From Allosphingosinicella sp. (GTDB taxonomy: Bacteria > Pseudomonadota > Alphaproteobacteria > Sphingomonadales > Sphingomonadaceae): a stretch of DNA of 64,000 nt. The position numbers and the translations under genes are program-made. The stretch covers positions 5,222-69,221 of the forward strand of contig DASQNR010000014.1 of the NCBI GenBank assembly GCA_035644835.1, given 5' to 3'. This document shows, piece by piece, positions 1 to 64,000 of the stretch; the first letter of the stretch is position 1; the number at the start of each line of letters is the position of its first letter. A model generated the notes under the pieces. The model saw nothing but the letters and a program-made list of their open reading frames with translations. It did no database searches and had not been told where the DNA came from.

Positions 1-260
1 GGCGAGAGGAGGTCGAAGTCGAAATTCTGCTCCACCACCGACACATCGCGGGCGGAAAGGGTCACGGTCTCCGGGCTGATCTGGCCCGAGACATTGGGGA
101 ATTCCTGACGGGAGCGGCCGGCGGGCACATCGATCTGGCGGGTGTCCTGCACCAGCGCGAGGTTCTGGTTATAGACGGTGACGGCGACATTGCCTTGCCC
201 CTGCTGGGCCGAAACCGGGGCGGCAAGGCAGCAGGCTGACAACAGAAGGACGCGGCGCAT
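1..260 (-). CDS. Exported protein, probably DUF4139 family (N-terminal part; runs off the window)
   Basis: Hand translation from ATG at 260: MRRVLLLSACCLAAPVSAQQGQGNVAVTVYNQNLALVQDTRQIDVPAGRSRQEFPNVSGQISPETV...VVEQNFDFDLL. Signal peptide plus the VTVYN..LALVQD.R start I recall for DUF4139/4140 proteins. Confidence 0.7.
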   Translation of the reverse strand, partial: MRRVLLLSACCLAAPVSAQQGQGNVAVTVYNQNLALVQDTRQIDVPAGRSRQEFPNVSGQISPETVTLSARDVSVVEQNFDFDLLS

Positions 261-382
261 CAAACTCTCTCCCCGAGGTGACGGCGCAACGTGATACAAC
301 GTAACTTCGCGTGTCAATCAGGCAAGGAAAAGGCGGCGCTCCGTGATAGAACGCCGCCTTTATCTTTCACCACCCGGGCGGG

Positions 383-1222
383 TCAGGCCGCGGGTGCGAT
401 GTCCGTATCGTCCTCGGCGCGGGGGCGGCGGGTGCGGCGGCGGACCGGCTTGGCGGGCGTGTCGCTGTCGACGATTGAGATCGCCGGCGGAAGCACATCC
501 AGCGAGATCGTGCTCGCGATCGGCTCTTCGGCGCGGACCTGCTCGTCGGCGCGCTCGGGACGGCGCTCCTCGCGGCGCGGGCGCGGGCGCTCGAAGCGTG
601 GCTGCTCCCCGTTGCGGTCCTCGCGTGGCTCGCGGCGGGGCCGCTCGGGCCGCTCCTCGTCGGTGCGCTCAACCCGCTCCGGGCGGTCGGCACGCTCCGG
701 ACGGTCGCTGCGCTCGGCACGCTCCGGACGCTCGTTGCGCTCGGCTCGTTCCGGACGGTCGCTGCGCTCGGGACGCTCGGCGCGTACCGGGCGGTCGTTG
801 CGCGGAGCACGACTGACGCGCTCCCGGCCACGATCGCGGCCTTCGTCGCGCTCCTCGCGATCGTCATTGCCGTCCTGGTCGTCGCCGTCATCGGCTTCGT
901 TGGAGATGTTGTTGTCGTCGCCCTCCTCATCCTCGTCGCCGAAATAATCGTCGCGGCGGGGACGCTGCTCCTCGAAGCGGGGGCGGTTTTCGTTGAGGAC
1001 GCGGAAATAGTGATCCGCGAACTGGTGATAATATTCGGTCTGGACGCGGTCGCCCTGCATCTGCGCGTCGCGGGCGAGAGCCTTGTATTTTTCGAGCAAT
1101 TGCGCGGCATTGCCGCGGTTGCGGTTGTCCTGCCGGTTGTTGCCCTGGGGGGTTTGGTTCGGCGAGCGGGGTCCGCCACCACCGCGGCCGCGGCGTCGGC
1201 CGTTCTGACGATTGTTGATCAA
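383..1222 (-). CDS. DUF4167 domain protein with long charged disordered tail
   Basis: TTG start. Core RGNAAQLLEKYKALARDAQMQGDRVQTEYYHQFADHYFRVL matches the DUF4167 pattern; located downstream of prmC. Confidence 0.85.
   Translation of the reverse strand: MINNRQNGRRRGRGGGGPRSPNQTPQGNNRQDNRNRGNAAQLLEKYKALARDAQMQGDRVQTEYYHQFADHYFRVLNENRPRFEEQRPRRDDYFGDEDEEGDDNNISNEADDGDDQDGNDDREERDEGRDRGRERVSRAPRNDRPVRAERPERSDRPERAERNERPERAERSDRPERADRPERVERTDEERPERPRREPREDRNGEQPRFERPRPRREERRPERADEQVRAEEPIASTISLDVLPPAISIVDSDTPAKPVRRRTRRPRAEDDTDIAPAA
684..791. repeat. Four imperfect 27-nt tandem coding repeats (RPERAERSD-type) in the DUF4167 gene
   Basis: Units at 684, 711, 738 and 765, e.g. cgctcggcacgctccggacgctcgttg. 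Confidence 0.85.
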
Positions 1223-1488
1223 AAGTGGGTCCTCGTCCTCGTGGTCCTAATCAGCCACTGTCGACGGCCAGGCCCCTCCCGGCCGCGTAACTTGCACGAC
1301 CCCTTAAGGCAGGCGTCCGCAAGCGGCTCCTGCCACCTCACGCTGTGAGCCGTCCGGAGACGTTCAAGCAATCGGGGGTCGGCGACGGTAAGCCTCACGC
1401 TTGTCTTTAGCTGTGAAAGGCCCCGTCCCTCAGGTCCCTATGTAGACGCAGGTAAAGGGAAATCCAAGCGGAAAAGATATCACCTGCA

Positions 1489-2349
1489 TCAAGGCGTCAG
1501 CGCCAGGCAGCGCGCGTGGCCGGCAAGGTCGTTGTGCAGGGCCGTGCGCAGGCCTTCGACAGCGAAGAGCGGCGCCACGCCCGCGGCCTGCCGGGCGCCA
1601 AGCTCGATGCAGGCAATCCCGCCCGCGCCCAGCAGCCGCCTCACCTGAGGCGCAAGCCGCCGATAATCGTCGAGCCCGTCCGGTCCCGCGAACAGCGCCT
1701 CGTGCGGCTCCCACTCCGCGACATCGCGCGGCAGCGTCGCACCGGCTTCGACATAAGGCGGGTTGCACAAGATGAGGTCGAAAGGGCCGGCGACGCCCTC
1801 CGCCCAGTCGCCCAGTCGGAATTCGGCGCGGGTTGCGAGGCCCAGCCGCTCCGCATTGCGGGTGGCATAGTCGAGCGCGGCCGCCGAAGCGTCGACGCCA
1901 AGCCCCCGTGCGTCCGGCCACTGCGCAAGCGCCGCGAGCAGCAGGGTTCCCGGCCCTGTGCCGAGATCGAGGATGCGGCCCGGCGCCTTCCCCGCGAAAT
2001 GCGCCACAGCCGCTTCAAGCAGCGTCTCGCTGTCCGGGCGGGGAATGAGGACGCCCGGCCCCACCTCCAGCTCGATCGTCCAAAAGGCGCGGCGGCCGGT
2101 GATATACGCAACCGGCTCCCCCGCCTCGCGACGCGCCAGGAGAGTCCCAAACCCCTGAGGCGCCGGATCGCCAAGGTGCCGCAGCAGCATATCGCCCCGC
2201 TCCACCCCCAGCGCATGCGCCATCAGCAGTTCGGCGTCGAGCCGCGCAGTATCACTATGCGGCGAAAGGCGCCTTGTACCGTCGGCAAGAGCCTCGCCGA
2301 CGGTAAGCCCCTCCCCTTCAGGGGAGGGGTTTGGGGTGGGGCTTGTCAT
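1489..2349 (-). CDS. prmC: Release factor glutamine methyltransferase
   Basis: LDLGTGPG motif I, NPPY motif, LIPRPDSETL; follows prfA. Start placed at ATG 2349. Confidence 0.95.
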   Translation of the reverse strand: MTSPTPNPSPEGEGLTVGEALADGTRRLSPHSDTARLDAELLMAHALGVERGDMLLRHLGDPAPQGFGTLLARREAGEPVAYITGRRAFWTIELEVGPGVLIPRPDSETLLEAAVAHFAGKAPGRILDLGTGPGTLLLAALAQWPDARGLGVDASAAALDYATRNAERLGLATRAEFRLGDWAEGVAGPFDLILCNPPYVEAGATLPRDVAEWEPHEALFAGPDGLDDYRRLAPQVRRLLGAGGIACIELGARQAAGVAPLFAVEGLRTALHNDLAGHARCLALTP

Positions 2350-2421
2350 CCCCGGAACCCACGACGTCCTGCAAAACGCACATCCCCCACCCCACACCCC
2401 TCCCCTAAAGGGGAGGGGCTT
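2305..2421. repeat. Inverted pair of REP-like palindromes, family A (aagcccctccccttcaggggagggg..ttggggtgggg)
   Basis: Copy 2305-2344 on + and near-identical copy 2384-2421 on -. Each has a cccctcccc/ggggagggg hairpin. Confidence 0.9.
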
Positions 2422-2430
2422 ATTCCCGCC

Positions 2431-3507
2431 TTATACTTCATCCAGGCTCGCCAGCTTCTGCGCCTGGTCCTCCGAAACCAGCGCCGACACCAGTTCCTCC
2501 AGCCCCGGGCCTTCCAGGATCTCCGGCAGCCGGTGGAGGGTCAAGTTGATCCGGTGATCGGTCACCCGCCCCTGCGGAAAATTATAGGTGCGGATCCGCT
2601 CGGAGCGGTCGCCGGACCCAACCATCGACTTGCGCGCGCCCGCCCGCTCCGAAGCGAGGCGCTCGCGCTCCTGCTCGTAGAGCCGGGTGCGCAGCACTTT
2701 CAGCGCCTTGGCCTTGTTCTTGTGCTGCGATTTCTCGTCCTGCTGGATCACCACCAGCCCCGACGGCAGATGGGTGATCCGCACCGCGCTGTCGGTGGTG
2801 TTGACCGACTGGCCGCCCGGCCCCGACGAGCGATAGACATCGATGCGCAGGTCGCGGGCTTCGTCGATCTGCACGTCGACATCCTCCGCCTCGGGCAGCA
2901 CCGCCACCGTCGCCGCCGAAGTATGAATGCGCCCGCCGCTTTCCGTCGCCGGCACGCGCTGCACGCGGTGGACGCCGCTTTCGAACTTCATCCGCGCGAA
3001 CACGCCCTGGCCGGTGACGGAGGCGACCACTTCCTTGTATCCGCCGACCTCCGACGCGCTCGCCGAGATCAGCTCCACCCGCCAGCCCTGCGTGTCGGCG
3101 TAGCGCTGGTACATGCGCAGGAGGTCACCGGCGAACAGAGCCGCCTCGTCGCCGCCGGTGCCGGCGCGGATTTCGAGCATCGCCGGCCGGTCGTCGGCGG
3201 CGTCGCGCGGCAGCAGCTTGAGCGCCAGCGCCCGCTCGGCCTCGGGAAGCTGCGCCTCGGTCGCGCGAATCTCGTCCTCCGCCATTGCGCGCATCTCGGG
3301 ATCGTCGCGCATCTCGCCAAGCGAGGCGAGCTCGTCCCGCAGCCGCCGCACCTCCGCCGCAGCGGCCGCCACCGGCTCGATCTCGGCATATTCCTTGGAC
3401 AGCTTCACGAAGGCATCGGCGGCGAGGTCGCCAGCCGACATCGCCGCCTGCAACTCATCGCGCCGCGCCAGTATCTGCGCGATCCGGTCGGCGGAAATGG
3501 ACGTCAC
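2431..3507 (-). CDS. prfA: Peptide chain release factor 1
   Basis: GGQ motif ([15 protein letters not shown]), RF1 PxT motif (RVPATE), [10 protein letters not shown]; GTG start. Confidence 0.97.
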
Positions 3508-3512
3508 AGTCT

Positions 3513-3671
3513 AAGCCCCTCCCCTTCAGGGGAGGGGTTGGGGTGGGGGCTGTACGTTCCCGGCGAAGCGGAGTGGGTCACCTAGACAACCCCCACCCCC
3601 AAATCCATCGGGCGGGGCTTAGGACCGTCCGGGGGACGGTCCACCGCCCGATCCTGAAGGGGAGGGGCTTT
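3513..3671. repeat. Second inverted pair of family A palindromes; the - copy is interrupted by a 46-nt nested hairpin
   Basis: Intact copy 3513-3550. Interrupted copy 3590-3671 with insert 3607-3652 (atcgggcgg...ccgcccgat). Confidence 0.85.
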
Positions 3672-4904
3672 CAAAGCGGCAGCCAGTTCCGCGAGCGCCA
3701 CATTCCGCTGCTCGCCGCTCTGCAAATCCTTCAACGCCGCCTCTCCGCGGGCAAGCTCATCATCGCCAAGAATGATAGCGTAGCGCGCGCCGAGAGCATT
3801 GGCGCGCTGCATCCGCTTCTTCATGTTGCCGCGATAGGCCATGTCGCAGGTGATCCCCGCGCGGCGAAGATCCGCCAGGATAGCCGTGGCAGCCGCCTCG
3901 GCCGTCTCTCCCATCGGCACCAGCGCCGCATCCATCCGCGCCGCCACGGGCGCCTCGATCATCATCGCCAGCCGCTCGATGCCCGCGGCCCAGCCGATCG
4001 CAGGGGTGTGCGGGCCGCCAAGAGCCTCCATCAGCCCGTCATAGCGCCCGCCGGCCAGCACCGTGCCTTGCGCTCCCAGGCGGTCGGTGACGAACTCGAA
4101 CGCCGTGTGGCGATAATAATCGAGCCCGCGGACCAGCCGGGCGTTGCGTGTCCAGGCGACCCCCGCGGCATCCAGACCTGCGGTGACCTGCTCAAAGAAG
4201 CCGCGCGCTTCACCCGTCAGGAATTCGTCAATGTCGGGCGCGCTGTCGGCGGCGGGGCGGTCGCGCGGGTCCTTGCTGTCGAGGATGCGCAGCGGGTTCT
4301 TGTCCAGCCGGGCGAGGCTGTCGTCGGACAGATCGGCGCGCTGCGCTTCGAAATGGGCGACCAGGGCGGCGCGCCAGGCGTCCCGCGTTTCCGCGTCGCC
4401 GAGCGTATTGAGCTGCAGCGTTACGCCGTCCGCAATGCCGAGTTCCTTCAGAAGCTGGTCCGCCATCACGAGCAGCTCGACATCGGCGAGCGGGCTGTCG
4501 GAGCCCAGTATCTCCGCGTCCAGCTGGTGGAACTGCCGGTAGCGCCCCTTTTGCGGCCGCTCGTAGCGGAACACCGGGCCGTGGGTCGCGACCTTCATCG
4601 GCGCGTGCTGCTGCCAGCCTTCCGAAAGCCAGGCGCGGCAGATGCCGGCGGTGAATTCGGGGCGCAGCGTCAGGCTCTCGCCGCCGCGGTCCTCCAGGCT
4701 GTACATCTCCTTCGAGACGATGTCGGTGGTCTCGCCGATCGAGCGTGCGAAGACCTGCGTGGCCTCGAACACCGGCAGCTCGATCCGCCCGAAGCCGTAG
4801 AGCCGCCGCACGCGGTCGAACGCCGCCACCACCGCCCCGAAGCGGTCGGCCTCCTCGCCCCAGATGTCCTGGGTTCCCCTGATCCTTTGCGGCCCCTTGC
4901 TCAT
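3582..4904 (-). CDS. hisS: Histidyl-tRNA synthetase with a repeat-derived C-terminal tail
   Basis: [42 protein letters not shown] motifs; start ATG 4904. Confidence 0.97.
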
Positions 4905-4983
4905 GGCGGCGGGCCTTAGCATCTTTGCGCGGCGGGGGAAGCGGGGTGACGCGGCGCCTTTGAACCGCTAAGGGCCGCCCCCC

Positions 4984-5526
4984 ATGAACATAGACCTCAT
5001 CCCGATCGGCGACGATCCGCCCAATTCCATCAACGTCATCATCGAAGTTCCGATCGGCGGCGAGCCGGTGAAGTATGAGTTCGACAAGGTGTCGGGCGCG
5101 ATCTTCGTCGACCGCATCCTCCACACGCCGATGCGCTACCCGACCAATTACGGCTTCATTCCGCACACCTTGTCCCCCGACGGCGACCCGCTCGATGTGA
5201 TGGTGATGGCGCGCGTGCCCTTCATTCCGGGCTCGGTGGTGCGCTCCCGCCCCATCGCGGTGCTGCGGCTGGAGGACGAATCGGGAGGGGACGAGAAGAT
5301 CCTCGCCGTGCCGATCAAGAGCACCTCGCCCTACTACGCCAATGTCGAGGAAGGCGAGGATCTGCCGATCATCATCCGCCAGCAGATCGAGCATTTCTTC
5401 ACCCACTATAAGGATCTCGAGCCCGAAAAGTGGGTGCGGGTCGGCACCTGGGGCGACCGCGAGGAAGCGGTAAAGGTGATCGAGGAAGCGATCGCACTGG
5501 CCAGGCAGGCGAAGGCGACGGCCTGA
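4984..5526 (+). CDS. ppa: Inorganic pyrophosphatase (family I)
   Basis: VKYE, YPTNYGFIPHTLSPDGDPLDV, DEKI motifs. Confidence 0.96.
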   Translation: MNIDLIPIGDDPPNSINVIIEVPIGGEPVKYEFDKVSGAIFVDRILHTPMRYPTNYGFIPHTLSPDGDPLDVMVMARVPFIPGSVVRSRPIAVLRLEDESGGDEKILAVPIKSTSPYYANVEEGEDLPIIIRQQIEHFFTHYKDLEPEKWVRVGTWGDREEAVKVIEEAIALARQAKATA

Positions 5527-5531
5527 TCAGT

Positions 5532-5619
5532 TCGTCACCCCGGACTTGATCCGGGGTCCACCTTCTTCAATCCGTCTGACAAGAAAGAAGGTGGATGCCG
5601 GATCAAGTCCGGCATGACG
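5532..5619. repeat. REP-like dimer, family B (cgtcaccccggacttgatccggggtcca...tggatgccggatcaagtccggcatgacg)
   Basis: Long inverted arms, each internally palindromic, between ppa and the amidase. Confidence 0.9.
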
Positions 5620-5676
5620 GCCCTTTACCTCCGGCTCCCTCTCCGTCATTCGCGGGCGCAACCAGGAGAGAAGAAG

Positions 5677-7242
5677 ATGCGCCTTTCGAGCCTGTCAGCC
5701 GCCACCGCCGCTCTGGCCCTCACCGCCTGCGCGACCACGCAGCGGCAGGATGCGGCCGCGCCGCTGGCGCCCGCCTTCAGCTCGTCGGCGACAGCCGAGG
5801 CGAATACGGCGGCGGCGCTGCGGCGGATCGAGGCCCTGAACCCGCGCATCAACGCGGTGATCGCCACCGACCCCACCGCCATGGCCCAGGCCCGCGCCCT
5901 CGACGCAGCGCCCAGGCGCGGCCCGCTCCACGGCATGCCGATCCTGGTCAAGGACAATATCGAGACCAGGGGCCCGCTCCCCACCACCGCCGGCAGCCTG
6001 GCGCTCGCCAACAACGTGACCAACCGCGACGCGCCGCTGGTCGCCCGGCTGCGCGAGGCCGGCGCGGTGATCGTCGGCAAGGCCAACCTCTCCGAATGGG
6101 CCAATATCCGCGACGGCGACTCGATCTCCGGCTGGAGCGCGGTCGGCGGCCAGACCCGCAACCCCCACGCCTTGAACCGCAACGCGTGCGGCTCCTCGAC
6201 CGGCAGCGGCGCGGCGGTGGCGGCCGGCATGGTGCCCGCCGCGATCGGCACCGAGACCGACGGCTCCATCACCTGCCCGGCCTCCGTCAACGGCATCGTC
6301 GGCTTCAAGCCGACCGTCGGCCTGGTCAGCCGCACCCATGTCATCCCGATCAGCCACAGCCAGGACACGCCCGGGCCGATGACCCGCACCGTCCGCGACG
6401 CCGCCCTCGTCCTTGCCGGCATGACCGGGAGCGATCCGGCCGATCCGCAGACCGCCGAAGCCGACGCCCGCCGCACCGATTATGCCGCCGGCCTTTCCGC
6501 CGACTCGCTGCGCGGCAAGCGCATCGGCGTGATGCGCTTCGCCAGCGGCTTCGGCACCAACGAGCGGTTCGAGGAAGCGCTCGCCACCCTGCGCGGCGAA
6601 GGGGCGATCCTGGTCGAAATCGCCAAGTTCGATCGCAAGCCGGAGATGGGCCAGGGCGAGTTCAAGGTCTTGCTGACCGAGCTCAAGGCGGACTTGAACG
6701 CCTATCTCGCCACCACTCCGCCCACCGTCACCACCCGCACGCTCGGCGACGTCATCGCCTTCAACAAGGCCAATGCCGCCACGGAGCTCGCCCTGTTCGG
6801 CCAGAGCACCTTCGAGGAAGCGGAGAAGACCAAGGGCCTTTCCGACCCGGAATATAAAAAGGCGCGCGAGACCAGCCTGCGCCTTGCCGGCGCCGAAGGC
6901 ATCGACAAGATGCTCAAGGACAACAATGTCGTCGCCCTGGTCGGCCCCACCGTCGCCGCCGCCTGGCTGATCGATGCGGCGCACGGCGATGCCTATCCCG
7001 GCGGCGGCGCCGGCGGCTTTGCCGCGATCGCCGGTTACCCCCACCTCACCGTCCCGATGGGCGCGGTGAAGGGGCTGCCGGTGGGTCTCTCCTTTATCGG
7101 CCCGAGATGGTCCGACGCCCTCATCCTGTCCTTGGGCTACGATTACGAGCAGGCCTCGATGAAGCGTGTCGAGCCGCGCTTCCTCCCCTCGATCGAGGAA
7201 AGCCCGGAAATCGCCCCGCACCTGGCGCCGCGGGTGCGCTAG
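5677..7242 (+). CDS. Amidase-signature family enzyme, probable lipoprotein
   Basis: VKDNI (Lys), CGSSTGS and GTETDGSITCP (Ser-cisSer-Lys triad region). AGGAGA RBS before ATG 5677; LALTAC lipobox. Confidence 0.9.
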   Translation: MRLSSLSAATAALALTACATTQRQDAAAPLAPAFSSSATAEANTAAALRRIEALNPRINAVIATDPTAMAQARALDAAPRRGPLHGMPILVKDNIETRGPLPTTAGSLALANNVTNRDAPLVARLREAGAVIVGKANLSEWANIRDGDSISGWSAVGGQTRNPHALNRNACGSSTGSGAAVAAGMVPAAIGTETDGSITCPASVNGIVGFKPTVGLVSRTHVIPISHSQDTPGPMTRTVRDAALVLAGMTGSDPADPQTAEADARRTDYAAGLSADSLRGKRIGVMRFASGFGTNERFEEALATLRGEGAILVEIAKFDRKPEMGQGEFKVLLTELKADLNAYLATTPPTVTTRTLGDVIAFNKANAATELALFGQSTFEEAEKTKGLSDPEYKKARETSLRLAGAEGIDKMLKDNNVVALVGPTVAAAWLIDAAHGDAYPGGGAGGFAAIAGYPHLTVPMGAVKGLPVGLSFIGPRWSDALILSLGYDYEQASMKRVEPRFLPSIEESPEIAPHLAPRVR

Positions 7243-7250
7243 GCTTCCCT

Positions 7251-7398
7251 TCGTCATGCCGGACTTGATCCGGCATCCACCTGCCTTGATGTCGGTGAGA
7301 AAGAAGGTGGGCCCATTGAAGAGGTGAGGATGTCCCCCGGACATCCTCAGCCAAGCCGGGGGCTTGGCGGGCCTCTTCAATCAAGTCCGGGGTGACGG
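7251..7398. repeat. Family B dimer with a 67-nt branched hairpin inserted in its right arm; probable bidirectional terminator region
   Basis: Same arms as 5532-5619. Insert 7315-7381 is bounded by attgaagagg/cctcttcaat. Lies between convergent genes. Confidence 0.88.
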
Positions 7399-7429
7399 CT
7401 GGCGCTTGGGGCTGGCCCGGCGTCAGCAG

Positions 7430-7762
7430 TCACGCCGCGGCGGTCAGCCTCAGCCCGACGATGCAGCCGATCAGGGCCAGGATCAGCAGGATGCGCACCG
7501 AATTGACCGGCTCGCCGAACCACAGCATGCCGACGATCACCGTGCCGGCCGCGCCGATCCCGCCCCACACCGCATAGGCCGTGCCCATCGGAATGGTCCG
7601 CGCGGCAAGCTCCAGCAGGCCCATGGACAGCGTCACCGAGACCAGAAAGGCGATCGTCCAGGGTACATTGCGGAAGCCGTCGACATAGCGAAGGCAGGTG
7701 GTGAAGCCGACCTCGAACAGGCCGCCGACGCACAGCAAGGTCCAGGCCAGGGCTGGGCTCAT
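7430..7762 (-). CDS. SMR family transporter (SugE/Gdx-like)
   Basis: 110 aa, four hydrophobic segments, membrane Glu (GGLFEVGF), IPMGTAYAVWGGIG motif. Confidence 0.9.
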   Translation of the reverse strand: MSPALAWTLLCVGGLFEVGFTTCLRYVDGFRNVPWTIAFLVSVTLSMGLLELAARTIPMGTAYAVWGGIGAAGTVIVGMLWFGEPVNSVRILLILALIGCIVGLRLTAAA

Positions 7763-8661
7763 GATATCGCCTCCGCATTGGGGAGCGGCGCCTGGCGCGT
7801 ATGGGCGGCGAGCAGGCATCCCGCGACAATCAGCGCCGCACCCACCAGGGTGGACCAGCCCACCCCTTCCCCGAACACCAGAAAGCCGAGCAAAGCGCCC
7901 CACAGGAGGGCGGTATATTCCACCGGCGCCAGGCGATGCGCTTCGGCCCGCCGATAGGCCCAGGCGAGCAGCATCAGCGACACGAGTGCAAGCAAGGCGG
8001 CGAGCAGCAGCTCCGGCCAGGTTCCGAGCGGCGGCACCTCCGCCAGGAACGGCGCCGCCAAGGCGAGCGCGCCGACGACCACGACATATTGGTAGAAGGC
8101 GATTTCGAGTGGCTTGGCGACCAGCGCCTGCTGACGCATCAGCACGATATTATAGGCGTAGAGCATGGCGGAGGCGAGAATGGAGGCGGCGCCCCACAGG
8201 TCGCGCTCGCCCGATCCGCCGCCCTGGCCGCCCACGATCACCAACACGCCGACGAAGCCGAGTGCGGACGCGAAGACGGCGCGGCGGCCCACGGGCTCGC
8301 CCAGCAGCACCGCGGCGAGGTAGAGCGAGAGCAGGGGCGCGACAAAGGTCAGCGCCACCGCCTCGGCGATAGGCATGCGGGCGAGACCCCAGAAGAAGGT
8401 GATCGCCATTACCGAGCCGACCAGGCCGCGGATGATGTGGAAGCGCATCGCCGCCGGGCTCGGCTTCTCCCGCTTCATCGAAAGGTAGAGGACGCCGGCC
8501 AGCACCAGCCCCACCAGCATGCGCCAGAAGACGGCGTTGTAGGCGCCGATGGCGAGCGCGAGGCCTTTCATCACCGCATCCATCGCCGAGAACAGCGCAA
8601 TGCCGAGCACGCCGACCGCGAAGGGCACCAGGACCGGATCGGAGTGGGTGCGGGACGCCAT
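7759..8661 (-). CDS. DMT/EamA family transporter
   Basis: About 10 TM segments in two repeats (LGEPVG, FLVFGE); ATGA overlap with the SMR gene. Confidence 0.88.
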   Translation of the reverse strand: MASRTHSDPVLVPFAVGVLGIALFSAMDAVMKGLALAIGAYNAVFWRMLVGLVLAGVLYLSMKREKPSPAAMRFHIIRGLVGSVMAITFFWGLARMPIAEAVALTFVAPLLSLYLAAVLLGEPVGRRAVFASALGFVGVLVIVGGQGGGSGERDLWGAASILASAMLYAYNIVLMRQQALVAKPLEIAFYQYVVVVGALALAAPFLAEVPPLGTWPELLLAALLALVSLMLLAWAYRRAEAHRLAPVEYTALLWGALLGFLVFGEGVGWSTLVGAALIVAGCLLAAHTRQAPLPNAEAIS

Positions 8662-8694
8662 GGCGCGGCCGATAGCGCGCACTGGGCGACGCGC

Positions 8695-9177
8695 CTAGTA
8701 GATGCGCATCTTGCCCGCGCGCATCTCGACGGTGAAGTTGTTCAAAAAGTCCTGGCCGAGCAGGTTCATCTCACCGCCCTCCAGCACCGCGCCGGTCAGC
8801 CCGCGGACATTCTTGCCGTCCAGCACCACATTGTCGAACTTCACCACCTGCCCGCGCACCGGCCCGCCGGCGCCCATCCCCACCGTCTGGTAGCTGTCGG
8901 GCGAAAGGGCGATGCCGACGCGCTCCGCATCGCGCTCGGTCAGCGTCACATTGGTGGCGCCGGTGTCGACCAGGAAGCGGACGAGCTGCCCGTTGACCTC
9001 GACATTGGCATAGAAATGCCCGCCGCCGCTGCGGTCGAGCACCGTCTCGCGGGGCTCCGCGCCACCGGGGGCCGCTTCCACCGACGATGCGGCCGCCGGC
9101 GGCGCCTCCGGGCCCGAGGGCCAGAAGATGCCGATCGCGCCGCCGATGGCGAGGGTGACGAGGAGAGCTTTTTGCAT
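8695..9177 (-). CDS. Retropepsin-like aspartyl protease (TIGR02281-like)
   Basis: FLVDTGAT catalytic motif, GHFY..V.VNG, C-terminal LLGQDFL, N-terminal TM anchor. Confidence 0.9.
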   Translation of the reverse strand: MQKALLVTLAIGGAIGIFWPSGPEAPPAAASSVEAAPGGAEPRETVLDRSGGGHFYANVEVNGQLVRFLVDTGATNVTLTERDAERVGIALSPDSYQTVGMGAGGPVRGQVVKFDNVVLDGKNVRGLTGAVLEGGEMNLLGQDFLNNFTVEMRAGKMRIY

Positions 9178-9220
9178 CGCCCATTTTTGTAAGACCGGAG
9201 CGTGAAAAAAGCCTGAAGGG

Positions 9221-9901
9221 CTATTCGGCCGGGGTGTGGGAGTGCGTGTGGGCGTGCCCAGGGGCGTGGGAATGGGCGCCGGCCTTGCGATATTGCGGCC
9301 ACGCCTCCCGGGTGACGCGCAGCGCCGAGCGGATGAACAGGAATGCGATGACCGCCGCGATGGCGACGTCCGGCCAGGCCGTGGCGGTCAGCGAAACCAG
9401 GGCAGCGGCGCCAAGCACCCCGACATTGGCATAAGCGTCGTTGCGCGAGCATTCAAAGGTGCTGGACAGGTTCACATCGTGCCGCCGATAGGGCCAGAGC
9501 AACGCCACCGAGCTTACATTCACGATCAGCGCCAGCGCCCCGAAGACCAGCATGATCCCGGCCTGGGGCGGCTGCCCCCAGACGATCTTGGTGACGATCT
9601 GGACGATGACGCCAAGGCCCAGCGCAAGAATGAAGGCGCCCTTGGCGAGCGCCATGCCCGCCCGCCACTTCAGGCTCTTGTTCAGCGCATACAGGCTGAT
9701 CCCGTAGACCAGCCCGTCGGCGAGCATGTCGACCGAATCGGCCATCAAAGCCGCCGAATCGGCAATGATCCCCGCCCCGAACTCCAGCACGAACATGAGG
9801 AGGTTGAGCATCATCACGACGACGAGGACGCGGCGAATGTCCTTGTGCAGCGCAACCCGCTCCAGCTCCTGCCCCTTTTCGTGGCAGCAATGGGCGCTCA
9901 C
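9221..9901 (-). CDS. Short CDF-like cation transporter lacking the cytosolic C-terminal domain; His-rich tail
   Basis: [18 protein letters not shown] motif, six TM segments, C-terminal [13 protein letters not shown]; GTGA overlap with the ispG stop. Confidence 0.8.
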
Positions 9902-11031
9902 TCGGCCGCGTCCACCAAAGCGTGCGCGTCGCTCATTTCCGCTTCGATCTGGGCGGCCTTGGCTTCGACCAGGCGGACGATATGCTCGACCATGTCGGCA
10001 TCGTTGACGTGGTGGTCAGTGACGCCCGACAGATAGACCATGTGCTTGCCGTTGCCGCCTCCGGTGATGCCGATGTCGGTTTCGCGCGCCTCGCCGGGCC
10101 CGTTCACCACGCAGCCCAGCACCGACAAGGACATGGGCGTGCGGATATGGGAAAGCCGCTCCTCCAGCGTCTGCACGGTGCGGATCACATCGAAGCCCTG
10201 GCGCGCGCAGGACGGGCAGGAGACGACGCGTACGCCGCGGTTGCGGATGCCCAGGCCCTTCAGGATCTCGAAGCCGACCCGCACTTCCTCTTCCGGCTCG
10301 GCGGACAGGGAGACGCGGATGGTGTCGCCGATGCCGAACCACAGCAGGGATCCGATGCCGATCGCGCTCTTCACCGTGCCGCCCCGCAAACCGCCGGCTT
10401 CGGTAATGCCGAGGTGAAGCGGACAATCCACCGCTTCGGCAAGCTGCTGGTAGGCGGCGACGGCAAGGAAGATGTCCGACGCCTTCACCGCCACCTTATA
10501 TTCGCGAAAATCATGGTCCTCGAGCAGGCGGATATGGTCGAGCGCGCTTTCCACCAAAGCTTCGGGGCACGGCTCGCCGTATTTTTCGAGGAGGTCGCGC
10601 TCCAGGCTGCCGGCATTGACGCCGATGCGGATCGCGCAGCCATTGGCCTTTGCGGCATTGACCACTTCGCGCACCCGGTCGGCCGATCCGATATTGCCCG
10701 GGTTGATGCGCAGGCAGGCAGCACCAGCATCGGCGGCTTCCAGCGCGCGCTTGTAGTGGAAATGAATGTCGGCGACGATCGGCACCCGCGCCTCGCGCAC
10801 GATCTGCTTCAGCGCCGCGGTGGAGGCTTCGTCGGGGCAGGAGACGCGGATGATGTCGGCGCCCGCTTCCTCGCAGCGGCGGATCTGGTCCACCGTCGCC
10901 CTGACATCGGAGGTCGGCGTGTTGGTCATGGTCTGGACGGTGACCGGCGCGTCGCCTCCCACCGGCACATTGCCGACCATGATTTGGCGCGAAGGGCGGC
11001 GGGCGATATCGCGCCAGGGACGTAAGGACAT
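9898..11031 (-). CDS. ispG: 4-hydroxy-3-methylbut-2-enyl diphosphate synthase
   Basis: [38 protein letters not shown] ([4Fe-4S] ligands). Confidence 0.97.
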
Positions 11032-11125
11032 GAGCCCCATATAGCCGCTTGATCGGCAAGGCGAAACCCGCCGCGCCCGCTGCTCCCGAGGAGAAGCCGT
11101 GCAGGCGCGGCGGAGGAGCGGCTCC

Positions 11126-12997
11126 TTACAGGAAGAAGTCGCTCGCCAGCGGGATCGGGTTTCCGGTCAGCAATATCTCGAAATCGGCGAAGCCGTCGCC
11201 GTCGAGATCGCCCTGGATGCGGGTGTCGGTGCCGTCGAAGCCGTAGCGCAGCTCGCCCGCGGTGCCGGAAAAGGCCGCGTCGCCGATGAAGACGAAGGCC
11301 TGGTCGCCCTGCGTCCACATGTCGGCATCCATGCCGGAAAGATCGATCTTGTCCTCGCCGGACACGAAATCCTCGATCCGGTCGGCATCGGCGCCGGTGC
11401 CGGTCGACCAGCCGCCGAAGCGGAAGGTGTCGGCGCCGGCGCCGCCGATCAGCACGTCCCTGCCCCATTCGCCGGACAGCAGATCGTCGCCGTCGCCGCC
11501 GACCAGCAAGTCGTCGCCGCCGCCGCCGCTCAGTGTGTCGTCGCCGGCCAGGCCGTGCAGCGTGTCCGTGCCGCTGCCGCCCTTGATGACATTGGCAAGG
11601 CCGTTGCCGGTGCCCTGGAAGCCGCCTTGGCCGTTAAACGCCAGCTCCTCCACCTCCTCGGGCAGGGTATAGGCGGCAAGCGAGGTGCAGACACGGTCGT
11701 TGCCTTCGCCGGGACGCTCGATCACCACATCGCCGACCGCGTCGACCAGGTAGACGTCATTGCCTTCGCCGCCCTCCATATGGTCGTCGCCGGTGCCGCC
11801 GCTCAACATATCGTGGCCGGCCTCCCCGTAAAGAAAGTCGTCGCCGCCGGCGCCGCTCAGCATGTCATGGCCGTCGCCGCCGTAGAAAATGTCGGCCGCG
11901 TAACTGCCGATCATCTCGTTGTTGAGCGCATTGCCCCACGCGTAAAGGTAGTCGCCTTGATTGCGCAACCGCTCCACTTCGTCCGGCATCACATAGGTCC
12001 AGATCTGCATCGAAAGCCGCACTTCGTCCGTGCCGCCGCCCGGCGCCTCGATCACCACATCGCCCAGATCGTCGAGATAATAGATGTCGTTGCCGCCGCG
12101 CCCTTCCATCGTGTCGGCGCCGTAACCGCCGTTGAGGATGTTGGCGCCGTTCGTGCCGCGCAGCACATCGGCGGCCCAGGTGCCGACGATATTCTCGACA
12201 TTGGTGAAGCTGTCGTCGGCGGCATAGCCGCCGTTCTTGTTGGTCAGGAGGTCGACCTCCACGGCGCCCCAGGCGTCCGAATAATCGACCGTGTCGCTGC
12301 CGCCGCCGCCGTCGATGGTGAAGGCGCCGCCGCCGAGCAGGAAGTGGTTGGAGCCGCCATTGCCGACGATCGTGGTGGGGCCGTATCGGCTCGTCAGCAC
12401 GACATTTTCGACATTGGCGTGCATCACATAGTGCGGGATGTTTACGTCAACCGTATCGATGCCGCCGCCCGGCGCCTCGATGATCGTGTCGAACTCGTCG
12501 TCGTCCTCCGGGCCGAGGATATAAAGGTCGTTGCCGGGGCCGCCGACCAGGGTGTCGGAGCCGCTGCCGCCGAACAGGATGTCGTTGCCGGCGCCACCTT
12601 CCAGCCGGTCGGGGCCCCACCAGCCGTGGATCTGGTTGTTGAGCGCATTGCCGTAGATGGTGGAGCCGCTTTCCCACCACACATACAGGTCCTCGACGAA
12701 CGCCGGCATGACATAGGTGTCGAGCGACACGATGACCTGGTCGTGGCCCCCGTCGACCGCCTCTTCGACGATCGCGTCGCCCAGGTGGTCGACATAATAA
12801 GTGTCCGCGCCGAAGCCGCCGCGCATCAGGTCCGCGCCCGTGCCGCCGTCCAGGATATCGTTGCCCTCGCCGCCGTCGAGCAGATCGTCGCCGTCATACC
12901 CGTTGAGCGTGTCGTCGCCCGCCGACCCATAGATTTCGTCCGTCGAACCTGTTCCGTCGATCCAATCGTAATCGGACGTGCCAATCAAAACCGCCAT
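11126..12997 (-). CDS. RTX/hemolysin-type Ca-binding repeat protein
   Basis: Many GGxGxDxL nonapeptides; serralysin-like C-terminus ([31 protein letters not shown]); no Sec signal. Confidence 0.88.
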
Positions 12998-13265
12998 ATT
13001 CGTGCCCCCATTTTAGAAAATATTACCCCACGCTCGGAGTGAACGTGCCCGCTTGCACTTCCTATAGTCTGTCGATTTGCTTTTTTCTTTCGCTGCAAGG
13101 CCAAGTCTTTTTTAACCTTCTACTTCATTACGCATAGACAACGTTCCCTACTGCACGCTACGCGCCACCTTCGCCAACCTCCGCCTCCGCTTGCCGCCGA
13201 CAAGGGGCGGCGATAGGGGAGCCATGCCCCTGCCTTCTTGGCCGCTTCCTGTCCCGGAGTTCCCG

Positions 13266-14201
13266 ATGCCCCACGCGCCCCGTCAGACCGACTGGAAGCT
13301 CGTCGTCCACGGCGGCGCCGGAGTGATCGAGCGCCATCTGCTGAGCGCGGAGCAGGAAGGCGAGATCCGCGCCGCGCTGGACGGCGCTCTGGGCGTCGGC
13401 GAGGCGATCCTGGCGAGCGGCGGCAGCGCCCTCGATGCGGTGGAAGCGGCGGCGCGCGCGCTGGAGGACCATCCCCATTTCAACGCCGGCCACGGCTCGG
13501 TATTCACCTACCAGGGCACGATCGAGATGGACGCCGCGATCATGGACGGGCGCACGCTGGCGGCGGGCGCCGTGGCCGGCGCGTCCGCCACCCGCAACCC
13601 GATCAGCCTTGCCCGCGCGGTGATGGAAAAGAGCAGGCACGTCTTCCTCAGCCGCGAAGGCGCCGACCAATTCTCCCGCGAGCAGGACCTGGAACAGGCG
13701 CCGCCCGAATATTTCGCCACGCCGCAGCGGCGCGAGGCGCTGGAGATCATGCGCTCGCAAGGCGACGATTATTTCGACGTCGACTTGAAATACGGCACGG
13801 TCGGCGCGGTCGCGGTCGACTGCCGCGGCCATGTCGCCGCCGCCACCTCAACCGGCGGCATCACCGGCAAGCGCTGGGCCCGAGTCGGCGATTCGCCGCT
13901 GATCGGCGCCGGCACCTACGCCGACGATCGCGCCGGCGCCGTGTCCTGCACCGGTTCCGGGGAGTATTTCATCCGCGCCGCGGTCGCCCACGAAATCTGC
14001 GCGCGCATCCGCATGCTCGGCGAAAGCGCCGAGGCGGCGGCGGAAGCGGCAATCGCTCATGTCGCCGAACTCGGCGGCACCGGAGGCGTGATCGTGGTCA
14101 CTCCGGACGGCCACAGCGCCTGGACGTTCAACGCCGAAGGCATGTATCGCGCGATTGCATCGGCCCAGGGCCGGAAAATCGCCATTTACGGGGACGAATG
14201 A
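13266..14201 (+). CDS. iaaA: Isoaspartyl peptidase / L-asparaginase type 2
   Basis: LVVHGGAG, FNAGHGS, GTVGAVA (Thr nucleophile), RVGDSP. Start could be 13224 or 13266. Confidence 0.9.
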   Translation: MPHAPRQTDWKLVVHGGAGVIERHLLSAEQEGEIRAALDGALGVGEAILASGGSALDAVEAAARALEDHPHFNAGHGSVFTYQGTIEMDAAIMDGRTLAAGAVAGASATRNPISLARAVMEKSRHVFLSREGADQFSREQDLEQAPPEYFATPQRREALEIMRSQGDDYFDVDLKYGTVGAVAVDCRGHVAAATSTGGITGKRWARVGDSPLIGAGTYADDRAGAVSCTGSGEYFIRAAVAHEICARIRMLGESAEAAAEAAIAHVAELGGTGGVIVVTPDGHSAWTFNAEGMYRAIASAQGRKIAIYGDE

Positions 14202-14228
14202 TCCGCGCTGCTCCCCTATAGGGGCGCC

Positions 14229-15083
14229 ATGACCCAGCGCATCTTCGCCTTCCTCGCTTTGTTCCTCCTCCTCTCGTCCCCGGCGGCGGCGTGGTGGGAA
14301 TACGGCCACGAGACGGTGGGCCGGATCGGCTACGAGCAAGCCTCGCCGCGCGCCCAGGCGGCGGTGCGGCGCCTCCTTGCCCACTCCCGCCTTCTCCAAA
14401 CGGAGAAGTGCCCCGCCCGAACCCCGGAAGAAGCGAGCTACTGGCCGGACTGCATCAAGACGCTGGGCGAGCGCTTCAGCTACGCCTCGCCCTGGCATTA
14501 CCAGAATGTCGACATCTGCAAGCCGTTCGACCTCAAGGCCGCCTGCCGCGACGGCAATTGCGTCTCCGCGCAAATCGAGCGCAACCTGAAGCTGCTCGCG
14601 GACAAGGCGCTGCCGACGCGCGAGCGGCTGATGGCGCTCGCCTTCCTGATCCACTTCGTCGGCGACCTCCACATGCCGCTCCACGCCGGCGATAAAAGCG
14701 ATCTCGGCGGCAACCGCTTCCCCGTCAGCTACGGCGTCATCGCCGGCCGCACCAACCTGCACGGCACCTGGGACGGCTGGATCGCCGAGCGGGGGATCTC
14801 CGACCCACCGGGCGGCTGGAGGGGCGTGCTGAGCAGCTTCGCGCCGGCCGAGCGCAACGCGATGCGCGGCGGCACGGTCGAGGATTGGAGCCGGGAAAGC
14901 TGGGAAGTGTCGCGCGAACACGCTTACGGGAGCGTTATGGCGGATCCGTGCGGTCCGCTGCCCGCAACCCGTCCGGTGATCGACGAAGCGACGACGCAGC
15001 GGCTGATCCCGATCGCCCGCCGCCAGATCGCCCGCGGCGGGATGCGCCTTGCCCGTCTACTCGACGAGGCGCTGGGCGCCTAA
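14229..15083 (+). CDS. Secreted S1/P1 nuclease
   Basis: Signal peptide then WWEYGH; WPD; HFVGDLHMPLH; NLHGTWD Zn ligands. Confidence 0.92.
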   Translation: MTQRIFAFLALFLLLSSPAAAWWEYGHETVGRIGYEQASPRAQAAVRRLLAHSRLLQTEKCPARTPEEASYWPDCIKTLGERFSYASPWHYQNVDICKPFDLKAACRDGNCVSAQIERNLKLLADKALPTRERLMALAFLIHFVGDLHMPLHAGDKSDLGGNRFPVSYGVIAGRTNLHGTWDGWIAERGISDPPGGWRGVLSSFAPAERNAMRGGTVEDWSRESWEVSREHAYGSVMADPCGPLPATRPVIDEATTQRLIPIARRQIARGGMRLARLLDEALGA

Positions 15084-15110
15084 ACACCAGCTTCTCCCCA
15101 ATGCTACCCC

Positions 15111-15196
15111 CGTCACCCCCGCGAAAGGGGGGTCCCGCTTCTTTCGCCTTCTACTTGGGAAGAAGAAACGGAATTCCCGCGTTCGCGGGAATGACG
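15111..15196. repeat. REP-like dimer, family C (cgtcacccccgcgaaagggggggtcc...attcccgcgttcgcgggaatgacg); likely terminator
   Basis: CGTCA...TGACG termini with a hairpin in each arm, between convergent S1/P1 and pal. Confidence 0.85.
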
Positions 15197-15214
15197 AGGG
15201 GAAGAATCTGACCC

Positions 15215-15754
15215 TTATTCCGGCACCACCGTGACGGCGCGGCGGTTCTGGGCCCAGGCGCTTTCGTCGGAGCCGAGCGCGTCGGGGCGCTCCTTGCCCC
15301 AGCTGATCACGTTCATCCTCGATGCGGCGATGCCGCGGCTTTGGAGATAGTTCCTTGCCGCATTGGCGCGGCGGTCGCCAAGGGCGAGATTATATTCGCG
15401 GGTGCCGCGCTCGTCGGCGTGTCCTTCAATGGTAACCCGGACATTGGGGTAACGCTGTAGCCACGCCACTTGCTGGTCGAGGGTGCGACGGTCCTGATCG
15501 TCGACATCGTAGCGGTCGGTGTCGAAGAACACACGGTCGCCATATTGGCCGACGCTTTGCAGAAAGTCGCCGCGCGAGCCCGGCAGCGCGGCAGTGCCGA
15601 CGCCGCCGGCATTGGGATCGCCCAGGCCGTCCTGGCCCGTGCCGTCGGATCCGATAGGCGGCGGCGGGATCTCCTTGGGCTGCTTCTTGCCGCAGCCGGC
15701 GGTGAGCGCGAGCGCCGCAGCGATGGCGGCGATCCTGAGGCTGTTGGCCTTCAT
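15215..15754 (-). CDS. pal: Peptidoglycan-associated lipoprotein
   Basis: LTAGC lipobox, EGHADERGTREYNLALGDRRA, SWGKERP, NRRA. Confidence 0.96.
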   Translation of the reverse strand: MKANSLRIAAIAAALALTAGCGKKQPKEIPPPPIGSDGTGQDGLGDPNAGGVGTAALPGSRGDFLQSVGQYGDRVFFDTDRYDVDDQDRRTLDQQVAWLQRYPNVRVTIEGHADERGTREYNLALGDRRANAARNYLQSRGIAASRMNVISWGKERPDALGSDESAWAQNRRAVTVVPE

Positions 15755-15783
15755 GTTTTTCTCCTTCTTTCCACTCAACAAAA

Positions 15784-17106
15784 TCATGGGAGCAGCGGCC
15801 CCCAGGTGGGATCGGATCCTTCCAATGGCGTCGGGATGCGGCGCTCGTTGACCCCGGTGAGATCGACCTGATGGACGCTGGAGCGTCCGCCGCGCCCCTG
15901 GGTGGTGCGGAAGAACTGGATGACGCGGCCGTTGGGCGACCAGGTCGGCGCCTCGTCCTGCCAGCTGTTGGTCAGCAGCCGCTCGCCGCCCCCGTCCGGA
16001 CTCATCACGCCGATCCGGAAATTGCCGGCGATCTTGGTAAAGGCGATGAGATCGCCGCGCGGGCTCCATTCGGGCGTCGCATAACGGCCGCCGCCAAAGC
16101 TGATCCGGCGCTGGTTGGAGCCATCGGCATTCATCACATAAATCTGCTGGCCGCCCGACCGGTCGCTTTCAAAGACGATCCTGGAGCCGTCCGGCGAATA
16201 GCTTCCCCCGACATCGATGCCCGGAGAATTGGTCAGCCGCTGGGACTGGCCGCCGTTCGCCGACACCCGGTAGATGTCGGTATTGCCGGCCACCGACATC
16301 GAATACAGGATCCAGCGGCCATCCGGCGAGAAGCGCGGCGCAAAGGTCTGGTTGGCGCTTTCCGTCACCACCCGCTGCCGGCCGGTGCCGATATCGTAGA
16401 TGTAGATGCGCGGCCGGTTCTCGACATAGCTCAGGTAGACGATCTGCCTGTAGTCGGGCGAGAAGCGCGGGGTGAGCACGGTCGACTGGCCATTGGTGAG
16501 GAAACGGTGGTTGGCGCCGTCCGAATCCATGATGGCGAGGCGCTTGATACGCTTTTCCTTTGGGCCGCTTTCCGCAATGTAGGCGATGCGGCTGTCGAAA
16601 AAGGGGCTTTCGCCCGAAAGGCGCGAATAGATGGCGTCGGCGCACTTGTGGGCGGCGCGGCGCCAGTCCCGGGGCGCGACCACGAAGCCGTTGCGGGTGA
16701 GCTCGCTCTTCAGTGCTACGTCGTAGAGGTAGCAGCCGACGGTCAGGTTGCCGTCCGGATTGACCTGCACGAAACCCTGCACGAGCGCTGCCGTGCCCAT
16801 CCCGCCCCAATGATCGAAGGCTGGCGCGGTGACTTCGCCGAAGCCGATGGCACGCACACCGGCTGGTCCCACGGGTCGAAACAACCCGCTGCGCGCCAGG
16901 TTAGCAGACACCACCTCGGCTATCTGGCGGCCGAGAACGGCGCTGTTGCCCGCTTCGGTGTCCACCGTCTGCGGCGTCGGCATGACGGGTACCGCGATGG
17001 TCAGGTCCGCCGCCGATTCGTCGGACACATCGACGCTGAGCTGGGCGTGCGCCGGAGAGAGGGTGAACAGGGCCAAAGCGGCGGCCAGGAAAACGCGATG
17101 CTTCAT
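15784..17106 (-). CDS. tolB: Tol-Pal beta-propeller protein
   Basis: FDSRIAYI, MDSDGAN, PD40 repeats (PRFSPDG, SYSPDG, PEWSPRG, PTWSPNG). Confidence 0.96.
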   Translation of the reverse strand: MKHRVFLAAALALFTLSPAHAQLSVDVSDESAADLTIAVPVMPTPQTVDTEAGNSAVLGRQIAEVVSANLARSGLFRPVGPAGVRAIGFGEVTAPAFDHWGGMGTAALVQGFVQVNPDGNLTVGCYLYDVALKSELTRNGFVVAPRDWRRAAHKCADAIYSRLSGESPFFDSRIAYIAESGPKEKRIKRLAIMDSDGANHRFLTNGQSTVLTPRFSPDYRQIVYLSYVENRPRIYIYDIGTGRQRVVTESANQTFAPRFSPDGRWILYSMSVAGNTDIYRVSANGGQSQRLTNSPGIDVGGSYSPDGSRIVFESDRSGGQQIYVMNADGSNQRRISFGGGRYATPEWSPRGDLIAFTKIAGNFRIGVMSPDGGGERLLTNSWQDEAPTWSPNGRVIQFFRTTQGRGGRSSVHQVDLTGVNERRIPTPLEGSDPTWGPLLP

Positions 17107-17109
17107 TTG

Positions 17110-18135
17110 CTAGAGCCTTCTGTCAAAGACGGGGGCGATTTCTTTCCACTCGTCATAATATTCGGCGGGCAGCCGGAACGGCGCGGCGAGGCGGACGGCG
17201 CGGATCGCCTGCTCCTGGTGGAGCTTCACCTGGGTGCTGTTGCTGGCATTTTGCCCCGTGGTCGTCACCGCGCCGATATCGGCGATGGCGCCGCTGCGGG
17301 ACAGCGACACCCGCACGGTGGTGCGCAGCAGCTCGACATCGGCACCAGTCGGCGCCCGCCAGTGCGGCTTGAGCTGGCGGCGCACTTCGGCGCCAAGCGA
17401 GGCGGCGACCGCCGGACCCGCTTTGGCCGCGGGCGGCGAAGCGGACTGGCTGGGGGTTTCGCGGCCGCTCAAGCCATTGAGCAGACCCTTGAGGCGCCCG
17501 GTAGGTCCGGAGCCGCTCTTCTGCGCCGTCTGCGCGGGCGCGGCAGCCTTGGGCGCCGCACCCTTGGGTGCCGCTGAACTGGGACCCGCGGCCTTGGGCT
17601 GGGCCGCTTTGGCGGTGGAGGGCGCAGGCTGGGCGGGCTGCGGGCGCTGCACCGCCCTGGGCGCGGGAGCCGGCCGCTGCACCGCCTTCGGAGCGGGAGT
17701 CGGCGGCGCCGGCGCCGGCCGCTGCACCACCTTCGGAGCGGGCTGGGGCGGAGCAGGCCGTTGCACCGCCTTGGGCATCGGCGTGGGCGGCGGCGGCGTT
17801 GGAGTCACTCGGGGCTGCGGCACCGGCTCGACGCGCTGCACCGGCGCCGGCTGGGGGACCCGCGGCGCGGGCGTCGGCTCGGCCGGCGCGGGCGCGGGGT
17901 CCGGGGGTCCTTCAATGGGCGCCAGCAACGGTGCGGGTGCCTCGGCGGACGGTGTGGGCGCGGAGGACTCCACCGCCACCTCCTCCGTCACGAAATCGAT
18001 TTCGATAGGGTCCGGCCGGGCCTGTTGAGGTGGGGTGGGGGAGACGGCGAAGCCGAGCGCCAGCGCCGCCAGCAGGGCAAGGTGCCCCGCCAGCGCGACG
18101 CCGAAACCGGCCGCTTCCGTCCGGTCCACCTTCAT
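17110..18135 (-). CDS. tolA: TolA-like inner-membrane protein
   Basis: N-terminal TM, Pro/Ala-rich linker with PKAVQRPAP repeats (about 17630-17790), TonB-like C-terminus; lies between tolR and tolB. Confidence 0.85.
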   Translation of the reverse strand: MKVDRTEAAGFGVALAGHLALLAALALGFAVSPTPPQQARPDPIEIDFVTEEVAVESSAPTPSAEAPAPLLAPIEGPPDPAPAPAEPTPAPRVPQPAPVQRVEPVPQPRVTPTPPPPTPMPKAVQRPAPPQPAPKVVQRPAPAPPTPAPKAVQRPAPAPRAVQRPQPAQPAPSTAKAAQPKAAGPSSAAPKGAAPKAAAPAQTAQKSGSGPTGRLKGLLNGLSGRETPSQSASPPAAKAGPAVAASLGAEVRRQLKPHWRAPTGADVELLRTTVRVSLSRSGAIADIGAVTTTGQNASNSTQVKLHQEQAIRAVRLAAPFRLPAEYYDEWKEIAPVFDRRL

Positions 18136-18575
18136 CCGCCCTCACCGCTCTGGGTGCTGACCAGGGCCACCCGACGAAGTCCCGCCGCGTTGATCTCCCC
18201 CATCACCGCCATCACCCGGCCGTAATCGAGGCCTCGGTCGGCGCGCAGGAAGATGCGGGGGCCTCCTTCCTCGCGGCTGTTGGCTGCTATCTGGGCAAGC
18301 CGCGCGCCGAGCTCACCCTGTGCGATCGGGGTTTCGTCCAGATAAAGCGCGCCGGTGGGATCGAGCGAGATCTGCACCGGCTGCTGGTCCTGATCAAGCG
18401 CTGCCGCCTTGCTCTCCGGCAGGTCGACGGGAACTCCCGCGACCAGCAACGGCGCCGCCACCATGAAGACGATCAGCAACACCAGCATCACGTCCACGAA
18501 CGGAGTGACATTGATCTCGGCCATCGGCGTGCGCCGGTTGCGCTGCCCGCCGCTATGAATGGGACCCATCGCCAT
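18132..18575 (-). CDS. tolR: TolR/ExbD
   Basis: EINVTPFVDVMLVLLIVFMVAAP; LRADR..YGRVM. Confidence 0.95.
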   Translation of the reverse strand: MAMGPIHSGGQRNRRTPMAEINVTPFVDVMLVLLIVFMVAAPLLVAGVPVDLPESKAAALDQDQQPVQISLDPTGALYLDETPIAQGELGARLAQIAANSREEGGPRIFLRADRGLDYGRVMAVMGEINAAGLRRVALVSTQSGEGG

Positions 18576-18577
18576 GG

Positions 18578-19273
18578 TCAGCCCTCATGCTCCAGCTCGC
18601 GGCTCAGCGTGCCGTGGAAGGTGTCGGCAAAGCGCATCAGGCTCGCCTCGATCCGATTGATGCCGAAGGTCATGCGGTTGTACGCGATCACCGCCGGTAT
18701 CGCTGCGAACAGGCCGAGCGCGGTGGCGAAAAGCGCCTCGGCGATGCCCGGGGCGACCACCGCAAGGCTGGTATTGTTCGCACCGGCAATGTCGGAAAAG
18801 CTGCGCATGATGCCCCACACCGTGCCGAACAGGCCGACGAACGGCGCCACCGAACCCACCGTGGCGAGGATGTTAAGGCGCACGGCCAGCCGGTCCACCT
18901 CCGCGCCGATCGCCGAATGCATCGCCTGGGCAAGGCGGGCGCGAGTCCCTTCCCGGTCGACCTTGCTGCCGGCGGTGGAGCGGCGCCACTCGGCGATGCC
19001 GGCAGCGAAAATCTTGGCGCTGGGCAATTCGTCGCGGCCCCGCGCTTCGTAGAAGCGGTCGATATCGTCAGCCTTGCCGAACTCGCGCTCGAACCGGTCG
19101 TTCTGCTCGCGCACGCGGCGCATCCTGAGCGCGTGGCCGATAATGATCGCCCACGTCCACACGCTCGCCAGGAGCAGGCCGACCATCACGCTCTTGACGA
19201 CGATGTCCGCCTGGAGAAACAGGGCAACGGGCGACATCGCACTGCCCGTCATTGAAACATCCGCCACTCTCAT
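18578..19273 (-). CDS. tolQ: TolQ
   Basis: LATVGSVAPFVGLFGTVWGIM, VAPGIAEALFATALGL; ATGA overlap with ybgC (alternative start 19252). Confidence 0.95.
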   Translation of the reverse strand: MRVADVSMTGSAMSPVALFLQADIVVKSVMVGLLLASVWTWAIIIGHALRMRRVREQNDRFEREFGKADDIDRFYEARGRDELPSAKIFAAGIAEWRRSTAGSKVDREGTRARLAQAMHSAIGAEVDRLAVRLNILATVGSVAPFVGLFGTVWGIMRSFSDIAGANNTSLAVVAPGIAEALFATALGLFAAIPAVIAYNRMTFGINRIEASLMRFADTFHGTLSRELEHEG

Positions 19274-19722
19274 TCTTCCCCTTGCAACCGCCGGAACTTG
19301 TCAACCCAGACGCGCGGCTGGCGCCTGGGTCGGCCATCGGGAGAAAGGAAGGCGGCCGTTACGCAGGCGTCCACCAGGATTTCTCCGTTTCGCATGACTC
19401 TTTGCTGAATGATAACGGATGCGGCCCGCACTTCCTTCACCTCCGTGTGCACGACCAGATCGTCGGCAAGCTTCGCCGGCGCCTTGTAGCGGATCGAAAC
19501 CTCGGCAACCGCGTAGACGCCCTCCCCCGCTTCAAGCGCGCCGCGTTGATCCACCCCGATCAAGCGCAGCAGATCGGATCGGGCACGTTCAAGGAAGCGC
19601 AGGTAATTGGCGTAATAGACGATGCCGGCGACATCCGTGTCTTCGAAATAGACGCGCAGCGGAAACAGATGCACGCGGCCGCGCATGATCCCGTCGGCAG
19701 GCTTTGGTTCCACCCCATCCAT
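19270..19722 (-). CDS. ybgC: Tol-Pal associated acyl-CoA thioesterase
   Basis: RVYFEDTDVAGIVYYANYLRFLERAR. Confidence 0.95.
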   Translation of the reverse strand: MDGVEPKPADGIMRGRVHLFPLRVYFEDTDVAGIVYYANYLRFLERARSDLLRLIGVDQRGALEAGEGVYAVAEVSIRYKAPAKLADDLVVHTEVKEVRAASVIIQQRVMRNGEILVDACVTAAFLSPDGRPRRQPRVWVDKFRRLQGEE

Positions 19723-19836
19723 CGCCTTCGTCTAAGGGGGTGGGAATCGCCGGGGCAAGCCTATTCGGGCCCCCTACGCGGACCAGTTGAGCCTTTTTCA
19801 CGGTCATGCGGAGGAACAGAGTTGCTGCTGCTGAAG

Positions 19837-21021
19837 ATGCTGACGTTCAATCGAAACTTTGTGGAACAAGCGCGCCTGGAAAATGAGGCCAGTCGCGCAC
19901 CCAAGGGGTTCACGGCCATTCTCGCTGGAGCAGTGGCGCTCGGCGGCTGCACGACCTTTCCGAGCGACCGGATGGGCAAGTGCGGCGGCGTGCCCGCTAT
20001 CGGTACGCTCGCCGACGGCAGCCGGGAGATGCGGCTCAGCGTCCTCACCTACAATGTCGAGGGCCTGCCTTGGCCGGCGCGGCAGAATAGGGGTCCGCGG
20101 CTGCTCGAAATCACCCGCCAGCTTGCCGCCAAGCGCGCGAGCGGCACGGCGCCCGACATCGTGCTCATCCAGGAGGCCTTCACCAATACAGCGGTGCGGA
20201 TCGGCGAACGCGCCGGCTACGCCAATTACGTGCGAGGCCCGGGCGCCGGCATGCGGCGGCCGCCAACCAGCGAGGAAGCGGAGCCCGAGTTGGTGGAGCG
20301 CCGCAAGCGTGGCAAGGGCGAAGGCTTTCCGCAATTCATGCCGAGCGGCCTCTACATTCTCAGCGACTTCGCGATCATGCAGGCGACCCGCCAGCCGTTC
20401 CGCAGCCGCGAATGCGCGGGCTTCGACTGCCTGTCCAACAAGGGCCTGCTCCACGCCCGCGTTGCCGTGCCGGGCCTCCCGCAGCCTGTGGACCTGTTCA
20501 ACACCCATTTGAACTCGCGCGGGTCGACCGGCGTCTCCGAGCATCGCTCGCTGCTCGCCCACCGCCTGCAGGTGGAAGAAACGGGGCGCTTCATCGAAAC
20601 CCATCGCGATCCCGCGAACCCGTTGATCTTCGGCGGCGACTTCAACATGCGCAACGCACCCGACCGCTATGAACGATTCGCCATGACCAAGCCTTGGCCG
20701 ATCGTCCACGAATGGTGCCTGCGGCCAAGCGCCGGGTGCGATGTGCGCCTGTCGTGGGACGGCGACACGCCGTGGATGGACACGCAGGACCTGCAGGGGT
20801 TCGATTCCGGCACGCGCGTCACGGTACGGCCGGAACGGGTGGAAGCGATGTTCGATGCGCCGTGGAAAGGCCGTCCGCTGGCCGATCATGACGGCTTCCT
20901 GGTCGTGTATCGCCTGTCGTGGCAGCCGGCTCCGGAAGAGCCCGATATGGTCCAAAGCCGCTGTTCCGCTCGGCTGTCCAAACGTTTAGCGGGCGTTTCA
21001 ACTTCGGGAGCGAACAGCTGA
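19837..21021 (+). CDS. EEP-superfamily phosphodiesterase, sphingomyelinase-like, probable lipoprotein
   Basis: LTYNV..LP, LIQEAF, SNKG, FNTHL, GGDFN, DHDG motifs; ALGGC lipobox. Start uncertain. Confidence 0.8.
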   Translation: MLTFNRNFVEQARLENEASRAPKGFTAILAGAVALGGCTTFPSDRMGKCGGVPAIGTLADGSREMRLSVLTYNVEGLPWPARQNRGPRLLEITRQLAAKRASGTAPDIVLIQEAFTNTAVRIGERAGYANYVRGPGAGMRRPPTSEEAEPELVERRKRGKGEGFPQFMPSGLYILSDFAIMQATRQPFRSRECAGFDCLSNKGLLHARVAVPGLPQPVDLFNTHLNSRGSTGVSEHRSLLAHRLQVEETGRFIETHRDPANPLIFGGDFNMRNAPDRYERFAMTKPWPIVHEWCLRPSAGCDVRLSWDGDTPWMDTQDLQGFDSGTRVTVRPERVEAMFDAPWKGRPLADHDGFLVVYRLSWQPAPEEPDMVQSRCSARLSKRLAGVSTSGANS

Positions 21022-22085
21022 CCACCCCCTTCCTCAATGCGATCGGAACCGCGGTTCCGTCGCACGATGTCCACGAGGCGTTCATTGGCTGGGCGGTCGC
21101 CCGGATCGAGGACCCGCGGCGGCGGGCATTGTTTCGCCGCATGGCGGAGCGTTCGGGTATCGGCCACCGCTGGTCGGTGCTGCCGCCGGGGCCCGACGGC
21201 GGGTCCCCGGTCTCGCCCGGCGGCTTCTACCATGGCGGCAATCCTTCCACTGCGGCACGAATGGCGCTTTACGGCGAGGCCGCGCCCGCCCTTGCGCTCG
21301 ATGCGGCGGAGTGTCTGAGGCGGCAGGCGGGGCTGGACGGGATCACTCATCTGGTGGTGGCGAGTTGCACGGGCTTCGTTGCGCCGGGTATCGACCAGAT
21401 CATCGCTGCCCGGCTCGGCCTTGGCGGCACCGTTGAACGAACGTTGGTGGGGTTCATGGGCTGCTATGCCGCCGTCTCCGCGCTCCGCCTCGCCCACCAT
21501 ATCGTCCGCTCGGAGCCCGCGGCGCGGGTGCTGGCGGTGACGGTGGAGCTTTCCACGCTTCACCTCCAGTTCGAGGACCGGTTGGAGCCGCTGCTCGCCA
21601 TGCTGCAGTTCGGCGACGGCGCGGCCGCGATGCTGGTGAGCGCCGACCCCCAGGGTTTCGCCATCGAGCGGCCGTTCGCCGCCACCCTTCCCGATTCGGA
21701 CGCGCTGATCCGCTGGGAGGTGGGGGACAACGGATTCGTGATGCAGCTTTCCGGCGAAGTGCCGGCCCGGATTGCCGAAGCGCTGCGCGAACCCGAGTTT
21801 CGCGACGCGCTGACCGGCGGAGACGATCCTGCCGGCATCGATGCCTGGGCGGTCCATGCAGGGGGGCGCTCGGTGCTGGATGCGGTCGAGCACGGCCTCG
21901 GCCTCGGCCCGGAAGCCCTTGCCGCCTCGCGCGAGGTGCTTGTCCGGTTCGGCAACATGTCGTCGGCAACACTTCCCTTCGTGCTGGCCCGCCTGCTCGG
22001 CGAGCCCGAACACCGCCGCGGCGTCGCCCTGGCCTTCGGCCCCGGCCTGGCGGCGGAAGGCTTCCATTTTCGTCGTGCCCCATGA
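21018..22085 (+). CDS. Type III polyketide synthase
   Basis: Catalytic Cys (FMGCYAA), His (AVHAGG), Asn (FGNMSS); FGDGAAA; AFGPG. Probable CTG start at 21018. Confidence 0.92.
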   Translation: MTTPFLNAIGTAVPSHDVHEAFIGWAVARIEDPRRRALFRRMAERSGIGHRWSVLPPGPDGGSPVSPGGFYHGGNPSTAARMALYGEAAPALALDAAECLRRQAGLDGITHLVVASCTGFVAPGIDQIIAARLGLGGTVERTLVGFMGCYAAVSALRLAHHIVRSEPAARVLAVTVELSTLHLQFEDRLEPLLAMLQFGDGAAAMLVSADPQGFAIERPFAATLPDSDALIRWEVGDNGFVMQLSGEVPARIAEALREPEFRDALTGGDDPAGIDAWAVHAGGRSVLDAVEHGLGLGPEALAASREVLVRFGNMSSATLPFVLARLLGEPEHRRGVALAFGPGLAAEGFHFRRAP

Positions 22086-22768
22086 GACGCCTTGCCGTGC
22101 GCACGCTCCAGGAGGAGCAGATGGATGATCCGGCGCTGCCGTCGGAAGACTATCGCGCGGTTCTGGCCGACCTTGGCCGCGTCAACCGCTGGACGCTGGC
22201 GGCGCGCCCCACGCTTTCTTTCCTTGCCCGCGCCACCGCCGGGGCGAAGAAGTTCACCCTGCTCGATGTCGGCTATGGCGAGGGCGGCATGCTGCGTGCG
22301 ATCGCCCGGTGGGCGGCACGGCGCGGGCTCGACGCCAAGCTGACCGGCGTGGATCTCAACCCGAAGAGCGCAGTCGCGGCGCAAGCGGCGAGCCCGCAGG
22401 GCATGACGATCGATTGGCGAGCCGGCGACTATGCCGAACTCGGCCGCTTCGACTTCGTAATTTCCAGCCTCGTCGCCCACCACATGACCGATCCGCAGCT
22501 CCAGGCTTTTTTGCGCTGGATGGAGAGCCATGCGACACGCGGCTGGATGGTCAACGACCTCCACCGCCACGGCTTCGCTTATGCAGGCTATCCGCTGCTC
22601 GCCCGGTTGCTCGGCGTCCACCGCATCGTTCGGGAGGACGGGCGCCTGTCCATCGCCCGCGCCTTTCGCCCCGCCGAGTGGCACTCCAGGCTCGACCAGG
22701 CGGGGGTCTCCAACGCCCGCGTGGTCCGCCGCTTCCCGTTCCGGCTGTGCGTCGAACGGCTGCGCTGA
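22082..22768 (+). CDS. SAM-dependent methyltransferase
   Basis: LLDVGYGEGG motif I, DFVISSLVAHH; ATGA overlap with the PKS. Confidence 0.85.
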   Translation: MRRLAVRTLQEEQMDDPALPSEDYRAVLADLGRVNRWTLAARPTLSFLARATAGAKKFTLLDVGYGEGGMLRAIARWAARRGLDAKLTGVDLNPKSAVAAQAASPQGMTIDWRAGDYAELGRFDFVISSLVAHHMTDPQLQAFLRWMESHATRGWMVNDLHRHGFAYAGYPLLARLLGVHRIVREDGRLSIARAFRPAEWHSRLDQAGVSNARVVRRFPFRLCVERLR

Positions 22769-23820
22769 TCGCCGGCGCCGGGCCGGCCGGCTGCGCAGCC
22801 GCGATCCGGCTCGCGGCTGGCGGGATGCGGCCGCTCGTGGTGGAGCGGAGCGAGGGTCCGCGCGACATGGTGTGCGGCGGTTTCCTCGGCTGGGATGCTC
22901 TCGAGTCGTTACGGCGGCTGGGGCTGGATCCCGAGCGTCTGGGCGCCCGCCCGATCGCCCGGCTGCGGCTCGTGACGGCGCGCGGAGTGCTCGAGACCCG
23001 TCTGCCGCGCCTCGCCGCCGGCCTTTCGCGCCGCACTCTCGACACGGCCCTGCAGGCGGCGGCAGCCGCCGCCGGTGCCGAGCTGCTGCACGGCCGCTCG
23101 ATCCGCGCCGCCGATCGCGAGCGCCGACTGCTGCGGCTGGAGGATGGCGAGGAATTGGCGGGCGAGGCGCTGCTGATCGCGACGGGCAAGCACGAATTGC
23201 GCGGCGCCGAGCGCGGTGCGGCCATATCCACCGCGCCGCTCGGCCTGCGCGCCGCAGTGCGCGGCGCCGCCGATCTCGATGGCGTGATCGAGCTACACTT
23301 GTTCAACGGCGGCTATTCCGGCGCGCTGACACAGGAAGACGGCACTACCAACCTGTGCCTCTCCGTCTCGCGGGCGCGGCTCAAGGCGGCGGGCGGCATC
23401 GAGCCGCTTCTCGCGGAGCTGGCTTCCGAGCTGCCGGCGCTCGGCCGCCGGCTGGAAGGCGGACCGCTTGGCGAGTGGAGCGCCATTGCCGGCGTGCCTT
23501 ACGGCTGGCGCGCCCGTGCCACCTCGCCCGCTATCTATCGGGTCGGCGATCAGGCTGCGGTTATCGCCTCGCTGGCCGGGGACGGAGTGGCTATCGCGCT
23601 GGAAAGCGGCATGGCGGCGGCCGACGCGCTGCTGTCGGGCAAAGGGAGTGCCGGCTTCCAGGCCGCCTTCGCGGCACGTGCGGCGCGCCCGCTGGGCGTG
23701 GCGGAGCGACTCCGGTGGGCCGCCGAGCACGGCCCGTCGCGCGCGCTGCTGATGCCGGCGCTGCGGCTATTCCCGGGGCTCGCCCGGATCGGCGCCCGCC
23801 TCACCCGGATCGGCGGCTGA
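22747..23820 (+). CDS. FAD-dependent oxidoreductase/hydroxylase
   Basis: GTG 22747; IAGAGPAG dinucleotide fold, VCGGFL, IATGK, VGDQA...LAGDG. Confidence 0.85.
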   Translation: MRRTAALIAGAGPAGCAAAIRLAAGGMRPLVVERSEGPRDMVCGGFLGWDALESLRRLGLDPERLGARPIARLRLVTARGVLETRLPRLAAGLSRRTLDTALQAAAAAAGAELLHGRSIRAADRERRLLRLEDGEELAGEALLIATGKHELRGAERGAAISTAPLGLRAAVRGAADLDGVIELHLFNGGYSGALTQEDGTTNLCLSVSRARLKAAGGIEPLLAELASELPALGRRLEGGPLGEWSAIAGVPYGWRARATSPAIYRVGDQAAVIASLAGDGVAIALESGMAAADALLSGKGSAGFQAAFAARAARPLGVAERLRWAAEHGPSRALLMPALRLFPGLARIGARLTRIGG

Positions 23821-24135
23821 GGGCGCGACGAACAGGCCGGGCATCCAGCGCACCAGCAGCATCAGCAATGTTGGCACCAGCAAGGTGTTCCAGACATCCT
23901 TGACGCTTTCAAAGAACTGCTCCTCGCGCGTCGGCCACACCTCGTAGGTGAAATCGTAAACCTCGTTGCCGAAGGCCACAGCCGCCACTGCCGCCCACGG
24001 CCACAGGCTCGACAGCCGCAGCCGCAGAACCAGCGCCACGACGATCTGGCAAACGACGCCGGCGTGAACATGGAGCGCATCCATGTCGAGGCCGCTCGCC
24101 ATGGTGAGCCATTGCTTGAGCTGGTGCCAATCCAT
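23767..24135 (-). CDS. Small hypothetical membrane protein
   Basis: ATG 24135 (MDWHQLKQW...), three hydrophobic segments, D/H/E residues (DALHVHAG, NEVYD). Confidence 0.65.
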   Translation of the reverse strand: MDWHQLKQWLTMASGLDMDALHVHAGVVCQIVVALVLRLRLSSLWPWAAVAAVAFGNEVYDFTYEVWPTREEQFFESVKDVWNTLLVPTLLMLLVRWMPGLFVAPSAADPGEAGADPGEPRE

Positions 24136-24166
24136 CGCACGCCTTTGGACGGGCGCGGCCGCCGGT

Positions 24167-27100
24167 TCAATATTCCTTACGGTAGCGCAGGTTGACGCTT
24201 GAGCCCCCGGACGAGCCTGCCTGGAACAAGGCGCTGAGCGCCCGCGACAGCGCCACTTCGATCTGGGTGGCGGTGAAGCCGCGCGCGTCGGTGATGACCT
24301 CAAGATAGATGTCGTTGGAGATGTAGAAGCCCGCCGCCACCGCCGTGCCGCGGCCGGTGGTCTCGTCGGCGCCGAGCACCCGCAGGCGGTCTACGCCGGT
24401 CGCGGAGCGCAGCTTGCCGAGCGGGTTGAGGCCGCCGCCGCCGCCGCGAAGCGCGTTCAGCGAGGATGCGAGCTGTACCGCCTGCAGCGCCGAAATCTCC
24501 GTCACCGAGCCTCCGAACAGGATGCGCGACATGATCTCGTCCTGCGGCAGCGCCGGCGACGAGGTGAAGGCGATCTGCGGATTGAGGGCGGTGCCCGACA
24601 CATTGATGTTCACCGTCACGCCCTTGATGTCGGACGAGGCGACGAGATCGATGCGCGGGTTGGGCGGGCGGGCGCCAGTGAAGGCGATACGGCCGCGCGT
24701 GACGTCGAAGCGGCGTCCCGAGAAGCTGTAGGTGCCGCGGATCAGCTCCGCCTCGCCCGTCATCGACGGCGTGGCGGATGTGCCCTGAATACGCAGGTCG
24801 GCGGACCACTCGCTCTCCAGCCCCATGCCGGAGACGTACAATTCGTTGTCGGCCCGCACCCGCAAGTCGAGCTTCCAGATGCTGGGCGTGCCTTGATCCG
24901 CTTCGGGGTCGCCGCCCGGCGGCGGCAGCGGCTCGCCCTTGCGGCGCACGCCCTGAAGCTCGATCACCTGCGCCGCGCCTTGCCGGATGATCTCGTAGCG
25001 CAGCTCGGGCAGGTTGAGTTCGCCGGAGATCAGCGCTCCATTGGCGCGGCTGTTGGTGATGGCGACGGTACCGTCCACGGTGGCGCCGATATTGTCGCTG
25101 CGCGCCAGCCGCGCATTGTCGAAGGTAAGGCGAACGTCCATCGGATAGCCGCTGGCGGCGGCGAAGCCGACCGTGCCGCTGCCCTGAACCGTACCTTCGC
25201 CGGCGCGGCCTGACAGGCTGACGATCTCCAGCGTCGAGCTGGTGAAGCGGCCCTGCAGAGCTAGGTTGGAGATGCGCGTGCCATACGCTTCGTCCACGAA
25301 GCTGAGGTTCTTGGCGCGGATCACGCCGTTGAGCTGCGGCGCCTGCACGCGGCCGCTGAAATCGGCGGCGATGCCGATCGGCCCGGCGAGCTGGCGCCCG
25401 GTGAGACCGCTCAGCGACCAAAGGACCTCGGCCGGGCCGTTGTAGCGAATGCCGCCGGCAAGGGGCGCGGCGAGCAGCCGCTCGGTCCAGGAGCCCGCGG
25501 CGCCGCCGACCGGCTGCAGCCGAACCTGGGCGCGCCCGATCACGCCGCCATTCCTGCGGATCACGGTGTTCAACGAAGCGCCTTCCGGACGCAGCTCGCC
25601 GAGCAGCGCCAGGTCGACCGCCGGGGAGCGGGTGGCGATACCCGCACGCGTGAAGCCGGATACCGTCAGGCGCGCGTCGGCGCGGGGGAATGCGCCGCCC
25701 GCCGGCTGGGCGAAATCGATGCTGCCGGTGACCCGCCCGGCGAGGCCGAGACCCGGCGAAAAGGCGTTCAGCATGGCAAGGTCGAAGTCCCGCAGCCGCG
25801 ACTGAAGTTCCATTCCCTTAGTGCCGTAGCGGCCGGCGAGAAGCACATTGCCCTGCGGCAATACGATCTGGGTCGGGCTCAACTGCCAGCCATCGCGCAG
25901 CTTGCGGACCTCGGCCGGGCGGGCGAGCCGGAACGGGATCCGGTTGGCTTCCCCCTGGATGTTGGCGCGGATCAGCTCGGGGCTGAGCGCGACATTGGCA
26001 CCGATCCGGAAGGGCACCCCGCGCGAGCCTTCGGCGAAGAGCTGGGCGGTGCCGCGGCCGCCGCGGTAATCGGCGCGTACCCGGCCGCGGGCGAGCTGGA
26101 AGTCGGCGGCGCGCACACCCTCGAACTGCGCATCGCCGACGATGTGCGGCGCGTCGGGATAAAGGATCACGGTCGCTTGGACGAGGCCACGCTGGATCAG
26201 GATCGGAGTCGCACCCGGGATCTGCGCGCCATTGGCCGTCGCCGACACGTCGGCGCGCTGATGGCGCCCTTCCGCGGCGAGGCGAATGGTGCCGTCAATG
26301 CCCTGCCCGGTGACCGCGAGGGTGCCGGCGAACGGACCGGCGGCGGTCTGCGTAACCCGCCCGGTGAAGGTCATGCCGGCGAACAGCAGGCGGTGGATGT
26401 CGACGCTGAGGGTACGCCCGGCCAGCACCGTCACGTCGGCACTGAACGGCCCGTATTGCGACTGGCCGGTGGCGTTGATCCGATAACCGTTGCCGGTGGC
26501 CCGAATGGTGGCGGACACGTCCCGAAGGCCGATGCCGAAGCCGGGATTGGCGGCGCGGATCTGCACCTGCGGCCGATCGACGCTACCAGTGACGATCACC
26601 GCCAGCGCGCCATATTCGCGCGACACGCCCGCCACCCGGAAGTCGATGCTGCCGTTCGGGCGCCATGTGCCGCGGCCCGAGGTGATGCGAAGGCCGGGCG
26701 AGTTGAGCTTGATGTCCTCCAGCAGCACATCGCCGGCCGGGTTCATGGTCACGCGCGCACTGGCGGTGGCGTTGCCGCCGAGGAAATCGCGCGCCGAAGC
26801 ATTCTCGATCTGCCGCGTCCGGATCGCGACACGCCCGCTCAGCCCAAAGCCGTTCGCGGCCGTGACCACGTTCATGTCGGTGCTGATGTCCATCAGCCCG
26901 ACGCCCTGAAGCCGGTAGTTGTTGATCGTGCCGTTGATGCCGAAGCGATATTGGCCGCGGGCGGTGTCGGCGGCCATCACCACCGTCGCGTTCAACTTGT
27001 CGGAACGGATCTTGAGGTCGTCCGACACGATCCGGGCGCCGCTCACGAACAAGGTGCCGTCGACGGCGACGTTGGTCAGTAGCCCGCCCACCGACGGGTC

Positions 27101-28393
27101 AAGCCCGGTGATGCGGGTGGCGCGCGCGGAGATCGGAATACGCATCCGGTCGGTGTCGACCTTGGCACGGCCGCTTGCGCGCAGGCCTTCCAGCACCGTA
27201 CCGTTGAAGCCGACCGCGGCGGCGCGCACATTGTAGGCGACGAACGGGGTTGCAAAGGCACCGTTCAGGACCGCTTCGAGCCGGAGGTCGCGCGCGCTCA
27301 GGTTGGGGGCGACATCCCCAGGGGGCAGCAACCGGCCCGCAACCTTCAGATTCTCGAACTTGTTCTGGCCAAGGTCGACCAGCCCTTCTGCCGCCAGCGC
27401 CAGCGCGGCCGAATTGAGCCGCAGCTGCATGTCCGCCCGGCGGTTCTCCCAGCCGGTGACGAGGTTGAGCTGGACCTGGCCGAACAGCCGCCGGGCCGGG
27501 CCCTCCGGCAGGATCAGCCCGGGGGAAAGCGGACCGGTGAAGCTCCACCGGCCGTCGCGGGCGCCGAGCGTCAGGTTGGCGAATTGCTTGCCTCCCAGAT
27601 TGGCGCGGGCGCGGCCGTTCCAATTCTCCCAGGTGCCGGAACCGGTCACCAGGGCCGCGAGCGGCTGTTTTATGCCGGTGAGGCTTGAAACGAAGCCGTC
27701 GGCGGGAGCGTCGACGCGCACACCGAGCCCCAGGCGATTGGCTTCCGGCACGGCATCGAGGCGAAGCACGAGCTTGTCGCCGCCGGGCAGGCCGGGCGCG
27801 GCAAGGGCTCCGGCATCGAGCGCGACTTGGGCGCGGCCGTCGGCGATCTTGGCGCCGCCGGAAAGGCCGAGCAGGTGGCGATAGCCGGTGACGGCGGGAT
27901 CGACATGGATGCGGCCAATTTCGAAGCGGCCGATATCGATGTCGAGATCGGGCAATAACGGCGCATCGGGCTCGCCTGGCTTGAGCTCCGGCAGCCGCGT
28001 CAGCCGCGCCTGGGGAATGGTCAGCGCCCGGATGTCGACATGGTTGCGAAAGTAGCTGAGCGGCCGCCAATCGAGCGTCGCTTCGGGCGCGGCGAAGAAG
28101 GTGCCCTTGGGGTCTTTGAGGGTCAAGCCGTAGATTTTGAGCTCGCCAAGCAGCGAGCCTTCGATGCGCTGGACGTCGATATCGAGCCCGGAGGCGACTT
28201 CGAGATTGTTGATCTGGCGGACCACATAGCGATGGCCAAGGGAGCTGTTGAGCCAGATCCAGAAGGCGGCGAGCAGGACCACGAGGCCGAGCAGGACGAT
28301 GCCCACCCATTTGGCGACGGTGCGGGCACGGTGGCGCCCGCGCGGAATCGCGGCGGGAGCGGGTGCGTCGTCCACGATCGCCCCGTCGGCCAT
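24167..28393 (-). CDS. tamB: Translocation and assembly module TamB
   Basis: 1408 aa, N-terminal TM anchor, beta-rich body, DUF490-like C-terminus; follows tamA. Confidence 0.92.
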   Translation of the reverse strand: MADGAIVDDAPAPAAIPRGRHRARTVAKWVGIVLLGLVVLLAAFWIWLNSSLGHRYVVRQINNLEVASGLDIDVQRIEGSLLGELKIYGLTLKDPKGTFFAAPEATLDWRPLSYFRNHVDIRALTIPQARLTRLPELKPGEPDAPLLPDLDIDIGRFEIGRIHVDPAVTGYRHLLGLSGGAKIADGRAQVALDAGALAAPGLPGGDKLVLRLDAVPEANRLGLGVRVDAPADGFVSSLTGIKQPLAALVTGSGTWENWNGRARANLGGKQFANLTLGARDGRWSFTGPLSPGLILPEGPARRLFGQVQLNLVTGWENRRADMQLRLNSAALALAAEGLVDLGQNKFENLKVAGRLLPPGDVAPNLSARDLRLEAVLNGAFATPFVAYNVRAAAVGFNGTVLEGLRASGRAKVDTDRMRIPISARATRITGLDPSVGGLLTNVAVDGTLFVSGARIVSDDLKIRSDKLNATVVMAADTARGQYRFGINGTINNYRLQGVGLMDISTDMNVVTAANGFGLSGRVAIRTRQIENASARDFLGGNATASARVTMNPAGDVLLEDIKLNSPGLRITSGRGTWRPNGSIDFRVAGVSREYGALAVIVTGSVDRPQVQIRAANPGFGIGLRDVSATIRATGNGYRINATGQSQYGPFSADVTVLAGRTLSVDIHRLLFAGMTFTGRVTQTAAGPFAGTLAVTGQGIDGTIRLAAEGRHQRADVSATANGAQIPGATPILIQRGLVQATVILYPDAPHIVGDAQFEGVRAADFQLARGRVRADYRGGRGTAQLFAEGSRGVPFRIGANVALSPELIRANIQGEANRIPFRLARPAEVRKLRDGWQLSPTQIVLPQGNVLLAGRYGTKGMELQSRLRDFDLAMLNAFSPGLGLAGRVTGSIDFAQPAGGAFPRADARLTVSGFTRAGIATRSPAVDLALLGELRPEGASLNTVIRRNGGVIGRAQVRLQPVGGAAGSWTERLLAAPLAGGIRYNGPAEVLWSLSGLTGRQLAGPIGIAADFSGRVQAPQLNGVIRAKNLSFVDEAYGTRISNLALQGRFTSSTLEIVSLSGRAGEGTVQGSGTVGFAAASGYPMDVRLTFDNARLARSDNIGATVDGTVAITNSRANGALISGELNLPELRYEIIRQGAAQVIELQGVRRKGEPLPPPGGDPEADQGTPSIWKLDLRVRADNELYVSGMGLESEWSADLRIQGTSATPSMTGEAELIRGTYSFSGRRFDVTRGRIAFTGARPPNPRIDLVASSDIKGVTVNINVSGTALNPQIAFTSSPALPQDEIMSRILFGGSVTEISALQAVQLASSLNALRGGGGGLNPLGKLRSATGVDRLRVLGADETTGRGTAVAAGFYISNDIYLEVITDARGFTATQIEVALSRALSALFQAGSSGGSSVNLRYRKEY

Positions 28394-30537
28394 CAGAAGG
28401 CTTGTCCGATCGAGACGTAGACCGCCACCAGCGGCTCGCCCTGGCGGCGGCCGAGCGGCGTCGCGACGTCGAAGCGCAGCGGCCCGAAATTGGTGTAGAC
28501 CCGGCCGCCCACGCCGACACCGATGCGCATGTCGGACAAGCGCGGGCTCTGGCTGTCATAGACCTGGCCGGCGTCGACGAAGCCGACTACCCCATAATTG
28601 CCGAACCGGTACCGCGCCTCGAGCGCGAATTCGACGAGGCTGCGGCCGCCGGTGGGAACCGAGATGGTGGGCGAATCCTTCTCGTCGGGATCGGTGGGAT
28701 CGAATTTCGGGTTGGACAGCTCGACGCGCGGCCCGAGCTGCTGGAAGCCGAAGCCGCGCACCGATCCGCCGCCGCCACCGTACAGCCGCCGCGACAATGC
28801 CAGCTGGTCGAGCTCGGCTCCGTAGATCGACCTGACCCGGGAACGGGCGGCGACGGTAAGAGCGTCTGAGGCGGGGACGTAGACGCTGCCTTCGATGAGG
28901 TTGCGGATGTAGGGCTGGCCCGGATCGCGCAGCGAGGTTTCCGGGTTGACCCGGCCGAGCAGGCGGAAACCCTTGGTTGGATCGAGCAGGCTGTTCGACG
29001 TGTCATAGCCGAGCTGGCCGGTCACTCCGGCCAGGAAGAAGGCATCTCCGATCGACAGGCGCGGCTCGCCGACCTGGCTTTCGTTGGTGGCGATCAGCTC
29101 CGCGCCATAGGCCCAGGTCCACTTCTTGTGCCAGATCGGCGTCGATTCGCGGCTGATCAGGCCTTGAAGACGCGCCGTGTAGCCGGTGAAGGCCGCGAAA
29201 TCGCGCCGGCCTGCCTCCGCCTGCAGCAGCACGGTGCGATCGCGCTTGCCCGCGTTGGAGCGGCGGAACTGGAAGCGCAAAGTCTGCTCCCGCGTGCCGG
29301 CAATGGCGGTGGCGCGGATCGCGCCTTCAGGCGGGAAGAAGTTGCGATGCTCCCATGTGCCCTCGATCCGCAGGCCCTCGCCGGTATTGTAGCCGGCGCT
29401 GCCGGAGATGGAGCGGGCGGGGCCGGCGTCCTGGCGCACCAGGATGTTGACATATTCGGAGCCATCTTCCGCCAGTTCGCCGGTCCGCACCGTCTCGGCG
29501 GCGACGGTGGAAAAGAGGCTGGTGGCGATCATCGCCTCCCGCAGGTCGTCGACCTTGCGCTGGTCGAACAACTCGCCGCGCTTGAAGCGGGCCAGCACGC
29601 CGACATGCTTCGCGTCGAATGCGAGATCGCCTTCGGTAGTGAAGCCGGCGAAGCGCGAGCGCGGCCCGGGATCGACCGGCAAGGTGTAGTCTCCGAGCCG
29701 GGTCTCCGGATCGAGCAGGATGTCGCGCAGGCCCACATCGACGAACGGATACCCCTGCTGCGGCAGGCGCAGGCGGACATTGGCCTCCGCGCTTTCGACA
29801 TTGAGGGCGACGATCGGATCGCCCGGCTTGAGGGGCAGCGCCTCCCGGACGAGACCGGACGGAATAGTGTCGGCCCCTTCGACCACGACTGCACCGAAAT
29901 TGTAGCGCGGGCCCGGGACGGCGCTCAGCACCACCCGCAACCGGCCCGGCTCGGGCAGCTGCTCGATGGTGGAAAGCGCGGTGGCGTCATAATAGCCTTC
30001 CGAACGGAGCAGGCGGACGGCGAGCAGCTCATCCTCCTTTGCACGCTGGGTGACCTGCGAGCCGTTGGTGGCTTTTCCATCGGCGTCTTCAAGCGCCGAC
30101 AGGCTGCGGAACTGGCCTGCGAGTTCCACCTCCTCCAGCCCTTCGAGCACCAGGGTGTAGCGCACCGGTTCGATCTCGGCCGGCCTGTCATCGGCCGCTT
30201 CGGCGCCCGGCTCCGGCACGCTGGCATCGAACTCACTGAGCGGGGTAAGCGGGCGCTGGAGTTCCGGGTCGACCAGCGGCGCATCGGCGATCAGCTCGCC
30301 CGCGGGAGTCACAACCGTCGGATCCGCCACGTCGAAGTCTTCCAGCGGCTCGAGCGGAGTGCCCAGCGCGGTATCGAGTGGAGGCAGCTCTTCCTCGAAC
30401 TGGCTGTCGGAGATGATGGGGCCAGTCGGTGCGGGCGCCGGCTGGGCGACCGGCACGGCGGTCTGGGCCGCGGCCGCCGACGCCGTTGCAAGCGCTCCGC
30501 TTCCCACGGCAGCCAAAAGAATCGCAGTTTTCCTCAA
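28393..30537 (-). CDS. tamA: Omp85 family TamA
   Basis: Signal peptide, POTRA-like region, GGGGSVRGF, GPLRFDVA, terminal IGQAF. Confidence 0.92.
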   Translation of the reverse strand: MRKTAILLAAVGSGALATASAAAAQTAVPVAQPAPAPTGPIISDSQFEEELPPLDTALGTPLEPLEDFDVADPTVVTPAGELIADAPLVDPELQRPLTPLSEFDASVPEPGAEAADDRPAEIEPVRYTLVLEGLEEVELAGQFRSLSALEDADGKATNGSQVTQRAKEDELLAVRLLRSEGYYDATALSTIEQLPEPGRLRVVLSAVPGPRYNFGAVVVEGADTIPSGLVREALPLKPGDPIVALNVESAEANVRLRLPQQGYPFVDVGLRDILLDPETRLGDYTLPVDPGPRSRFAGFTTEGDLAFDAKHVGVLARFKRGELFDQRKVDDLREAMIATSLFSTVAAETVRTGELAEDGSEYVNILVRQDAGPARSISGSAGYNTGEGLRIEGTWEHRNFFPPEGAIRATAIAGTREQTLRFQFRRSNAGKRDRTVLLQAEAGRRDFAAFTGYTARLQGLISRESTPIWHKKWTWAYGAELIATNESQVGEPRLSIGDAFFLAGVTGQLGYDTSNSLLDPTKGFRLLGRVNPETSLRDPGQPYIRNLIEGSVYVPASDALTVAARSRVRSIYGAELDQLALSRRLYGGGGGSVRGFGFQQLGPRVELSNPKFDPTDPDEKDSPTISVPTGGRSLVEFALEARYRFGNYGVVGFVDAGQVYDSQSPRLSDMRIGVGVGGRVYTNFGPLRFDVATPLGRRQGEPLVAVYVSIGQAF

Positions 30538-30680
30538 GCCTGCTCACGCTCCCGTAACGAACGCGTCACTACGCTAGAAATGCGTGTCAGTGGAAGGCCT
30601 TGGGTCCATGCGTAGCGAAAAAGCCTCGCTCCAGTGCAGCCGGGCCACACGCCGCCCGACGCCCATGCGATGACTGCTTT

Positions 30681-31082
30681 TCAATCCTCGAAGAACATGT
30701 CGGTGGCGGGGGCGATCTCCACGATCCTGCTCGACAAGGTGCGGCCCTCCTCGCTGCGGACAAAAACCTGTTGCTCGCGCGGCACCGTACCCGCCTTGCA
30801 CGCCGCGTCCACCGCCAGCGTCTGGGTAAGGTCGCCTTGCCCCTGTGCGCCCATCACGATCCAGGCATCTTCGCGGATCGTGGCGCCCCCGCGGCCGTCA
30901 TACTCGAACCCACCGGTCTTGCCCGCATCATCGAGGTTCTTCTTCGCCTGTGCGCACAGCTCGGCCGGCAGCTTGCCGATCATCGGCGGGCCGGTCGGCT
31001 CCTCCGGCGCAAGGTCGCAGCCGGTGGCGCTCAGCACCAACAAGGCGGCCGCCGCGGTCCGCGCCCAGTGACTTTCAAGCAT
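30681..31082 (-). CDS. Hypothetical lipoprotein
   Basis: LSATGC lipobox; ordinary globular composition. Confidence 0.65.
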   Translation of the reverse strand: MLESHWARTAAAALLVLSATGCDLAPEEPTGPPMIGKLPAELCAQAKKNLDDAGKTGGFEYDGRGGATIREDAWIVMGAQGQGDLTQTLAVDAACKAGTVPREQQVFVRSEEGRTLSSRIVEIAPATDMFFED

Positions 31083-31189
31083 GACCTGGAACCCCCATCA
31101 AAGCCGCACCAGCCCTCCATAGGCAGCGCGCAAGGCGGCCTCAACCGCAGCAATTGCGCCGGCGCGCGCTTTTCGCCAAGGCCCCCCCC

Positions 31190-32623
31190 ATGCTTCTACC
31201 GCCCTCCAAAGCCCTGCTTCGCGAGCTGGAAGCGCTGCTCGGGGCGCGCGGCTTTACCCGCGACGCCGCCGAGATGGAGCCGTGGCTGGTCGACTGGAGG
31301 GGCCGTTACCAGGGCGCCGCGGCGGCCATGCTGTTGCCAGACTCGGCCGCGCAAGTGCAGGCGATCGTCGCCCGCTGCGCCGAAAACCGGGTGGCGCTGG
31401 TGCCGCAGGGCGGCAACACATCGCTGGTCGGCGGCGCCACCCCGGGAGGGGACGAGGTGCTGCTGCTGTCGCTACGGCGCTTGAACCGGATCCGCAGCGT
31501 TTCGCCCGACGACAATATGTTGGTTGCGGAAGGGGGGGCGATCCTCGCCGCCGTGCACGACGCCGCCTCTCGAGCCGGGCGGCGTTTCCCGCTTTCGCTT
31601 GGCGCCAAGGGGTCGGCCACGATCGGGGGGCTGGTTTCCACCAATGCCGGTGGCACGCAGGTGCTGCGCTTCGGAACGATGCGAGCGCTCGTCCTCGGGC
31701 TGGAAGCGGTGCTGCCGGACGGTTCTTTCTACCAGGGCCTTTCCGCGCTGCGGAAGGACAATCGCGGCTACGATCTGCGCCAGCTGCTGATCGGCGCCGA
31801 GGGCACGCTGGGCGTGGTGACCGCAGCCAGCCTGCGCCTCGTGCCGGCGGTGGGATCGCGCGGCGTGGCCTGGGCGGGGCTTGCCTCGCCTGCCGACGCG
31901 CTGACCCTGCTGCGCCAGCTCGAACTGCGCTTGGGCGACGGCATCGAAAGCTTTGAACTGATGCCGGCTCACGCGCTTGGCCTGGTGCTGCGCCATGTCC
32001 CCGGCACCCGGGCGCCGCTCACCGCGCAACACCCTTGGCATGTGCTGGTGGAGGTAACTGCTCCGCAAAGCGGGGCGGAGGCGTCGGCGCTGCTCGCCGC
32101 AGCGCTGGAGCCGGCTCTGGAAAGCGGCCTCGTGACCGATGCGGCCCTGGCCGGCGGTGAGGCGCAGGCCGACGCGCTGTGGCGAATTCGCGAATCCATC
32201 GCCGAGGCGGAGCGGCAGGAAGGCCGCGCCGTGAAGCATGACATCTCGGTGCCGGTCTCAGCCATGCCGGCCTTTCTCCAAACCGCCACGCCGCAGGTGG
32301 AGGCGCGCTTCGAGGGCGCGCGGGTGGTCGCCTTCGGCCATCTCGGCGACGGCAACATCCATTTCAACGTCCTTCCACCCCCGCGCCCCGACGCTGCACG
32401 CTGGGTGGAGGAGCAAGGGGAGATGGTGACCGGCTTCGTGCACGATCTGGTGGGCGCCGCCGGCGGCTCGATCTCGGCCGAGCACGGCATCGGCCAGCTC
32501 AAACGTTCCGAGCTCGTCCGCACCGCCTGCCCCGCCGGGCTTCGCGCACAGCGCGCGATCAAGACGGCGCTTGACCCGCACGGCATCATGAATCCAGGCA
32601 AGCTCATCCCGCCCGGCGACTGA
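31190..32623 (+). CDS. FAD-binding oxidoreductase (GlcD / D-2-hydroxyacid dehydrogenase-like)
   Basis: PQGGNTSLVGG, STNAGG, FGHLGDGNIH, SAEHGIG. Confidence 0.9.
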   Translation: MLLPPSKALLRELEALLGARGFTRDAAEMEPWLVDWRGRYQGAAAAMLLPDSAAQVQAIVARCAENRVALVPQGGNTSLVGGATPGGDEVLLLSLRRLNRIRSVSPDDNMLVAEGGAILAAVHDAASRAGRRFPLSLGAKGSATIGGLVSTNAGGTQVLRFGTMRALVLGLEAVLPDGSFYQGLSALRKDNRGYDLRQLLIGAEGTLGVVTAASLRLVPAVGSRGVAWAGLASPADALTLLRQLELRLGDGIESFELMPAHALGLVLRHVPGTRAPLTAQHPWHVLVEVTAPQSGAEASALLAAALEPALESGLVTDAALAGGEAQADALWRIRESIAEAERQEGRAVKHDISVPVSAMPAFLQTATPQVEARFEGARVVAFGHLGDGNIHFNVLPPPRPDAARWVEEQGEMVTGFVHDLVGAAGGSISAEHGIGQLKRSELVRTACPAGLRAQRAIKTALDPHGIMNPGKLIPPGD

Positions 32624-32677
32624 GACGCAAGCCGGCAGGTCATTCCCCGTTCACACCCGCCGAGGCAAAGGCCCCCG

Positions 32678-34126
32678 ATGGAATATTCACGCAGACATGT
32701 TTTAAGCGGCATCGGCGGGACTGCCCTGGCGGCGACACTGGCCGCCCGGCCGGCGCGGGCGCAAGGCGATGTCTTCACGCCGGAGATGTTCGGTGCCAAG
32801 GGCGACGGCGTCACCAACGACAATGCGGCGTTTGAGCGGCTTTCCCAGGCGGTCAATGCTGCCGGCGGCGGCACTATTCAGCTGCGCCGGGCAGTGTACA
32901 TCGTCGGAGCCCAGCGGCGTGGCCGGGATGCCAACGAGAACGCTTTCGTGCCGCACGGCATCCTTGCCTTCCGGCGTTGCAACAGACCGTTGCAGATTCT
33001 GGGGAGCGGCGCGGTGCTGCGCGCGGCGCCGGGCCTTCGCTACGGCACCTTCGATCGCAACACCGGCGCGGCGACCAACAACCCGATGCCTTTCCTCGAC
33101 GGCAAGCAGATTGCGATCCCATATTGGGCGATGATCGACATTGCCGAGAGCAGCGGCGGGATCCTGATCGCCGACATCGAGCTCGACGGGAACATGCGCG
33201 CGCTGAGGATCGGCGGCCCTTATGGCGATACCGGCCGGCAGATACCGGGCAACGGCATCCTGCTCGTCAACAATCGTGGCGACGAGATCGTCCGCAACGT
33301 CCGCAGCCACCACCAGCCGCTCGACGGAATGATGATCGACGGGCTCGACTCGGTATCCGCGGCGCGCGGGGTGACCCGGCGCATCGAGAATTTCCGTGCC
33401 GAATATAACGGGCGTCAGGGGGTCAGCCTGATCGGCGGCCGCGGCTATGTGTTCGCCAATTGCAAGTTCAACCATACGGGCCGCGGCGGAGTTGCCAGCG
33501 CTCCGGGCGCCGGCGTCGATATCGAAGCGGAAAATGGCAAGGTCAACCGCGACTACCGGTTCGAAAATTGCGAGTTCATCGATAATTTCGGCTGCGGCAT
33601 GGTCGCGGACAGCGGCGACAGCGAGGGTGCGTCCTTCACCGGCTGCACCTTTGTGGGCACCAGCGCCTGGTCGCTCTGGCCGCACAAGCCGCGCTTCCGC
33701 TTCGACAAATGCCGGATTGTAGGCTCCATGGTGCGTGCTCATGGCGACTCGGATCCCGAGCGAGCGACCCAGTTTCACGATTGCACCTTTCTGGACGATC
33801 CGGCCGCCTCGCCGACCGGCAAGGTGTATACCGGCGAGGGCGGCGGGAAGCCGATCGCCGATCTGTCGGACAGCAAGAATGTGCTGTTCAATCGCTGCAT
33901 CTTCCGCCTCACCCACCAGGCCGTGCTGCCGTGGAGCTGGTTCGCCCTCTACCGCGACTGCACCATGAGCCAGCGCTCGCCCGCCGAATCGCACCCCAAG
34001 GGAAAGTATTTCGGCGTGAACAGGGTGACGGGGAATGCGGAATTCTACGGCGCAAAGGTGCCGGGAACGCTGATCCACAATGGCAAGACGTTCACCAAGG
34101 CGGATTTCGGCGGTACCGCCTGGTAA
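32678..34126 (+). CDS. Tat-exported right-handed beta-helix (pectin-lyase-fold) protein
   Basis: SRRHVL twin-arginine signal; FTPEMFGAKGDGVTNDNAAF start; PbH1-like repeats. Confidence 0.8.
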   Translation: MEYSRRHVLSGIGGTALAATLAARPARAQGDVFTPEMFGAKGDGVTNDNAAFERLSQAVNAAGGGTIQLRRAVYIVGAQRRGRDANENAFVPHGILAFRRCNRPLQILGSGAVLRAAPGLRYGTFDRNTGAATNNPMPFLDGKQIAIPYWAMIDIAESSGGILIADIELDGNMRALRIGGPYGDTGRQIPGNGILLVNNRGDEIVRNVRSHHQPLDGMMIDGLDSVSAARGVTRRIENFRAEYNGRQGVSLIGGRGYVFANCKFNHTGRGGVASAPGAGVDIEAENGKVNRDYRFENCEFIDNFGCGMVADSGDSEGASFTGCTFVGTSAWSLWPHKPRFRFDKCRIVGSMVRAHGDSDPERATQFHDCTFLDDPAASPTGKVYTGEGGGKPIADLSDSKNVLFNRCIFRLTHQAVLPWSWFALYRDCTMSQRSPAESHPKGKYFGVNRVTGNAEFYGAKVPGTLIHNGKTFTKADFGGTAW

Positions 34127-34150
34127 GCCCGCTTTGGCGCCCGGCTGCGC

Positions 34151-35056
34151 CTACACGCGCTCGTAAAAGGCGCGGATGCTGGAGCCCAGGTTGGTGAGAT
34201 CCAGCCCCTTGTTCACCCCCGATTTGGCCAGCGACAGCAGCTTGCTGCCTGAAACCTTTTGCTGCGCCGCATCCGAGAAGCTCTGCGGCGACACCCCCGA
34301 CACAGCGCCCTTCATCCGCCCCTTCTGCAGCGCCTCGACGATGCGGTAGGGGCTGATATTCTGCGTCTTCAAGGACCGCTTGCGAAAGCCGGCGCCGCGC
34401 AGCGCCCTGTGGAGGTGCTTGGGGGTCCAGTAGGTGATGTGTTCGGGCCACATCAGCATGCCCCAAGAGGGTCCGATGATCCGACGCTCGAGCGAATCGA
34501 AATTGGGCGTGGTGAGGTAAAGGCAACCGCCCGGGCGCAGCAGGCGGTGGATTCCGCTCAGCACTTCCAGCGGGTTGTTGATGTGCTCAATGATCTCGGT
34601 GAACACCACCACGTCGAACGCCCCTTCGGGTGCGCCTTGCGGGAACAGCCCACCGCGGTAGGTGGTGATGCCGTTACGCTCCAGATACTGGCACATCGGC
34701 TCGCTGAATTCGGTGGCGTACGGCTCGAATCCGCGATCCCTGAAGTGAACCAGGAAACGCCCGGCACCGGCCGCAATGTCCAGCACCTTCCCGGTCTGCT
34801 TGTACGGCATCAGCCGCTCCACCAGAGCGCGCTCGTTCTGAATGTTGATTTCGCTGCGCGCGGCATCTTCCGCCTCGTAATTATACGCGCCGTAGACACG
34901 CTCATAATCCTCGGCGTTCGGGATGAGCAGGGAGAAGTTGAACCCGCAGCGCGAGCAGCTGACCAGGTGATCCTTCTGATATTTCTCCAGCCTCCGTGCC
35001 GATGCGGCGGGCGCCGCGCAAAGGGGGCAGGCGGTAAGCGGTTCGCGATCGATCAT
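34151..35056 (-). CDS. Class I SAM methyltransferase with N-terminal Zn ribbon
   Basis: CPLC...CSRC; VLDIAAGAG; FTEIIEHI; LRPGG..YLTTPN; WPEH. Confidence 0.85.
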   Translation of the reverse strand: MIDREPLTACPLCAAPAASARRLEKYQKDHLVSCSRCGFNFSLLIPNAEDYERVYGAYNYEAEDAARSEINIQNERALVERLMPYKQTGKVLDIAAGAGRFLVHFRDRGFEPYATEFSEPMCQYLERNGITTYRGGLFPQGAPEGAFDVVVFTEIIEHINNPLEVLSGIHRLLRPGGCLYLTTPNFDSLERRIIGPSWGMLMWPEHITYWTPKHLHRALRGAGFRKRSLKTQNISPYRIVEALQKGRMKGAVSGVSPQSFSDAAQQKVSGSKLLSLAKSGVNKGLDLTNLGSSIRAFYERV

Positions 35057-35215
35057 GCGGCTTTCTATACGGGCCGCTGCGGCCAGAGCAACGCAGCAAC
35101 GCGTCTTTGGCGCGAAACCACCGGCCTGAACGAGCCGACGGGGGTGGAACCGGGGGGAACATCAGCCGTATAGGCCCCACCTCGAACGGCCGGACCCCGA
35201 AGGATGTAGCAGAAG

Positions 35216-35980
35216 ATGAGTTTCCTCAACAGATTGTCGCAAGGCCTGCTCGGCGGGCGCAATCTGCCCCGGGGGAAGGAGGGCGCGCGCGCTTATGCGG
35301 TGGGGGATATTCACGGCCGTTTGGATCTCCTGAACGACATGATCGGGCGAATCGAAGCGGACATCGCGGCGCGCCCGCAGCGGCGCAACTTCATCATCTT
35401 TCTGGGCGATCTCATCGATCGCGGCCCCGAATCGGCTGGTGTGGTGGAGAGACTGCGCACCTACCGGCATGCCGATGCGCGGACCGTCTTCCTTGGCGGG
35501 AACCATGAGGAAGTGATGCTTCGTCTGCTCGCCGGAGAAAAGAAGATCCTGGCGAGCTGGCTGAAGTTCGGCGGCGCGGAATGCGCGCAGAGCTACGGTC
35601 TCGATCCGGACTCGTTGCGCCTCCTGGATGAGGAAGCGGCCCTGCAATTGCTGCGGGCAAAGGTGCCGCCCGAGCATCTCGAATTTCTGTCTGGCTTTCA
35701 CGACACCTTCCGTTTTGGCGACTATCTTTTCGTCCACGCCGGCATCCGTCCCGGGATCGGCCTGGAGGAGCAGGACCTGCACGATCTGCGCTGGATCCGC
35801 GATCCGTTCCTGAGCGATGCCAAGGAGCATGGCTTCGTGGTGGTTCATGGGCATACGATAGTGGAACGCGTCGAAGAGCGTCCGAACCGCATCGGCATCG
35901 ACACTGGCGCCTACCACAGCAACGTCCTGACTGCGGTGGCGATCGAGGACGACCAACGATGGTTTCTGGCTACGCAGTGA
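35216..35980 (+). CDS. Metallophosphoesterase (PPP/ApaH-like)
   Basis: GDIHG, GDLIDRG, GGNHE, FVHAG, VHGHT, DTGA motifs. Confidence 0.92.
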   Translation: MSFLNRLSQGLLGGRNLPRGKEGARAYAVGDIHGRLDLLNDMIGRIEADIAARPQRRNFIIFLGDLIDRGPESAGVVERLRTYRHADARTVFLGGNHEEVMLRLLAGEKKILASWLKFGGAECAQSYGLDPDSLRLLDEEAALQLLRAKVPPEHLEFLSGFHDTFRFGDYLFVHAGIRPGIGLEEQDLHDLRWIRDPFLSDAKEHGFVVVHGHTIVERVEERPNRIGIDTGAYHSNVLTAVAIEDDQRWFLATQ

Positions 35981-36067
35981 GCCGCGGCAGCAGCGCAATC
36001 AGGCCCCTAGATTGTTGTTTTCAATGGTGAAACGGGTCGTTAGCCGTTCATGCCCGGGTAATTGCTC

Positions 36068-36095
36068 TTGACCTAACTGCCGCTTCCGCTAAATC
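36068..36095 (+). promoter_or_regulatory. Probable housekeeping sigma70 promoter of wza
   Basis: TTGACC at 36068 and GCTAAATC at 36088 fit the alphaproteobacterial TTGAC...GCTANAWC pattern, just upstream of wza. Confidence 0.6.
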
Positions 36096-36111
36096 GCCAG
36101 GGGCCAAGATC

Positions 36112-36888
36112 TTGCAAAATTTGGAACAGTCCGTGACGCTCTCCCAAGACGCCGCAACGCGCATGTTGCCCGCAGCCCTTCCTGCCGCCCGCCGCCCAAG
36201 GCGGATTGGGTCGCTGATTGCGGCGATCGCGGCGATTGGCGCCCTTGGCGCCTGCGCTGGGTCGCGCGGCGGCAACATCCCTTATGACGTCCAGGAGTTC
36301 GGCGCGCCGGACTCGCCCGCCGTCGCGGCGCTGGAGCCAGGTTACAAGATCGCGCCGCTCGACACGCTGCGAGTCAGCGTTTTCCAGGTGGCCGATCTTT
36401 CCGGCGAGTTCGAGGTCGATCTTGCCGGCTATATCGGCTTGCCGCTGCTCGGCAGCGTCCGCGCGGTGGGCATGACGACCGATGAACTCGACGCCGAGGT
36501 GACGAAGCTGCTCAGCGCCAAATACCTCCGGTCTCCGGACGTAAATGTAGGCATCAAGTCATCCAGCACCCGGGTTATCACGGTCGACGGCGCGGTGGCG
36601 TCGCCGGGCGTGTTCCCGGTCAACAGCAAGATCACGCTCCTTCAAGTGGTTGCAATGGCCAAGGGCACCACGGCGGATGCGAATCCGCGGCGAGTCGCTA
36701 TTTTCCGGCAGATCGAGGGGCAGCGAATGGCGGCCGCTTTCGATCTGACCGACATCCGCCGCGGCGCGGCCGAGGACCCGCGCGTGTATAGCGGCGACAT
36801 CGTCGTGGTCGATGGCTCCAAGGTCCGTGCCGTTCAGCGCGAGATACTGACAGCGCTTCCCATTCTTGGTATGTTCCGTCCGTTCTGA
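36112..36888 (+). CDS. wza: Polysaccharide export (OPX) protein
   Basis: YKIAPLDTLRVSVF, G.IGLPLLGSV, LGAC lipobox, SLBB-like region. Start uncertain (36112 or 36163). Confidence 0.9.
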   Translation: MQNLEQSVTLSQDAATRMLPAALPAARRPRRIGSLIAAIAAIGALGACAGSRGGNIPYDVQEFGAPDSPAVAALEPGYKIAPLDTLRVSVFQVADLSGEFEVDLAGYIGLPLLGSVRAVGMTTDELDAEVTKLLSAKYLRSPDVNVGIKSSSTRVITVDGAVASPGVFPVNSKITLLQVVAMAKGTTADANPRRVAIFRQIEGQRMAAAFDLTDIRRGAAEDPRVYSGDIVVVDGSKVRAVQREILTALPILGMFRPF

Positions 36889-36894
36889 TCACCC

Positions 36895-36921
36895 GCGCGC
36901 TCCCGGCCTTCGGGAGCGCGC
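36895..36921 (+). terminator. GC-rich hairpin between wza and wzc (weak terminator or stabiliser)
   Basis: gcgcgctcccg-gcctt-cgggagcgcgc followed by only atttct. Confidence 0.45.
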
Positions 36922-36952
36922 ATTTCTGCATTGAAAGGCAGCTCCGCTTTCT

Positions 36953-39178
36953 ATGAGCAAGAACGACATCGAGCCCGCGGGCGCGCAGCCGATCTGGCCG
37001 CTGGCTCCCCAGTCGGGCGGTGACCTTGCCCTTCCGCAGCAATGGGGCCAGCAATCCTACGGCTCATCCTCGTCGATGGACCTCAACTTCGCGACGATTT
37101 GGCGCATCATTTCCGAATGGCGCTGGCTGATCCTGGGCGCCGTTGCCGTTGCCGTGGCCGGTGCGGTCGTGGTTACCTTTCTGACCACTCCGCTGTACCG
37201 CGCAACCGCCGCGCTTGAAATCAATCCACCCACCGTCAGGATCATGGACGACGCGAAGGGCATGCAGGGCGGCGGCGGCAACGACCGTGAATTCCTGGCA
37301 ACCCAATATGGCCTGCTCGCCAGCCGCAGCCTGGCGCAGCGCGTCGCCCAGGAGTTGAATCTTCCCGGCAATGAGACGTTCGTCGCGCCCGGCGGCGACC
37401 GAACCAGCCGGCTCAAGTCCGCGACCGGCAGGTTGATGGGCGGCTTCGAAGTCGTCCCGGTACCGGGCAGCCGCCTCGTGAAAATCTCCTACACGTCGGA
37501 GTCTCCCGCCTTGGCGGCTCAGATCACCAACAGCTTTGCCGACAATTTCATCAACGCCAATCTCGAGCGCCGTTACGAGGCATCCTCTTATGCGCGCCAG
37601 TTCCTTGAAAGGCAGATCGGCAAGGTCAAGGGCGAGCTCGAGAAGACGGAGCGGCAGCTTGTTGCTTATGCGCAGCAGCAGGGCCTGATCAGCACCACAA
37701 CCGGGAGCGACAAGGGCGGCGGCGGCGACACCAGCTCGCTGGAAGGCGCGACCCTGCTGCAGTTGAATTCGGCGCTCGCGCAGGCGCAGTCGCGCCGGAT
37801 CACCGCCGAGCAACGCTATCGCCAGGCAAGCCGGCTGAACGCCGCGACCGTTACGTCCAGCACGTCGGGGCTGCGTGCCCAAAAGGCAGGTCTTCAGGCC
37901 GAATATCAGGAAAAGCTCGCCACCTTCCGGCCCGAATATCCCGACATGGTCCGGCTGCGCACCCGCATCGACGCGCTGGATCAGGAAATCCGCCAGGAAG
38001 CCGGTACGGTGGCAGGCGGCCAGGGCACCACGCTTGCGGCGGAATATCAGGCGGCGATCGCCGAAGAGCGCAAGCTCCAGTCCGCAGTAACCCAGCTCAA
38101 GGGCTCGGTGCTGAACGAGCGCGGCAACCGTATCCAGTACAACATTCTGCAGCGCGAGGTGGATACCAACCGCTCACTCTACGATGCTCTGCTCCAGCGC
38201 TACAAAGAGATCGGAGTCGCCGGCGGCATCGGCACCAATTCCGTCTCGGTGGTGGACCGCGCGGAGCCGCCGGGGGCACCCTACAAGCCCAATTTGATGC
38301 TCAACCTGCTGATCGGCCTGATCCTCGGCATGGTCGCGGGCATCGGTGCGGCGCTCGCGCTCGAGTTCCTCAACGACACGGTCAAGACTCCGGACGATGT
38401 TCGCGACAAGCTGCGGCTGCCGTCGCTCGGCGTCATTCCGAAGAAGAAGGGCGTGGAGGCGGTCTCGGAAGAGCTCAAGGACCAGTCGTCGCCGGTTTCC
38501 GAAGCCTATTACTCGCTGCGGACATCGTTGCAGTTCACCACCGACACCGGGGCGCCCAAGAGCCTGCTCGTCACCAGCACCCGGGCCGCGGAAGGCAAGT
38601 CCAGTACCACGCTGGCGCTGGCGCAGAACTTTGCAAGGCTCGGAAATTCCGTGCTGCTGATCGACTCGGATCTGCGCAAGCCTGCCTTTGTCACGGGGCT
38701 CGAGCCGAACGAAGGGCTGTCGAAACTGCTCACGAATACGGACCCGCTGCAGGCTCATGTTCTCAAGACCCAGTTCGAGAACCTGTCGTTGCTGCCGTGC
38801 GGTCCGTTGCCGCCGAACCCGGCGGAGCTTCTTGCTTCACCGCGCCTCAAGGCCCTGATCGCGGAGGCGATGAACGCCTACGACATGGTCATCGTCGATG
38901 GTCCGCCGGTTCTTGGCTTGGCCGATGCGCCGTTGCTCGCCGGCGTGTGCCGCGCAACGCTGCTGGTCATCGAGAGCGGCAAAACCCGTACCCGCGCGGC
39001 AATCGATTCCACCAACCGGCTCAAGGCGTCGGGCGCGAACATCGTCGGCGCCGTGCTGACCAAGTTCCGTCACCAGGCGCACGGCTATGGCTACGGCTAT
39101 GGTTACGAGCCTTACCGCTATGGCGGCGTCGGCAACCGCGAGCGCGAAATCAAGCTCATTGCCCAGCGTGAGGCGTAA
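36953..39178 (+). CDS. wzc: Polysaccharide co-polymerase / tyrosine autokinase
   Basis: Two TM segments, coiled coil, Walker A (AEGKSST), IDSDLRKP, IVDGPP, Tyr-rich tail GYGYGYGYEPYRY. Confidence 0.94.
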   Translation: MSKNDIEPAGAQPIWPLAPQSGGDLALPQQWGQQSYGSSSSMDLNFATIWRIISEWRWLILGAVAVAVAGAVVVTFLTTPLYRATAALEINPPTVRIMDDAKGMQGGGGNDREFLATQYGLLASRSLAQRVAQELNLPGNETFVAPGGDRTSRLKSATGRLMGGFEVVPVPGSRLVKISYTSESPALAAQITNSFADNFINANLERRYEASSYARQFLERQIGKVKGELEKTERQLVAYAQQQGLISTTTGSDKGGGGDTSSLEGATLLQLNSALAQAQSRRITAEQRYRQASRLNAATVTSSTSGLRAQKAGLQAEYQEKLATFRPEYPDMVRLRTRIDALDQEIRQEAGTVAGGQGTTLAAEYQAAIAEERKLQSAVTQLKGSVLNERGNRIQYNILQREVDTNRSLYDALLQRYKEIGVAGGIGTNSVSVVDRAEPPGAPYKPNLMLNLLIGLILGMVAGIGAALALEFLNDTVKTPDDVRDKLRLPSLGVIPKKKGVEAVSEELKDQSSPVSEAYYSLRTSLQFTTDTGAPKSLLVTSTRAAEGKSSTTLALAQNFARLGNSVLLIDSDLRKPAFVTGLEPNEGLSKLLTNTDPLQAHVLKTQFENLSLLPCGPLPPNPAELLASPRLKALIAEAMNAYDMVIVDGPPVLGLADAPLLAGVCRATLLVIESGKTRTRAAIDSTNRLKASGANIVGAVLTKFRHQAHGYGYGYGYEPYRYGGVGNREREIKLIAQREA

Positions 39179-40406
39179 GCGCACCCGACGCGAGCGAGAA
39201 AAGATAGGAGGGCCGCGGCTTGCGGCCCTCCTGCTCACCGTGCCTGTTGGTGCCTTTCTCGCCTGGCAGGTCGGCAAGGCCGGCGCGGCACAGGCATGGG
39301 GCGGGCGCAACCCGCCCGCGGCGGCGCAAATCGCCCCCACCCATCCATCGACCCGGATCGGAATGGCGATGCTGGAGTTCAGGCTCCGCAACGGCCATGT
39401 CACGCCCCAAGCGCGTGCCGAGGCGCTGGCGGCCTTGGGCGATCACCCAATCGCCGAGGAACCGTTCCTGCTCGAAGGCGTGATGGCGCTGGCCAAAGGT
39501 GAAACCGCTCGAGGCGAAGCCCTGTTGGAAGAGGCAAAGCGCCGCAACCCGCGCAACCGCATGGCGCGGCTGCTGTTGCTCGACCGCTACTTGCGCACCG
39601 AGCGCCCGCGCGAAGCCGCGGCCGAACTCGGCATCCTTACCGTGCTGGTGCCCAGAACAAGTGAAGTGCTGATACCGCAGCTCGCCAAGATGGTTACGCA
39701 GCCCAGTACCGCAGGCACGCTCAAGGGCGCACTCAGTAACAATCCCGGCCTGCTCAACGCGGTGCTTTCCCGCCTTGCAGCGGACGGTGCCAGCGCCGAC
39801 ACGATCCTGGCCCTGGCTTCTTCGGGCGGACCGACCCCGCCCGGCGTCGACACGCAGTGGCAGGCGATGCTGGTCAACAAGCTCGCCAGGGAAGGCGAGG
39901 TCGACCGCGCGTATCGCCTTTGGCGCGAATTCGGCAAGCTTCCCGCGAGCGACGGCGCGATGGGGCTCTACGATCCCGGCTTCCGCGGCCTGCCCGGCTC
40001 GACGCCCTTCAACTGGGCGCTGACGAGTGGCGCCGAGGGCGTTGCCGAGCGGGCCAGCGGCGGCGCTTTGCAGGCAAGCTTCTACGGCCGGACCGATGCC
40101 GTGCTGGCGGAACAATTGCTGATGCTGCGCCCGGGCCGCTACCGTCTCCAGTTCGATGCCGAAGGCGATGCCAAAGGCGAGGACGGCAGGCTCGGCTGGA
40201 CCTTGAGTTGCCAAGGGAGCAACGCGTCGCTGGTACAGCTGCCGCTCTCCGGCATCACCTATGCGCCACGCAGGGTCGGCGCGAACTTCACCGTACCGGC
40301 GGGATGCCGTGCGCAATGGTTGCGACTTGCGGGCGGCGCTGCCGAATTCCCGAACGAGCAGTCCGTGACGATCCGCAACCTCAAACTGGCAAGGGAAGGC
40401 TCGTGA
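39168..40406 (+). CDS. Hypothetical membrane-anchored protein (helical-repeat region plus beta-sandwich C-terminus)
   Basis: GTG 39168 overlaps the wzc end; one TM; TPR-like helices; beta-rich tail (LRPGRYRLQF..FTVPAGC). Confidence 0.7.
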   Translation: MRRKRTRREREKIGGPRLAALLLTVPVGAFLAWQVGKAGAAQAWGGRNPPAAAQIAPTHPSTRIGMAMLEFRLRNGHVTPQARAEALAALGDHPIAEEPFLLEGVMALAKGETARGEALLEEAKRRNPRNRMARLLLLDRYLRTERPREAAAELGILTVLVPRTSEVLIPQLAKMVTQPSTAGTLKGALSNNPGLLNAVLSRLAADGASADTILALASSGGPTPPGVDTQWQAMLVNKLAREGEVDRAYRLWREFGKLPASDGAMGLYDPGFRGLPGSTPFNWALTSGAEGVAERASGGALQASFYGRTDAVLAEQLLMLRPGRYRLQFDAEGDAKGEDGRLGWTLSCQGSNASLVQLPLSGITYAPRRVGANFTVPAGCRAQWLRLAGGAAEFPNEQSVTIRNLKLAREGS

Positions 40407-41779
40407 TCCACGTCCTGCGGCTCGCCCTGGTGCCGGCCTACCTGGTTCTGTGCCTGGTGCTCGGCGGCGCCAGCGGCGGCGGCTATTGGGCCAATGTCGC
40501 GCTGCAGCTGTTGGCCATCCCGATCATCTTGTGGGCGGTGGTCGCCCGCCGCAGCGCCCCGATTTCGTCGTCGGCCAAGCAGGTCATGCTGCTTCTGGCT
40601 CTCGCCATCATGGTCGTGCTTGTCCAACTTGTTCCGCTGCCGCCGTCTATCTGGACCAGCCTCGGCGGCCGGGGGGAAATCGTTCGCGGCTTCGAGATGC
40701 TCGGGCAACCGCTGCCATGGATGCCCATCTCGCTGGCGCCGTACCGGACGATCGCCTCCGCACTGTGGATGCTGCCGGCACTCGCCATCTGGTTCGGCAT
40801 CGTCCGCTTGGGCGGCTACAAGTCCTCCTGGCTGGCGGTTGCCCTGATAGTCGTTACCGCGTGCGCCGTCGGCGTCGGCGCCTTGCAACTGGCCGGGGGT
40901 GAGAACTCGTCCCTGTACTTTTACCGGATCACCAACCGGGGTTCGGCGGTCGGCTTCTTTGCCAATTCGAACAACATGGCGGAACTGCTGGTGGTGGCGA
41001 TACCGTTCCTTGCCATGCTTTATCTGATGGCACGGCGCGGCGGCTCCCTGCAGAAATCATCGGCGCTGCTTTTGGTGCTGATCGGTGCGCTGAGCGTGCT
41101 GCTCGTCGGCATTGCGGTGAATGGCTCGCTGGCCGGCATCGGCCTTGCCGTTCCGGCCCTCGGCGCGGCAGCCTTGATGATTCTCTACCGGCGCAAGCGG
41201 CTGCCGGTCTGGGCGCCGGTGGCGGCGGCGTTGCTCCTGGCCGGCTCGGCCGCGCTGATGCTGAGCGCGCCTTTCCAGAACAACCTTACCAGCGAGCAGG
41301 CGCGCACCTCCCAGGACTCGCGCTACAGCTCCTTCGGCACATCCATTCAGGCGGCCAAGGACTACCTGCCGCTGGGATCGGGCATCGGCACATTCCCAGA
41401 GATCTATCCCCGCTACGAGAACCCGCAGGCGGTGACCCGCTGGTACATGAACCATGTCCACAACGATTATATCGAGGTGGCACTGGAGACGGGGCTGCCC
41501 GGCATGGCCTTGGTGGCCTTGTTCCTGCTGTGGTGGCTGCGCCGCGTGTTTCTGATCTGGCGGGCCGATGAGCCGGACCATGCCGCGCGCGCCGCGACCA
41601 TTGCCAGCGCCGTGATCCTGACTCACAGCTTTGTCGAGTTTCCGCTCCGCACCGCCGCAATCAGCGCCGTTTTCGCGATGTGCGTGGCGCTGATGGCAGA
41701 GCCGCGGCCGCGCGCCCGCCAAAAGACCCGGGATGATGACAAGCCCGCTGCCAAGGCCCGGCACCTTTCGGCCGATTAG
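40403..41779 (+). CDS. O-antigen ligase / Wzy_C family membrane protein
   Basis: GTGA overlap; about 12 TM segments; GFFANSN, GSGIGTF, HVHNDYIEVALETG. Confidence 0.88.
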   Translation: MIHVLRLALVPAYLVLCLVLGGASGGGYWANVALQLLAIPIILWAVVARRSAPISSSAKQVMLLLALAIMVVLVQLVPLPPSIWTSLGGRGEIVRGFEMLGQPLPWMPISLAPYRTIASALWMLPALAIWFGIVRLGGYKSSWLAVALIVVTACAVGVGALQLAGGENSSLYFYRITNRGSAVGFFANSNNMAELLVVAIPFLAMLYLMARRGGSLQKSSALLLVLIGALSVLLVGIAVNGSLAGIGLAVPALGAAALMILYRRKRLPVWAPVAAALLLAGSAALMLSAPFQNNLTSEQARTSQDSRYSSFGTSIQAAKDYLPLGSGIGTFPEIYPRYENPQAVTRWYMNHVHNDYIEVALETGLPGMALVALFLLWWLRRVFLIWRADEPDHAARAATIASAVILTHSFVEFPLRTAAISAVFAMCVALMAEPRPRARQKTRDDDKPAAKARHLSAD

Positions 41780-42906
41780 CGCCCGGCGAGCGCCTGCGCG
41801 ATCGCGCTCAGATAGCGCTCCACCACTTTCGCCTCGTCGAATTCGGCCTCGGCCTTGGCGCGCGCCGCACGACCCATATCGCGCCGTTCGACGTCCGGCA
41901 GGTTCAGCATCCTTGTCATGGCCTGCGCCAGCGACCCTGGGTCCTGCACCGCGCACAAATAGCCGTTGACCCCGTGGTCGGCGATATGGCGGCAGCCCGG
42001 GACATCGGTGGCGATCAACGGCTTGCCCATCGCCGCAGCCTCCAGCAGCGTCCGCGGCAGCCCCTCGCGATAGGAGGGGAGGACCACGCAATCGGCCCCG
42101 GCAAGAAACGGACGAACATCGTCGGCATGGCCGAGATATTCGATCACACCTTCCGCTACCCATCGTTCCACCTCCTGGCGCGGAACGGCGGTGCGGTTGG
42201 CGACATCCAGGAAACCGAGCAACTGGAAGCGGGCGCCGGGATGGAGCGCCAGGACCCGGCGCGCCGCCTCGACATATTCCCCCACGCCCTTGTCCCACAG
42301 CAGTCGCGCGACCAGCAGAAAGGTGAAGGGTTGCCCCGGCGAGCGGGGGGCTTCGTCGGCAGGAGCGAAGCGCCTCAAGTCGATGCCGGAGCCCGGCAGC
42401 ACCGCGGTTTTACCGGCATCGAGCAGTTGCTTCGATACGAACAGGTCGCGGTCTTCCGGATTCTGGAAGAACACGGTGCTCGATCGGGCAAACGCCAAAC
42501 GGTAGAGGCCGCTGACGATGCGCGTCAGCAGTCCGTCCCGAATGAAGGCGGTGCCGAGGCCGGATACGTTGTTGATGACGGGTATGCCGAGCGCGTGCGC
42601 CGCGAGCGAGCCGTAAACATTCGGCTTGGCCGTATAGCCCAGGAAGACAGCAGGGCGCTCCCGGCGGAGGGCGGCGAGATAGCGCCCCAGCAGCGCCAGA
42701 TCGCGCGCCGGCGAGACGCCCTGATTGTCCATCGGGAGCGGCACATGCTTCACGCCCAGCTCCGCGAAACGCGCGCTGTAGGCATCGGTGGGGGCAAGCG
42801 CGACGACACGATAGCCGGCCTGCTGCAGGCCAAGGATCAGGCCTTTTCTGAAATTGATCACGTTCCACGACGCGTTGATCGAGATGGCGACGGTCGGCTG
42901 CGTCAT
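41776..42906 (-). CDS. Glycosyltransferase family 4 (CapM/PglA-like)
   Basis: NFRKGLI, LWDKGVGE, SYREGLPRTLLEAAAMG (EX7E). Confidence 0.92.
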   Translation of the reverse strand: MTQPTVAISINASWNVINFRKGLILGLQQAGYRVVALAPTDAYSARFAELGVKHVPLPMDNQGVSPARDLALLGRYLAALRRERPAVFLGYTAKPNVYGSLAAHALGIPVINNVSGLGTAFIRDGLLTRIVSGLYRLAFARSSTVFFQNPEDRDLFVSKQLLDAGKTAVLPGSGIDLRRFAPADEAPRSPGQPFTFLLVARLLWDKGVGEYVEAARRVLALHPGARFQLLGFLDVANRTAVPRQEVERWVAEGVIEYLGHADDVRPFLAGADCVVLPSYREGLPRTLLEAAAMGKPLIATDVPGCRHIADHGVNGYLCAVQDPGSLAQAMTRMLNLPDVERRDMGRAARAKAEAEFDEAKVVERYLSAIAQALAGR

Positions 42907-43094
42907 CGAGGAGATTTGTTGAACCTTGGGCAAGTGGTGCGGGCGTGCGCCCGTTCCTTGCCACGCCCTGACCGGGGAGAAAAGGCAATCACGCGCCCTG
43001 CCACTCCGTCTGGACGCGCACCCGCCCAAACCTTATAGCGCCGTGGCCGTCCTGGCTCGCCTCGTACGAGTCCGACAGCTGCCGGAGCGTCCAC

Positions 43095-44180
43095 TTGCTA
43101 CCTTATTGGCTTCTTTTCTCGATCTTCGCCGCCGGGTCGCTGAATTTTCAGCGCAAGCAGGCCGGTGGCGCCAATTCGGCACCGATCCTCGCGGTGGCCG
43201 GCCTGTTCGTTGCGCTCATGATCGGGCTGCGCTTCGAAGTAGGCGGCGATTGGGCCAACTACGAAGACATCCTGATCGTCACCGGGTACACGAGCTTTGG
43301 TGCGGTGTTGCGCGAAAGCGACCCCGGCTATGGCGTCTTGAACTGGACCGCCGCCCGTCTCGGCTGGCAGATCTGGTTCGTTAATCTCATCTGCGGTGCC
43401 ATCTTCAGTTGGGGTCTGATCAAATTCGCCCGGCAGCAGCCCAATCCGTGGCTCGCGGTGTTGATCGCGGTCCCCTATCTCATCGTGGTCGTTGCAATGG
43501 GCTACACGCGCCAAGGGGTGGCGATCGGCTTCATTATGGCGGGGCTTGCAGGCTTGGAACGCAGCTCGCTGTTGCGCTTCGCCACCTATGTCGTCCTGGC
43601 CGCGACCTTTCACAAATCCGCGGTGGTGGTGCTTCCGCTGGTGGCGCTGGCCGCAACGCAGCGACGCATCATCATCGTGCCGGCTCTCCTAGGCACCGCT
43701 CTCCTTCTTTATTATTTGTTCCTCGACGCTGCGGTCGACAAGCTGATGACCAATTATGTCGATGCCGAATACCAATCCGAAGGAGCGTTAGTACGGGTCG
43801 CCATGAACGTGCCCCCTGCAATCGTCTTTTTGCTGTTTTACAAGCGTTTCGAGCTTCGCGAGCAATCCAGAAAAATCTGGCGAAACCTGGCTCTTGCATC
43901 ATTGCTGGCGCTGCTCATGCTTGGCCTGACGACGGCGACCACCGCGGTGGACCGGATCGCGTTGTACCTCATCCCCCTCCAGATCTTCGTCCTATCGCGG
44001 ATGCCGCTAGCTTTTGGCAGCCGCGGCCAAGCCAACGGTCTGCTGATTGCATTCGTGATCGCATACTCTGCGGCGATTCAGCTAGTCTGGCTCAATTACG
44101 CTACTCACGCTTCGGAGTGGCTGCCGTATCAATTGTTTCCACTCGATCACAGTGCACCCCTGGTTCCGGTTGGTCGCTAG
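43095..44180 (+). CDS. EpsG-like polysaccharide polymerase (Wzy candidate)
   Basis: TTG start; GLRFEVGGDW..Y, DPGY, RQGVA, FHKSA; about 10 TM segments. Confidence 0.82.
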   Translation: MLPYWLLFSIFAAGSLNFQRKQAGGANSAPILAVAGLFVALMIGLRFEVGGDWANYEDILIVTGYTSFGAVLRESDPGYGVLNWTAARLGWQIWFVNLICGAIFSWGLIKFARQQPNPWLAVLIAVPYLIVVVAMGYTRQGVAIGFIMAGLAGLERSSLLRFATYVVLAATFHKSAVVVLPLVALAATQRRIIIVPALLGTALLLYYLFLDAAVDKLMTNYVDAEYQSEGALVRVAMNVPPAIVFLLFYKRFELREQSRKIWRNLALASLLALLMLGLTTATTAVDRIALYLIPLQIFVLSRMPLAFGSRGQANGLLIAFVIAYSAAIQLVWLNYATHASEWLPYQLFPLDHSAPLVPVGR

Positions 44181-44293
44181 TTTTGCAGGCGTCCGGCCAC
44201 GCTTGCAGAAGAACAAGCTTACCCTTCCCATCACGACGGGCGGCGGCTAGGGGATTGCTGGGCATAAAGCCCGAAAGCGGCAAAGCTGGCGGA

Positions 44294-45535
44294 ATGGCCA
44301 AAACTCTATACCTAACTCAAGACGGCATCACCGACCACATTGGACAGGCGCAGATTGCGCCTTACCTGATCGGCCTCGCGCGTCTCGGACACTCCATTCA
44401 CATCGTAAGCGCCGAGAAATCCGGCCGGAGGGAAGCGATTGCCCGCTACGAGGCCATTTTCGCCGAAGCAGGAATCCGATGGAGTCGGGTGCGGTATACG
44501 AACCGGCCGCCGCTCATCTCGTCCTTTTACACAATGGCACTGCTATGGCGCGCCGCTAAAGAGATTGCGAAGCGGGAGAAGCCGCAGATCATCCACTGCC
44601 GCTCCTATCTGCCGCTCGGTATCGCTGCGCGGCTCAAGCGGCAGTTCGGCGGTCGGTATCTTGCGGATTTCCGCGACTTCTGGGCGGATGTAGGAATTGA
44701 GACCAAGCGCTTCAAATTCGTCTTCCGGTGGTTCCTGAAGCGGGAGCCGGATGTGCTGGCTCCGGCAGACCATGTCGTGACGCTGACCGACCGTGCCGCC
44801 GATCTCCTGATCGATCGTCATCCCCACGTCGCTAGGGGTAGCCGCGAAAATTATACCGTGATCCCTTGCTGCGCCGACTTCGCCTTGTTTGACCGCGGGC
44901 GGGTTGATCCTGCCTCTATCGCCCGGCGGCGCGAAGCGCTGGCGATCCCCGGCGACGCAACGGTGATGTTATACCTCGGGAGCCTCGGCGCAGATTACCT
45001 GCTCGCGGAGATGATGGCGTTGTTCCGCGAGTTGCGCGCTCTGCGGCCGAATACGATATTCCTGCTCCTCGTTAATAATGGCCAGGATCTGGCGAAGGCC
45101 GAAGCCGCAGCACATGGCATCCCTGAGAGTGCCTTGCGCTTCACTTCGTCCGATCGGCGTCACATCCCCGAATATCTCGCATTAGCGAGCGTCGCGCCGG
45201 TGTTCATCCGACCGACGCTGTCCAAGGCTGGCTGTTCCCCGACCAAGCTGGGGGAGCTGTTCGCGATGGATGTGCCGATTGTCGCCAACACCGGCTTTGG
45301 CGACATTGACCGGATCGTCAGCCCCGACCGAAACGGATCTGTGGTTGTGCACGATTTCGAGCCCCAGACATTGCGAGCCGCGCTTGAGACCGTGCTGTCC
45401 GGCGACCGGACCACGGCAGGAATCCGCGAGGCCAGTGGCGAATTTTCGCTCGAAGAGGGTGTGAGGCGCTACGATACCATCTATAGGAACCTAAGCGGCG
45501 CCGCAGCCGATGCGGCCCCGGCGAATAGGGCATAG
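44294..45535 (+). CDS. Glycosyltransferase, GT-B fold (GT4-like)
   Basis: ATG 44294; IIHCRSY, DFRDFW, YLGSLG, SPTKLGELFAM. Confidence 0.82.
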   Translation: MAKTLYLTQDGITDHIGQAQIAPYLIGLARLGHSIHIVSAEKSGRREAIARYEAIFAEAGIRWSRVRYTNRPPLISSFYTMALLWRAAKEIAKREKPQIIHCRSYLPLGIAARLKRQFGGRYLADFRDFWADVGIETKRFKFVFRWFLKREPDVLAPADHVVTLTDRAADLLIDRHPHVARGSRENYTVIPCCADFALFDRGRVDPASIARRREALAIPGDATVMLYLGSLGADYLLAEMMALFRELRALRPNTIFLLLVNNGQDLAKAEAAAHGIPESALRFTSSDRRHIPEYLALASVAPVFIRPTLSKAGCSPTKLGELFAMDVPIVANTGFGDIDRIVSPDRNGSVVVHDFEPQTLRAALETVLSGDRTTAGIREASGEFSLEEGVRRYDTIYRNLSGAAADAAPANRA

Positions 45536-45541
45536 CGACAG

Positions 45542-46759
45542 ATGCTTAACATCGTGGTCTTGAACGGCGGTCGGGGAGCCGCGTCGATCATTCCCGCCAT
45601 GCTCCGCCACCAGGGCCTGAACATCACCTCCATCGTCAACGCTTATGACGACGGAAAATCGACCGGCGAGATCCGTCGCTTCTTCGACATGCTGGGGCCG
45701 TCGGACATCCGCAAGGTGCAGGAACTGATGCTTCCGGAGGAGGACGCAAACCACGCGGCCAGCCAGGCGCTGTTCGCGTTTCGCTACCCGGATGGGACGG
45801 TGCCGCAGGGCGCGCTGGACGACATGAAGCGCTTCGCCGCGGGGCAGCCCGAGCTTGCCGGGATCGCGCTCCCGCCCGGCGCGCTGCGAAAGGCGATCGT
45901 GCGCTTTATCGCCGAGTTCGTCGGCGGCCTGGAAGTGATCGAAAAGGCGCGCGGGGAGCGCTTCAGCTTCTCCGACTGCTCGCTGATGAACTGCCTTTAC
46001 GCCGGCGCCTATCTGGCGTGCGAACGGGATATGGAGCTCACCACCAAGACCATCGACCGGCTGTTTCGGCTGCGCGGGACGGTGCTGCCCAACAGCGTCG
46101 AAAACAAGTGGCTGATGGCGGTTCGTGAAAATGGCGAGATCCTCCATTCCGAAGCGGAGATCGTCGAGCTGCGCTCCAACGTGCTGATCGATTCCGTCTA
46201 CCTGCTCGACCGCCCGCTCGACCGCGACCGTTTCGCCAACCTTTCGCCCGAGGAGCAGCGTTATTTCCTCAAGCGCCACCACGGTGCCGCCAACGCTTCG
46301 CCCGGCGTTCGGCTGGCCCTCGAACAGGCCGACATCATCGTGTATTCGGCCGGAACGCAGCACAGCTCGCTTTATCCCACCTACATGTCGCGCGGCGTCG
46401 CGGAGACGATTGCCGGCAATCGCGAAGCGCTGAAGGTGTTCGTCACCAATATCGGCGCGGATTACGAGACGCCGAGCTACCGCGCTTCCGATTATATAAA
46501 GGGCGCCTACAAATATCTGCGCCTCGCCGACCGCCGCCAATATGCCATGCCGGAGCTGTTCTCCCGCATCCTCATCAACAACGGCCGGCGCAAGGCGGAT
46601 GAGACCTATGTCGACTTCGACGAGGAGAATTTCGCCGATCTGCCGGTCCCGTACATGGTCGGCGATTTCGAATCGGAGACCGCACCGGGCAAACATGATG
46701 GCGCCCGGGTCGTTCACACCATCCTCGGCCTTTACGAAGAAGCGGCCGGCGCGACATGA
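45542..46759 (+). CDS. YvcK/GlmR-CofD-like (UPF0052) protein
   Basis: LNGGRG; VNAYDDGKSTG (cf. DDGGSSG); GPSDIRK; DIIVYSAGTQHSSLYP; KVFVTN. Confidence 0.78.
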   Translation: MLNIVVLNGGRGAASIIPAMLRHQGLNITSIVNAYDDGKSTGEIRRFFDMLGPSDIRKVQELMLPEEDANHAASQALFAFRYPDGTVPQGALDDMKRFAAGQPELAGIALPPGALRKAIVRFIAEFVGGLEVIEKARGERFSFSDCSLMNCLYAGAYLACERDMELTTKTIDRLFRLRGTVLPNSVENKWLMAVRENGEILHSEAEIVELRSNVLIDSVYLLDRPLDRDRFANLSPEEQRYFLKRHHGAANASPGVRLALEQADIIVYSAGTQHSSLYPTYMSRGVAETIAGNREALKVFVTNIGADYETPSYRASDYIKGAYKYLRLADRRQYAMPELFSRILINNGRRKADETYVDFDEENFADLPVPYMVGDFESETAPGKHDGARVVHTILGLYEEAAGAT

Positions 46760-47418
46760 GCGTGTCGCCACTGGCGGAACTGCTTCGAACCAAGCGACTG
46801 CTGATCTTCGACTTCGATGGTACGATTGTTGACAGCTCGCCCCTTCATGCCCGCGCATTCAACGAAGCCTTTGCGGGCGACGGAGTGACGGTGGACTACC
46901 CAAGCATCGCCGGCCTTACCACCGATACCGCCATCGACCAGGTGGCGCTCGGCGCCGGCCTCTCGCTCGACCCGGAGAAGCGGGCGTTGCTTATCGCCGA
47001 CAAGCGCGCCCGCGCGCTGCGGCTGATCGAGGCGGAGCTGGAGCCGATCGCCGGCAGCCTAGACTTCCTCAAGCGCGCGGGCACGCTGTTCCCGATGGCG
47101 CTCTGCACCTCCGGCTCGCGGCCCACCATCGAACGCGCGCTGGAGCGCGTCGGCCTGGTCGGTGCCTTTGACCCGGTGATCACCGCGGGCGATGTCCGCC
47201 AGGGCAAGCCGCACCCGGAAGGCTTCCTCAAGGCCGCCGCCCATCACGGCGTCGCCCCGGCCCAGGCGCTGGTATTCGAGGATGCGCCCAGCGGGCTCGC
47301 CGCGGCCAGCGCTGCCGGAATCGAGGCGGTGCATGTGGTGGAGCCGGGCGCCGCCAGGGAGGCGGGACAGGCGGACTGGCCGATGCTGAATGCGGCTTTG
47401 GCGGAACTGGCGCGATGA
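46756..47418 (+). CDS. HAD hydrolase (beta-PGM/Cby-like)
   Basis: FDFDGT, TSG, GKPHPEGF, FEDAPSG. Confidence 0.9.
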   Translation: MSVSPLAELLRTKRLLIFDFDGTIVDSSPLHARAFNEAFAGDGVTVDYPSIAGLTTDTAIDQVALGAGLSLDPEKRALLIADKRARALRLIEAELEPIAGSLDFLKRAGTLFPMALCTSGSRPTIERALERVGLVGAFDPVITAGDVRQGKPHPEGFLKAAAHHGVAPAQALVFEDAPSGLAAASAAGIEAVHVVEPGAAREAGQADWPMLNAALAELAR

Positions 47419-48317
47419 AGGTCCTTGCCGCCATCGTCACGTACAACCGTATGGTGCTGCTGGAGCGCTGCGTCGATCACGTCCGGGCGCAGAGCCGGGC
47501 TCCGGAGGGCCTCCTGGTCGTCAACAACAGCAGCCCCGACGCGACCGTCGAGATGCTGGAGCGCAAGGGCGTAGACTATGTCACCCAACCCAATGTGGGG
47601 TCGGCGGGCGGCTGGCGCCGCTGCATCGAGGAGGCGCTTGCCCGGGGTTACGATGCGGTCTGGCTGATGGACGACGACGGTTATCCCGCCCCCGAGGCGC
47701 TGGCTCACCTTGTGCAGAAGCTGGTGCCGGGTGTCTCCTGCGTGTCGTCGGTGGTGCTGTGCCAGGACGAACCGAACCGCTTCGTTTTCCCTTTTCCCGC
47801 GCTCGACAGGCAGAAAATGCCCGTGCTTTTCGCGCGCAAGCGCAAGATCCGGCATCTGGACGCTCTCAGGAAGGTCGCTACGGGCGACACCTATCCGTTC
47901 GCCCACCTGTTCAACGGCGCTCTCGTCTCCACCAAGGTTGCCGCTCGCATCGGCAATGTCGAACCCAATTTCTTCCTGATGGGCGACGAGGTCGATTATT
48001 TCATGCGGATGCGCGCGGAGGGCGCCGTCCTGTCGGATCTGCGTGCCCACCACCTCCACCCGGATGTGGGCTCACGCCCGCTCGACGAAGCGAAATTCTA
48101 TTATTTCATCAAGAACACCATCATCCTCAACCGCCGCTACTTCAACCGCCCGACCTTGCGCCACGTGCTTACGGTCGGCGTCGCGCTGGCACGCACCGCC
48201 CGTCGCAACTCGGTTCGGGAGGCGCTAAGCTATGTCGCCGGCCCGCGGGCGCCGCTGCTTTGGAAGGCTGTCAGCCGGGGGCTGCGCGGGCAGCTCGGCA
48301 AGGACCTCCATGGCTGA
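47415..48317 (+). CDS. Glycosyltransferase family 2
   Basis: IVTYNR, VNNSSPD, NVGSAGG, LMDDDG, GDEVDY. Confidence 0.9.
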   Translation: MKVLAAIVTYNRMVLLERCVDHVRAQSRAPEGLLVVNNSSPDATVEMLERKGVDYVTQPNVGSAGGWRRCIEEALARGYDAVWLMDDDGYPAPEALAHLVQKLVPGVSCVSSVVLCQDEPNRFVFPFPALDRQKMPVLFARKRKIRHLDALRKVATGDTYPFAHLFNGALVSTKVAARIGNVEPNFFLMGDEVDYFMRMRAEGAVLSDLRAHHLHPDVGSRPLDEAKFYYFIKNTIILNRRYFNRPTLRHVLTVGVALARTARRNSVREALSYVAGPRAPLLWKAVSRGLRGQLGKDLHG

Positions 48318-49068
48318 CATCAAGGTCCTGATTGCCGCAGCGGGGGCCGGTACCCGAGCGGGCCTTCCTTACCCGAAGACGCTTCATCCAGTGCTTGGTG
48401 AGCCGATCCTCGTCCGGCTGATGGACACGCTGCGCCCCGTCGACCCGCGACCGACGCTGATCGTCAGCCCCGCGGGCGGGGAACCGATCGCGTCCGCGCT
48501 CGACGCGCGGGGCCTCCTTGCGGACCTGGTGGAACAGGCCGAGCCGAGCGGCATGGGCGATGCGATCCTGTGCTTTCGCGATGCTCCCGCAGCCGTGAAC
48601 ACCGAGCATCTGCTGGTGGTCTGGGGAGATATTCCGCTTCTGCAGCCACAAACGGTGGAGGCGGTCTGCCAAGCCCATATCGACCACGGCAACGACTTCA
48701 CCTTTGCCACGCGCCATGTCGAAAGGGCTTATACCATCGTCGAGCGTGCACCGGATGGCCGGGTTACATCGCTGACCGAGACTCGCGAAGCCGGGCTGGA
48801 GCCGGGTCCGGGAGAGCGCGACATCGGGCTGTTCGTGCTGCGCGTCGAACCGGTGCTGTCGATCCTCGGCGAACGACTCCCCGGTGCCTTCGGCAAGTCC
48901 ACCGGCGAGCACGGCTTTTTGTATGTCGTGGGCCACCTGGCCGAGCGCGGATTGCGCGTGGAGGCCCTGCCGGTTGCAACCGAGCTGGACCTCGTCTCCT
49001 TGAACCGGCTTTCGGACCTCGCCGACCTTCCACCCCTTGGCAAATCCGGAAACCCGCCGCCTGTTTGA
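48310..49068 (+). CDS. Stand-alone nucleotidyltransferase (GlmU N-terminal/MobA-like fold)
   Basis: IAAAGAGTR..LPYPKTL, QAEPSGMGDA, WGDIPL; no acetyltransferase domain. Confidence 0.85.
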   Translation: MADIKVLIAAAGAGTRAGLPYPKTLHPVLGEPILVRLMDTLRPVDPRPTLIVSPAGGEPIASALDARGLLADLVEQAEPSGMGDAILCFRDAPAAVNTEHLLVVWGDIPLLQPQTVEAVCQAHIDHGNDFTFATRHVERAYTIVERAPDGRVTSLTETREAGLEPGPGERDIGLFVLRVEPVLSILGERLPGAFGKSTGEHGFLYVVGHLAERGLRVEALPVATELDLVSLNRLSDLADLPPLGKSGNPPPV

Positions 49069-49122
49069 CCGCCCGCCGCAGCCGGGCTAAGCGCGCCAAG
49101 CACTGGAGCAGGCCGTGCTCGG

Positions 49123-50292
49123 GTGGCCACTTTCCTGCGCCCGGCGGCGCCGCCATCGGCTGACGAGGGATCATTGAACAGGCAATCGACGCCCGGCGCG
49201 AAGAGGCTGGCGCTGCTGCTTCCCGACATGCGGGGCGGCGGTGCCGAACGAGTCGCGCTGCGGCTGATCGAATTCTTTCTCGAAGCAGGCCACCAAGTCG
49301 ATCTCGTGCTGCTGGAGCGCAAGGGGGAGCTACTGCCGCTTGTTCCCGATGCAGTGCATATCGTCAGCCTGGACGCGCCTCGCATCCGGTCGGCGATACG
49401 GCCCCTGGTGCGCTACTTCAAAAGCCGCGAACCGCACGCCATTCAGATATCGATGTGGCCGCTCACGATCGCCGGCATCGTAGCGCAGCGGCTTGCCGGT
49501 GCGCGGGCGCGAGTCGTGGTCAGCGACCATATCGCCTTGTCCAAGCAATATGGCTCGCGCGCCGTCGGCTGGACGACGCGGATTGCGTATCCGCTGGCCG
49601 ACGCGCGGATACTTGTGTCGGCCAATGCCGCCGACGATCTCGCCCGAATCTCCGGACTGCCGCGGTCGTCGATCGAAGTGATCTACAATCCGGTCGAAAA
49701 GCCGGCGGCGGGCAGCGCTCCGATCGAGGATCTGGAGGCGCTTTGGGGAGGCGGGCCGCGCATCATCACCGTCGGCAGCTTCAAGGACCAGAAGAACCAT
49801 GCGATGCTGATCCGCAGCTTCGCGCGCCTGCTCCGGCGGAGGCCCGCCAAGCTGATGATCCTGGGCGATGGGCCGCTCCGCCCGGCGCTTGAAGCGCTGG
49901 CCCGGGCGGAAGGCGTTGCCGAACATGTGTCGATGCCCGGCTTCCGTACGGACCCTTGGCCTTATTACGCCTCCGCCGATCTGTTCGCGCTGTCATCCGA
50001 TTATGAAGGCTATCCCCTGGTGCTGATCGAGGCGCTCCGCAGCGGGCTTCCGGTGGTGAGCACCGATTGCGAGACCGGGCCGGGCGAGATCCTTGCCGAC
50101 GGCCGCTATGGCCGTCTCGTGCCCGTTGGCGACGATGCTGCATTCGCACAGGCGCTGGAGCAGGTTCTGAACCTGCCCAACGACCGCGAGCGGCTGATGC
50201 AGCGCGCGGAAGAGCTGTCCGGACCCGGCACCTCGCAGCGTTACCTGGAACTGATGCTGGGCGATCCCGCGCCGGACGAAGCCCGAGTCTAG
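49123..50292 (+). CDS. Glycosyltransferase family 4 (WabH-like)
   Basis: GGGAERV, KNHAMLI, SSDYEGYPLVLIEA, STDC..GPGE. Confidence 0.92.
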   Translation: MATFLRPAAPPSADEGSLNRQSTPGAKRLALLLPDMRGGGAERVALRLIEFFLEAGHQVDLVLLERKGELLPLVPDAVHIVSLDAPRIRSAIRPLVRYFKSREPHAIQISMWPLTIAGIVAQRLAGARARVVVSDHIALSKQYGSRAVGWTTRIAYPLADARILVSANAADDLARISGLPRSSIEVIYNPVEKPAAGSAPIEDLEALWGGGPRIITVGSFKDQKNHAMLIRSFARLLRRRPAKLMILGDGPLRPALEALARAEGVAEHVSMPGFRTDPWPYYASADLFALSSDYEGYPLVLIEALRSGLPVVSTDCETGPGEILADGRYGRLVPVGDDAAFAQALEQVLNLPNDRERLMQRAEELSGPGTSQRYLELMLGDPAPDEARV

Positions 50293-50360
50293 CGCGAATG
50301 GCATCGCGGCGCTAAGGCGCACCAAATCATTTTCATCAACAACAAACTGGTGACGCGTCC

Positions 50361-52349
50361 GTGTGTGGCATAGCCGGGTTCATTTCCGGAAAGACGGAGC
50401 CGGCCTCCATCCGGGCGATGACGGACGCCATCCCCCATCGCGGTCCGGACGATGAGGGAACCTGGCTCGATACGGAGGCGGGCGTGGCGCTGGGCCACCG
50501 GCGCCTGTCGATCGTCGACCTGTCGCCGCTCGGCCACCAGCCCATGGTTTCCAATGACGGCCGCTGGGTGACGGTCTACAATGGCGAAATCTACAACCAT
50601 GCCGCCTTGCGCGCCGAGCTTGACGGGGACAGTCGCGGGCCGCGCAGCAACGGCATTGCGTGGCGCGGCCACAGCGACACGGAAACGCTGATCGAATGCA
50701 TCGCCGCATGGGGACTTGAAGCGACGATCCGCAAATGCGTCGGCATGTTCGCCTTCGCGCTGTGGGATCGGCGCGAAAGGTTGCTTCACCTGGTTCGCGA
50801 CCGATTCGGCGAGAAACCGCTTTATTATGGCTGGACCGGCGAAAGCTTCGCCTTTGGCTCAGAGCTCAAGTCGATCCGTGCGCTCGCGGGCTTCAACAAT
50901 CCAATCGACCGCCGCGCGCTGGGGCTGCTGTCGGCCCGCGCTTACATACCGGCGCCATTGTCGATCTACCGGCGCATCTACAAGCTCCAGCCGGGATGCA
51001 TCCTCACGGTTCGCGCCGATGCGTGGAAGACGCCGCTCGACGAGCCTCCCGAACCCGGCCGGGCTTCCGGCGGAATCAGGGTCGACTCATACTGGTCCTA
51101 TCGCGAGGTGGTGGCGCAGGGCCTGGCCGATCCGATCGAAGACGAGGAGGAGGCGCTGCGCCTGCTGGAGGAGGCGCTCGCCGGTGCGATCCAGGGGCAG
51201 GCGGTGGCCGATGTGCCGGTGGGAGCATTCCTGTCCGGCGGCATCGATTCCTCCACCATCGTCGCCCTCTACAACAAATATTCGCCGTCCAAGGTACGCA
51301 CCTTCTCGATGGGCTTCGAGGAAGAGGGCTTCAACGAAGCCGAATATGCCAAGGATGTGGCCGCGCATTTCGGCACGGAGCACAATGAGCGTTATGTGCG
51401 GGTGAAGGAGGCGCAGGAGGTGATCCCGCTCCTGCCGTCCATGTATGACGAGCCGTTCGCCGATTCCTCCCAGATCCCCACCCATCTCGTCAGCCGTTTT
51501 GCCCGCGAGCAGGTTACGGTGGCGCTGTCGGGTGACGGCGGCGACGAACTGTTCGGCGGCTATAACCGTTATTTCGGCACCGCGCGGCTGTGGGGCCATT
51601 TCAAGCGCCTGCCCGGGCCGGTGCGGCGGACGGTTGGCCGCGGCATGGGCGCGGTTCCCGCCGACGGTTGGAACCGCCTCGCCCGCGCCCTTCCCGGGGG
51701 GAAGCAGCCGCCGCATTTCGGCACAAAGGTGCGCAAGGCCTTCCGCACCATGGCCGCCGCGAACACGCTGGACGATGTGTTCACCACCTTTCTCGACGAA
51801 TGGGCCGGCGAGCGCTCTCCCGCCTTGAACGGCGGCGGCGATCCACGCGCGTGCGCGTTCGACACCGATGCCGGAGCCGCGGCGCCCGACGCGGTGCGGA
51901 TGATGTATTGCGACGCCGTTTCGTACCTGCCGGACGACATCCTGTGCAAAGTCGATCGGGCCGCGATGGCGGTCAGCCTCGAGACTCGGGTGCCGTTTCT
52001 CGACCACCGCGTGGCGGCCGTCGCGGCGCGCATCCCCGTGGAAATGAAGATACGCGGCGGGTCCGGCAAGCACATCCTGCGCCGCCTGCTCTACCGCGAA
52101 GCGCCGCGCGCCCTGTTTGAACGGCCCAAGGCCGGGTTCGGCGTGCCGGTCGGCGAGTGGATCCGCGGCCCGCTGCGGCCATGGGCCGAGGACCTGCTCG
52201 ATCCGGCCAGGATGCGGGCCGAGGGCAATTTCGATCCCGACATCGTTCAAAGCCGCTGGCGCCGCCATCTGGCCGGCGAGAGCGGCTCCACCCCCGCAAT
52301 CTGGACCATCTTGATGTTCCAGGCCTGGCTGCGGGAAACGGCTGCCTGA
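50361..52349 (+). CDS. asnB: Glutamine-dependent amidotransferase, asparagine synthase family
   Basis: N-terminal MCGIAG, HRGPD, NGEIYN, RDRFGEKPL, LSGGIDSS, SGDGGDELFGGY. Confidence 0.93.
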   Translation: MCGIAGFISGKTEPASIRAMTDAIPHRGPDDEGTWLDTEAGVALGHRRLSIVDLSPLGHQPMVSNDGRWVTVYNGEIYNHAALRAELDGDSRGPRSNGIAWRGHSDTETLIECIAAWGLEATIRKCVGMFAFALWDRRERLLHLVRDRFGEKPLYYGWTGESFAFGSELKSIRALAGFNNPIDRRALGLLSARAYIPAPLSIYRRIYKLQPGCILTVRADAWKTPLDEPPEPGRASGGIRVDSYWSYREVVAQGLADPIEDEEEALRLLEEALAGAIQGQAVADVPVGAFLSGGIDSSTIVALYNKYSPSKVRTFSMGFEEEGFNEAEYAKDVAAHFGTEHNERYVRVKEAQEVIPLLPSMYDEPFADSSQIPTHLVSRFAREQVTVALSGDGGDELFGGYNRYFGTARLWGHFKRLPGPVRRTVGRGMGAVPADGWNRLARALPGGKQPPHFGTKVRKAFRTMAAANTLDDVFTTFLDEWAGERSPALNGGGDPRACAFDTDAGAAAPDAVRMMYCDAVSYLPDDILCKVDRAAMAVSLETRVPFLDHRVAAVAARIPVEMKIRGGSGKHILRRLLYREAPRALFERPKAGFGVPVGEWIRGPLRPWAEDLLDPARMRAEGNFDPDIVQSRWRRHLAGESGSTPAIWTILMFQAWLRETAA

Positions 52350-52415
52350 CATGGCGGGGAGCAAAGCCAGCCGCGCAAGCGCCGCCGCCACATCCATCAT
52401 GAAGGAAACGCGCCT

Positions 52416-53333
52416 GTGAAAGGCATCATCCTGGCGGGCGGGAGCGGCACGCGCCTCTACCCAGTGACCCTGGCCATTTCGAAGCAGCTGCTGCCGGTCT
52501 ACGACAAGCCGATGATCTATTATCCGCTCGCCACGCTGATGCTGGCGGGGATACGCGAAATCCTGATCATCTCGACGCCGCATGATCTGCCGCACTTCCG
52601 GCGCCTGCTCGGCGACGGCAGCGCTTTCGGGGTCAGCTTCACTTATGCCGAGCAGCCGCGTCCGGAAGGGCTCGCCCAGGCCTTCATCATCGGCCGCGAG
52701 TTTGTCGGCACCGACAGCGTCGCCCTGATCCTTGGCGACAATATCTACTTCGGAGCGGGCCTGACCGGCCTGGTCCGCGCCGCCGCCCGGCAGCAACAGG
52801 GCGCAACGGTGCTGGCGTACCATGTGCCGGATCCTGAGCGGTACGGCGTGGTCAGCTTCGATCCGGAGACAGGCTCGGCGCGCGAGCTGGAGGAGAAGCC
52901 GCGCGAGCCGAAATCGAACTGGGCCGTCACGGGCCTTTATTTCTACGACAACGAGGTTCTCGATATTGCCGCGGCGGTGAAGCCGTCGGCACGCGGCGAG
53001 CTCGAGATCACCGACATCAATCGCGAGTATCTGCGGCGCGGCACGCTTCGGGTGTCGCGGCTGGGGCGGGGCTACGCCTGGCTCGACACCGGCACCCACG
53101 ACAGCCTTCACGACGCATCCTCGTTCGTGAAGACGATCGAGCAGCGGCAGGGCATGAAGGTGATGTCGCCTGAGGAAATCGCTTTCGACTTCGGCTACCT
53201 TACGGGCGAGGAGGTGCTTCGCGCGGCCGAGCGGATGGGCAAATCCGACTATGCCGACTTTCTACGCCGCCGGGTCGAGGAAGGTCGAAACCCACCTCCC
53301 GCCTATGTGCTGGCAGGACAGGCCGGGCTGTGA
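52416..53333 (+). CDS. rmlA: Glucose-1-phosphate thymidylyltransferase
   Basis: [45 protein letters not shown]. Confidence 0.96.
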
Positions 53334-54397
53334 GCAGGACCGTACTCGTCACCGGCGGCGCGGGCTTCATCGGCTCCGCCGTCTGCCGCCATCTGGTGGG
53401 CAAGGGCTACCGCGTCGTCAATCTCGACAAGCTCACTTATGCCGGGAATCTCGCATCGCTTGCCGAGGTGGAGGCGCAGCCGAACTATCGATTCGTGCAA
53501 GCCGACATCGCCGATACCGATGTGCTCGCGGACCTGCTGGTCGAGGAGCAGGTTGGTGCCGTCATGCACCTTGCAGCCGAGAGCCATGTCGATCGGTCGA
53601 TCGACGGGCCGTCGGATTTCATCGATACCAACATCGTTGGCACCTTCCGCCTGGTGCAGGCGGCGTTGCTGTATTGGCAGGGCCTGTCCGGAGACGCCAA
53701 AACGGCGTTCCGCTTCCACCATGTCTCAACCGACGAGGTGTTCGGCGACTTGCCCTTCGACAGCGGCGTGTTCACCGAAGACACACCGTACCGGCCGTCC
53801 TCGCCTTATTCCGCCTCCAAGGCGGCGTCCGACCACGTCGTGCGCGCCTGGGGCCACACTTATGGCCTGCCGGTCGTGGTCTCCAATTGCTCGAACAATT
53901 ACGGACCCTACCACTTCCCCGAAAAGCTGGTCCCGCTCGTGCTCCTCAACGCGCTGCACGAGCGGCCGTTGCCGGTCTACGGCAAGGGCGCCAATGTTCG
54001 CGACTGGCTGTTCGTCGACGATCATGCCCGCGCGCTGGAGCTGGTGGCGACACAGGGCGTTCCCGGCGAAACCTATTTGATCGGCGGCCGAGCCGAACGC
54101 ACCAACCTCCAGGTGGTGGAGGCGATCTGCGATTTGCTCGAGCAGAGGCGGCCCCGATCGAACGGCGCGCGCTACCGCGACCTCATCACCTTTGTTGAAG
54201 ACCGCCCCGGCCACGATCGAAGGTACGCGATCGACCCCGTCAAGATCGAACTGGAGCTTGGCTGGCGCGCGCAGGAGAGCTTTGAAACCGGCCTCGCGAC
54301 AACCATCGACTGGTACCTTGGTCGGGAGGATTGGTGGCGGCCTCTGCGTGAACAGCGTTATGCCGGGGAGCGGCTGGGCAGCGGAGGGCAGCGGTAG
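53330..54397 (+). CDS. rmlB: dTDP-glucose 4,6-dehydratase
   Basis: [38 protein letters not shown]. Confidence 0.96.
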
Positions 54398-54428
54398 CTG
54401 TTCGCCTCACGGGGCGAAGAAACCCGTC

Positions 54429-55397
54429 TCACCGCCAAAGCGGGTAGCATTCGTCGGCTGCTTCCGAAATGGACGCAAGCGCCGCCGCCTCCAACCGTCC
54501 GGCCACCGCGGCGGCAAGAAGGTCCTCGATCTGCCAGCGCTGGTGAATCCCCGGGATAACGGCGGAAACCTCGGGGTAAGACAAGCAGTAGCGTAAGGCG
54601 AATACCGCAAGCGTATCCGGGTGCGCCAACGGCTGGAGCTTTCCCGCCGACACGGCCGCCCATCGGATCCAGTCTTCCGGCAGGGTAGACCTGAAGTCCG
54701 TTTCCGGGAAAATTCGCGAGTCCGGCCTGCCCTGCCCCCGCGGGATCATGCCCCTGGAAAGGGGGCTGCGGGCGATGAAGTTCATCCGAGCTTCGCTCAG
54801 CCGCGGGAACAGCCGCGCAGCGGGACGCCGCTCGATCAGGTTGAACGCCCACTCGATGCAGGAGCCGAAATTCGCATCCAGCACCCGTTCCGCTCCTGCC
54901 AGCGATCGGCTGCTGACCCCATAGGCCAGGATCTTGCCCGAGCTTCGCAGCCCGTCGAGAACCGAGCGGTCGAACGCGCACCAGTCGGTTGCATCGGCCG
55001 GGCCGTGCAGAAGCAGAATGTCGATATGCGTGCGCCGCAGCCGCCCCAGCGCCTGCTCCACCAGTTCCGTCAGGCCCGGCCCGGCTCGACCCGCCGCCTC
55101 GTCCTCGGGTCTCAAGGCAATTTTGGTGCAGACCACGGCCTCTTGCCCGACCTGCGACGAGGCAAGCGCTTCGCCCAGCAAGGCTTCGCTCCGGCCGTCT
55201 CCGTAAGCAGCGGCCGTGTCGAAGAAGCGAACGCCCCGATCCAGCGCGACGTGCACCAGGCTCACAGCGTCGCGTGCGGCGATGTCTCCAAAACCGTGGG
55301 GCTTGCCGTCTATCTCATGCTGGCCGGCGAGCTGCCAGCAGCCGAACCCGGCCGCAGCAACCTCCCGGTCCAGTCCGTACCAATAACGGCGCTCCAC
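54429..55397 (-). CDS. Aldo/keto reductase
   Basis: GFGCW, FFDTAAAYG, CTK, LLLH, GVS, SPLSRG, VIPG; GTG start. Confidence 0.88.
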   Translation of the reverse strand: MERRYWYGLDREVAAAGFGCWQLAGQHEIDGKPHGFGDIAARDAVSLVHVALDRGVRFFDTAAAYGDGRSEALLGEALASSQVGQEAVVCTKIALRPEDEAAGRAGPGLTELVEQALGRLRRTHIDILLLHGPADATDWCAFDRSVLDGLRSSGKILAYGVSSRSLAGAERVLDANFGSCIEWAFNLIERRPAARLFPRLSEARMNFIARSPLSRGMIPRGQGRPDSRIFPETDFRSTLPEDWIRWAAVSAGKLQPLAHPDTLAVFALRYCLSYPEVSAVIPGIHQRWQIEDLLAAAVAGRLEAAALASISEAADECYPLWR

Positions 55398-55412
55398 TTT
55401 GAGCGGCCGAGA

Positions 55413-56249
55413 TCAGCCTTCGGAGCGCCGGAACAGCCGGAATTCCAGCGCCACGCGGGTCTGGTCCTCCTGATCGTTGAAGGCGATGCCGTGGATCAGG
55501 TGGCAGGAGAAGATCAGCAGCTCACCATCGTTCACTTCGGCCCGGTAAAGGTCGGAGCGGCCGTCCCAGGAGGCGATGCTGCGCACGCGGTACTTCTTGC
55601 CCGCCACGACGCCGCCATCCATCGTGCGCAGGATCTTGTCCTCCGACAGCAGATGGCTGCCCGGCGCCATCGGAAGCGAGGATTTGTCGGTGACGCCGCA
55701 GATCGGTATCCAGACATTGAGAAACCTCGCCCGCTCCGGATCTTCGTAGGAATCCTTGTGCGGTGGGTTGAAATCCGTCGAGCCGGGCCGATTGATCCGG
55801 ACGATGATATGCATCCGGGCGCCCGTTCCCGGCGCCAGATCAGTGAGCTCGAAGCCGGTCACACCCTCGATCTTGTCCATCAGGGCCCGCATCGAGAGGC
55901 TGAAATCTTCTGCAAACAGGTCGCGCGTGCGGCTCACCACGCCAAGGTGCACTGCATCATCGGCGGCATAATGGTGGTATTTCTCCATCTCGAAGCCGGC
56001 GGTGTCGACGCCGAGCGACTGGAGGATCTTCTCGATCACGCTGCTGATATCGCTCCTCAGCACGGCGAACTCCGCCTCGGACAGGAACGGCAGGACCTTG
56101 TAGCCATCCTCGTACCAGTCGGTTCCGAACGTGAGGTCGGTTTCCTGGTTGGACATGAATTCGTGTTTTCCGAAAACATATTCCGGCGAACCGGCTACAT
56201 CCACCGAGTACTTCTCGCCATTGATCGTATAATCAACCACTTGCGTCAT
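55413..56249 (-). CDS. Fe(II)/2-oxoglutarate dioxygenase (PhyH-like)
   Basis: PPHKD (HxD), NVWIP, PGSH, LIHG distal His, RVALEFR. Confidence 0.82.
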   Translation of the reverse strand: MTQVVDYTINGEKYSVDVAGSPEYVFGKHEFMSNQETDLTFGTDWYEDGYKVLPFLSEAEFAVLRSDISSVIEKILQSLGVDTAGFEMEKYHHYAADDAVHLGVVSRTRDLFAEDFSLSMRALMDKIEGVTGFELTDLAPGTGARMHIIVRINRPGSTDFNPPHKDSYEDPERARFLNVWIPICGVTDKSSLPMAPGSHLLSEDKILRTMDGGVVAGKKYRVRSIASWDGRSDLYRAEVNDGELLIFSCHLIHGIAFNDQEDQTRVALEFRLFRRSEG

Positions 56250-56277
56250 TCCGCACCCTCCTGCTCAGTCCGAAGGA

Positions 56278-56312
56278 AAGCGCCGCCGAACACCTGTTCC
56301 AGGGCGGCGCTT
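56278..56312. terminator. Intergenic hairpin between the acyltransferase and dioxygenase genes
   Basis: aagcgccgcc...ggcggcgctt arms with inner gaaca/tgttc; no clear U-tract. Confidence 0.35.
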
Positions 56313-56325
56313 CAAATGCAGCCCC

Positions 56326-56949
56326 CTAACAAATCGCCGCTCCGGCCGCCAGTGCCTGTGCCTCCAGGGCGAGCAGATCACGCTCGCGAGGGCGAACCTT
56401 TGTCGCAGGGCGTCCCGAGTAGATGAACCACTCGGCCAGTGACTGGTTCACCAGCGAAAGCGCGCCTACGGCGGCGCCTTCGCCGACACTTACGCCCGGC
56501 AGGATGAGCGAACCTGACCCGATGGGGACATGTCTGCCGATGTTGATGGGCGCCGCTTCGACCCGCACCACATGCGGCGGCAGCGTTGCGTTCGTCATCC
56601 ACCTGCCGCTAAAATCGTCAATGGCCGAGAACAGCCGCACCCCCTGCGACAGGCTGGAAAAGTCGCCGATCTCGATCCCCGCGCGCGCACCCAGCGCGCA
56701 TCCGGTTGCGATGTGGACCCAGCTTCCGATCTTCACCCGCCCGTTCGGTGCGATGATCGAGGTGAAGCCGTCGATCCGGACGTTGTCGCCCAGGACGATA
56801 TTCTCCAGGCCGATGATCGTGCAGTTACGCGCAACGGAGCAATTCTCCCCGACACGTGCGAAGCCGAACGAACGAAGCTCGAGACTCGAATAATATCCCG
56901 GGTTGAAGGGGTTTTCCACGACCCGGATGATGGCGGGGGACTTCGACAC
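56326..56949 (-). CDS. Hexapeptide-repeat (left-handed beta-helix) acyltransferase
   Basis: LGDNVRIDGF, IGSWVHI, IGDFSSL, LPGVSVGEGAAVGA, GRPA. GTG start approximate. Confidence 0.85.
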   Translation of the reverse strand: MSKSPAIIRVVENPFNPGYYSSLELRSFGFARVGENCSVARNCTIIGLENIVLGDNVRIDGFTSIIAPNGRVKIGSWVHIATGCALGARAGIEIGDFSSLSQGVRLFSAIDDFSGRWMTNATLPPHVVRVEAAPINIGRHVPIGSGSLILPGVSVGEGAAVGALSLVNQSLAEWFIYSGRPATKVRPRERDLLALEAQALAAGAAIC

Positions 56950-57216
56950 TGTCCAGCCGCCGCTGCCGCATCCCGTCCTCGACTTCGCCGGCGATACGCG
57001 ATGAAAAAGCCTTCCTGCTCCCAACGCCAGAGGATCGCTTCCAAATCCGGCCGCGCCTGTGGTAGGGGCCGCCGGGAAGGACGCTGCGGGCGGTCTGAAC
57101 ATCCTGCCTAGAAAAGGTTCACTTTTGCCCTTCCCGTTTGCGCGCTTTCCCGCCCGCCGTGGATCTCTTCGCAACTGGCGCGAAGCTCGGTCGCCTTCGG
57201 GGGCGGACCTCCGGTC

Positions 57217-58683
57217 ATGACTGTAGAAAAGGCCGCGCGGGCGGGTGCGTGGAGCGCGCTCGACATCCTGCTGCGTCAAGGCGTCCAGTTCGTCGTCACG
57301 GTCATCCTTGCCCGGTTGCTTACGCCCGAGGATTTCGGGCTGATCGCGCTGCTCGCCTTCTTCACCAGCCTTTCGATCACCTTTGTGCAGGGGGGCCTGT
57401 CGATGGCCCTGGTGCAGCGCCAGGATACCTCCCACGAGGAGGAGAGCGCGGTTTTTTGGTGCAATCTCGCGGCAAGCATCGTCTTCGCCGCCATCCTGGT
57501 GGTCATCGCGCCCGTTGTGGCGCCTTTCTACGGGGAGCCTTTGCTGCAGCCGTTGATGTTCGTAGCGGCCGCACAGGTGGTTCTTTCGGCTCTGGGAGCG
57601 GTGCAGACCGCGCTTTTGACCAGAACGCTGCGCTTCGATCAGCTCACCAAGACTGGAATTGTGTCGTCGCTCGCGTCCGGCGTGGCCGGCGTCGCAGCTG
57701 CGATGGCGGGCCTTGGCGTTTGGGCGTTGGCGATCCAGATGCTCGTGCTTGCGGCCGTGGGCAGCGCAATGCTTTGGTGGGTCAGCAACTGGCGGCCGGC
57801 AGTTCGCGTGCGGCTATCATCGGTTCGGCACCTCTTCCATTTTGGCGTCTTCGTCAGCCTCTCAAGCGTCCTGGAGGTTCTTTATCAAAATGGCTTCGCG
57901 CTCATTATCGGTAAATTCTACGGCGTCCGAGATCTCGGCCTGTTCAATCGCGCCGCGAATCTGCAGGGGCTTCCCACCAGCATCATTTCATCCATAATCA
58001 GCCGGATCGCTTTGCCATTGTTCGCGGCCCGTGCCGACGATCCTGAGGCGCTGCGCCGTGGCTTCAGGATGTCACTGAGCTTGGGGATGATCTTGAGCAT
58101 GCCGGTGATGGCTGGATTGGCGTTGCTTCCCGATTTGATCATCTTGACTCTGTTCGGTGCGCAATGGCTGCCGGCTGCCCCGCTCGTCACGATCATCGCT
58201 ATCGGCGGCATGCTTATGCCGATGCACGCGATCAACATCCAGATCGTACTGGCGCAAGGGAAATCCAGGCTCTTCCTCAAACTGGAAATTCAGAAGAAGG
58301 TGGCCGGGGTGGCATGCCTGGCAGTCGGCAGCTTTTTCGGTATCGAGGGGATCGCATATGGAGTGTTGGTCTTCAGCCCCATCGCCCTATTCCTGAACGC
58401 ACGGCCGAACCGCGAATCGATTAACTACGGCGCGCTGCAGCAAATCTGGGGCCTTTGGGATGTCATAGCAGCGACGGTGTTCATGAGCTTGGGCGTCTAC
58501 CTGATACAAAGATGGATTGAATTCTCCCCCTTGGTAGAACTCGGACTGTTGAGCCTGAGCGGCGCAATCTTGTACCTCGGTTTCGGTTTCCTCCTGCGCC
58601 TCCAGAGTTTTGCAGACGCACGCGAGATAGTGAAGAATCTGCTGCGGCGAGTACCCGCGGCAAGGCTTTCGGGAGAGGCCTGA
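57217..58683 (+). CDS. wzx: Polysaccharide flippase
   Basis: ILARLLTPEDFGL, IIGKFYG..LGLF, LFGAQW; about 12-14 TM segments. Confidence 0.92.
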   Translation: MTVEKAARAGAWSALDILLRQGVQFVVTVILARLLTPEDFGLIALLAFFTSLSITFVQGGLSMALVQRQDTSHEEESAVFWCNLAASIVFAAILVVIAPVVAPFYGEPLLQPLMFVAAAQVVLSALGAVQTALLTRTLRFDQLTKTGIVSSLASGVAGVAAAMAGLGVWALAIQMLVLAAVGSAMLWWVSNWRPAVRVRLSSVRHLFHFGVFVSLSSVLEVLYQNGFALIIGKFYGVRDLGLFNRAANLQGLPTSIISSIISRIALPLFAARADDPEALRRGFRMSLSLGMILSMPVMAGLALLPDLIILTLFGAQWLPAAPLVTIIAIGGMLMPMHAINIQIVLAQGKSRLFLKLEIQKKVAGVACLAVGSFFGIEGIAYGVLVFSPIALFLNARPNRESINYGALQQIWGLWDVIAATVFMSLGVYLIQRWIEFSPLVELGLLSLSGAILYLGFGFLLRLQSFADAREIVKNLLRRVPAARLSGEA

Positions 58684-58756
58684 GCCGCACAGTGCAGTGT
58701 CGGCAAATGTTGCCGATCAGGGAGAGAGCGCGGTGCCATACTCCACCGCAACCCCC

Positions 58757-59902
58757 TCAGAATGCCCGAAGGAGGATGCGCAGTGCGATGATGGTTCCGG
58801 GGCGCTCCTTGACGGAGCGCACCTGGAGTAGATTTTCGAACTCCCTGTCACCAAGCTCAGCGCCCCAATCCCGCCGGAAATGCCCTCGGTGCCAAGCAAG
58901 GATGAGAGGCGAAAGCCGCAGCCACCAATGAGGCACGTCACCCTTGGCGAGCGCCTTTTGAAGCGCGTAACCCATCTGCAGGGCCGACCTTACGGTTTCC
59001 GGCTTCGCGGTCTCATTCTCGGCCTTTCGCATGCTGGCAGCGAAGGCGCGGTGCTGGCGCAGGTGGTGGCGCTTCGCGAAACGCGTGAAAAACCAGTAAT
59101 CGGAGGAAGGAAACTCCTCCGGGTAGAAGCCGCCCACAGCGAGCGCTTTGTCTCGGCGGAAGAGGAAGCCCGCGCAATTCCCTATCACCGCCCCCCAAAA
59201 CAGGGTCTTGGGTCTCACCCGTCTCGAAAGCCGCCCCAGATACATGTACTCGAAGGTGAACCGGTCAACCGCGCGATTCAGGAACTCTCTGCGCGAAGCT
59301 TGTTTGCCGGCCAGCAACCGTAATGCAGAGGCGATGTTGATGCCTCGCTTCAGATGCTGCGCGGCCCCTTTCGCCACAACCTGGGTCGTTGAGCCTGCCC
59401 GCTGATCAAAGATGCGCTTGTGGCATATCATCCCATCGGCTTGCGGGTGCCGCTCGATCTCGGCGAACATCAGGGTCAGGAAGTTTGGATCGAGCAGGTC
59501 GTCGTCGTTGAGGATGCTCACCCACTCGCCGCGTGCAAGCTCGATCGCCCGGTTGTGGTTCGGAAAGAGACCGATGTTCTCACGATTTACGAAATAACGA
59601 AAGTTGCTGTCGCGCAGCTTCGGCAGACGCTGAACCAGGTTTTCGGCGCCTTTCGAGTCTGGATCGTTATCGACCACCACCAGCTCGAACGGTCGGTCCC
59701 AGTCTAGCGCCAATACGCTCTCCACAGCCTCATTTATGAGATCCTGGCGGCGGAAAGTGGTTATGGCGATGGAGACAAGCGGCGGCGTACGATCGGCACC
59801 TTCGAAAACCAGGTCGGACGGGACGTGGGCGAAGTCCGCGAACGTGTCACGATAAGCGAGGCCGGTTCGTGCCTGCGATGCGACTCTTTCTTGAGCGTTC
59901 AT
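58757..59902 (-). CDS. Glycosyltransferase family 2
   Basis: VSIAITTFRR, VVDND, NIGLFPNHN, LNDDD. Confidence 0.88.
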   Translation of the reverse strand: MNAQERVASQARTGLAYRDTFADFAHVPSDLVFEGADRTPPLVSIAITTFRRQDLINEAVESVLALDWDRPFELVVVDNDPDSKGAENLVQRLPKLRDSNFRYFVNRENIGLFPNHNRAIELARGEWVSILNDDDLLDPNFLTLMFAEIERHPQADGMICHKRIFDQRAGSTTQVVAKGAAQHLKRGINIASALRLLAGKQASRREFLNRAVDRFTFEYMYLGRLSRRVRPKTLFWGAVIGNCAGFLFRRDKALAVGGFYPEEFPSSDYWFFTRFAKRHHLRQHRAFAASMRKAENETAKPETVRSALQMGYALQKALAKGDVPHWWLRLSPLILAWHRGHFRRDWGAELGDREFENLLQVRSVKERPGTIIALRILLRAF

Positions 59903-59937
59903 TCGATGTACCTTGTAGCAATTTCAGCGGCCGTTGG

Positions 59938-61230
59938 TCAGGTTCGCTCGAACGCGGCGCGGCCTGCGGCGATGCCGCTCATCAGAGCCTGATTGCTCCA
60001 CAAATAGCCCCATTCACCGAATCTGCCTGCGCAATGGATCGCGCGTCCCTCCACCCAGGCGCGCACCCGATCGCGGCGATCCTCCATTCCGACATCAAAC
60101 ACGACATTGCCATAAGTGACATGCCGGTGATCAAGGACGACAATATCTGCGGCGGTCGCCAGCCCCATCTTTTCCAGCCCCTGGACGGTGTTGGCCTTGA
60201 GCTCTTCGGCCGACATTCGCTGCGGGTTCTTGACCGACGAGTAGATTTCGAACTGGATCGAGCTACAGCCAGGGGGCGCGTTGTCGGGCGACTTCCAGTC
60301 CGGCGAATAGCCGCGCGCGGCCGCTATGTCCCGGTCGTAGATGTAGAACCAAAGGGCAGGAGAGACGCCGGGCCGGTTGAAGCCCACGGATATGAGATCG
60401 ATTTCGGTCGCGTAGAGGCTTGCTGCGGCCAGAGCGACGTCCTCCGGTGCATCCGGCATGAGCGTTACGAGCAGCGGCAACGGCAGTGACGAGACCAGCT
60501 TGCCATAGCCGATCTGGCTGCCGTCTTCGAACCTGATCGTGCGGGTCGAGGGGTCGATCGCCACCGCTCGTTTGTTGTAACGGATGTCGGCGGCCTTGAT
60601 CAGCGGCTCGATAAAGGCGCGGTAGCCACCAACGGCGGGATAGCGCATCTCCTTGACATAATAATGGTTGGGGGTTTCGCGTTTAAACGCGCCGGAGAGC
60701 ACCTCGCGAAGGTCGGCACGGCGCATCCGCTGGCCGACCCAGTCGGTCCCGAGCTCCGACGCGGGAACGGTCCAGTATTTCTCGGTGTAGACGAGCGGCC
60801 AGCGCTGGGCGATCGGCGCACCATATTGCAGGATCAGCCAATCTTCATAATTGGCGATGTCTCCGCCGCCCGGGCTCTCCGCCAGTCCCGCGATCAGTTC
60901 CACCTTCTCCTGCGACGGCAGCGGGAACATGTTGGTCTGCGCAGGGTGCTTCAACCAGTGACCCGAGTCCCAGCACAAGGCTTCCGGATTGTGCGTGAGA
61001 TACTCGGTCTGGTCGAAGACCTCGCGCACTTCGGGCTCGCTGGCGAACGACAGGTGGACAGCAGTGTCGAAACGGAAGCCGTCAATGGTGAAGTTGTCGA
61101 GCAAACCTCCGGCGCTTGACCGTGCTTCGAAGATCGTCGCGGCCGTCCCCATTCGCCGCGCCTGATGCGCCGCGCCGAGCCCGGCGATCCCGCCGCCGAG
61201 GATCACATGTTCGATATATTCCGGCTTCAT
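59938..61230 (-). CDS. Flavoprotein of the UGM/protoporphyrinogen-oxidase-like family; candidate pyranose-furanose mutase
   Basis: ILGGGIAG, EAR..AGG, FDTAVH, YP..GGY, GRFGEWGY; ATGA overlap with the upstream reductase. Confidence 0.7.
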   Translation of the reverse strand: MKPEYIEHVILGGGIAGLGAAHQARRMGTAATIFEARSSAGGLLDNFTIDGFRFDTAVHLSFASEPEVREVFDQTEYLTHNPEALCWDSGHWLKHPAQTNMFPLPSQEKVELIAGLAESPGGGDIANYEDWLILQYGAPIAQRWPLVYTEKYWTVPASELGTDWVGQRMRRADLREVLSGAFKRETPNHYYVKEMRYPAVGGYRAFIEPLIKAADIRYNKRAVAIDPSTRTIRFEDGSQIGYGKLVSSLPLPLLVTLMPDAPEDVALAAASLYATEIDLISVGFNRPGVSPALWFYIYDRDIAAARGYSPDWKSPDNAPPGCSSIQFEIYSSVKNPQRMSAEELKANTVQGLEKMGLATAADIVVLDHRHVTYGNVVFDVGMEDRRDRVRAWVEGRAIHCAGRFGEWGYLWSNQALMSGIAAGRAAFERT

Positions 61231-62099
61231 GTCCGCACCTCCCGCGCCGTCCACTGCCGAGACGCGATCAGCGTCGCCACATAGCGGTCCACGGCATCTT
61301 CCCAGGTGGGCATGGCATCAAGCCCCTGTGCGCGCAGCCGCTCGTTCACCGCCGCCTCGTTCGGCGATACTGCCGCGAGACGCTTGAACGGGGTTTGCGC
61401 AGGTTCAACGGCGCACGGCAGCCGCGCGGCACGCACGATCCGCTCGACATAGTCGAACCGCCTGGCACTTCCGCCGGAGACGATGTTGACGAGGCCGTGA
61501 ATGCCGGCGGCGAGCGCCGAGAAAATCTGGCGCGCGACATCATCGACCAAGGTCGGACAACCACGCTGAAACGGGTCCGAGACTATGCGGTCCGTGCCGC
61601 TCGCTTCGACGAGGCGGTTCCAGACAAAATTCTTTGGCGCGCCCGGTTGGCCGCCGAAGAGCCAGCCCGTTCGCACGATCAAATGGTTGCAACCCGACTC
61701 GCGAACCGCCAACTCGCCTGCAAGCTTGGACCTGTGGTGGACGGTTGTCGGTTCCGCGCGGTCGATTTCAACAAAAGGGCTCGACTTCCAGGCTCCGTAG
61801 CAGCCGGTGCTCGATATGTGGACCAGCAATGCACCACCTTCGCGACACGCGTCGCCAAGCTTCCCCGGGAGCACTGCGTTTGCAGCGATCGCTTCGGCCG
61901 GGTCGCGCTCCGCGCCCTCGACATCGGTGTGCGCCGCGCAGTTGATGACCAGATTGGGCTCCGCGGCCCGAACGATCGCCTCCACGCCCTGTGCCTTGAT
62001 TTGGGCGCGGCCTGCCGTGGCGAGCCCGTTTGGCCCGTGCGCCGCCACGAATGCCGAGCCGAGCATGCCGCCCGAACCGAGGATCAGCGTCTTGCCCAC
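61227..62099 (-). CDS. RmlD-like extended SDR reductase
   Basis: GSGGMLG, NCAAHTDV, HISS, SKLAGE, RTGWLFG, PT; the YxxxK position reads HHRSK. Confidence 0.85.
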   Translation of the reverse strand: MGKTLILGSGGMLGSAFVAAHGPNGLATAGRAQIKAQGVEAIVRAAEPNLVINCAAHTDVEGAERDPAEAIAANAVLPGKLGDACREGGALLVHISSTGCYGAWKSSPFVEIDRAEPTTVHHRSKLAGELAVRESGCNHLIVRTGWLFGGQPGAPKNFVWNRLVEASGTDRIVSDPFQRGCPTLVDDVARQIFSALAAGIHGLVNIVSGGSARRFDYVERIVRAARLPCAVEPAQTPFKRLAAVSPNEAAVNERLRAQGLDAMPTWEDAVDRYVATLIASRQWTAREVRT

Positions 62100-62100
62100 C

Positions 62101-62550
62101 TCAGTCGCTCCAACTCCAGGCGATTGCGTCGAGCGGCTTGTTGTCGGCCTCGGCCGGATCGTGCGGAATGCTCGCGAGGTTCAGCACGAGGTTAAGCCCG
62201 GGTCCGGTGCCGGTAAAAGCCATCCACACCCCGGGCGGAACCGTCAGGCGCACATAGCTGTCCGCCGAGTCCGGCGACAGATCGACGGCAAGAAACGTCT
62301 CCGGCATATTTGGCCTGTCATCGAAGAGGACGAAGCGCACTGCGCCCGCTGGGACCACGAGGTTCATGAGCATCGTCCGGTGCCGCTTCCAACCCTTGAT
62401 GGCGCCGCTGTCGACCGTCGAAAAATATGCTTCGCCGAAGCCGGCAAATTCGGAGTCGCTCGACTTTAGGGCGTGAAGAACGTCGCCGCCGGAGGTCGCG
62501 ATCCGTCGCAGCGGCGTGATCCGAACCCCTGCTATCGATGCCTCACTCAC
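62101..62550 (-). CDS. RmlC-like cupin epimerase
   Basis: FGEAYFS, IKGWKRH, VPPGVW; GTG 62550 overlaps the rfbG stop. Confidence 0.82.
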   Translation of the reverse strand: MSEASIAGVRITPLRRIATSGGDVLHALKSSDSEFAGFGEAYFSTVDSGAIKGWKRHRTMLMNLVVPAGAVRFVLFDDRPNMPETFLAVDLSPDSADSYVRLTVPPGVWMAFTGTGPGLNLVLNLASIPHDPAEADNKPLDAIAWSWSD

Positions 62551-63652
62551 CCGACCATACCCGGCGCCGTTCCGTGGCCAGCCGTTCATAGGCACGCACC
62601 TGTTCGGCCGTGACTGCGAACGCATCCTCCTGCTCGCGCAGAACCCGGCGATACCAGCCGCCGGTCAGCGCGATACACTCCTCGTAGTTGAGCGTCGGCT
62701 GCCAGCGCAGGTCCATCAGCGCCTTGTCGCAGCTGAGCTTCAGAAGCCCCGCCTCGTGAAATGGGATATCGGCGGTGATGCGATAGCCGCTTTCGCTGTC
62801 CTGGGAGCCCCACTCCTTGGCCAGATCGCCGATCAGCTCCACAACCGTGCGGTTCTGCTCTGCCGCGGGGCCGAAATTATAGCTCTCGCCGTGCAGGTCG
62901 CCGCTGCCCAGCAGTTTCGCGCCCAAAGCAAGATAGCCGCTCAACGGTTCAAGCACATGCTGCCAGGGGCGGGTGGCGCGCGGGCTGCGTATCTCGACCG
63001 AACGACCATCCATCCACGAGGTCACGCAATCGACCACGATTCGGTCGGCCGCCCAGTCACCTCCGCCCACAACGTTGCCCGCGCGCGCGGTCGCGAGCCG
63101 CACCGGCGAATCCGCCTTGCTGAAGAAGGAATGGAGATAAGCGTGAAAGACCAGCTCGGCCGCGCCCTTCGATGCGCTGTAGACGTCCTTGCCGCCCAAC
63201 CGGTCGGTCTCGCGATAGCCCCACGGCCACTCGACATTCTCATAGCATTTGTCGCTGGTGATGATCACGCCGACGCAGGGCCAGTCGACCTGGCGCATCG
63301 CCTCCAGCACGGTAGCCGTCCCCATCACGTTGGTCGATATCGTGTCGAGCGGATTGCGGTAGGAGGTGGACACGATCGCCTGCGCGGCGAGGTGAAAGAC
63401 CGCGTCGGGCCGGAAGCTGCTGAGGACTTGGGCGAAGCGGTCGAGGTCACGGACATCGCCCAGCTGATGATCGATGCGGTCGCCAAGGTTGCCGAGTTCG
63501 AACAGCGAGGGACTGGTAGGCACGGTGTCCGAGTAGCCGCAGACCTGCGCGCCAAGATCAAGCAGCCAGCTCGTCAGCCAGCTTCCCTTGAAGCCGGTAT
63601 GGCCGGTTACGAGGATACGACGCCCCGCGAATGCATCGGAGAAAAATGCCAT
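62543..63652 (-). CDS. rfbG: CDP-glucose 4,6-dehydratase
   Basis: TGHTGFKGSWL, HLAAQAIV, TSDKCY, YSASK, RAGNVVGGGDW, RPWQHVLEPLSGY. Confidence 0.95.
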   Translation of the reverse strand: MAFFSDAFAGRRILVTGHTGFKGSWLTSWLLDLGAQVCGYSDTVPTSPSLFELGNLGDRIDHQLGDVRDLDRFAQVLSSFRPDAVFHLAAQAIVSTSYRNPLDTISTNVMGTATVLEAMRQVDWPCVGVIITSDKCYENVEWPWGYRETDRLGGKDVYSASKGAAELVFHAYLHSFFSKADSPVRLATARAGNVVGGGDWAADRIVVDCVTSWMDGRSVEIRSPRATRPWQHVLEPLSGYLALGAKLLGSGDLHGESYNFGPAAEQNRTVVELIGDLAKEWGSQDSESGYRITADIPFHEAGLLKLSCDKALMDLRWQPTLNYEECIALTGGWYRRVLREQEDAFAVTAEQVRAYERLATERRRVWSGE

Positions 63653-63760
63653 TAACTCACAGCTTTCGAATGTTCGCACGGGTGACGCCGCGGCAATCAC
63701 GCAAGTCGGTCCGCATCACCTGACGCATGGCCGATTGTCAACCGAGGATGGGATCAGCGC

Positions 63761-64000
63761 CTAGGAGCTCCAGACCCGCCAAGGCGCATCTCCGCCGTTC
63801 CAGAGGCTCTCGAGGTGGATCTTGTCGCGTAGCGTATCCATCGGCAGCCAGAAGCCGCGGTGCTGGTGGGCGAACAACTCGCCCTCCGAAGCCAGGTTGC
63901 GGAGCGGCTCCTGTTCCCAGATGGTCATGTCGTCCTCGATGTAATCGAGCACTTTGGGGGACAGCACGAAAAAGCCCGCATTGATCGATCCGCCGTCGCC
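63761..64000 (-). CDS. rfbF: Glucose-1-phosphate cytidylyltransferase, C-terminal part
   Basis: INAGFFVLSP, WEQEPL, H.GFW.PMDTLRDK, APWRVW. Confidence 0.93.
   Translation of the reverse strand, partial: GDGGSINAGFFVLSPKVLDYIEDDMTIWEQEPLRNLASEGELFAHQHRGFWLPMDTLRDKIHLESLWNGGDAPWRVWSS

Follow-up and report, generated by a model that had tools for sequence, protein, structure and literature searches.

REP/BIME units and REPINs are small, G+C-rich palindromic repeats that lie mostly outside genes, form mosaics, carry compensated stem changes and are thought to act as folded single-stranded DNA. The modules described here resemble them in these respects. They differ in having neither a GTAG nor a CGTC tag (in the type I, II and III alignments the flanks are arms or host sequence) and in being branched, with a three-way junction, or bulged, with outer arms, inside the hairpins of other repeats. 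In addition, the RAYT-like genes of the genus have different repeats of their own, and many genomes with modules have no RAYT. CGTC-tagged REPs, the class of the second host repeat at our locus, have been described as having no dedicated transposase, and some of them lie within small 'target palindromes' (Di Nocera et al. 2013, PMC3733652). The inserts that we analysed have no CGTC tag and another structure, and in our case the REP serves as target rather than as guest.

MITEs such as Correia/NEMIS and ERIC are also short, non-coding and nested, with terminal inverted repeats (represented in the modules by 9-10 bp arms) and a copy number that varies between relatives. Unlike MITEs, the modules replace 4-6 nt of the target without direct target-site duplication, their arms are only 9-10 nt long and variable between copies, and a parent insertion sequence with the same ends was not found beside the genes examined. 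RPEs (Rickettsia palindromic elements) are larger elements of another clade that, like some other palindromic repeats, occur in frame within genes. Compared by description only, type I copies in intact ORFs resemble them by adding whole codons (GcvPB and an HK97-type capsid protein each gain 20 aa); the modules are less than half the size of RPEs and lie mostly in repeats rather than in genes. REP-type hairpins are also the insertion targets of IS1397/ISKpn1, IS621 and other IS110-family members, which, in contrast to the modules, are full-size, protein-coding elements. Integron attC sites and parvovirus ITRs share with the modules, in architecture only, the precedence of fold over sequence, bulged bases, a branched or variable distal part and occurrence in both flip orientations. 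On inspection, the modules have no R/L core sites of the attC kind (GTTRRRY is absent from the arm consensus) and no evident integron or viral context.

We analysed a 64,000-nt stretch of DNA (the window) in which a GTCC-CCC-GGAC hairpin occurs in two inserts, each within a different palindromic repeat. This hairpin is the signature of a superfamily of tiny non-coding DNA insertion modules that occur in Sphingomonadaceae, are defined by their structure and have three architectures (types I to III). The relevant features of the window are as follows.

2431-3507, - strand: prfA, encoding release factor 1 and located downstream of the repeats; Pfam PCRF, RF-1
3513-3549: intact left terminal repeat of family A, aagcccctcccc-ttca-ggggagggg-tt-ggggtggggg; the host type of insert 1
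3550-3589: non-coding spacer (40 nt) within the short, MITE-like unit of family A; the layout matches the genome's other family A units and the unit of G007 at the same hisS-prfA junction
3582-4922, - strand: hisS; Pfam tRNA-synt_His, HGTP_anticodon
3590-3606: start of the right terminal repeat of family A, cccccacccc plus caaatcc; degenerate left arm of its hairpin
3607-3652, - strand: insert 1 (type II, 46 nt), within the right terminal repeat of family A
3653-3670: remainder of the right terminal repeat of family A, cctgaaggggaggggctt
5533-5619: family B unit without interruption, in which two CGTC-tagged REPs form a dimer, cgtcaccccggacttgatccggggtccacc ... ggtggatgccggatcaagtccggcatgacg
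7252-7314: first part of the family B dimer, with the intact left REP, the spacer and the start of the right REP (aaggtgggccc)
7315-7381, - strand: insert 2 (67 nt), a diverged member of type I with a three-way junction, within the right REP of the family B dimer
7382-7398: remainder of the right REP in the same dimer, caagtccggggtgacgg

Insert 1 reads on the - strand as arm ATCGGGCGG, T, hairpin GGACCGTCC-CCC-GGACGGTCC, TAAGCC and arm CCGCCCGAT. Its arms occupy 3607-3615 and 3644-3652, and its hairpin (3622-3642) has a stem of 9 bp and a GGG/CCC loop. The 11-mer GTCCCCCGGAC forms the apex of this perfect hairpin at 3627-3637 (-). The insert folded as DNA far better than its shuffles on both strands (z -5.4 and -4.8). 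The hisS open frame reads through insert 1 and a portion of family A and reaches its stop at 3582; in most relatives prfA starts where hisS ends or overlaps it. G007 carries a family A unit without insert 1 at the same junction. In the genome of the window, the same point of family A is filled by three further type II copies (C10:457634, C16:166877, which is flipped, and C7:233848), and their arms differ from copy to copy yet are complementary within each.

Insert 2 has arms at 7315-7324 and 7372-7381 that enclose an 11-bp hairpin, tgaggatgtcc-ccc-ggacatcctca (7325-7349), with GTCCCCCGGAC at its apex (7332-7342, +). A second hairpin, gccaagcc-ggg-ggcttggc (7350-7368), had been overlooked in the sequence-only reading and makes the insert a three-way junction, with a ggg bulge at 7369-7371. 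On the - strand the order is canonical: arm, bulge, GCCAAGCC-CCC hairpin, variable hairpin, arm. Folding again exceeded that of the shuffles on both strands (z -8.2 and -7.9), and of all sequences in this genome only insert 2 matches the type I covariance model strongly (E 1.6e-8 on one strand and 2.5e-8 on the other). Inspection of 5533-5619 and 7252-7398 placed family B among the CGTC-tagged REPs, with the 5' CGTC tag, G+C-rich stem, 4-5 nt loop, CCA-like tail and dimers of that class. The same insertion point of family B is used in other species (L020, L086), and G012 and G020 carry an uninterrupted REP dimer after the orthologous amidase gene. A metagenome scan returned no empty form of insert 2.

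Re-reading of the sequence confirmed what the sequence-only reading had reported of both inserts: their coordinates and sequences, the perfect hairpins within outer inverted arms, and the uninterrupted hosts in the window (3513-3549 for family A, 5533-5619 for family B). Its description of the hosts as split needs amending, as each is missing about 4-5 nt at the insert. It had also treated the two inserts as one element; the hairpin is indeed shared, but the inserts represent two different architectures that have it in common. Type I modules (64-67 nt) consist of an arm (ATG-nn-CAGG), a TC bulge, hairpin 1 (GCC-nn-GTCC CCC GGAC-nn-GGC), hairpin 2 (any stem around a GGG loop) and the partner arm, which together form a three-way junction on either strand. 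Type II modules (46 nt) have an arm, T, hairpin 1, TTAGCC and the partner arm, and type III modules (about 52 nt) have the arm ATGGGGC, T, hairpin 1, GATGGGG and the partner arm.

The pairing of these modules was maintained with great fidelity. Among 54 type I copies, 97.7% of the pair cells were Watson-Crick, compared to 76% in shuffles and 33-38% with the partners slid, and covariation was extensive: 278 changes were double-sided (63 in shuffles) and only 7 one-sided, with almost no G-U. The near-absence of G-U together with the double-sided changes shows that pairing is kept at the DNA level, on both strands. Type I arms (9-10 bp; consensus ATGAGCAGG / CCTGCTCAT) were 95.5% paired across copies with a sequence that varied between them. 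Among the 16 tabulated type II copies with full-length arms there were 14 different arm sequences, nearly all perfectly complementary to the partner arm.

The 11-mer had been presented as identical in both inserts, and it is the commonest apex without being invariant; near-constancy is confined to the CCC/GGG loop and a few basal pairs. That hairpin 1 does not vary within the type I set was partly forced by the search pattern, and model-based matches show other apexes (GTTCC-CCC-GGAAC, TGCC-CCC-GGCA). A genome-wide count of the motif had been proposed as a check. The window holds 2 matches compared to 0.05 expected, and the whole genome holds 3, equal to the reversed control and thus at chance level by count; in same-genus genomes, however, there were up to 42 copies compared to 0-2 for the control. 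All 3 matches in this genome cap perfect hairpins of at least 9 bp within inverted arms, in the same repeat context. The type I pattern matched more than 120 stretches of public genomes, in Allosphingosinicella, Sphingosinicella, Sphingomonas and Sphingopyxis. Across Sphingomonadaceae, 26 of the 201 genomes and 18 of the 112 genera had type I matches. In this genome type I has a single copy and type II has four, all of them probably old and inactive.

Modules usually sit at the boundary of the loop and the 3' stem in several unrelated, pre-existing families of hairpin repeats, namely the terminal hairpins of family A, the hairpins of 'mosaic' repeats and CGTC-type REPs (family B). Rarer sites lie directly after tRNA genes or inside ORFs, where type I adds exactly 20 codons. 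The independent contexts comprise the mosaic hairpin, family A-like hairpins, several CGTC REP types, 8 tRNA 3' flanks and ORFs, and one type I lineage (hairpin 2 TAAAC...GTTTA, TAAGC in one copy) adjoins four different tRNAs. A second, unrelated nested-hairpin family in this genome uses hairpins likewise.

Empty forms of several filled sites were recovered in this genome. Type I copies in gcvPB of L081 and in the HK97-type capsid gene of L075 each add 60 nt and 20 aa with the ORF left open, and both sites are empty here. The same holds for the rpoA-copy sites, which are filled in relatives (+60 nt), for a tRNA flank (+59) and for a mosaic hairpin site (+60). Across loci and this genome, 49 mosaic hairpins were empty (28 nt) and 13 filled (88 nt), and 47 family A ends of this genome were intact compared to 4 filled. 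In the empty/filled pairs the target lost 4-6 nt on insertion and showed no direct duplication; candidates for the junction rule are replacement of 4-6 nt, microhomology and inverted copying of the flank. All of these comparisons are between species or paralogs and none between strains. In the same strain population, four further assemblies match the window at both inserts wherever they overlap it, and a fifth, the short contig L293, diverges inside insert 1.

These results support the earlier proposal of a tiny non-coding element lodging in REP-type hairpins, on the strength of enrichment in congeners, covariation of stems and arms, several unrelated hosts and empty sites. The module family is previously undescribed and is a form of bacterial selfish palindromic repeats; Rfam gave no match reaching the gathering score on the elements, and the literature yielded no matching family. 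We consider, with moderate confidence, that it is a superfamily of small nested DNA modules, mobile or formerly mobile, that lodge in hairpins and are handled as folded DNA. The module would be handled as a single strand or a cruciform, since its pairing is strictly Watson-Crick, identical on both strands and restored after each change. The fixed loops, bulge and basal pairs point to recognition by a trans-acting protein, as the sequence-only reading had suggested for the hairpin. A target hairpin may suffer a break or a stalled fork into which a filled repeat is copied, in a manner like gene conversion or template switching. We infer that such copying is the most likely route and classical cut-and-paste transposition a less likely one.

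Among the RAYT-like (Y1), IS110 and DUF559 genes examined, no mobilising gene for the modules was found. Of 25 congeners, 14 have Y1_Tnp genes, and the repeats on either side of these genes are of other kinds, e.g. GGGACAGTATATATTTT and GTGCCAGGCAC. Among 13 Y1 loci no type I module flanked the Y1 gene, and the only two matches of the type I model lay about 1-1.5 kb from it; Y1 genes are absent from 16 of the 26 genomes with type I. The suggested RAYT/HUH link is thus unsupported, given the different flanking repeats and the weak co-occurrence with type I, and so is that to IS110, since the IS110-family genes of the genus showed no connection with the modules. DUF559 is present in all 26 type I genomes and also in 84% of the remaining genomes, and is so common that its co-occurrence carries little information. 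Beside Y1, IS110 or DUF559 genes, no autonomous IS with the ends of the modules was found; module sequences stood there only as inserts within the repeats of DUF559 units.

The modules might alternatively not be independently mobile. They would then be an optional internal part of the host repeat, comparable to the motifs of E. coli BIMEs, acquired once per host family and spread only by multiplication of the host or conversion between paralogs. Multiplication is indeed mostly that of a passenger: G001 and G024 hold identical module copies within larger repeated units, so that hitch-hiking predominates, and modules move on their own only rarely and perhaps did so long ago. The hairpin 2 sequence, which defines the type I lineages, goes with particular host repeats within and across genomes; the insertion point is constant within each host family, and all four type II copies here miss the same 4 nt of family A. 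The same module nevertheless occurs in at least 6 unrelated host contexts, and copies without a host repeat lie in gcvPB, the capsid gene and extra rpoA copies and after several tRNAs, several of them with precise empty sites in this genome. Types I and II also occupy different points in family A-type hairpins. Taken together, we regard a purely host-borne spread as unlikely, though it has the most in its favor among the alternatives.

Family A and the 'mosaic' repeats are short derivatives of DUF559-endonuclease cassettes. Repeats of the family A type bracket a DUF559 gene at G000 C16:253626-253934, such hairpin repeats bracket 30 of 30 inspected DUF559 genes, and one DUF559 unit has a type I module in each terminal repeat. 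It is conceivable, and in our view rather doubtful, that modules and hosts form one hierarchical system driven by these small (Vsr-like) endonucleases. The nuclease would nick or cut hairpins or cruciforms of its own terminal repeats and of REP-like hairpins at the boundary of loop and 3' stem; repair from a filled paralog would spread the short host repeats and the CCC-loop modules together, and the modules would be hyperparasites at the cut site.

We also considered that the module might be a DNA signal serving the cell, a site for a chromosomal protein (a nucleoid, topoisomerase, replication or repair factor) that is kept by selection and spreads like a repeat only secondarily. Conservation is position-specific, in the loops, bulge and basal pairs, beside freely varying pairs; the duplex GTCC-N3-GGAC has the form of a dimer operator, and the modules persist across 18 genera. 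Such a role is improbable in view of the 0 to 61 type I covariance-model matches per genome among congeners, with four species having none, and of the modules that lie within ORFs and within pseudogene copies; on complete chromosomes their positions showed no regularity. Slightly less probable again is a structured RNA motif selected on the transcript, such as a terminator, 3'-end stabilizer or processing site. Very strong covariation, the many copies between genes and behind genes or tRNAs, and CCC and GGG loops that could kiss would suit an RNA. Against it stand the few one-sided (G-U type) changes, 7 compared to 278 double-sided, the equal folding of both strands, both orientations relative to hosts and genes, the copies within ORFs, the absence of an Rfam family match and hairpins with no T-run behind them. 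The last alternative, that template switching at quasi-palindromes created each hairpin locally and that the shared 11-mer is coincidental, agrees with the count of 3 in this genome and is effectively refuted by the 25-30 nt outside the apex common to more than 120 loci in many species, the same architecture with a constant internal length (46 nt in 87 of the 117 type I copies), and the strong motif enrichment in congeners.

Small palindromic repeats rank with the most poorly understood components of bacterial genomes, and the modules add a clearly defined, branched type of 46-67 nt. Their pairing, maintained at the DNA level with extreme fidelity, offers a model for the copying or 'proof-reading' of hairpin repeats, and the hairpin loops of REPs and cassette ends emerge as specific landing sites. 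Modules can be carried as 20-residue protein inserts. They also break assemblies, lengthen ORFs (here the hisS tail) and may mislead annotation. We know of no mobilising enzyme for many alphaproteobacterial palindromic repeat families. The host repeats, as ends of DUF559-endonuclease cassettes, provide a concrete candidate for this repeat layer; if the DUF559 reading were true, it would represent a new, nuclease-driven, homing-like mode of moving palindromic repeats and a candidate answer to why many of those in alphaproteobacteria have no transposase.

We re-read the window at both inserts, and the sequences and coordinates offered by the sequence-only reading were correct. Each insert is capped by the same 11-mer hairpin apex (GTCC-CCC-GGAC) and splits a different host repeat, family A for insert 1 and family B for insert 2.

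Inserts in the window
3607-3652, - strand: insert 1, type II, ATCGGGCGG-T-GGACCGTCC-CCC-GGACGGTCC-TAAGCC-CCGCCCGAT
7315-7381: insert 2, diverged type I, ATTGAAGAGG-TGAGGATGTCC-CCC-GGACATCCTCA-GCCAAGCC-GGG-GGCTTGGC-GGG-CCTCTTCAAT

Insert 2 contains a second hairpin that the earlier reading had missed, and it therefore takes a three-way-junction fold. Folded as DNA, the two strands of insert 1 gave z values of -5.4 and -4.8 against shuffles, and those of insert 2 gave -8.2 and -7.9. The 11-mer was observed twice in the window, compared to an expectation of 0.05. Analysis of the flanks of about 150 distinct copies placed it at the apex of three recurrent architectures, all very small non-coding inserts that we refer to as modules.

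Module architectures
Type I: ATG-nn-CAGG, TC, GCC-nn-GTCC-CCC-GGAC-nn-GGC, T-(8 variable bp)-C-GGG-G-(8)-A, CCTG-nn-CAT
Type II: 9-nt arm, T, GGCyC-GTCC-CCC-GGAC-GrGCC, TTAGCC, arm'
Type III: nnnATGGGGC, T, GCGCC-GTCC-CCC-GGAC-GGCGC, GATGGGG, GCCCCATnnn

The distance between the type I arms was 46 nt in 87 of 117 copies. The apex itself varies, with GTTCC-CCC-GGAAC and TGCC-CCC-GGCA also occurring among the model matches and TTCC-CCG-GGAA and GTCC-CCC-GGGC in the window's genome; the steadiest parts of the modules are the CCC/GGG loops, the bulge and the basal pairs.

We evaluated pairing in 54 distinct type I copies over the three-helix structure (1512 pair cells). Standard pairs made up 97.7% of the cells, compared to 76% with shuffled partners and 33-38% when the partners were offset by 1-3 columns, and 278 cells were altered on both sides versus 63 in the shuffles, confirming the stem covariation on which the sequence-only reading had made its proposal depend. 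Only seven cells were altered on one side, and G-U intermediates are therefore practically absent. The variable pairs (arm positions 4-5, hairpin 1 positions 4-5 and nearly the whole of hairpin 2) adjoin nearly fixed pairs, though it was the selection pattern itself that made the GGG loop and most of hairpin 1 invariant among the aligned copies. In the tabulation, full-length arms were available for 16 type II copies. These arms had 14 different sequences, and complementarity to the partner was perfect in nearly every one. Modules were found in both orientations relative to hosts and genes. The strict Watson-Crick pairing, the equal folding of the two strands and the occurrence in both orientations argue that a constraint or copying mechanism operates at the level of folded DNA and not of the transcript. 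A search of Rfam gave no real match to the modules.

Enrichment of the 11-mer over chance, also required by the sequence-only reading, did not hold in the window's own genome (3.12 Mb, 66.7% G+C; window at C14:5222-69221, C numbers being contigs), where its three copies equal the reversed control, but it did hold in congeners. Counts among 24 congeneric species ranged from 0 to 42, with the reversed control at 0-2 in all but one genome, and other families of the order were at the control level. The third copy in the window's genome (C10:457634) is closely paralogous to insert 1 and occupies the equivalent point of another family A repeat. Two stem pairs distinguish them, one in the hairpin (A-T to C-G) and one in the arm (G-C to C-G), and each of these changes is compensated. 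Insert 2 was the sole strong match of the type I covariance model in this genome. The window's copies are few and probably old. A scan of one genome per species with the type I pattern yielded more than 120 stretches, in records named Allosphingosinicella, Sphingosinicella, Sphingomonas and Sphingopyxis. Sphingosinicella terrae KCTC 52780, Sphingomonas sp. LaA6.9 and Sphingopyxis soli BL03 are among the named carriers of type I. The covariance model recovered 0-61 type I modules per genome within the genus, and type I was present in 26 of 201 genomes and 18 of 112 genera across the family. No copies were found in the viral contigs and plasmids searched, and replication-strand bias followed no pattern across the few complete chromosomes inspected.

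Type I modules have many unrelated settings. They interrupt the mosaic hairpin (GGGGACC-stem-GNA-stem-GGTGGAGGGG), family A-like hairpins, CGTC-tagged REPs of several kinds and ORFs, and eight tRNA genes are followed directly by one. Comparison of the window's genome with relatives recovered empty versions of filled sites, as expected for the mobile element envisaged by the sequence-only reading. The filled alleles of gcvPB (loci L081 and L179) and of an HK97-type capsid gene (L075) are exactly 60 nt longer than in the window's genome, and the ORFs followed through the insert (L081 and L075) are intact, with 20 additional residues. A tRNA flank (L153) was 59 nt longer, and a mosaic hairpin (L182) 60 nt longer, than the empty sites in the window's genome. 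Mosaic hairpins, counted over the loci and the window's genome, were empty (28 nt) in 49 cases versus filled (88 nt) in 13. Family A ends in the window's genome were intact in 47 cases versus four with a type II-like insert; the four share one common point between ttcagg and gggtt, one is flipped, and their arms are all different. In all empty/filled comparisons a 46- or 64-66-nt unit substituted for about 4-6 nt of target, and no direct repeat flanking the insert was found in any of them. A simple rule, in which a core carries a 5-6 nt inverted copy of the target, fits several ORF sites but fails at those of the mosaic and family A, whose arms do not follow the host stem.

At the loci of the window's own inserts, hisS abuts or overlaps prfA in most congeners, and one relative (G007) has at this junction a family A unit without insert 1. 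In two others (G012 and G020), REP dimers, the family B unit, are uninterrupted downstream of the orthologous amidase gene. The hisS frame of the window stays open across insert 1 and some of family A (3582-3671), giving a C-terminal tail of about 30 residues from repeat DNA; most congeners have no hisS-prfA spacer. The gene call for PrmC in a sister assembly (L289 506-1366, window 1489-2349) begins inside a family A repeat (window 2305-2349).

Wherever four other assemblies of the same population overlapped the window, they agreed with it at both inserts. Empty alleles at the strain level, which had also been proposed, were absent from the same-population assemblies overlapping the inserts, and a metagenome scan for insert 2 in its empty form was negative. 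One short contig of this population (L293, metagenome JGI 3300018719) matches the window only from 3622, mid-hairpin of insert 1; its first 60 nt are a different sequence, diverging inside insert 1. We read L293 as an assembly chimera at the palindrome or as another locus that shares this hairpin, rather than an allele. The sole difference in another JGI assembly of the population (L290) is a cluster of eight replaced bases within the amidase gene (window 5732-5740), which places a TGA in the window's frame and shortens the called gene from 521 to 461 aa.

Type I modules with an in-frame TGA in rpoA were located in extra, partial copies of the gene, 5-6 kb downstream of intact rpoA, in two genera.

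Extra rpoA copies
L118 4100-5500 (relative G241, C48:12530-13223)
L295 (relative G167, C4:25191-26342)

Since the disrupted genes are extra partial copies with intact rpoA upstream, read-through need not be invoked, and translational bypass or intron-like removal was rejected. The extra copies range from partial to near-full length and contain two to three type I modules plus a further insert of 61 nt; they also show a frameshift and an in-frame TGA, and the two genera have one insertion site in common.

The main rival explanation is that the modules are merely passengers or optional parts of their hosts. Hairpin 2 variants track host families, even inside one genome.

Hairpin 2 variants and hosts
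TTCGGATCGC: family A-like
TGGACAGTGC: mosaic hairpin
TGAACCGTGC: site between GGTCC and CCCC
TAAAC... (TAAGC in one copy): tRNA flanks

Such host-specific lineages are accounted for by the rival. Identical copies were recovered inside larger repeated units in two relatives (G001 and G024), and together with the host-tied hairpin 2 they indicate that most multiplication was hitch-hiking with the host or conversion among host copies; entry into new kinds of sites is rare. However, the passenger explanation leaves the host-free copies in genes and beside tRNAs unexplained. The tRNA-flank lineage adjoins four different tRNAs, which indicates movement of the bare module.

The family B unit consists of two CGTC-tagged REPs. 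For this class, Di Nocera et al. (PMC3733652) report that a dedicated transposase is lacking and that small target palindromes enclose some REPs. Both family A and the mosaic serve as terminal inverted repeats for ~0.5-kb units that code for DUF559 proteins (Vsr-like endonuclease fold), and the window's genome has five such genes.

DUF559 genes in the window's genome
C16:253626-253934: family A ends
C12:284769-285074: mosaic ends
C16:50012-50326 (L319)
C20:93398-93718 (L334)
C7:552128-552436

Hairpin-bearing inverted repeats, either CCCCTCCCC...GGGGTGGGG (family A), GGGTGAGGG or the mosaic kind, bracket all five and 30 of the 30 inspected in the genus (relatives, L308-L337). With DUF559 genes bracketed in this way, we take the short repeats to derive from DUF559 cassettes; the abundant ~130-nt family A units (window 3513-3670, for example) look like short non-coding derivatives. 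One DUF559 unit (relative G016, L294/L324) carries a type I module in each end. We found no paper on DUF559 genes bracketed by hairpin repeats, and a search of the literature on DUF559 mobility was likewise negative.

A second, unrelated nested-hairpin family (GGGTTCCC-nnCAAAGT-NNT-ACTTTGnn-GGGRWCCC, about 36-40 nt) has 16 copies in the window's genome and none in the window (C2:46720, C7:409501, C12:470288, C16:114835, C16:258577, C20:94917, C20:102319 and nine more). Its sites are CGTC REP loops, the mosaic hairpin and family A hairpins. Within this genome, repeat hairpin loops seem to act generally as landing sites.

The sequence-only reading had pointed to RAYT/HUH or IS110 enzymes, and neither link was sustained. 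RAYT-like Y1 genes were present in 14 of 25 congeners, with distinct repeats of their own at the flanks. The Y1 genes of the genus encode about 225 aa (L201 3245-4063; L202 1701-2531; L203 1695-2472; L193; L196; L198; L200), with flanking inverted repeats such as TAGGGACAGTATATATTTT, GGTGACAGTATACA and GTGCCAGGCACGTGCCTGGCAC. Across 13 Y1 loci the type I model gave two matches only, each about 1-1.5 kb from the gene and non-flanking. A Y1 gene was present in 10 of the 26 family genomes with type I versus 23 of the 175 without, and several complete, multi-copy genomes had none. RAYT was rejected as the cognate enzyme on account of the other repeats at its flanks and the weak co-occurrence in genus and family; the Y1 units are classical REPtron-like and unrelated to the CCC-loop modules. 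IS110-family enzymes were rejected, their genes having no relation to the modules. DUF559 genes were present in all 26 family genomes with type I and also in 84% of the rest, too ubiquitous for their co-occurrence to be informative.

The modules are tiny DNA units defined by their structure, and as a family they have entered many kinds of sites, with a preference for the loop/3'-stem boundary of pre-existing hairpin repeats. Insertion swaps out a few nucleotides without target duplication, and the module then travels with its host. We suggest that the module would be handled in the form of folded DNA, that its fixed positions may reflect recognition by a protein, and that it could spread when a filled repeat is copied into a hairpin that has suffered a break or a stalled fork. 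For making such breaks, the nuclease encoded by the DUF559 cassettes would be an obvious candidate. The general behaviour of the modules is similar to that of REPs and MITEs, and genes tolerate in-frame copies of them, as they do of RPEs (Rickettsia palindromic elements). The modules differ from the REP-RAYT system in having no tag and no cognate RAYT, and from MITEs in the absence of target duplication and, around the Y1, IS110 and DUF559 genes searched, of any parent IS. Neither Rfam nor the searchable literature yielded a description of them; a literature search with the 11-mer returned human primers only, and the literature on nested REP and three-way-junction repeats contained nothing describing them. 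The interest lies in the family as a whole and in the upkeep of module pairing at the DNA level, and also in hairpin loops as specific landing sites and in the link of the host repeats to DUF559 cassettes.

Follow-up and report, generated by a model that had tools for sequence, protein, structure and literature searches.

A five-gene cassette around a YvcK-like protein in an Allosphingosinicella exopolysaccharide locus: a candidate route to an unusual UDP-sugar and its transfer

Two activities are known in the YvcK/CofD superfamily, the first being that of CofD, which carries out a transfer from an NDP-activated donor with release of NMP. The second is the uridyltransferase activity reported for GlmR (PMC10128056). 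YvcK/GlmR/CuvA/YbhK proteins (UPF0052, TIGR01826; structures 2HZB, 2O2Z, 2PPV, 2Q7X and 2P0Y) are about 300-330 residues long and are encoded in the context yvcJ-yvcK-whiA, whereas CofD (FbiA) has the nucleotidyltransferase CofC (FbiD) as its partner in coenzyme F420 biosynthesis. Furanoses are known to be installed by gPRT-PRP ribofuranosyltransferases and by BtrL/BtrP of butirosin biosynthesis, in which a transferase works with a HAD-type phosphatase that removes the distal phosphate from the transferred sugar. These systems use PRPP directly and need neither a nucleotidyltransferase nor a Leloir transferase; their transferase folds are, we assume, unrelated to PF01933, and their likeness to the cassette described here lies in the coupling of a transferase with a HAD-type phosphatase. 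A glucofuranan island of Mycoplasma fermentans contains a GT2 synthase, a CofD-family gene and an NDP-nucleotidyltransferase (PMC11658790). Our literature search found no other published locus with a CofD-family gene and a nucleotidyltransferase beside a glycan GT2, and no published description of the present cassette.

The window analyzed here is a stretch of 64,000 nucleotides from Allosphingosinicella sp. At 45542-49068, four genes on the plus strand are chained, and reading the sequence confirmed the open reading frames and junctions given in the first-pass annotation: ATGA overlaps at 46756 (CofD-like/HAD) and 47415 (HAD/GT2), and the overlap ATGGCTGA at 48310-48317 between the GT2 and nucleotidyltransferase genes (Table 1). 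A longer reading frame for the nucleotidyltransferase, starting at 48232, was rejected as being without support from homologues. Glycosyltransferases had been noted on both sides, and GT4 genes indeed bracket the unit upstream and downstream. The chain of four stands, but the unit comprises five genes, as orthologues of the upstream GT4 form a cluster in 53 loci and lie directly 5' of the CofD-like gene in 42 of these 53. In the window, 6 nt separate the GT4 stop from the CofD-like start; the GT4 start ATG at 44294 agrees with homologue N termini, and the protein matches the Pfam families Glyco_trans_4_4, Glyco_transf_4 and Glycos_transf_1. A domain search around the cassette found Wza, Wzc, Wzy_C, EpsG, AsnB, RmlA/B and Wzx, identifying an exopolysaccharide locus.

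Table 1. Genes of the cassette and its immediate context (positions in the window)
Feature	Coordinates	Strand	Remarks
EpsG-family (Wzy-like) polymerase	43095..44180	+	PF14897 at 1.7e-53; context, outside core
GT4 glycosyltransferase, 413 aa	44294..45535	+	GT-B, retaining-type; fifth cassette gene
YvcK/CofD-superfamily (PF01933) protein, 405 aa	45542..46759	+	presumed catalytic core of cassette
HAD-IA hydrolase (beta-PGM/YqaB subfamily), 220 aa	46756..47418	+	PF00702, PF13419
GT2 glycosyltransferase, 300 aa	47415..48317	+	GT-A, inverting-type; distantly GlfT1-like; PF00535
GlmU-N-type nucleotidyltransferase, 252 aa	48310..49068	+	stand-alone, without acetyltransferase domain; PF12804
Second GT4, downstream	49123..50292	+	Pfam Glycos_transf_1, Glyco_transf_4; context
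AsnB-type glutamine amidotransferase	50361..52349	+	PF00733 at 1.9e-110; context

The product of the first of the four genes matched PF01933 at 1.2e-30 and fell under the NCBIfam cut-offs for both YvcK (90 versus 196 bits) and GAK-CofD-like proteins (89 versus 340). Its AF2 model had a pLDDT of 93, and the top Foldseek matches were the YvcK structures 2hzb, 2o2z and 2ppv (TM 0.80-0.86, target-normalised), whereas FbiA/CofD structures gave a TM of ~0.6. The cassette profile aligned with YvcK over its full length (E 1e-34) and did not reach CofD in the PDB. The two proteins have the same fold and share the N-terminal glycine-rich loop and the DD, PxxD-I-R, YxASD and C-terminal (K/R)-H-D/N motifs; however, the cassette protein, at 405 residues, is longer than YvcK, carries a helical insert of ~60 residues (86-145) added to the YvcK fold and forms a separate, cassette-linked clade in the tree, with CofD/FbiA as the outgroup. 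Sequence, fold and tree thus ruled out a CofD identity, and the CofC/CofD analogy drawn in the first-pass annotation had followed the wrong branch. Across 46 homologues of 28-80% identity, 36 residues were invariant, among them G9-G10-x-G12, R45, R57-K58, R81, K298, H385 and D36-D37, the last representing the DD motif (metal/phosphoryl transfer).

The genome encodes no second PF01933 protein, a homologue was found in 0 of 200 further genomes from this order, and no CofE (F420 ligase) was found in this genome. These results and the separate clade show that the protein is not a housekeeping YvcK and does not belong to F420 synthesis. Rather than grouping with YvcK/YbhK without conserved neighbors, the outcome that would have refuted the proposal of the first-pass annotation, it has its own clade and conserved neighbors.

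The HAD protein matched PF00702/PF13419 at 1e-25 to 1e-27, and its catalytic residues D19-x-D21, S119, K151 and E175-D176 were invariant. The closest solved relatives of its profile were the sugar-phosphate phosphatase TM_1254 (1e-36) and CbbY (6e-31), followed by true beta-PGM (1e-28), and it scored 70.6 bits against the beta-PGM equivalog (cut-off 189); these comparisons make a sugar-phosphate phosphatase its most likely identity. The GT2 protein matched PF00535 at 1e-16 and had an invariant D86-D87-D88 motif. Its best NCBIfam match was the galactofuranosyltransferase GlfT1 (NF050113) at 2e-29 and 103 bits, under the cut-off of 330, with the next model at 6e-9; orthologues from four other phyla gave the same ranking, with GlfT1 first.

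The nucleotidyltransferase (NT) matched PF12804 at 4e-18 and GlmU models at 1e-23, and its profile aligned over the whole length of the GlmU pyrophosphorylase domain (4aaw/1g95) at 2.5e-35. Residues R16, K23, Q76, G81, D107 and N232 were invariant and E157 nearly so, and all align to conserved positions of the Streptococcus pneumoniae GlmU uridyltransferase domain; we presume that the catalytic residues have their equivalents in E. coli GlmU numbering. HddC-like proteins (6jq8, 5xhw) were also among its solved relatives, and the match to CofC-like proteins was 1e-3, compared with 1e-23 to 1e-35 for GlmU-like ones. The NT is thus probably a sugar-1-phosphate uridylyltransferase and does not look like a phospho-acid activator. 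Three pocket positions, M82, W105 and D171, are unlike GlmU, and we take the changes to correspond to T82 to M, Y103 to W and N169 to D in E. coli GlmU numbering.

These pocket positions bear on an explanation in which the HAD and NT merely boost a common donor (UDP-GlcNAc or UDP-Glc) and the YvcK-like protein acts as a GlmR-type accessory uridyltransferase or as a UDP-sugar-binding regulator or chaperone. YvcK/GlmR binds UDP-GlcNAc in addition to its reported uridyltransferase activity (PMC10128056, PMC7525490). The NT is GlmU-like, the YxASD and (K/R)-H motifs are common to the cassette protein and the YvcK structures, and the DD motif of GlmR, predicted by its authors to be catalytic and mutated by them together with N198, is conserved here as D36-D37. 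However, N198 itself is replaced by T280, the NT sugar pocket departs from GlmU, and another function is indicated by the separate clade, the score under the YvcK cut-off and the insert of 60 residues. Moreover, peptidoglycan-building bacteria already make UDP-GlcNAc, so a strictly co-inherited, fused and horizontally moving module, always accompanied by its own transferase, is hard to explain by the supply of a common donor. We consider this explanation improbable.

We examined conservation in 54 related loci whose downstream sequence was long enough for the comparison. The NT was present in 54/54, the HAD in 51/54 and the GT2 in 50/54, and all three partners lay on the same strand in 48/54. 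The order CofD-like, HAD, GT2, NT likewise recurred in 48/54 loci from at least 6 phyla, in taxa including Alpha-, Beta- and Gammaproteobacteria, Geomonas, Prochlorococcus/Synechococcus, SAR86, Pelagibacterales and Bacteroidota, an arrangement far above chance. Near the cassette we also found an EpsG-family polymerase (26 loci), the downstream GT4 cluster (35 loci) and AsnB (33 loci), the latter often directly 3' of the NT. Among distant relatives, a single protein of 1148 aa combines HAD-NT-CofD-like-GT2; other fusions are NT-CofD-like-GT2, CofD-like-GT2, NT-CofD-like and CofD-like-HAD-NT, and a minimal operon consists of GT2, CofD-like::HAD and NT. In the fusions, a non-homologous Cof-type HAD stands in for the cassette HAD. 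These Rosetta-stone fusions of all four domains, together with the synteny across phyla, bear out the earlier proposal of a self-contained module: the genes are one conserved, often fused unit, accessory and horizontally acquired or spread.

The trio of NT, YvcK-like enzyme and HAD was constant across contexts, whereas the transferase partner changed, being elsewhere an AglJ/ArnC-like lipid-carrier GT2 with a PMT_2 GT-C, or an Rgt/macrolide-type GT1 within a polyketide cluster. Cassettes also stood beside ABC transporters. With contexts this varied, membership of the clade is not specific to wzx/wzy loci, a link that the first-pass annotation had proposed to check. The lipid-carrier-type GT2s fused to or beside distant relatives, in one case with a GT-C, would fit a model in which the CofD-like enzyme moves sugar-1-phosphate from a UDP-sugar onto polyprenol or polyprenyl phosphate, acting either as an Und-P-sugar synthase or as a third type of phosphoglycosyl transferase, a soluble one, and the GT2 uses the lipid intermediate. 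Such a reaction, with NMP release, would agree with CofD chemistry, and a domain search found no phosphoglycosyl transferase gene in the window's part of the locus. However, a conventional Bac_transf phosphoglycosyl transferase is encoded on the same contig ~11.5 kb beyond the window end, the GT2 in the window is GlfT1-like and not DPM/ArnC-like, the HAD is left unexplained, and the polyketide/GT1 context is at odds with the model, which makes it highly improbable.

Leloir enzymes of the GT1 and GT2 families take NDP-sugars as substrates. Since the changing GT1 and GT2 partners are both NDP-sugar users, the product of the shared trio should be an NDP-sugar, and the variable transferase around a constant trio with a conserved active site makes such a donor likelier than a phospho-substituent on the glycan. 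The 36 residues kept down to 28% identity in all contexts fit a common small soluble substrate and not diverse acceptors; the nearness of the HAD to sugar-phosphate phosphatases and its replacement by a Cof-type HAD in fusions fit a generic phosphatase step; and the full-length GlmU uridylyltransferase match with its catalytic residues kept supports a UDP-sugar. From these comparisons, we give an even chance to the cassette being dedicated to synthesis of an unusual UDP-sugar donor and its transfer, and favor this over phosphodiester decoration.

In the latter, which we regard as somewhat unlikely, the NT would make UDP-X or another NDP-X, and the CofD-like enzyme would join X-phosphate (sugar-1-phosphate or phospho-acid) to a hydroxyl of a lipid-linked glycan, this hydroxyl attacking the beta-phosphate with release of NMP; the HAD would supply or trim phosphate, and the GT2 and GT4 would build the acceptor. 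CofD/FbiA is a precedent in the superfamily, the NT-CofD-like fusions and strict NT adjacency in 54/54 loci resemble CofC-CofD coupling, and the many invariant basic residues (R45, R57, K58, R81, K298) are suited to polyphosphate ligands. As the cassette protein, too, has a MobA-like nucleotidyltransferase as partner and in some relatives as fusion domain, two steps of activation and transfer are conceivable. The logic of activation, transfer with NMP release and dephosphorylation occurs in di-myo-inositol-phosphate and phosphatidylglycerol synthesis, and, GlmU aside, the closest structural relative of the NT is IPCT. However, the PF01933 protein is on the YvcK branch, the NT resembles a uridylyltransferase, and the acceptors would differ widely (lipid-linked oligosaccharide, polyprenyl-phosphate sugar, polyketide), which is hard to square with invariant active-site residues. 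After diester formation, moreover, the HAD would have no obvious monoesterase substrate unless the acceptor or X carried an extra phosphate, and the one polymer associated with a related island is reported to be a homopolymer with no decoration (PMC11658790). Hence, of the activate-transfer-dephosphorylate scheme put forward in the first-pass annotation, the single module stood, and the phospho-substituent was weakened by the YvcK branch, the uridylyltransferase-like NT and the variable transferase.

For the preferred UDP-sugar route, we envisage a horizontally acquired five-gene "make-and-install" cassette within an exopolysaccharide operon, with a step order modeled on the heptose pathway (kinase, GmhB phosphatase, nucleotidyltransferase). 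The YvcK-like enzyme, acting on a sugar phosphate or a UDP-sugar, would transfer a phosphoryl or nucleotidyl group to give a phosphorylated intermediate, the HAD would take off the surplus phosphate, and the GlmU-N-like NT would form the UDP-sugar, which the GlfT1-like GT2, probably with the adjacent GT4, would add to the lipid-linked repeat unit. Provided that the anomeric phosphate comes from the YvcK-like enzyme, the parts list equals that of the nucleotide-heptose pathway (HddA/HldE, GmhB, HddC/HldE, heptosyltransferase), namely a phosphotransferase, HAD phosphatase, nucleotidyltransferase and dedicated transferase co-encoded in glycan loci, a likeness that is an analogy of logic only. The cassette lacks a GHMP/ribokinase-type kinase and a GmhA isomerase, and its HAD subfamily is not that of GmhB. 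We know of no PF01933 protein with demonstrated kinase activity and, as a point against this route, of no precedent for a YvcK/CofD-family enzyme upstream of a nucleotidyltransferase. Equally, the frequent NT-CofD-like fusions could reflect an NT product that is the CofD-like substrate, as from CofC to CofD, in line with phosphodiester decoration, and CofD-like-GT2 fusions are also consistent with the two domains acting in turn on a single acceptor. We also counted against the UDP-sugar route that a few cassettes lack the HAD and that the nucleotide-forming partner in the polyketide cluster is weakly identified (HIT/GDPGP1-like). The cassette offers a direct way to test what the YvcK/CofD enzyme family does.

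In strain PG18 of M. fermentans, the gene of the CofD family beside the glucofuranan synthase is reported to be split into two pseudogenes, and the polymer is still made (PMC11658790), which was likewise counted against the UDP-sugar route. As described, that island has a membrane synthase, in contrast to the soluble GT2 of the cassette, and no HAD gene is reported there. Its polymer is a hexofuranose homopolymer (PMC11658790), and the GlfT1-like GT2 of the cassette is also furanosyltransferase-like.

The cassette under study is probably a new functional variant both in the YvcK/CofD superfamily and among the sugar-supply modules of glycan loci. Read from the sequence, four + strand genes were chained by overlaps at 45542–49068 exactly as the first-pass annotation had claimed, and the polysaccharide setting that it described was likewise found, with genes for Wza, Wzc, a Wzy_C protein, EpsG, and Wzx around the cassette, marking a Wzx/Wzy-type exopolysaccharide locus. 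The window consists of high-GC sphingomonad DNA, and the closest protein homologues came from Allosphingosinicella, Sphingomonas, and alphaproteobacterial MAGs. The G+C content was 0.59–0.67 at the polysaccharide locus (34000–64000) versus 0.65–0.72 at 1–34000, which is consistent with horizontal acquisition of the locus. A promoter and terminator scan of 41.5–54.6 kb gave no signal above shuffled controls.

Features of the polysaccharide locus, in window coordinates unless a contig is named
Feature	Position	Strand	Length (aa)	Remark
Wza	36112-36888
Wzc	36953-39178
ORF	39087-40406	+	439	No Pfam match; overlaps start of Wzy_C-bearing frame
Wzy_C-bearing frame	39857-41779
EpsG	43095-44180
GT4	44294-45535	+	~410 (family)	Stop 6 nt ahead of PF01933 start
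PF01933 protein	45542-46759	+	405
HAD hydrolase	46756-47418	+	220	ATGA overlap with PF01933 gene
GT2	47415-48317	+	300	ATGA overlap with HAD gene
MobA/GlmU-N-like nucleotidyltransferase (NT)	start 48310	+	252	ATGGCTGA overlap with GT2 gene
AsnB	50361-52349
Wzx	57217-58683
Further GT4 genes; RmlA/RmlB				Same locus
Bac_transf	C14:80736-81293	-		Same contig, ~11.5 kb beyond window end

The Bac_transf gene encodes a WbaP/PglC-type phosphoglycosyl transferase, and its position on the same contig indicates that the polysaccharide locus extends past the window. It is probably the initiating enzyme of the locus. Its presence weakens the idea that the CofD-like (PF01933) protein is the missing initiating phosphoglycosyl transferase, and since a conventional enzyme is at hand and none is missing, we see only a slim chance that the cassette forms a lipid-linked donor.

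A scan of one genome per species returned 97 loci with relatives of the PF01933 protein, the best 80 of which were retained; the related loci came from Alpha-, Beta-, and Gammaproteobacteria, Geomonas, Prochlorococcus/Synechococcus, SAR86, Pelagibacterales, Bacteroidota, Clostridia, and archaea. Synteny was counted in the 54 loci that reached 43% identity or more and had sufficient DNA downstream. Downstream of the CofD-like gene, the NT was found in 54/54, the HAD in 51/54, and the GT2 in 50/54, with all three on the same strand in 48 of the 54 loci. ORF clustering across the best 80 of the 97 related loci also revealed a conserved GT4, which immediately precedes the PF01933 gene in 42 of the 53 judgeable loci. 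Because this GT4 is co-conserved with the CofD-like gene, the cassette consists of five genes, not four. Some lineages carry a methyltransferase or an extra GT2 within the cassette (a class I SAM methyltransferase between CofD-like/HAD and GT2 in loci L014, L019, L054, L059, L062, and L001; an extra GT2 in L017/L039/L043), a hint that the product undergoes O-methylation or extension in these lineages.

An exhaustive HMMER search for relatives (2325 cluster representatives) revealed that fusions are frequent at 30–35% identity. One joins HAD, NT, CofD-like, and GT2 domains in a single 1148-aa protein, and others combine NT-CofD-like-GT2, CofD-like-GT2, NT-CofD-like, or a CofD-like protein, a Cof-type HAD, and an NT; a minimal three-gene operon encodes GT2, CofD-like::HAD, and NT. 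The fusions and the minimal operon provide strong Rosetta-stone evidence for a single pathway. Conserved order and fusions thus sustain the self-contained pathway proposed in the first-pass annotation, whereas the phospho-acid transfer that it assigned to the CofD-like protein probably does not occur. Long ORFs such as that at 4318–6873 of the related locus L034 were rejected as GT4-CofD-like fusions, being upstream run-ons in high-GC DNA. The plasmid collection gave distant YvcK matches only.

YvcK/GlmR-family proteins are widespread, and in Firmicutes and Actinobacteria they are important for virulence and for homeostasis of the cell envelope; their biochemical role, as a UDP-GlcNAc sensor, a GlmS activator, or an accessory uridyltransferase, is debated. 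The PF01933 gene of the window is the only one in its own 99%-complete, 3.1-Mb genome, no homologue was found in any of 200 other genomes sampled evenly across the order, and the CofE F420 ligase (PF01996) was absent from the genome, with archaeal control genomes giving matches. These results indicate that the protein is neither a housekeeping YvcK nor a CofD. An F420 or housekeeping function was also rejected on phylogenetic grounds: in a maximum-likelihood tree, all cassette-linked proteins, fused and unfused, formed one clade (SH-aLRT 87). Its sister lineage comprised YbhK/YvcK together with another group of ~410 aa, with the CofD-type sequences as outgroup (SH-aLRT 100). The grouping with housekeeping YvcK/YbhK that the first-pass annotation had envisaged as the contrary case was not seen, the clade being separate from YbhK-type proteins. 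The ~410-aa group (L110–L114, loci from Pseudomonadota) scored 81–109 bits against the cassette profile, is sister to YbhK, and stands apart from YbhK itself, from CofD, and from the cassette clade.

The protein scored 90.1 bits, in two partial stretches, against the YvcK model TIGR01826 (196-bit cut-off) and 88.9 bits against the GAK-system CofD-like model TIGR04357 (340-bit cut-off). A profile built from 46 homologues gave full-length alignments with the five solved YvcK-type structures (E 1e-34 to 1e-27); in the PDB at E<0.01 it matched YvcK structures alone, and CofD was out of reach. The AlphaFold (AF2) model had a pLDDT of 93, and Foldseek gave TM values of 0.80–0.86 to the YvcK structures 2hzb, 2o2z, and 2ppv and ~0.6 to FbiA/CofD. 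The profile alignment revealed a ~60-residue insert at 86–145 that is missing in YvcK and is modelled as two helices. Across the 46 homologues, with identity down to 28%, 36 residues are invariant, including G9-G10-x-G12, D36-D37, R45, R57-K58, R81, K298, and H385. D36-D37 are equivalent to D40/D41 of GlmR, which together with N198 were predicted to be catalytic and were mutated by the authors (PMC10128056); N198 is not conserved.

The window protein therefore differs from CofD/FbiA in its place in the tree, in its structural match, and in its genome's want of CofE. It shares with YvcK/GlmR the YvcK fold, the glycine-rich loop, and the DD motif predicted to be catalytic in GlmR, but it is 405 aa long with its insert, as against ~300–330 aa for the housekeeping protein, and its gene neighbors are a GT4 and a HAD in an exopolysaccharide operon rather than the yvcJ-yvcK-whiA context. 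Furthermore, YvcK/GlmR is inherited vertically, whereas the cassette has spread horizontally and homologues of the window protein are missing in 200/200 other genomes of the order. We consider it unlikely that the YvcK-like protein is a GlmR-like helper supplying a common donor.

The NT profile aligned end-to-end with the uridyltransferase domain of S. pneumoniae GlmU (E 2.5e-35). Residues R16, K23, Q76, G81, D107, and N232 are invariant and E157 nearly so; they align to conserved S. pneumoniae GlmU residues, and we take them to be equivalent to the catalytic residues in E. coli GlmU numbering. The GlmU pyrophosphorylase catalytic set (the Arg and Lys of the LxxGxGTR...PK loop, the uracil-binding Gln, and the Mg-binding Asp/Asn) is present, but putative sugar-pocket positions differ from GlmU (M82, W105, and D171). 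The NT scored 77–81 bits against GlmU equivalog models with cut-offs of 367–666, and unlike bifunctional GlmU, its 252 aa match the N-terminal domain only, without the C-terminal left-handed beta-helix acetyltransferase domain. From these sequence features we infer that the NT would uridylylate the 1-phosphate of some sugar that is not GlcNAc.

In the HAD protein, D19, D21, S119, K151, E175, and D176 were invariant among 27 homologues, and all catalytic motifs are kept (the DxD nucleophile/acid motif, Ser/Thr motif II, Lys motif III, and acidic motif IV). Its profile ranked the sugar-phosphate phosphatases TM_1254 (1e-36) and CbbY (6e-31) above L. lactis beta-phosphoglucomutase (1e-28), and in some fusions another HAD subfamily takes the place of the cassette HAD. 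The kept motifs, the phosphatase-first ranking, and the subfamily swap suggest that the HAD is more likely a phosphatase than a mutase. A true beta-phosphoglucomutase is unsupported, because the protein fell below the equivalog cut-off of TIGR01990 (70.6 versus 189.4 bits) and sugar-phosphate phosphatases ranked higher. In an alignment with a beta-phosphoglucomutase sequence, conservation was lacking at R49 and N118, the distal-phosphate residues, an observation that we regard as a lead only.

The transferase that accompanies the trio of YvcK-like protein, HAD, and NT varies. It is a GlfT1-like GT2 in the clade of the window protein, an AglJ/ArnC-like lipid-carrier GT2 in the fused clade (once with a PMT_2 GT-C), and an Rgt/macrolide-type GT1 in a clostridial trans-AT-like polyketide cluster. 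In the last case (L087, 8114–12287, on a Clostridium sp. KNHs205-like scaffold), a CofD-like and HAD pair with 40% identity to the window protein is flanked by the GT1 and, upstream, by a gene for a 297-aa, weakly HIT/GDPGP1-like protein (a weak precomputed GDPGP1_N mark and a weak PDB HIT-family match, E 0.18); ECH and HMG-CoA-synthase beta-branching genes of a large polyketide synthase cluster adjoin. The position of this pair indicates that the module also serves natural-product glycosylation.

GT1 and GT2 enzymes use nucleotide sugars as donors. That the trio stays the same, its active site almost unchanged, while transferases and acceptors vary is most simply explained by a donor-synthesis module, and we favor, at about even odds, the dedicated synthesis of an unusual UDP-sugar and its transfer. 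The preferred order would follow the pattern of the heptose pathway, in which a phosphotransferase is followed by a HAD phosphatase, a nucleotidyltransferase, and finally a transferase. The phosphodiester decoration in the style of CofC/CofD that the first-pass annotation put forward stays a serious rival, because NT-CofD-like fusions mirror the CofC-CofD coupling and NMP-releasing transfer is the superfamily precedent; we regard it as possible but doubtful. The partners of this sister clade, a probable uridylyltransferase, a probable sugar-phosphate phosphatase, and a dedicated glycosyltransferase, often fused in one protein, determine its function, and the cassette lends itself to direct biochemical tests. 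Ecologically dominant bacteria (Prochlorococcus, SAR86, Pelagibacterales, Accumulibacter, and sphingomonads) carry the cassette in their surface-glycan islands. This spread, together with the clostridial polyketide cluster, suggests that its sugar or substituent is probably a common but unrecognized part of microbial surfaces and natural products, with relevance to glycoengineering and to recognition by phages and grazers.

The top NCBIfam model for the GT2 was GlfT1 (NF050113), at 102.8 bits against a 330-bit cut-off, with the second-best model ~20 orders of magnitude behind; GT2 orthologues from cyanobacteria, Bacteroidota, Pelagibacterales, and Geomonas gave the same ranking. UDP-galactopyranose mutase (UGM, PF03275) was absent in 16 of 25 cassette-bearing genomes, which weakens the idea that the GT2 simply uses UGM-made UDP-Galf; the genome of the window has one UGM, on another contig. 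A full-text literature search on CofD/YvcK-type proteins with glycan loci and on UDP-glucofuranose found no paper describing the cassette or characterizing any member. The sole match for the gene association was a remark on a Mycoplasma fermentans island that specifies a homopolymer of beta-(1,6)-glucofuranose, in which a GT2 synthase lies with an NDP-nucleotidyltransferase and a CofD-family gene that is reportedly broken into two pseudogenes; according to the authors, no pathway to the glucofuranose donor is known (PMC11658790).

The GlfT1-like GT2 across phyla, the UGM-less genomes, the phosphatase-like HAD, and the M. fermentans island, all circumstantial, point to a speculative and rather unlikely reading, in which the cassette would supply a nucleotide-activated hexofuranose, e.g. 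UDP-glucofuranose, by a route that needs neither a flavin nor UGM. The YvcK-like protein and the HAD would convert a hexose phosphate to a furanosyl-1-phosphate with a locked ring, with anomeric phosphoryl transfer first and removal of the distal phosphate after it; the GlmU-like enzyme would then uridylylate this product, and transfer of the furanose would fall to the GlfT1-like GT2. If true, such a route would add a third role, a catalytic one, to those of the YvcK/CofD superfamily and would account for where bacterial glucofuranose comes from.

The only canonical UGM domain in the genome of the window (contig C17:42974–43564) lies within an 813-aa open frame, and similar UGM frames of 788–935 aa were found in five other cassette-bearing genomes. 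Two explanations fit such a frame, a fusion involving UGM or ORF run-on in high-GC DNA.
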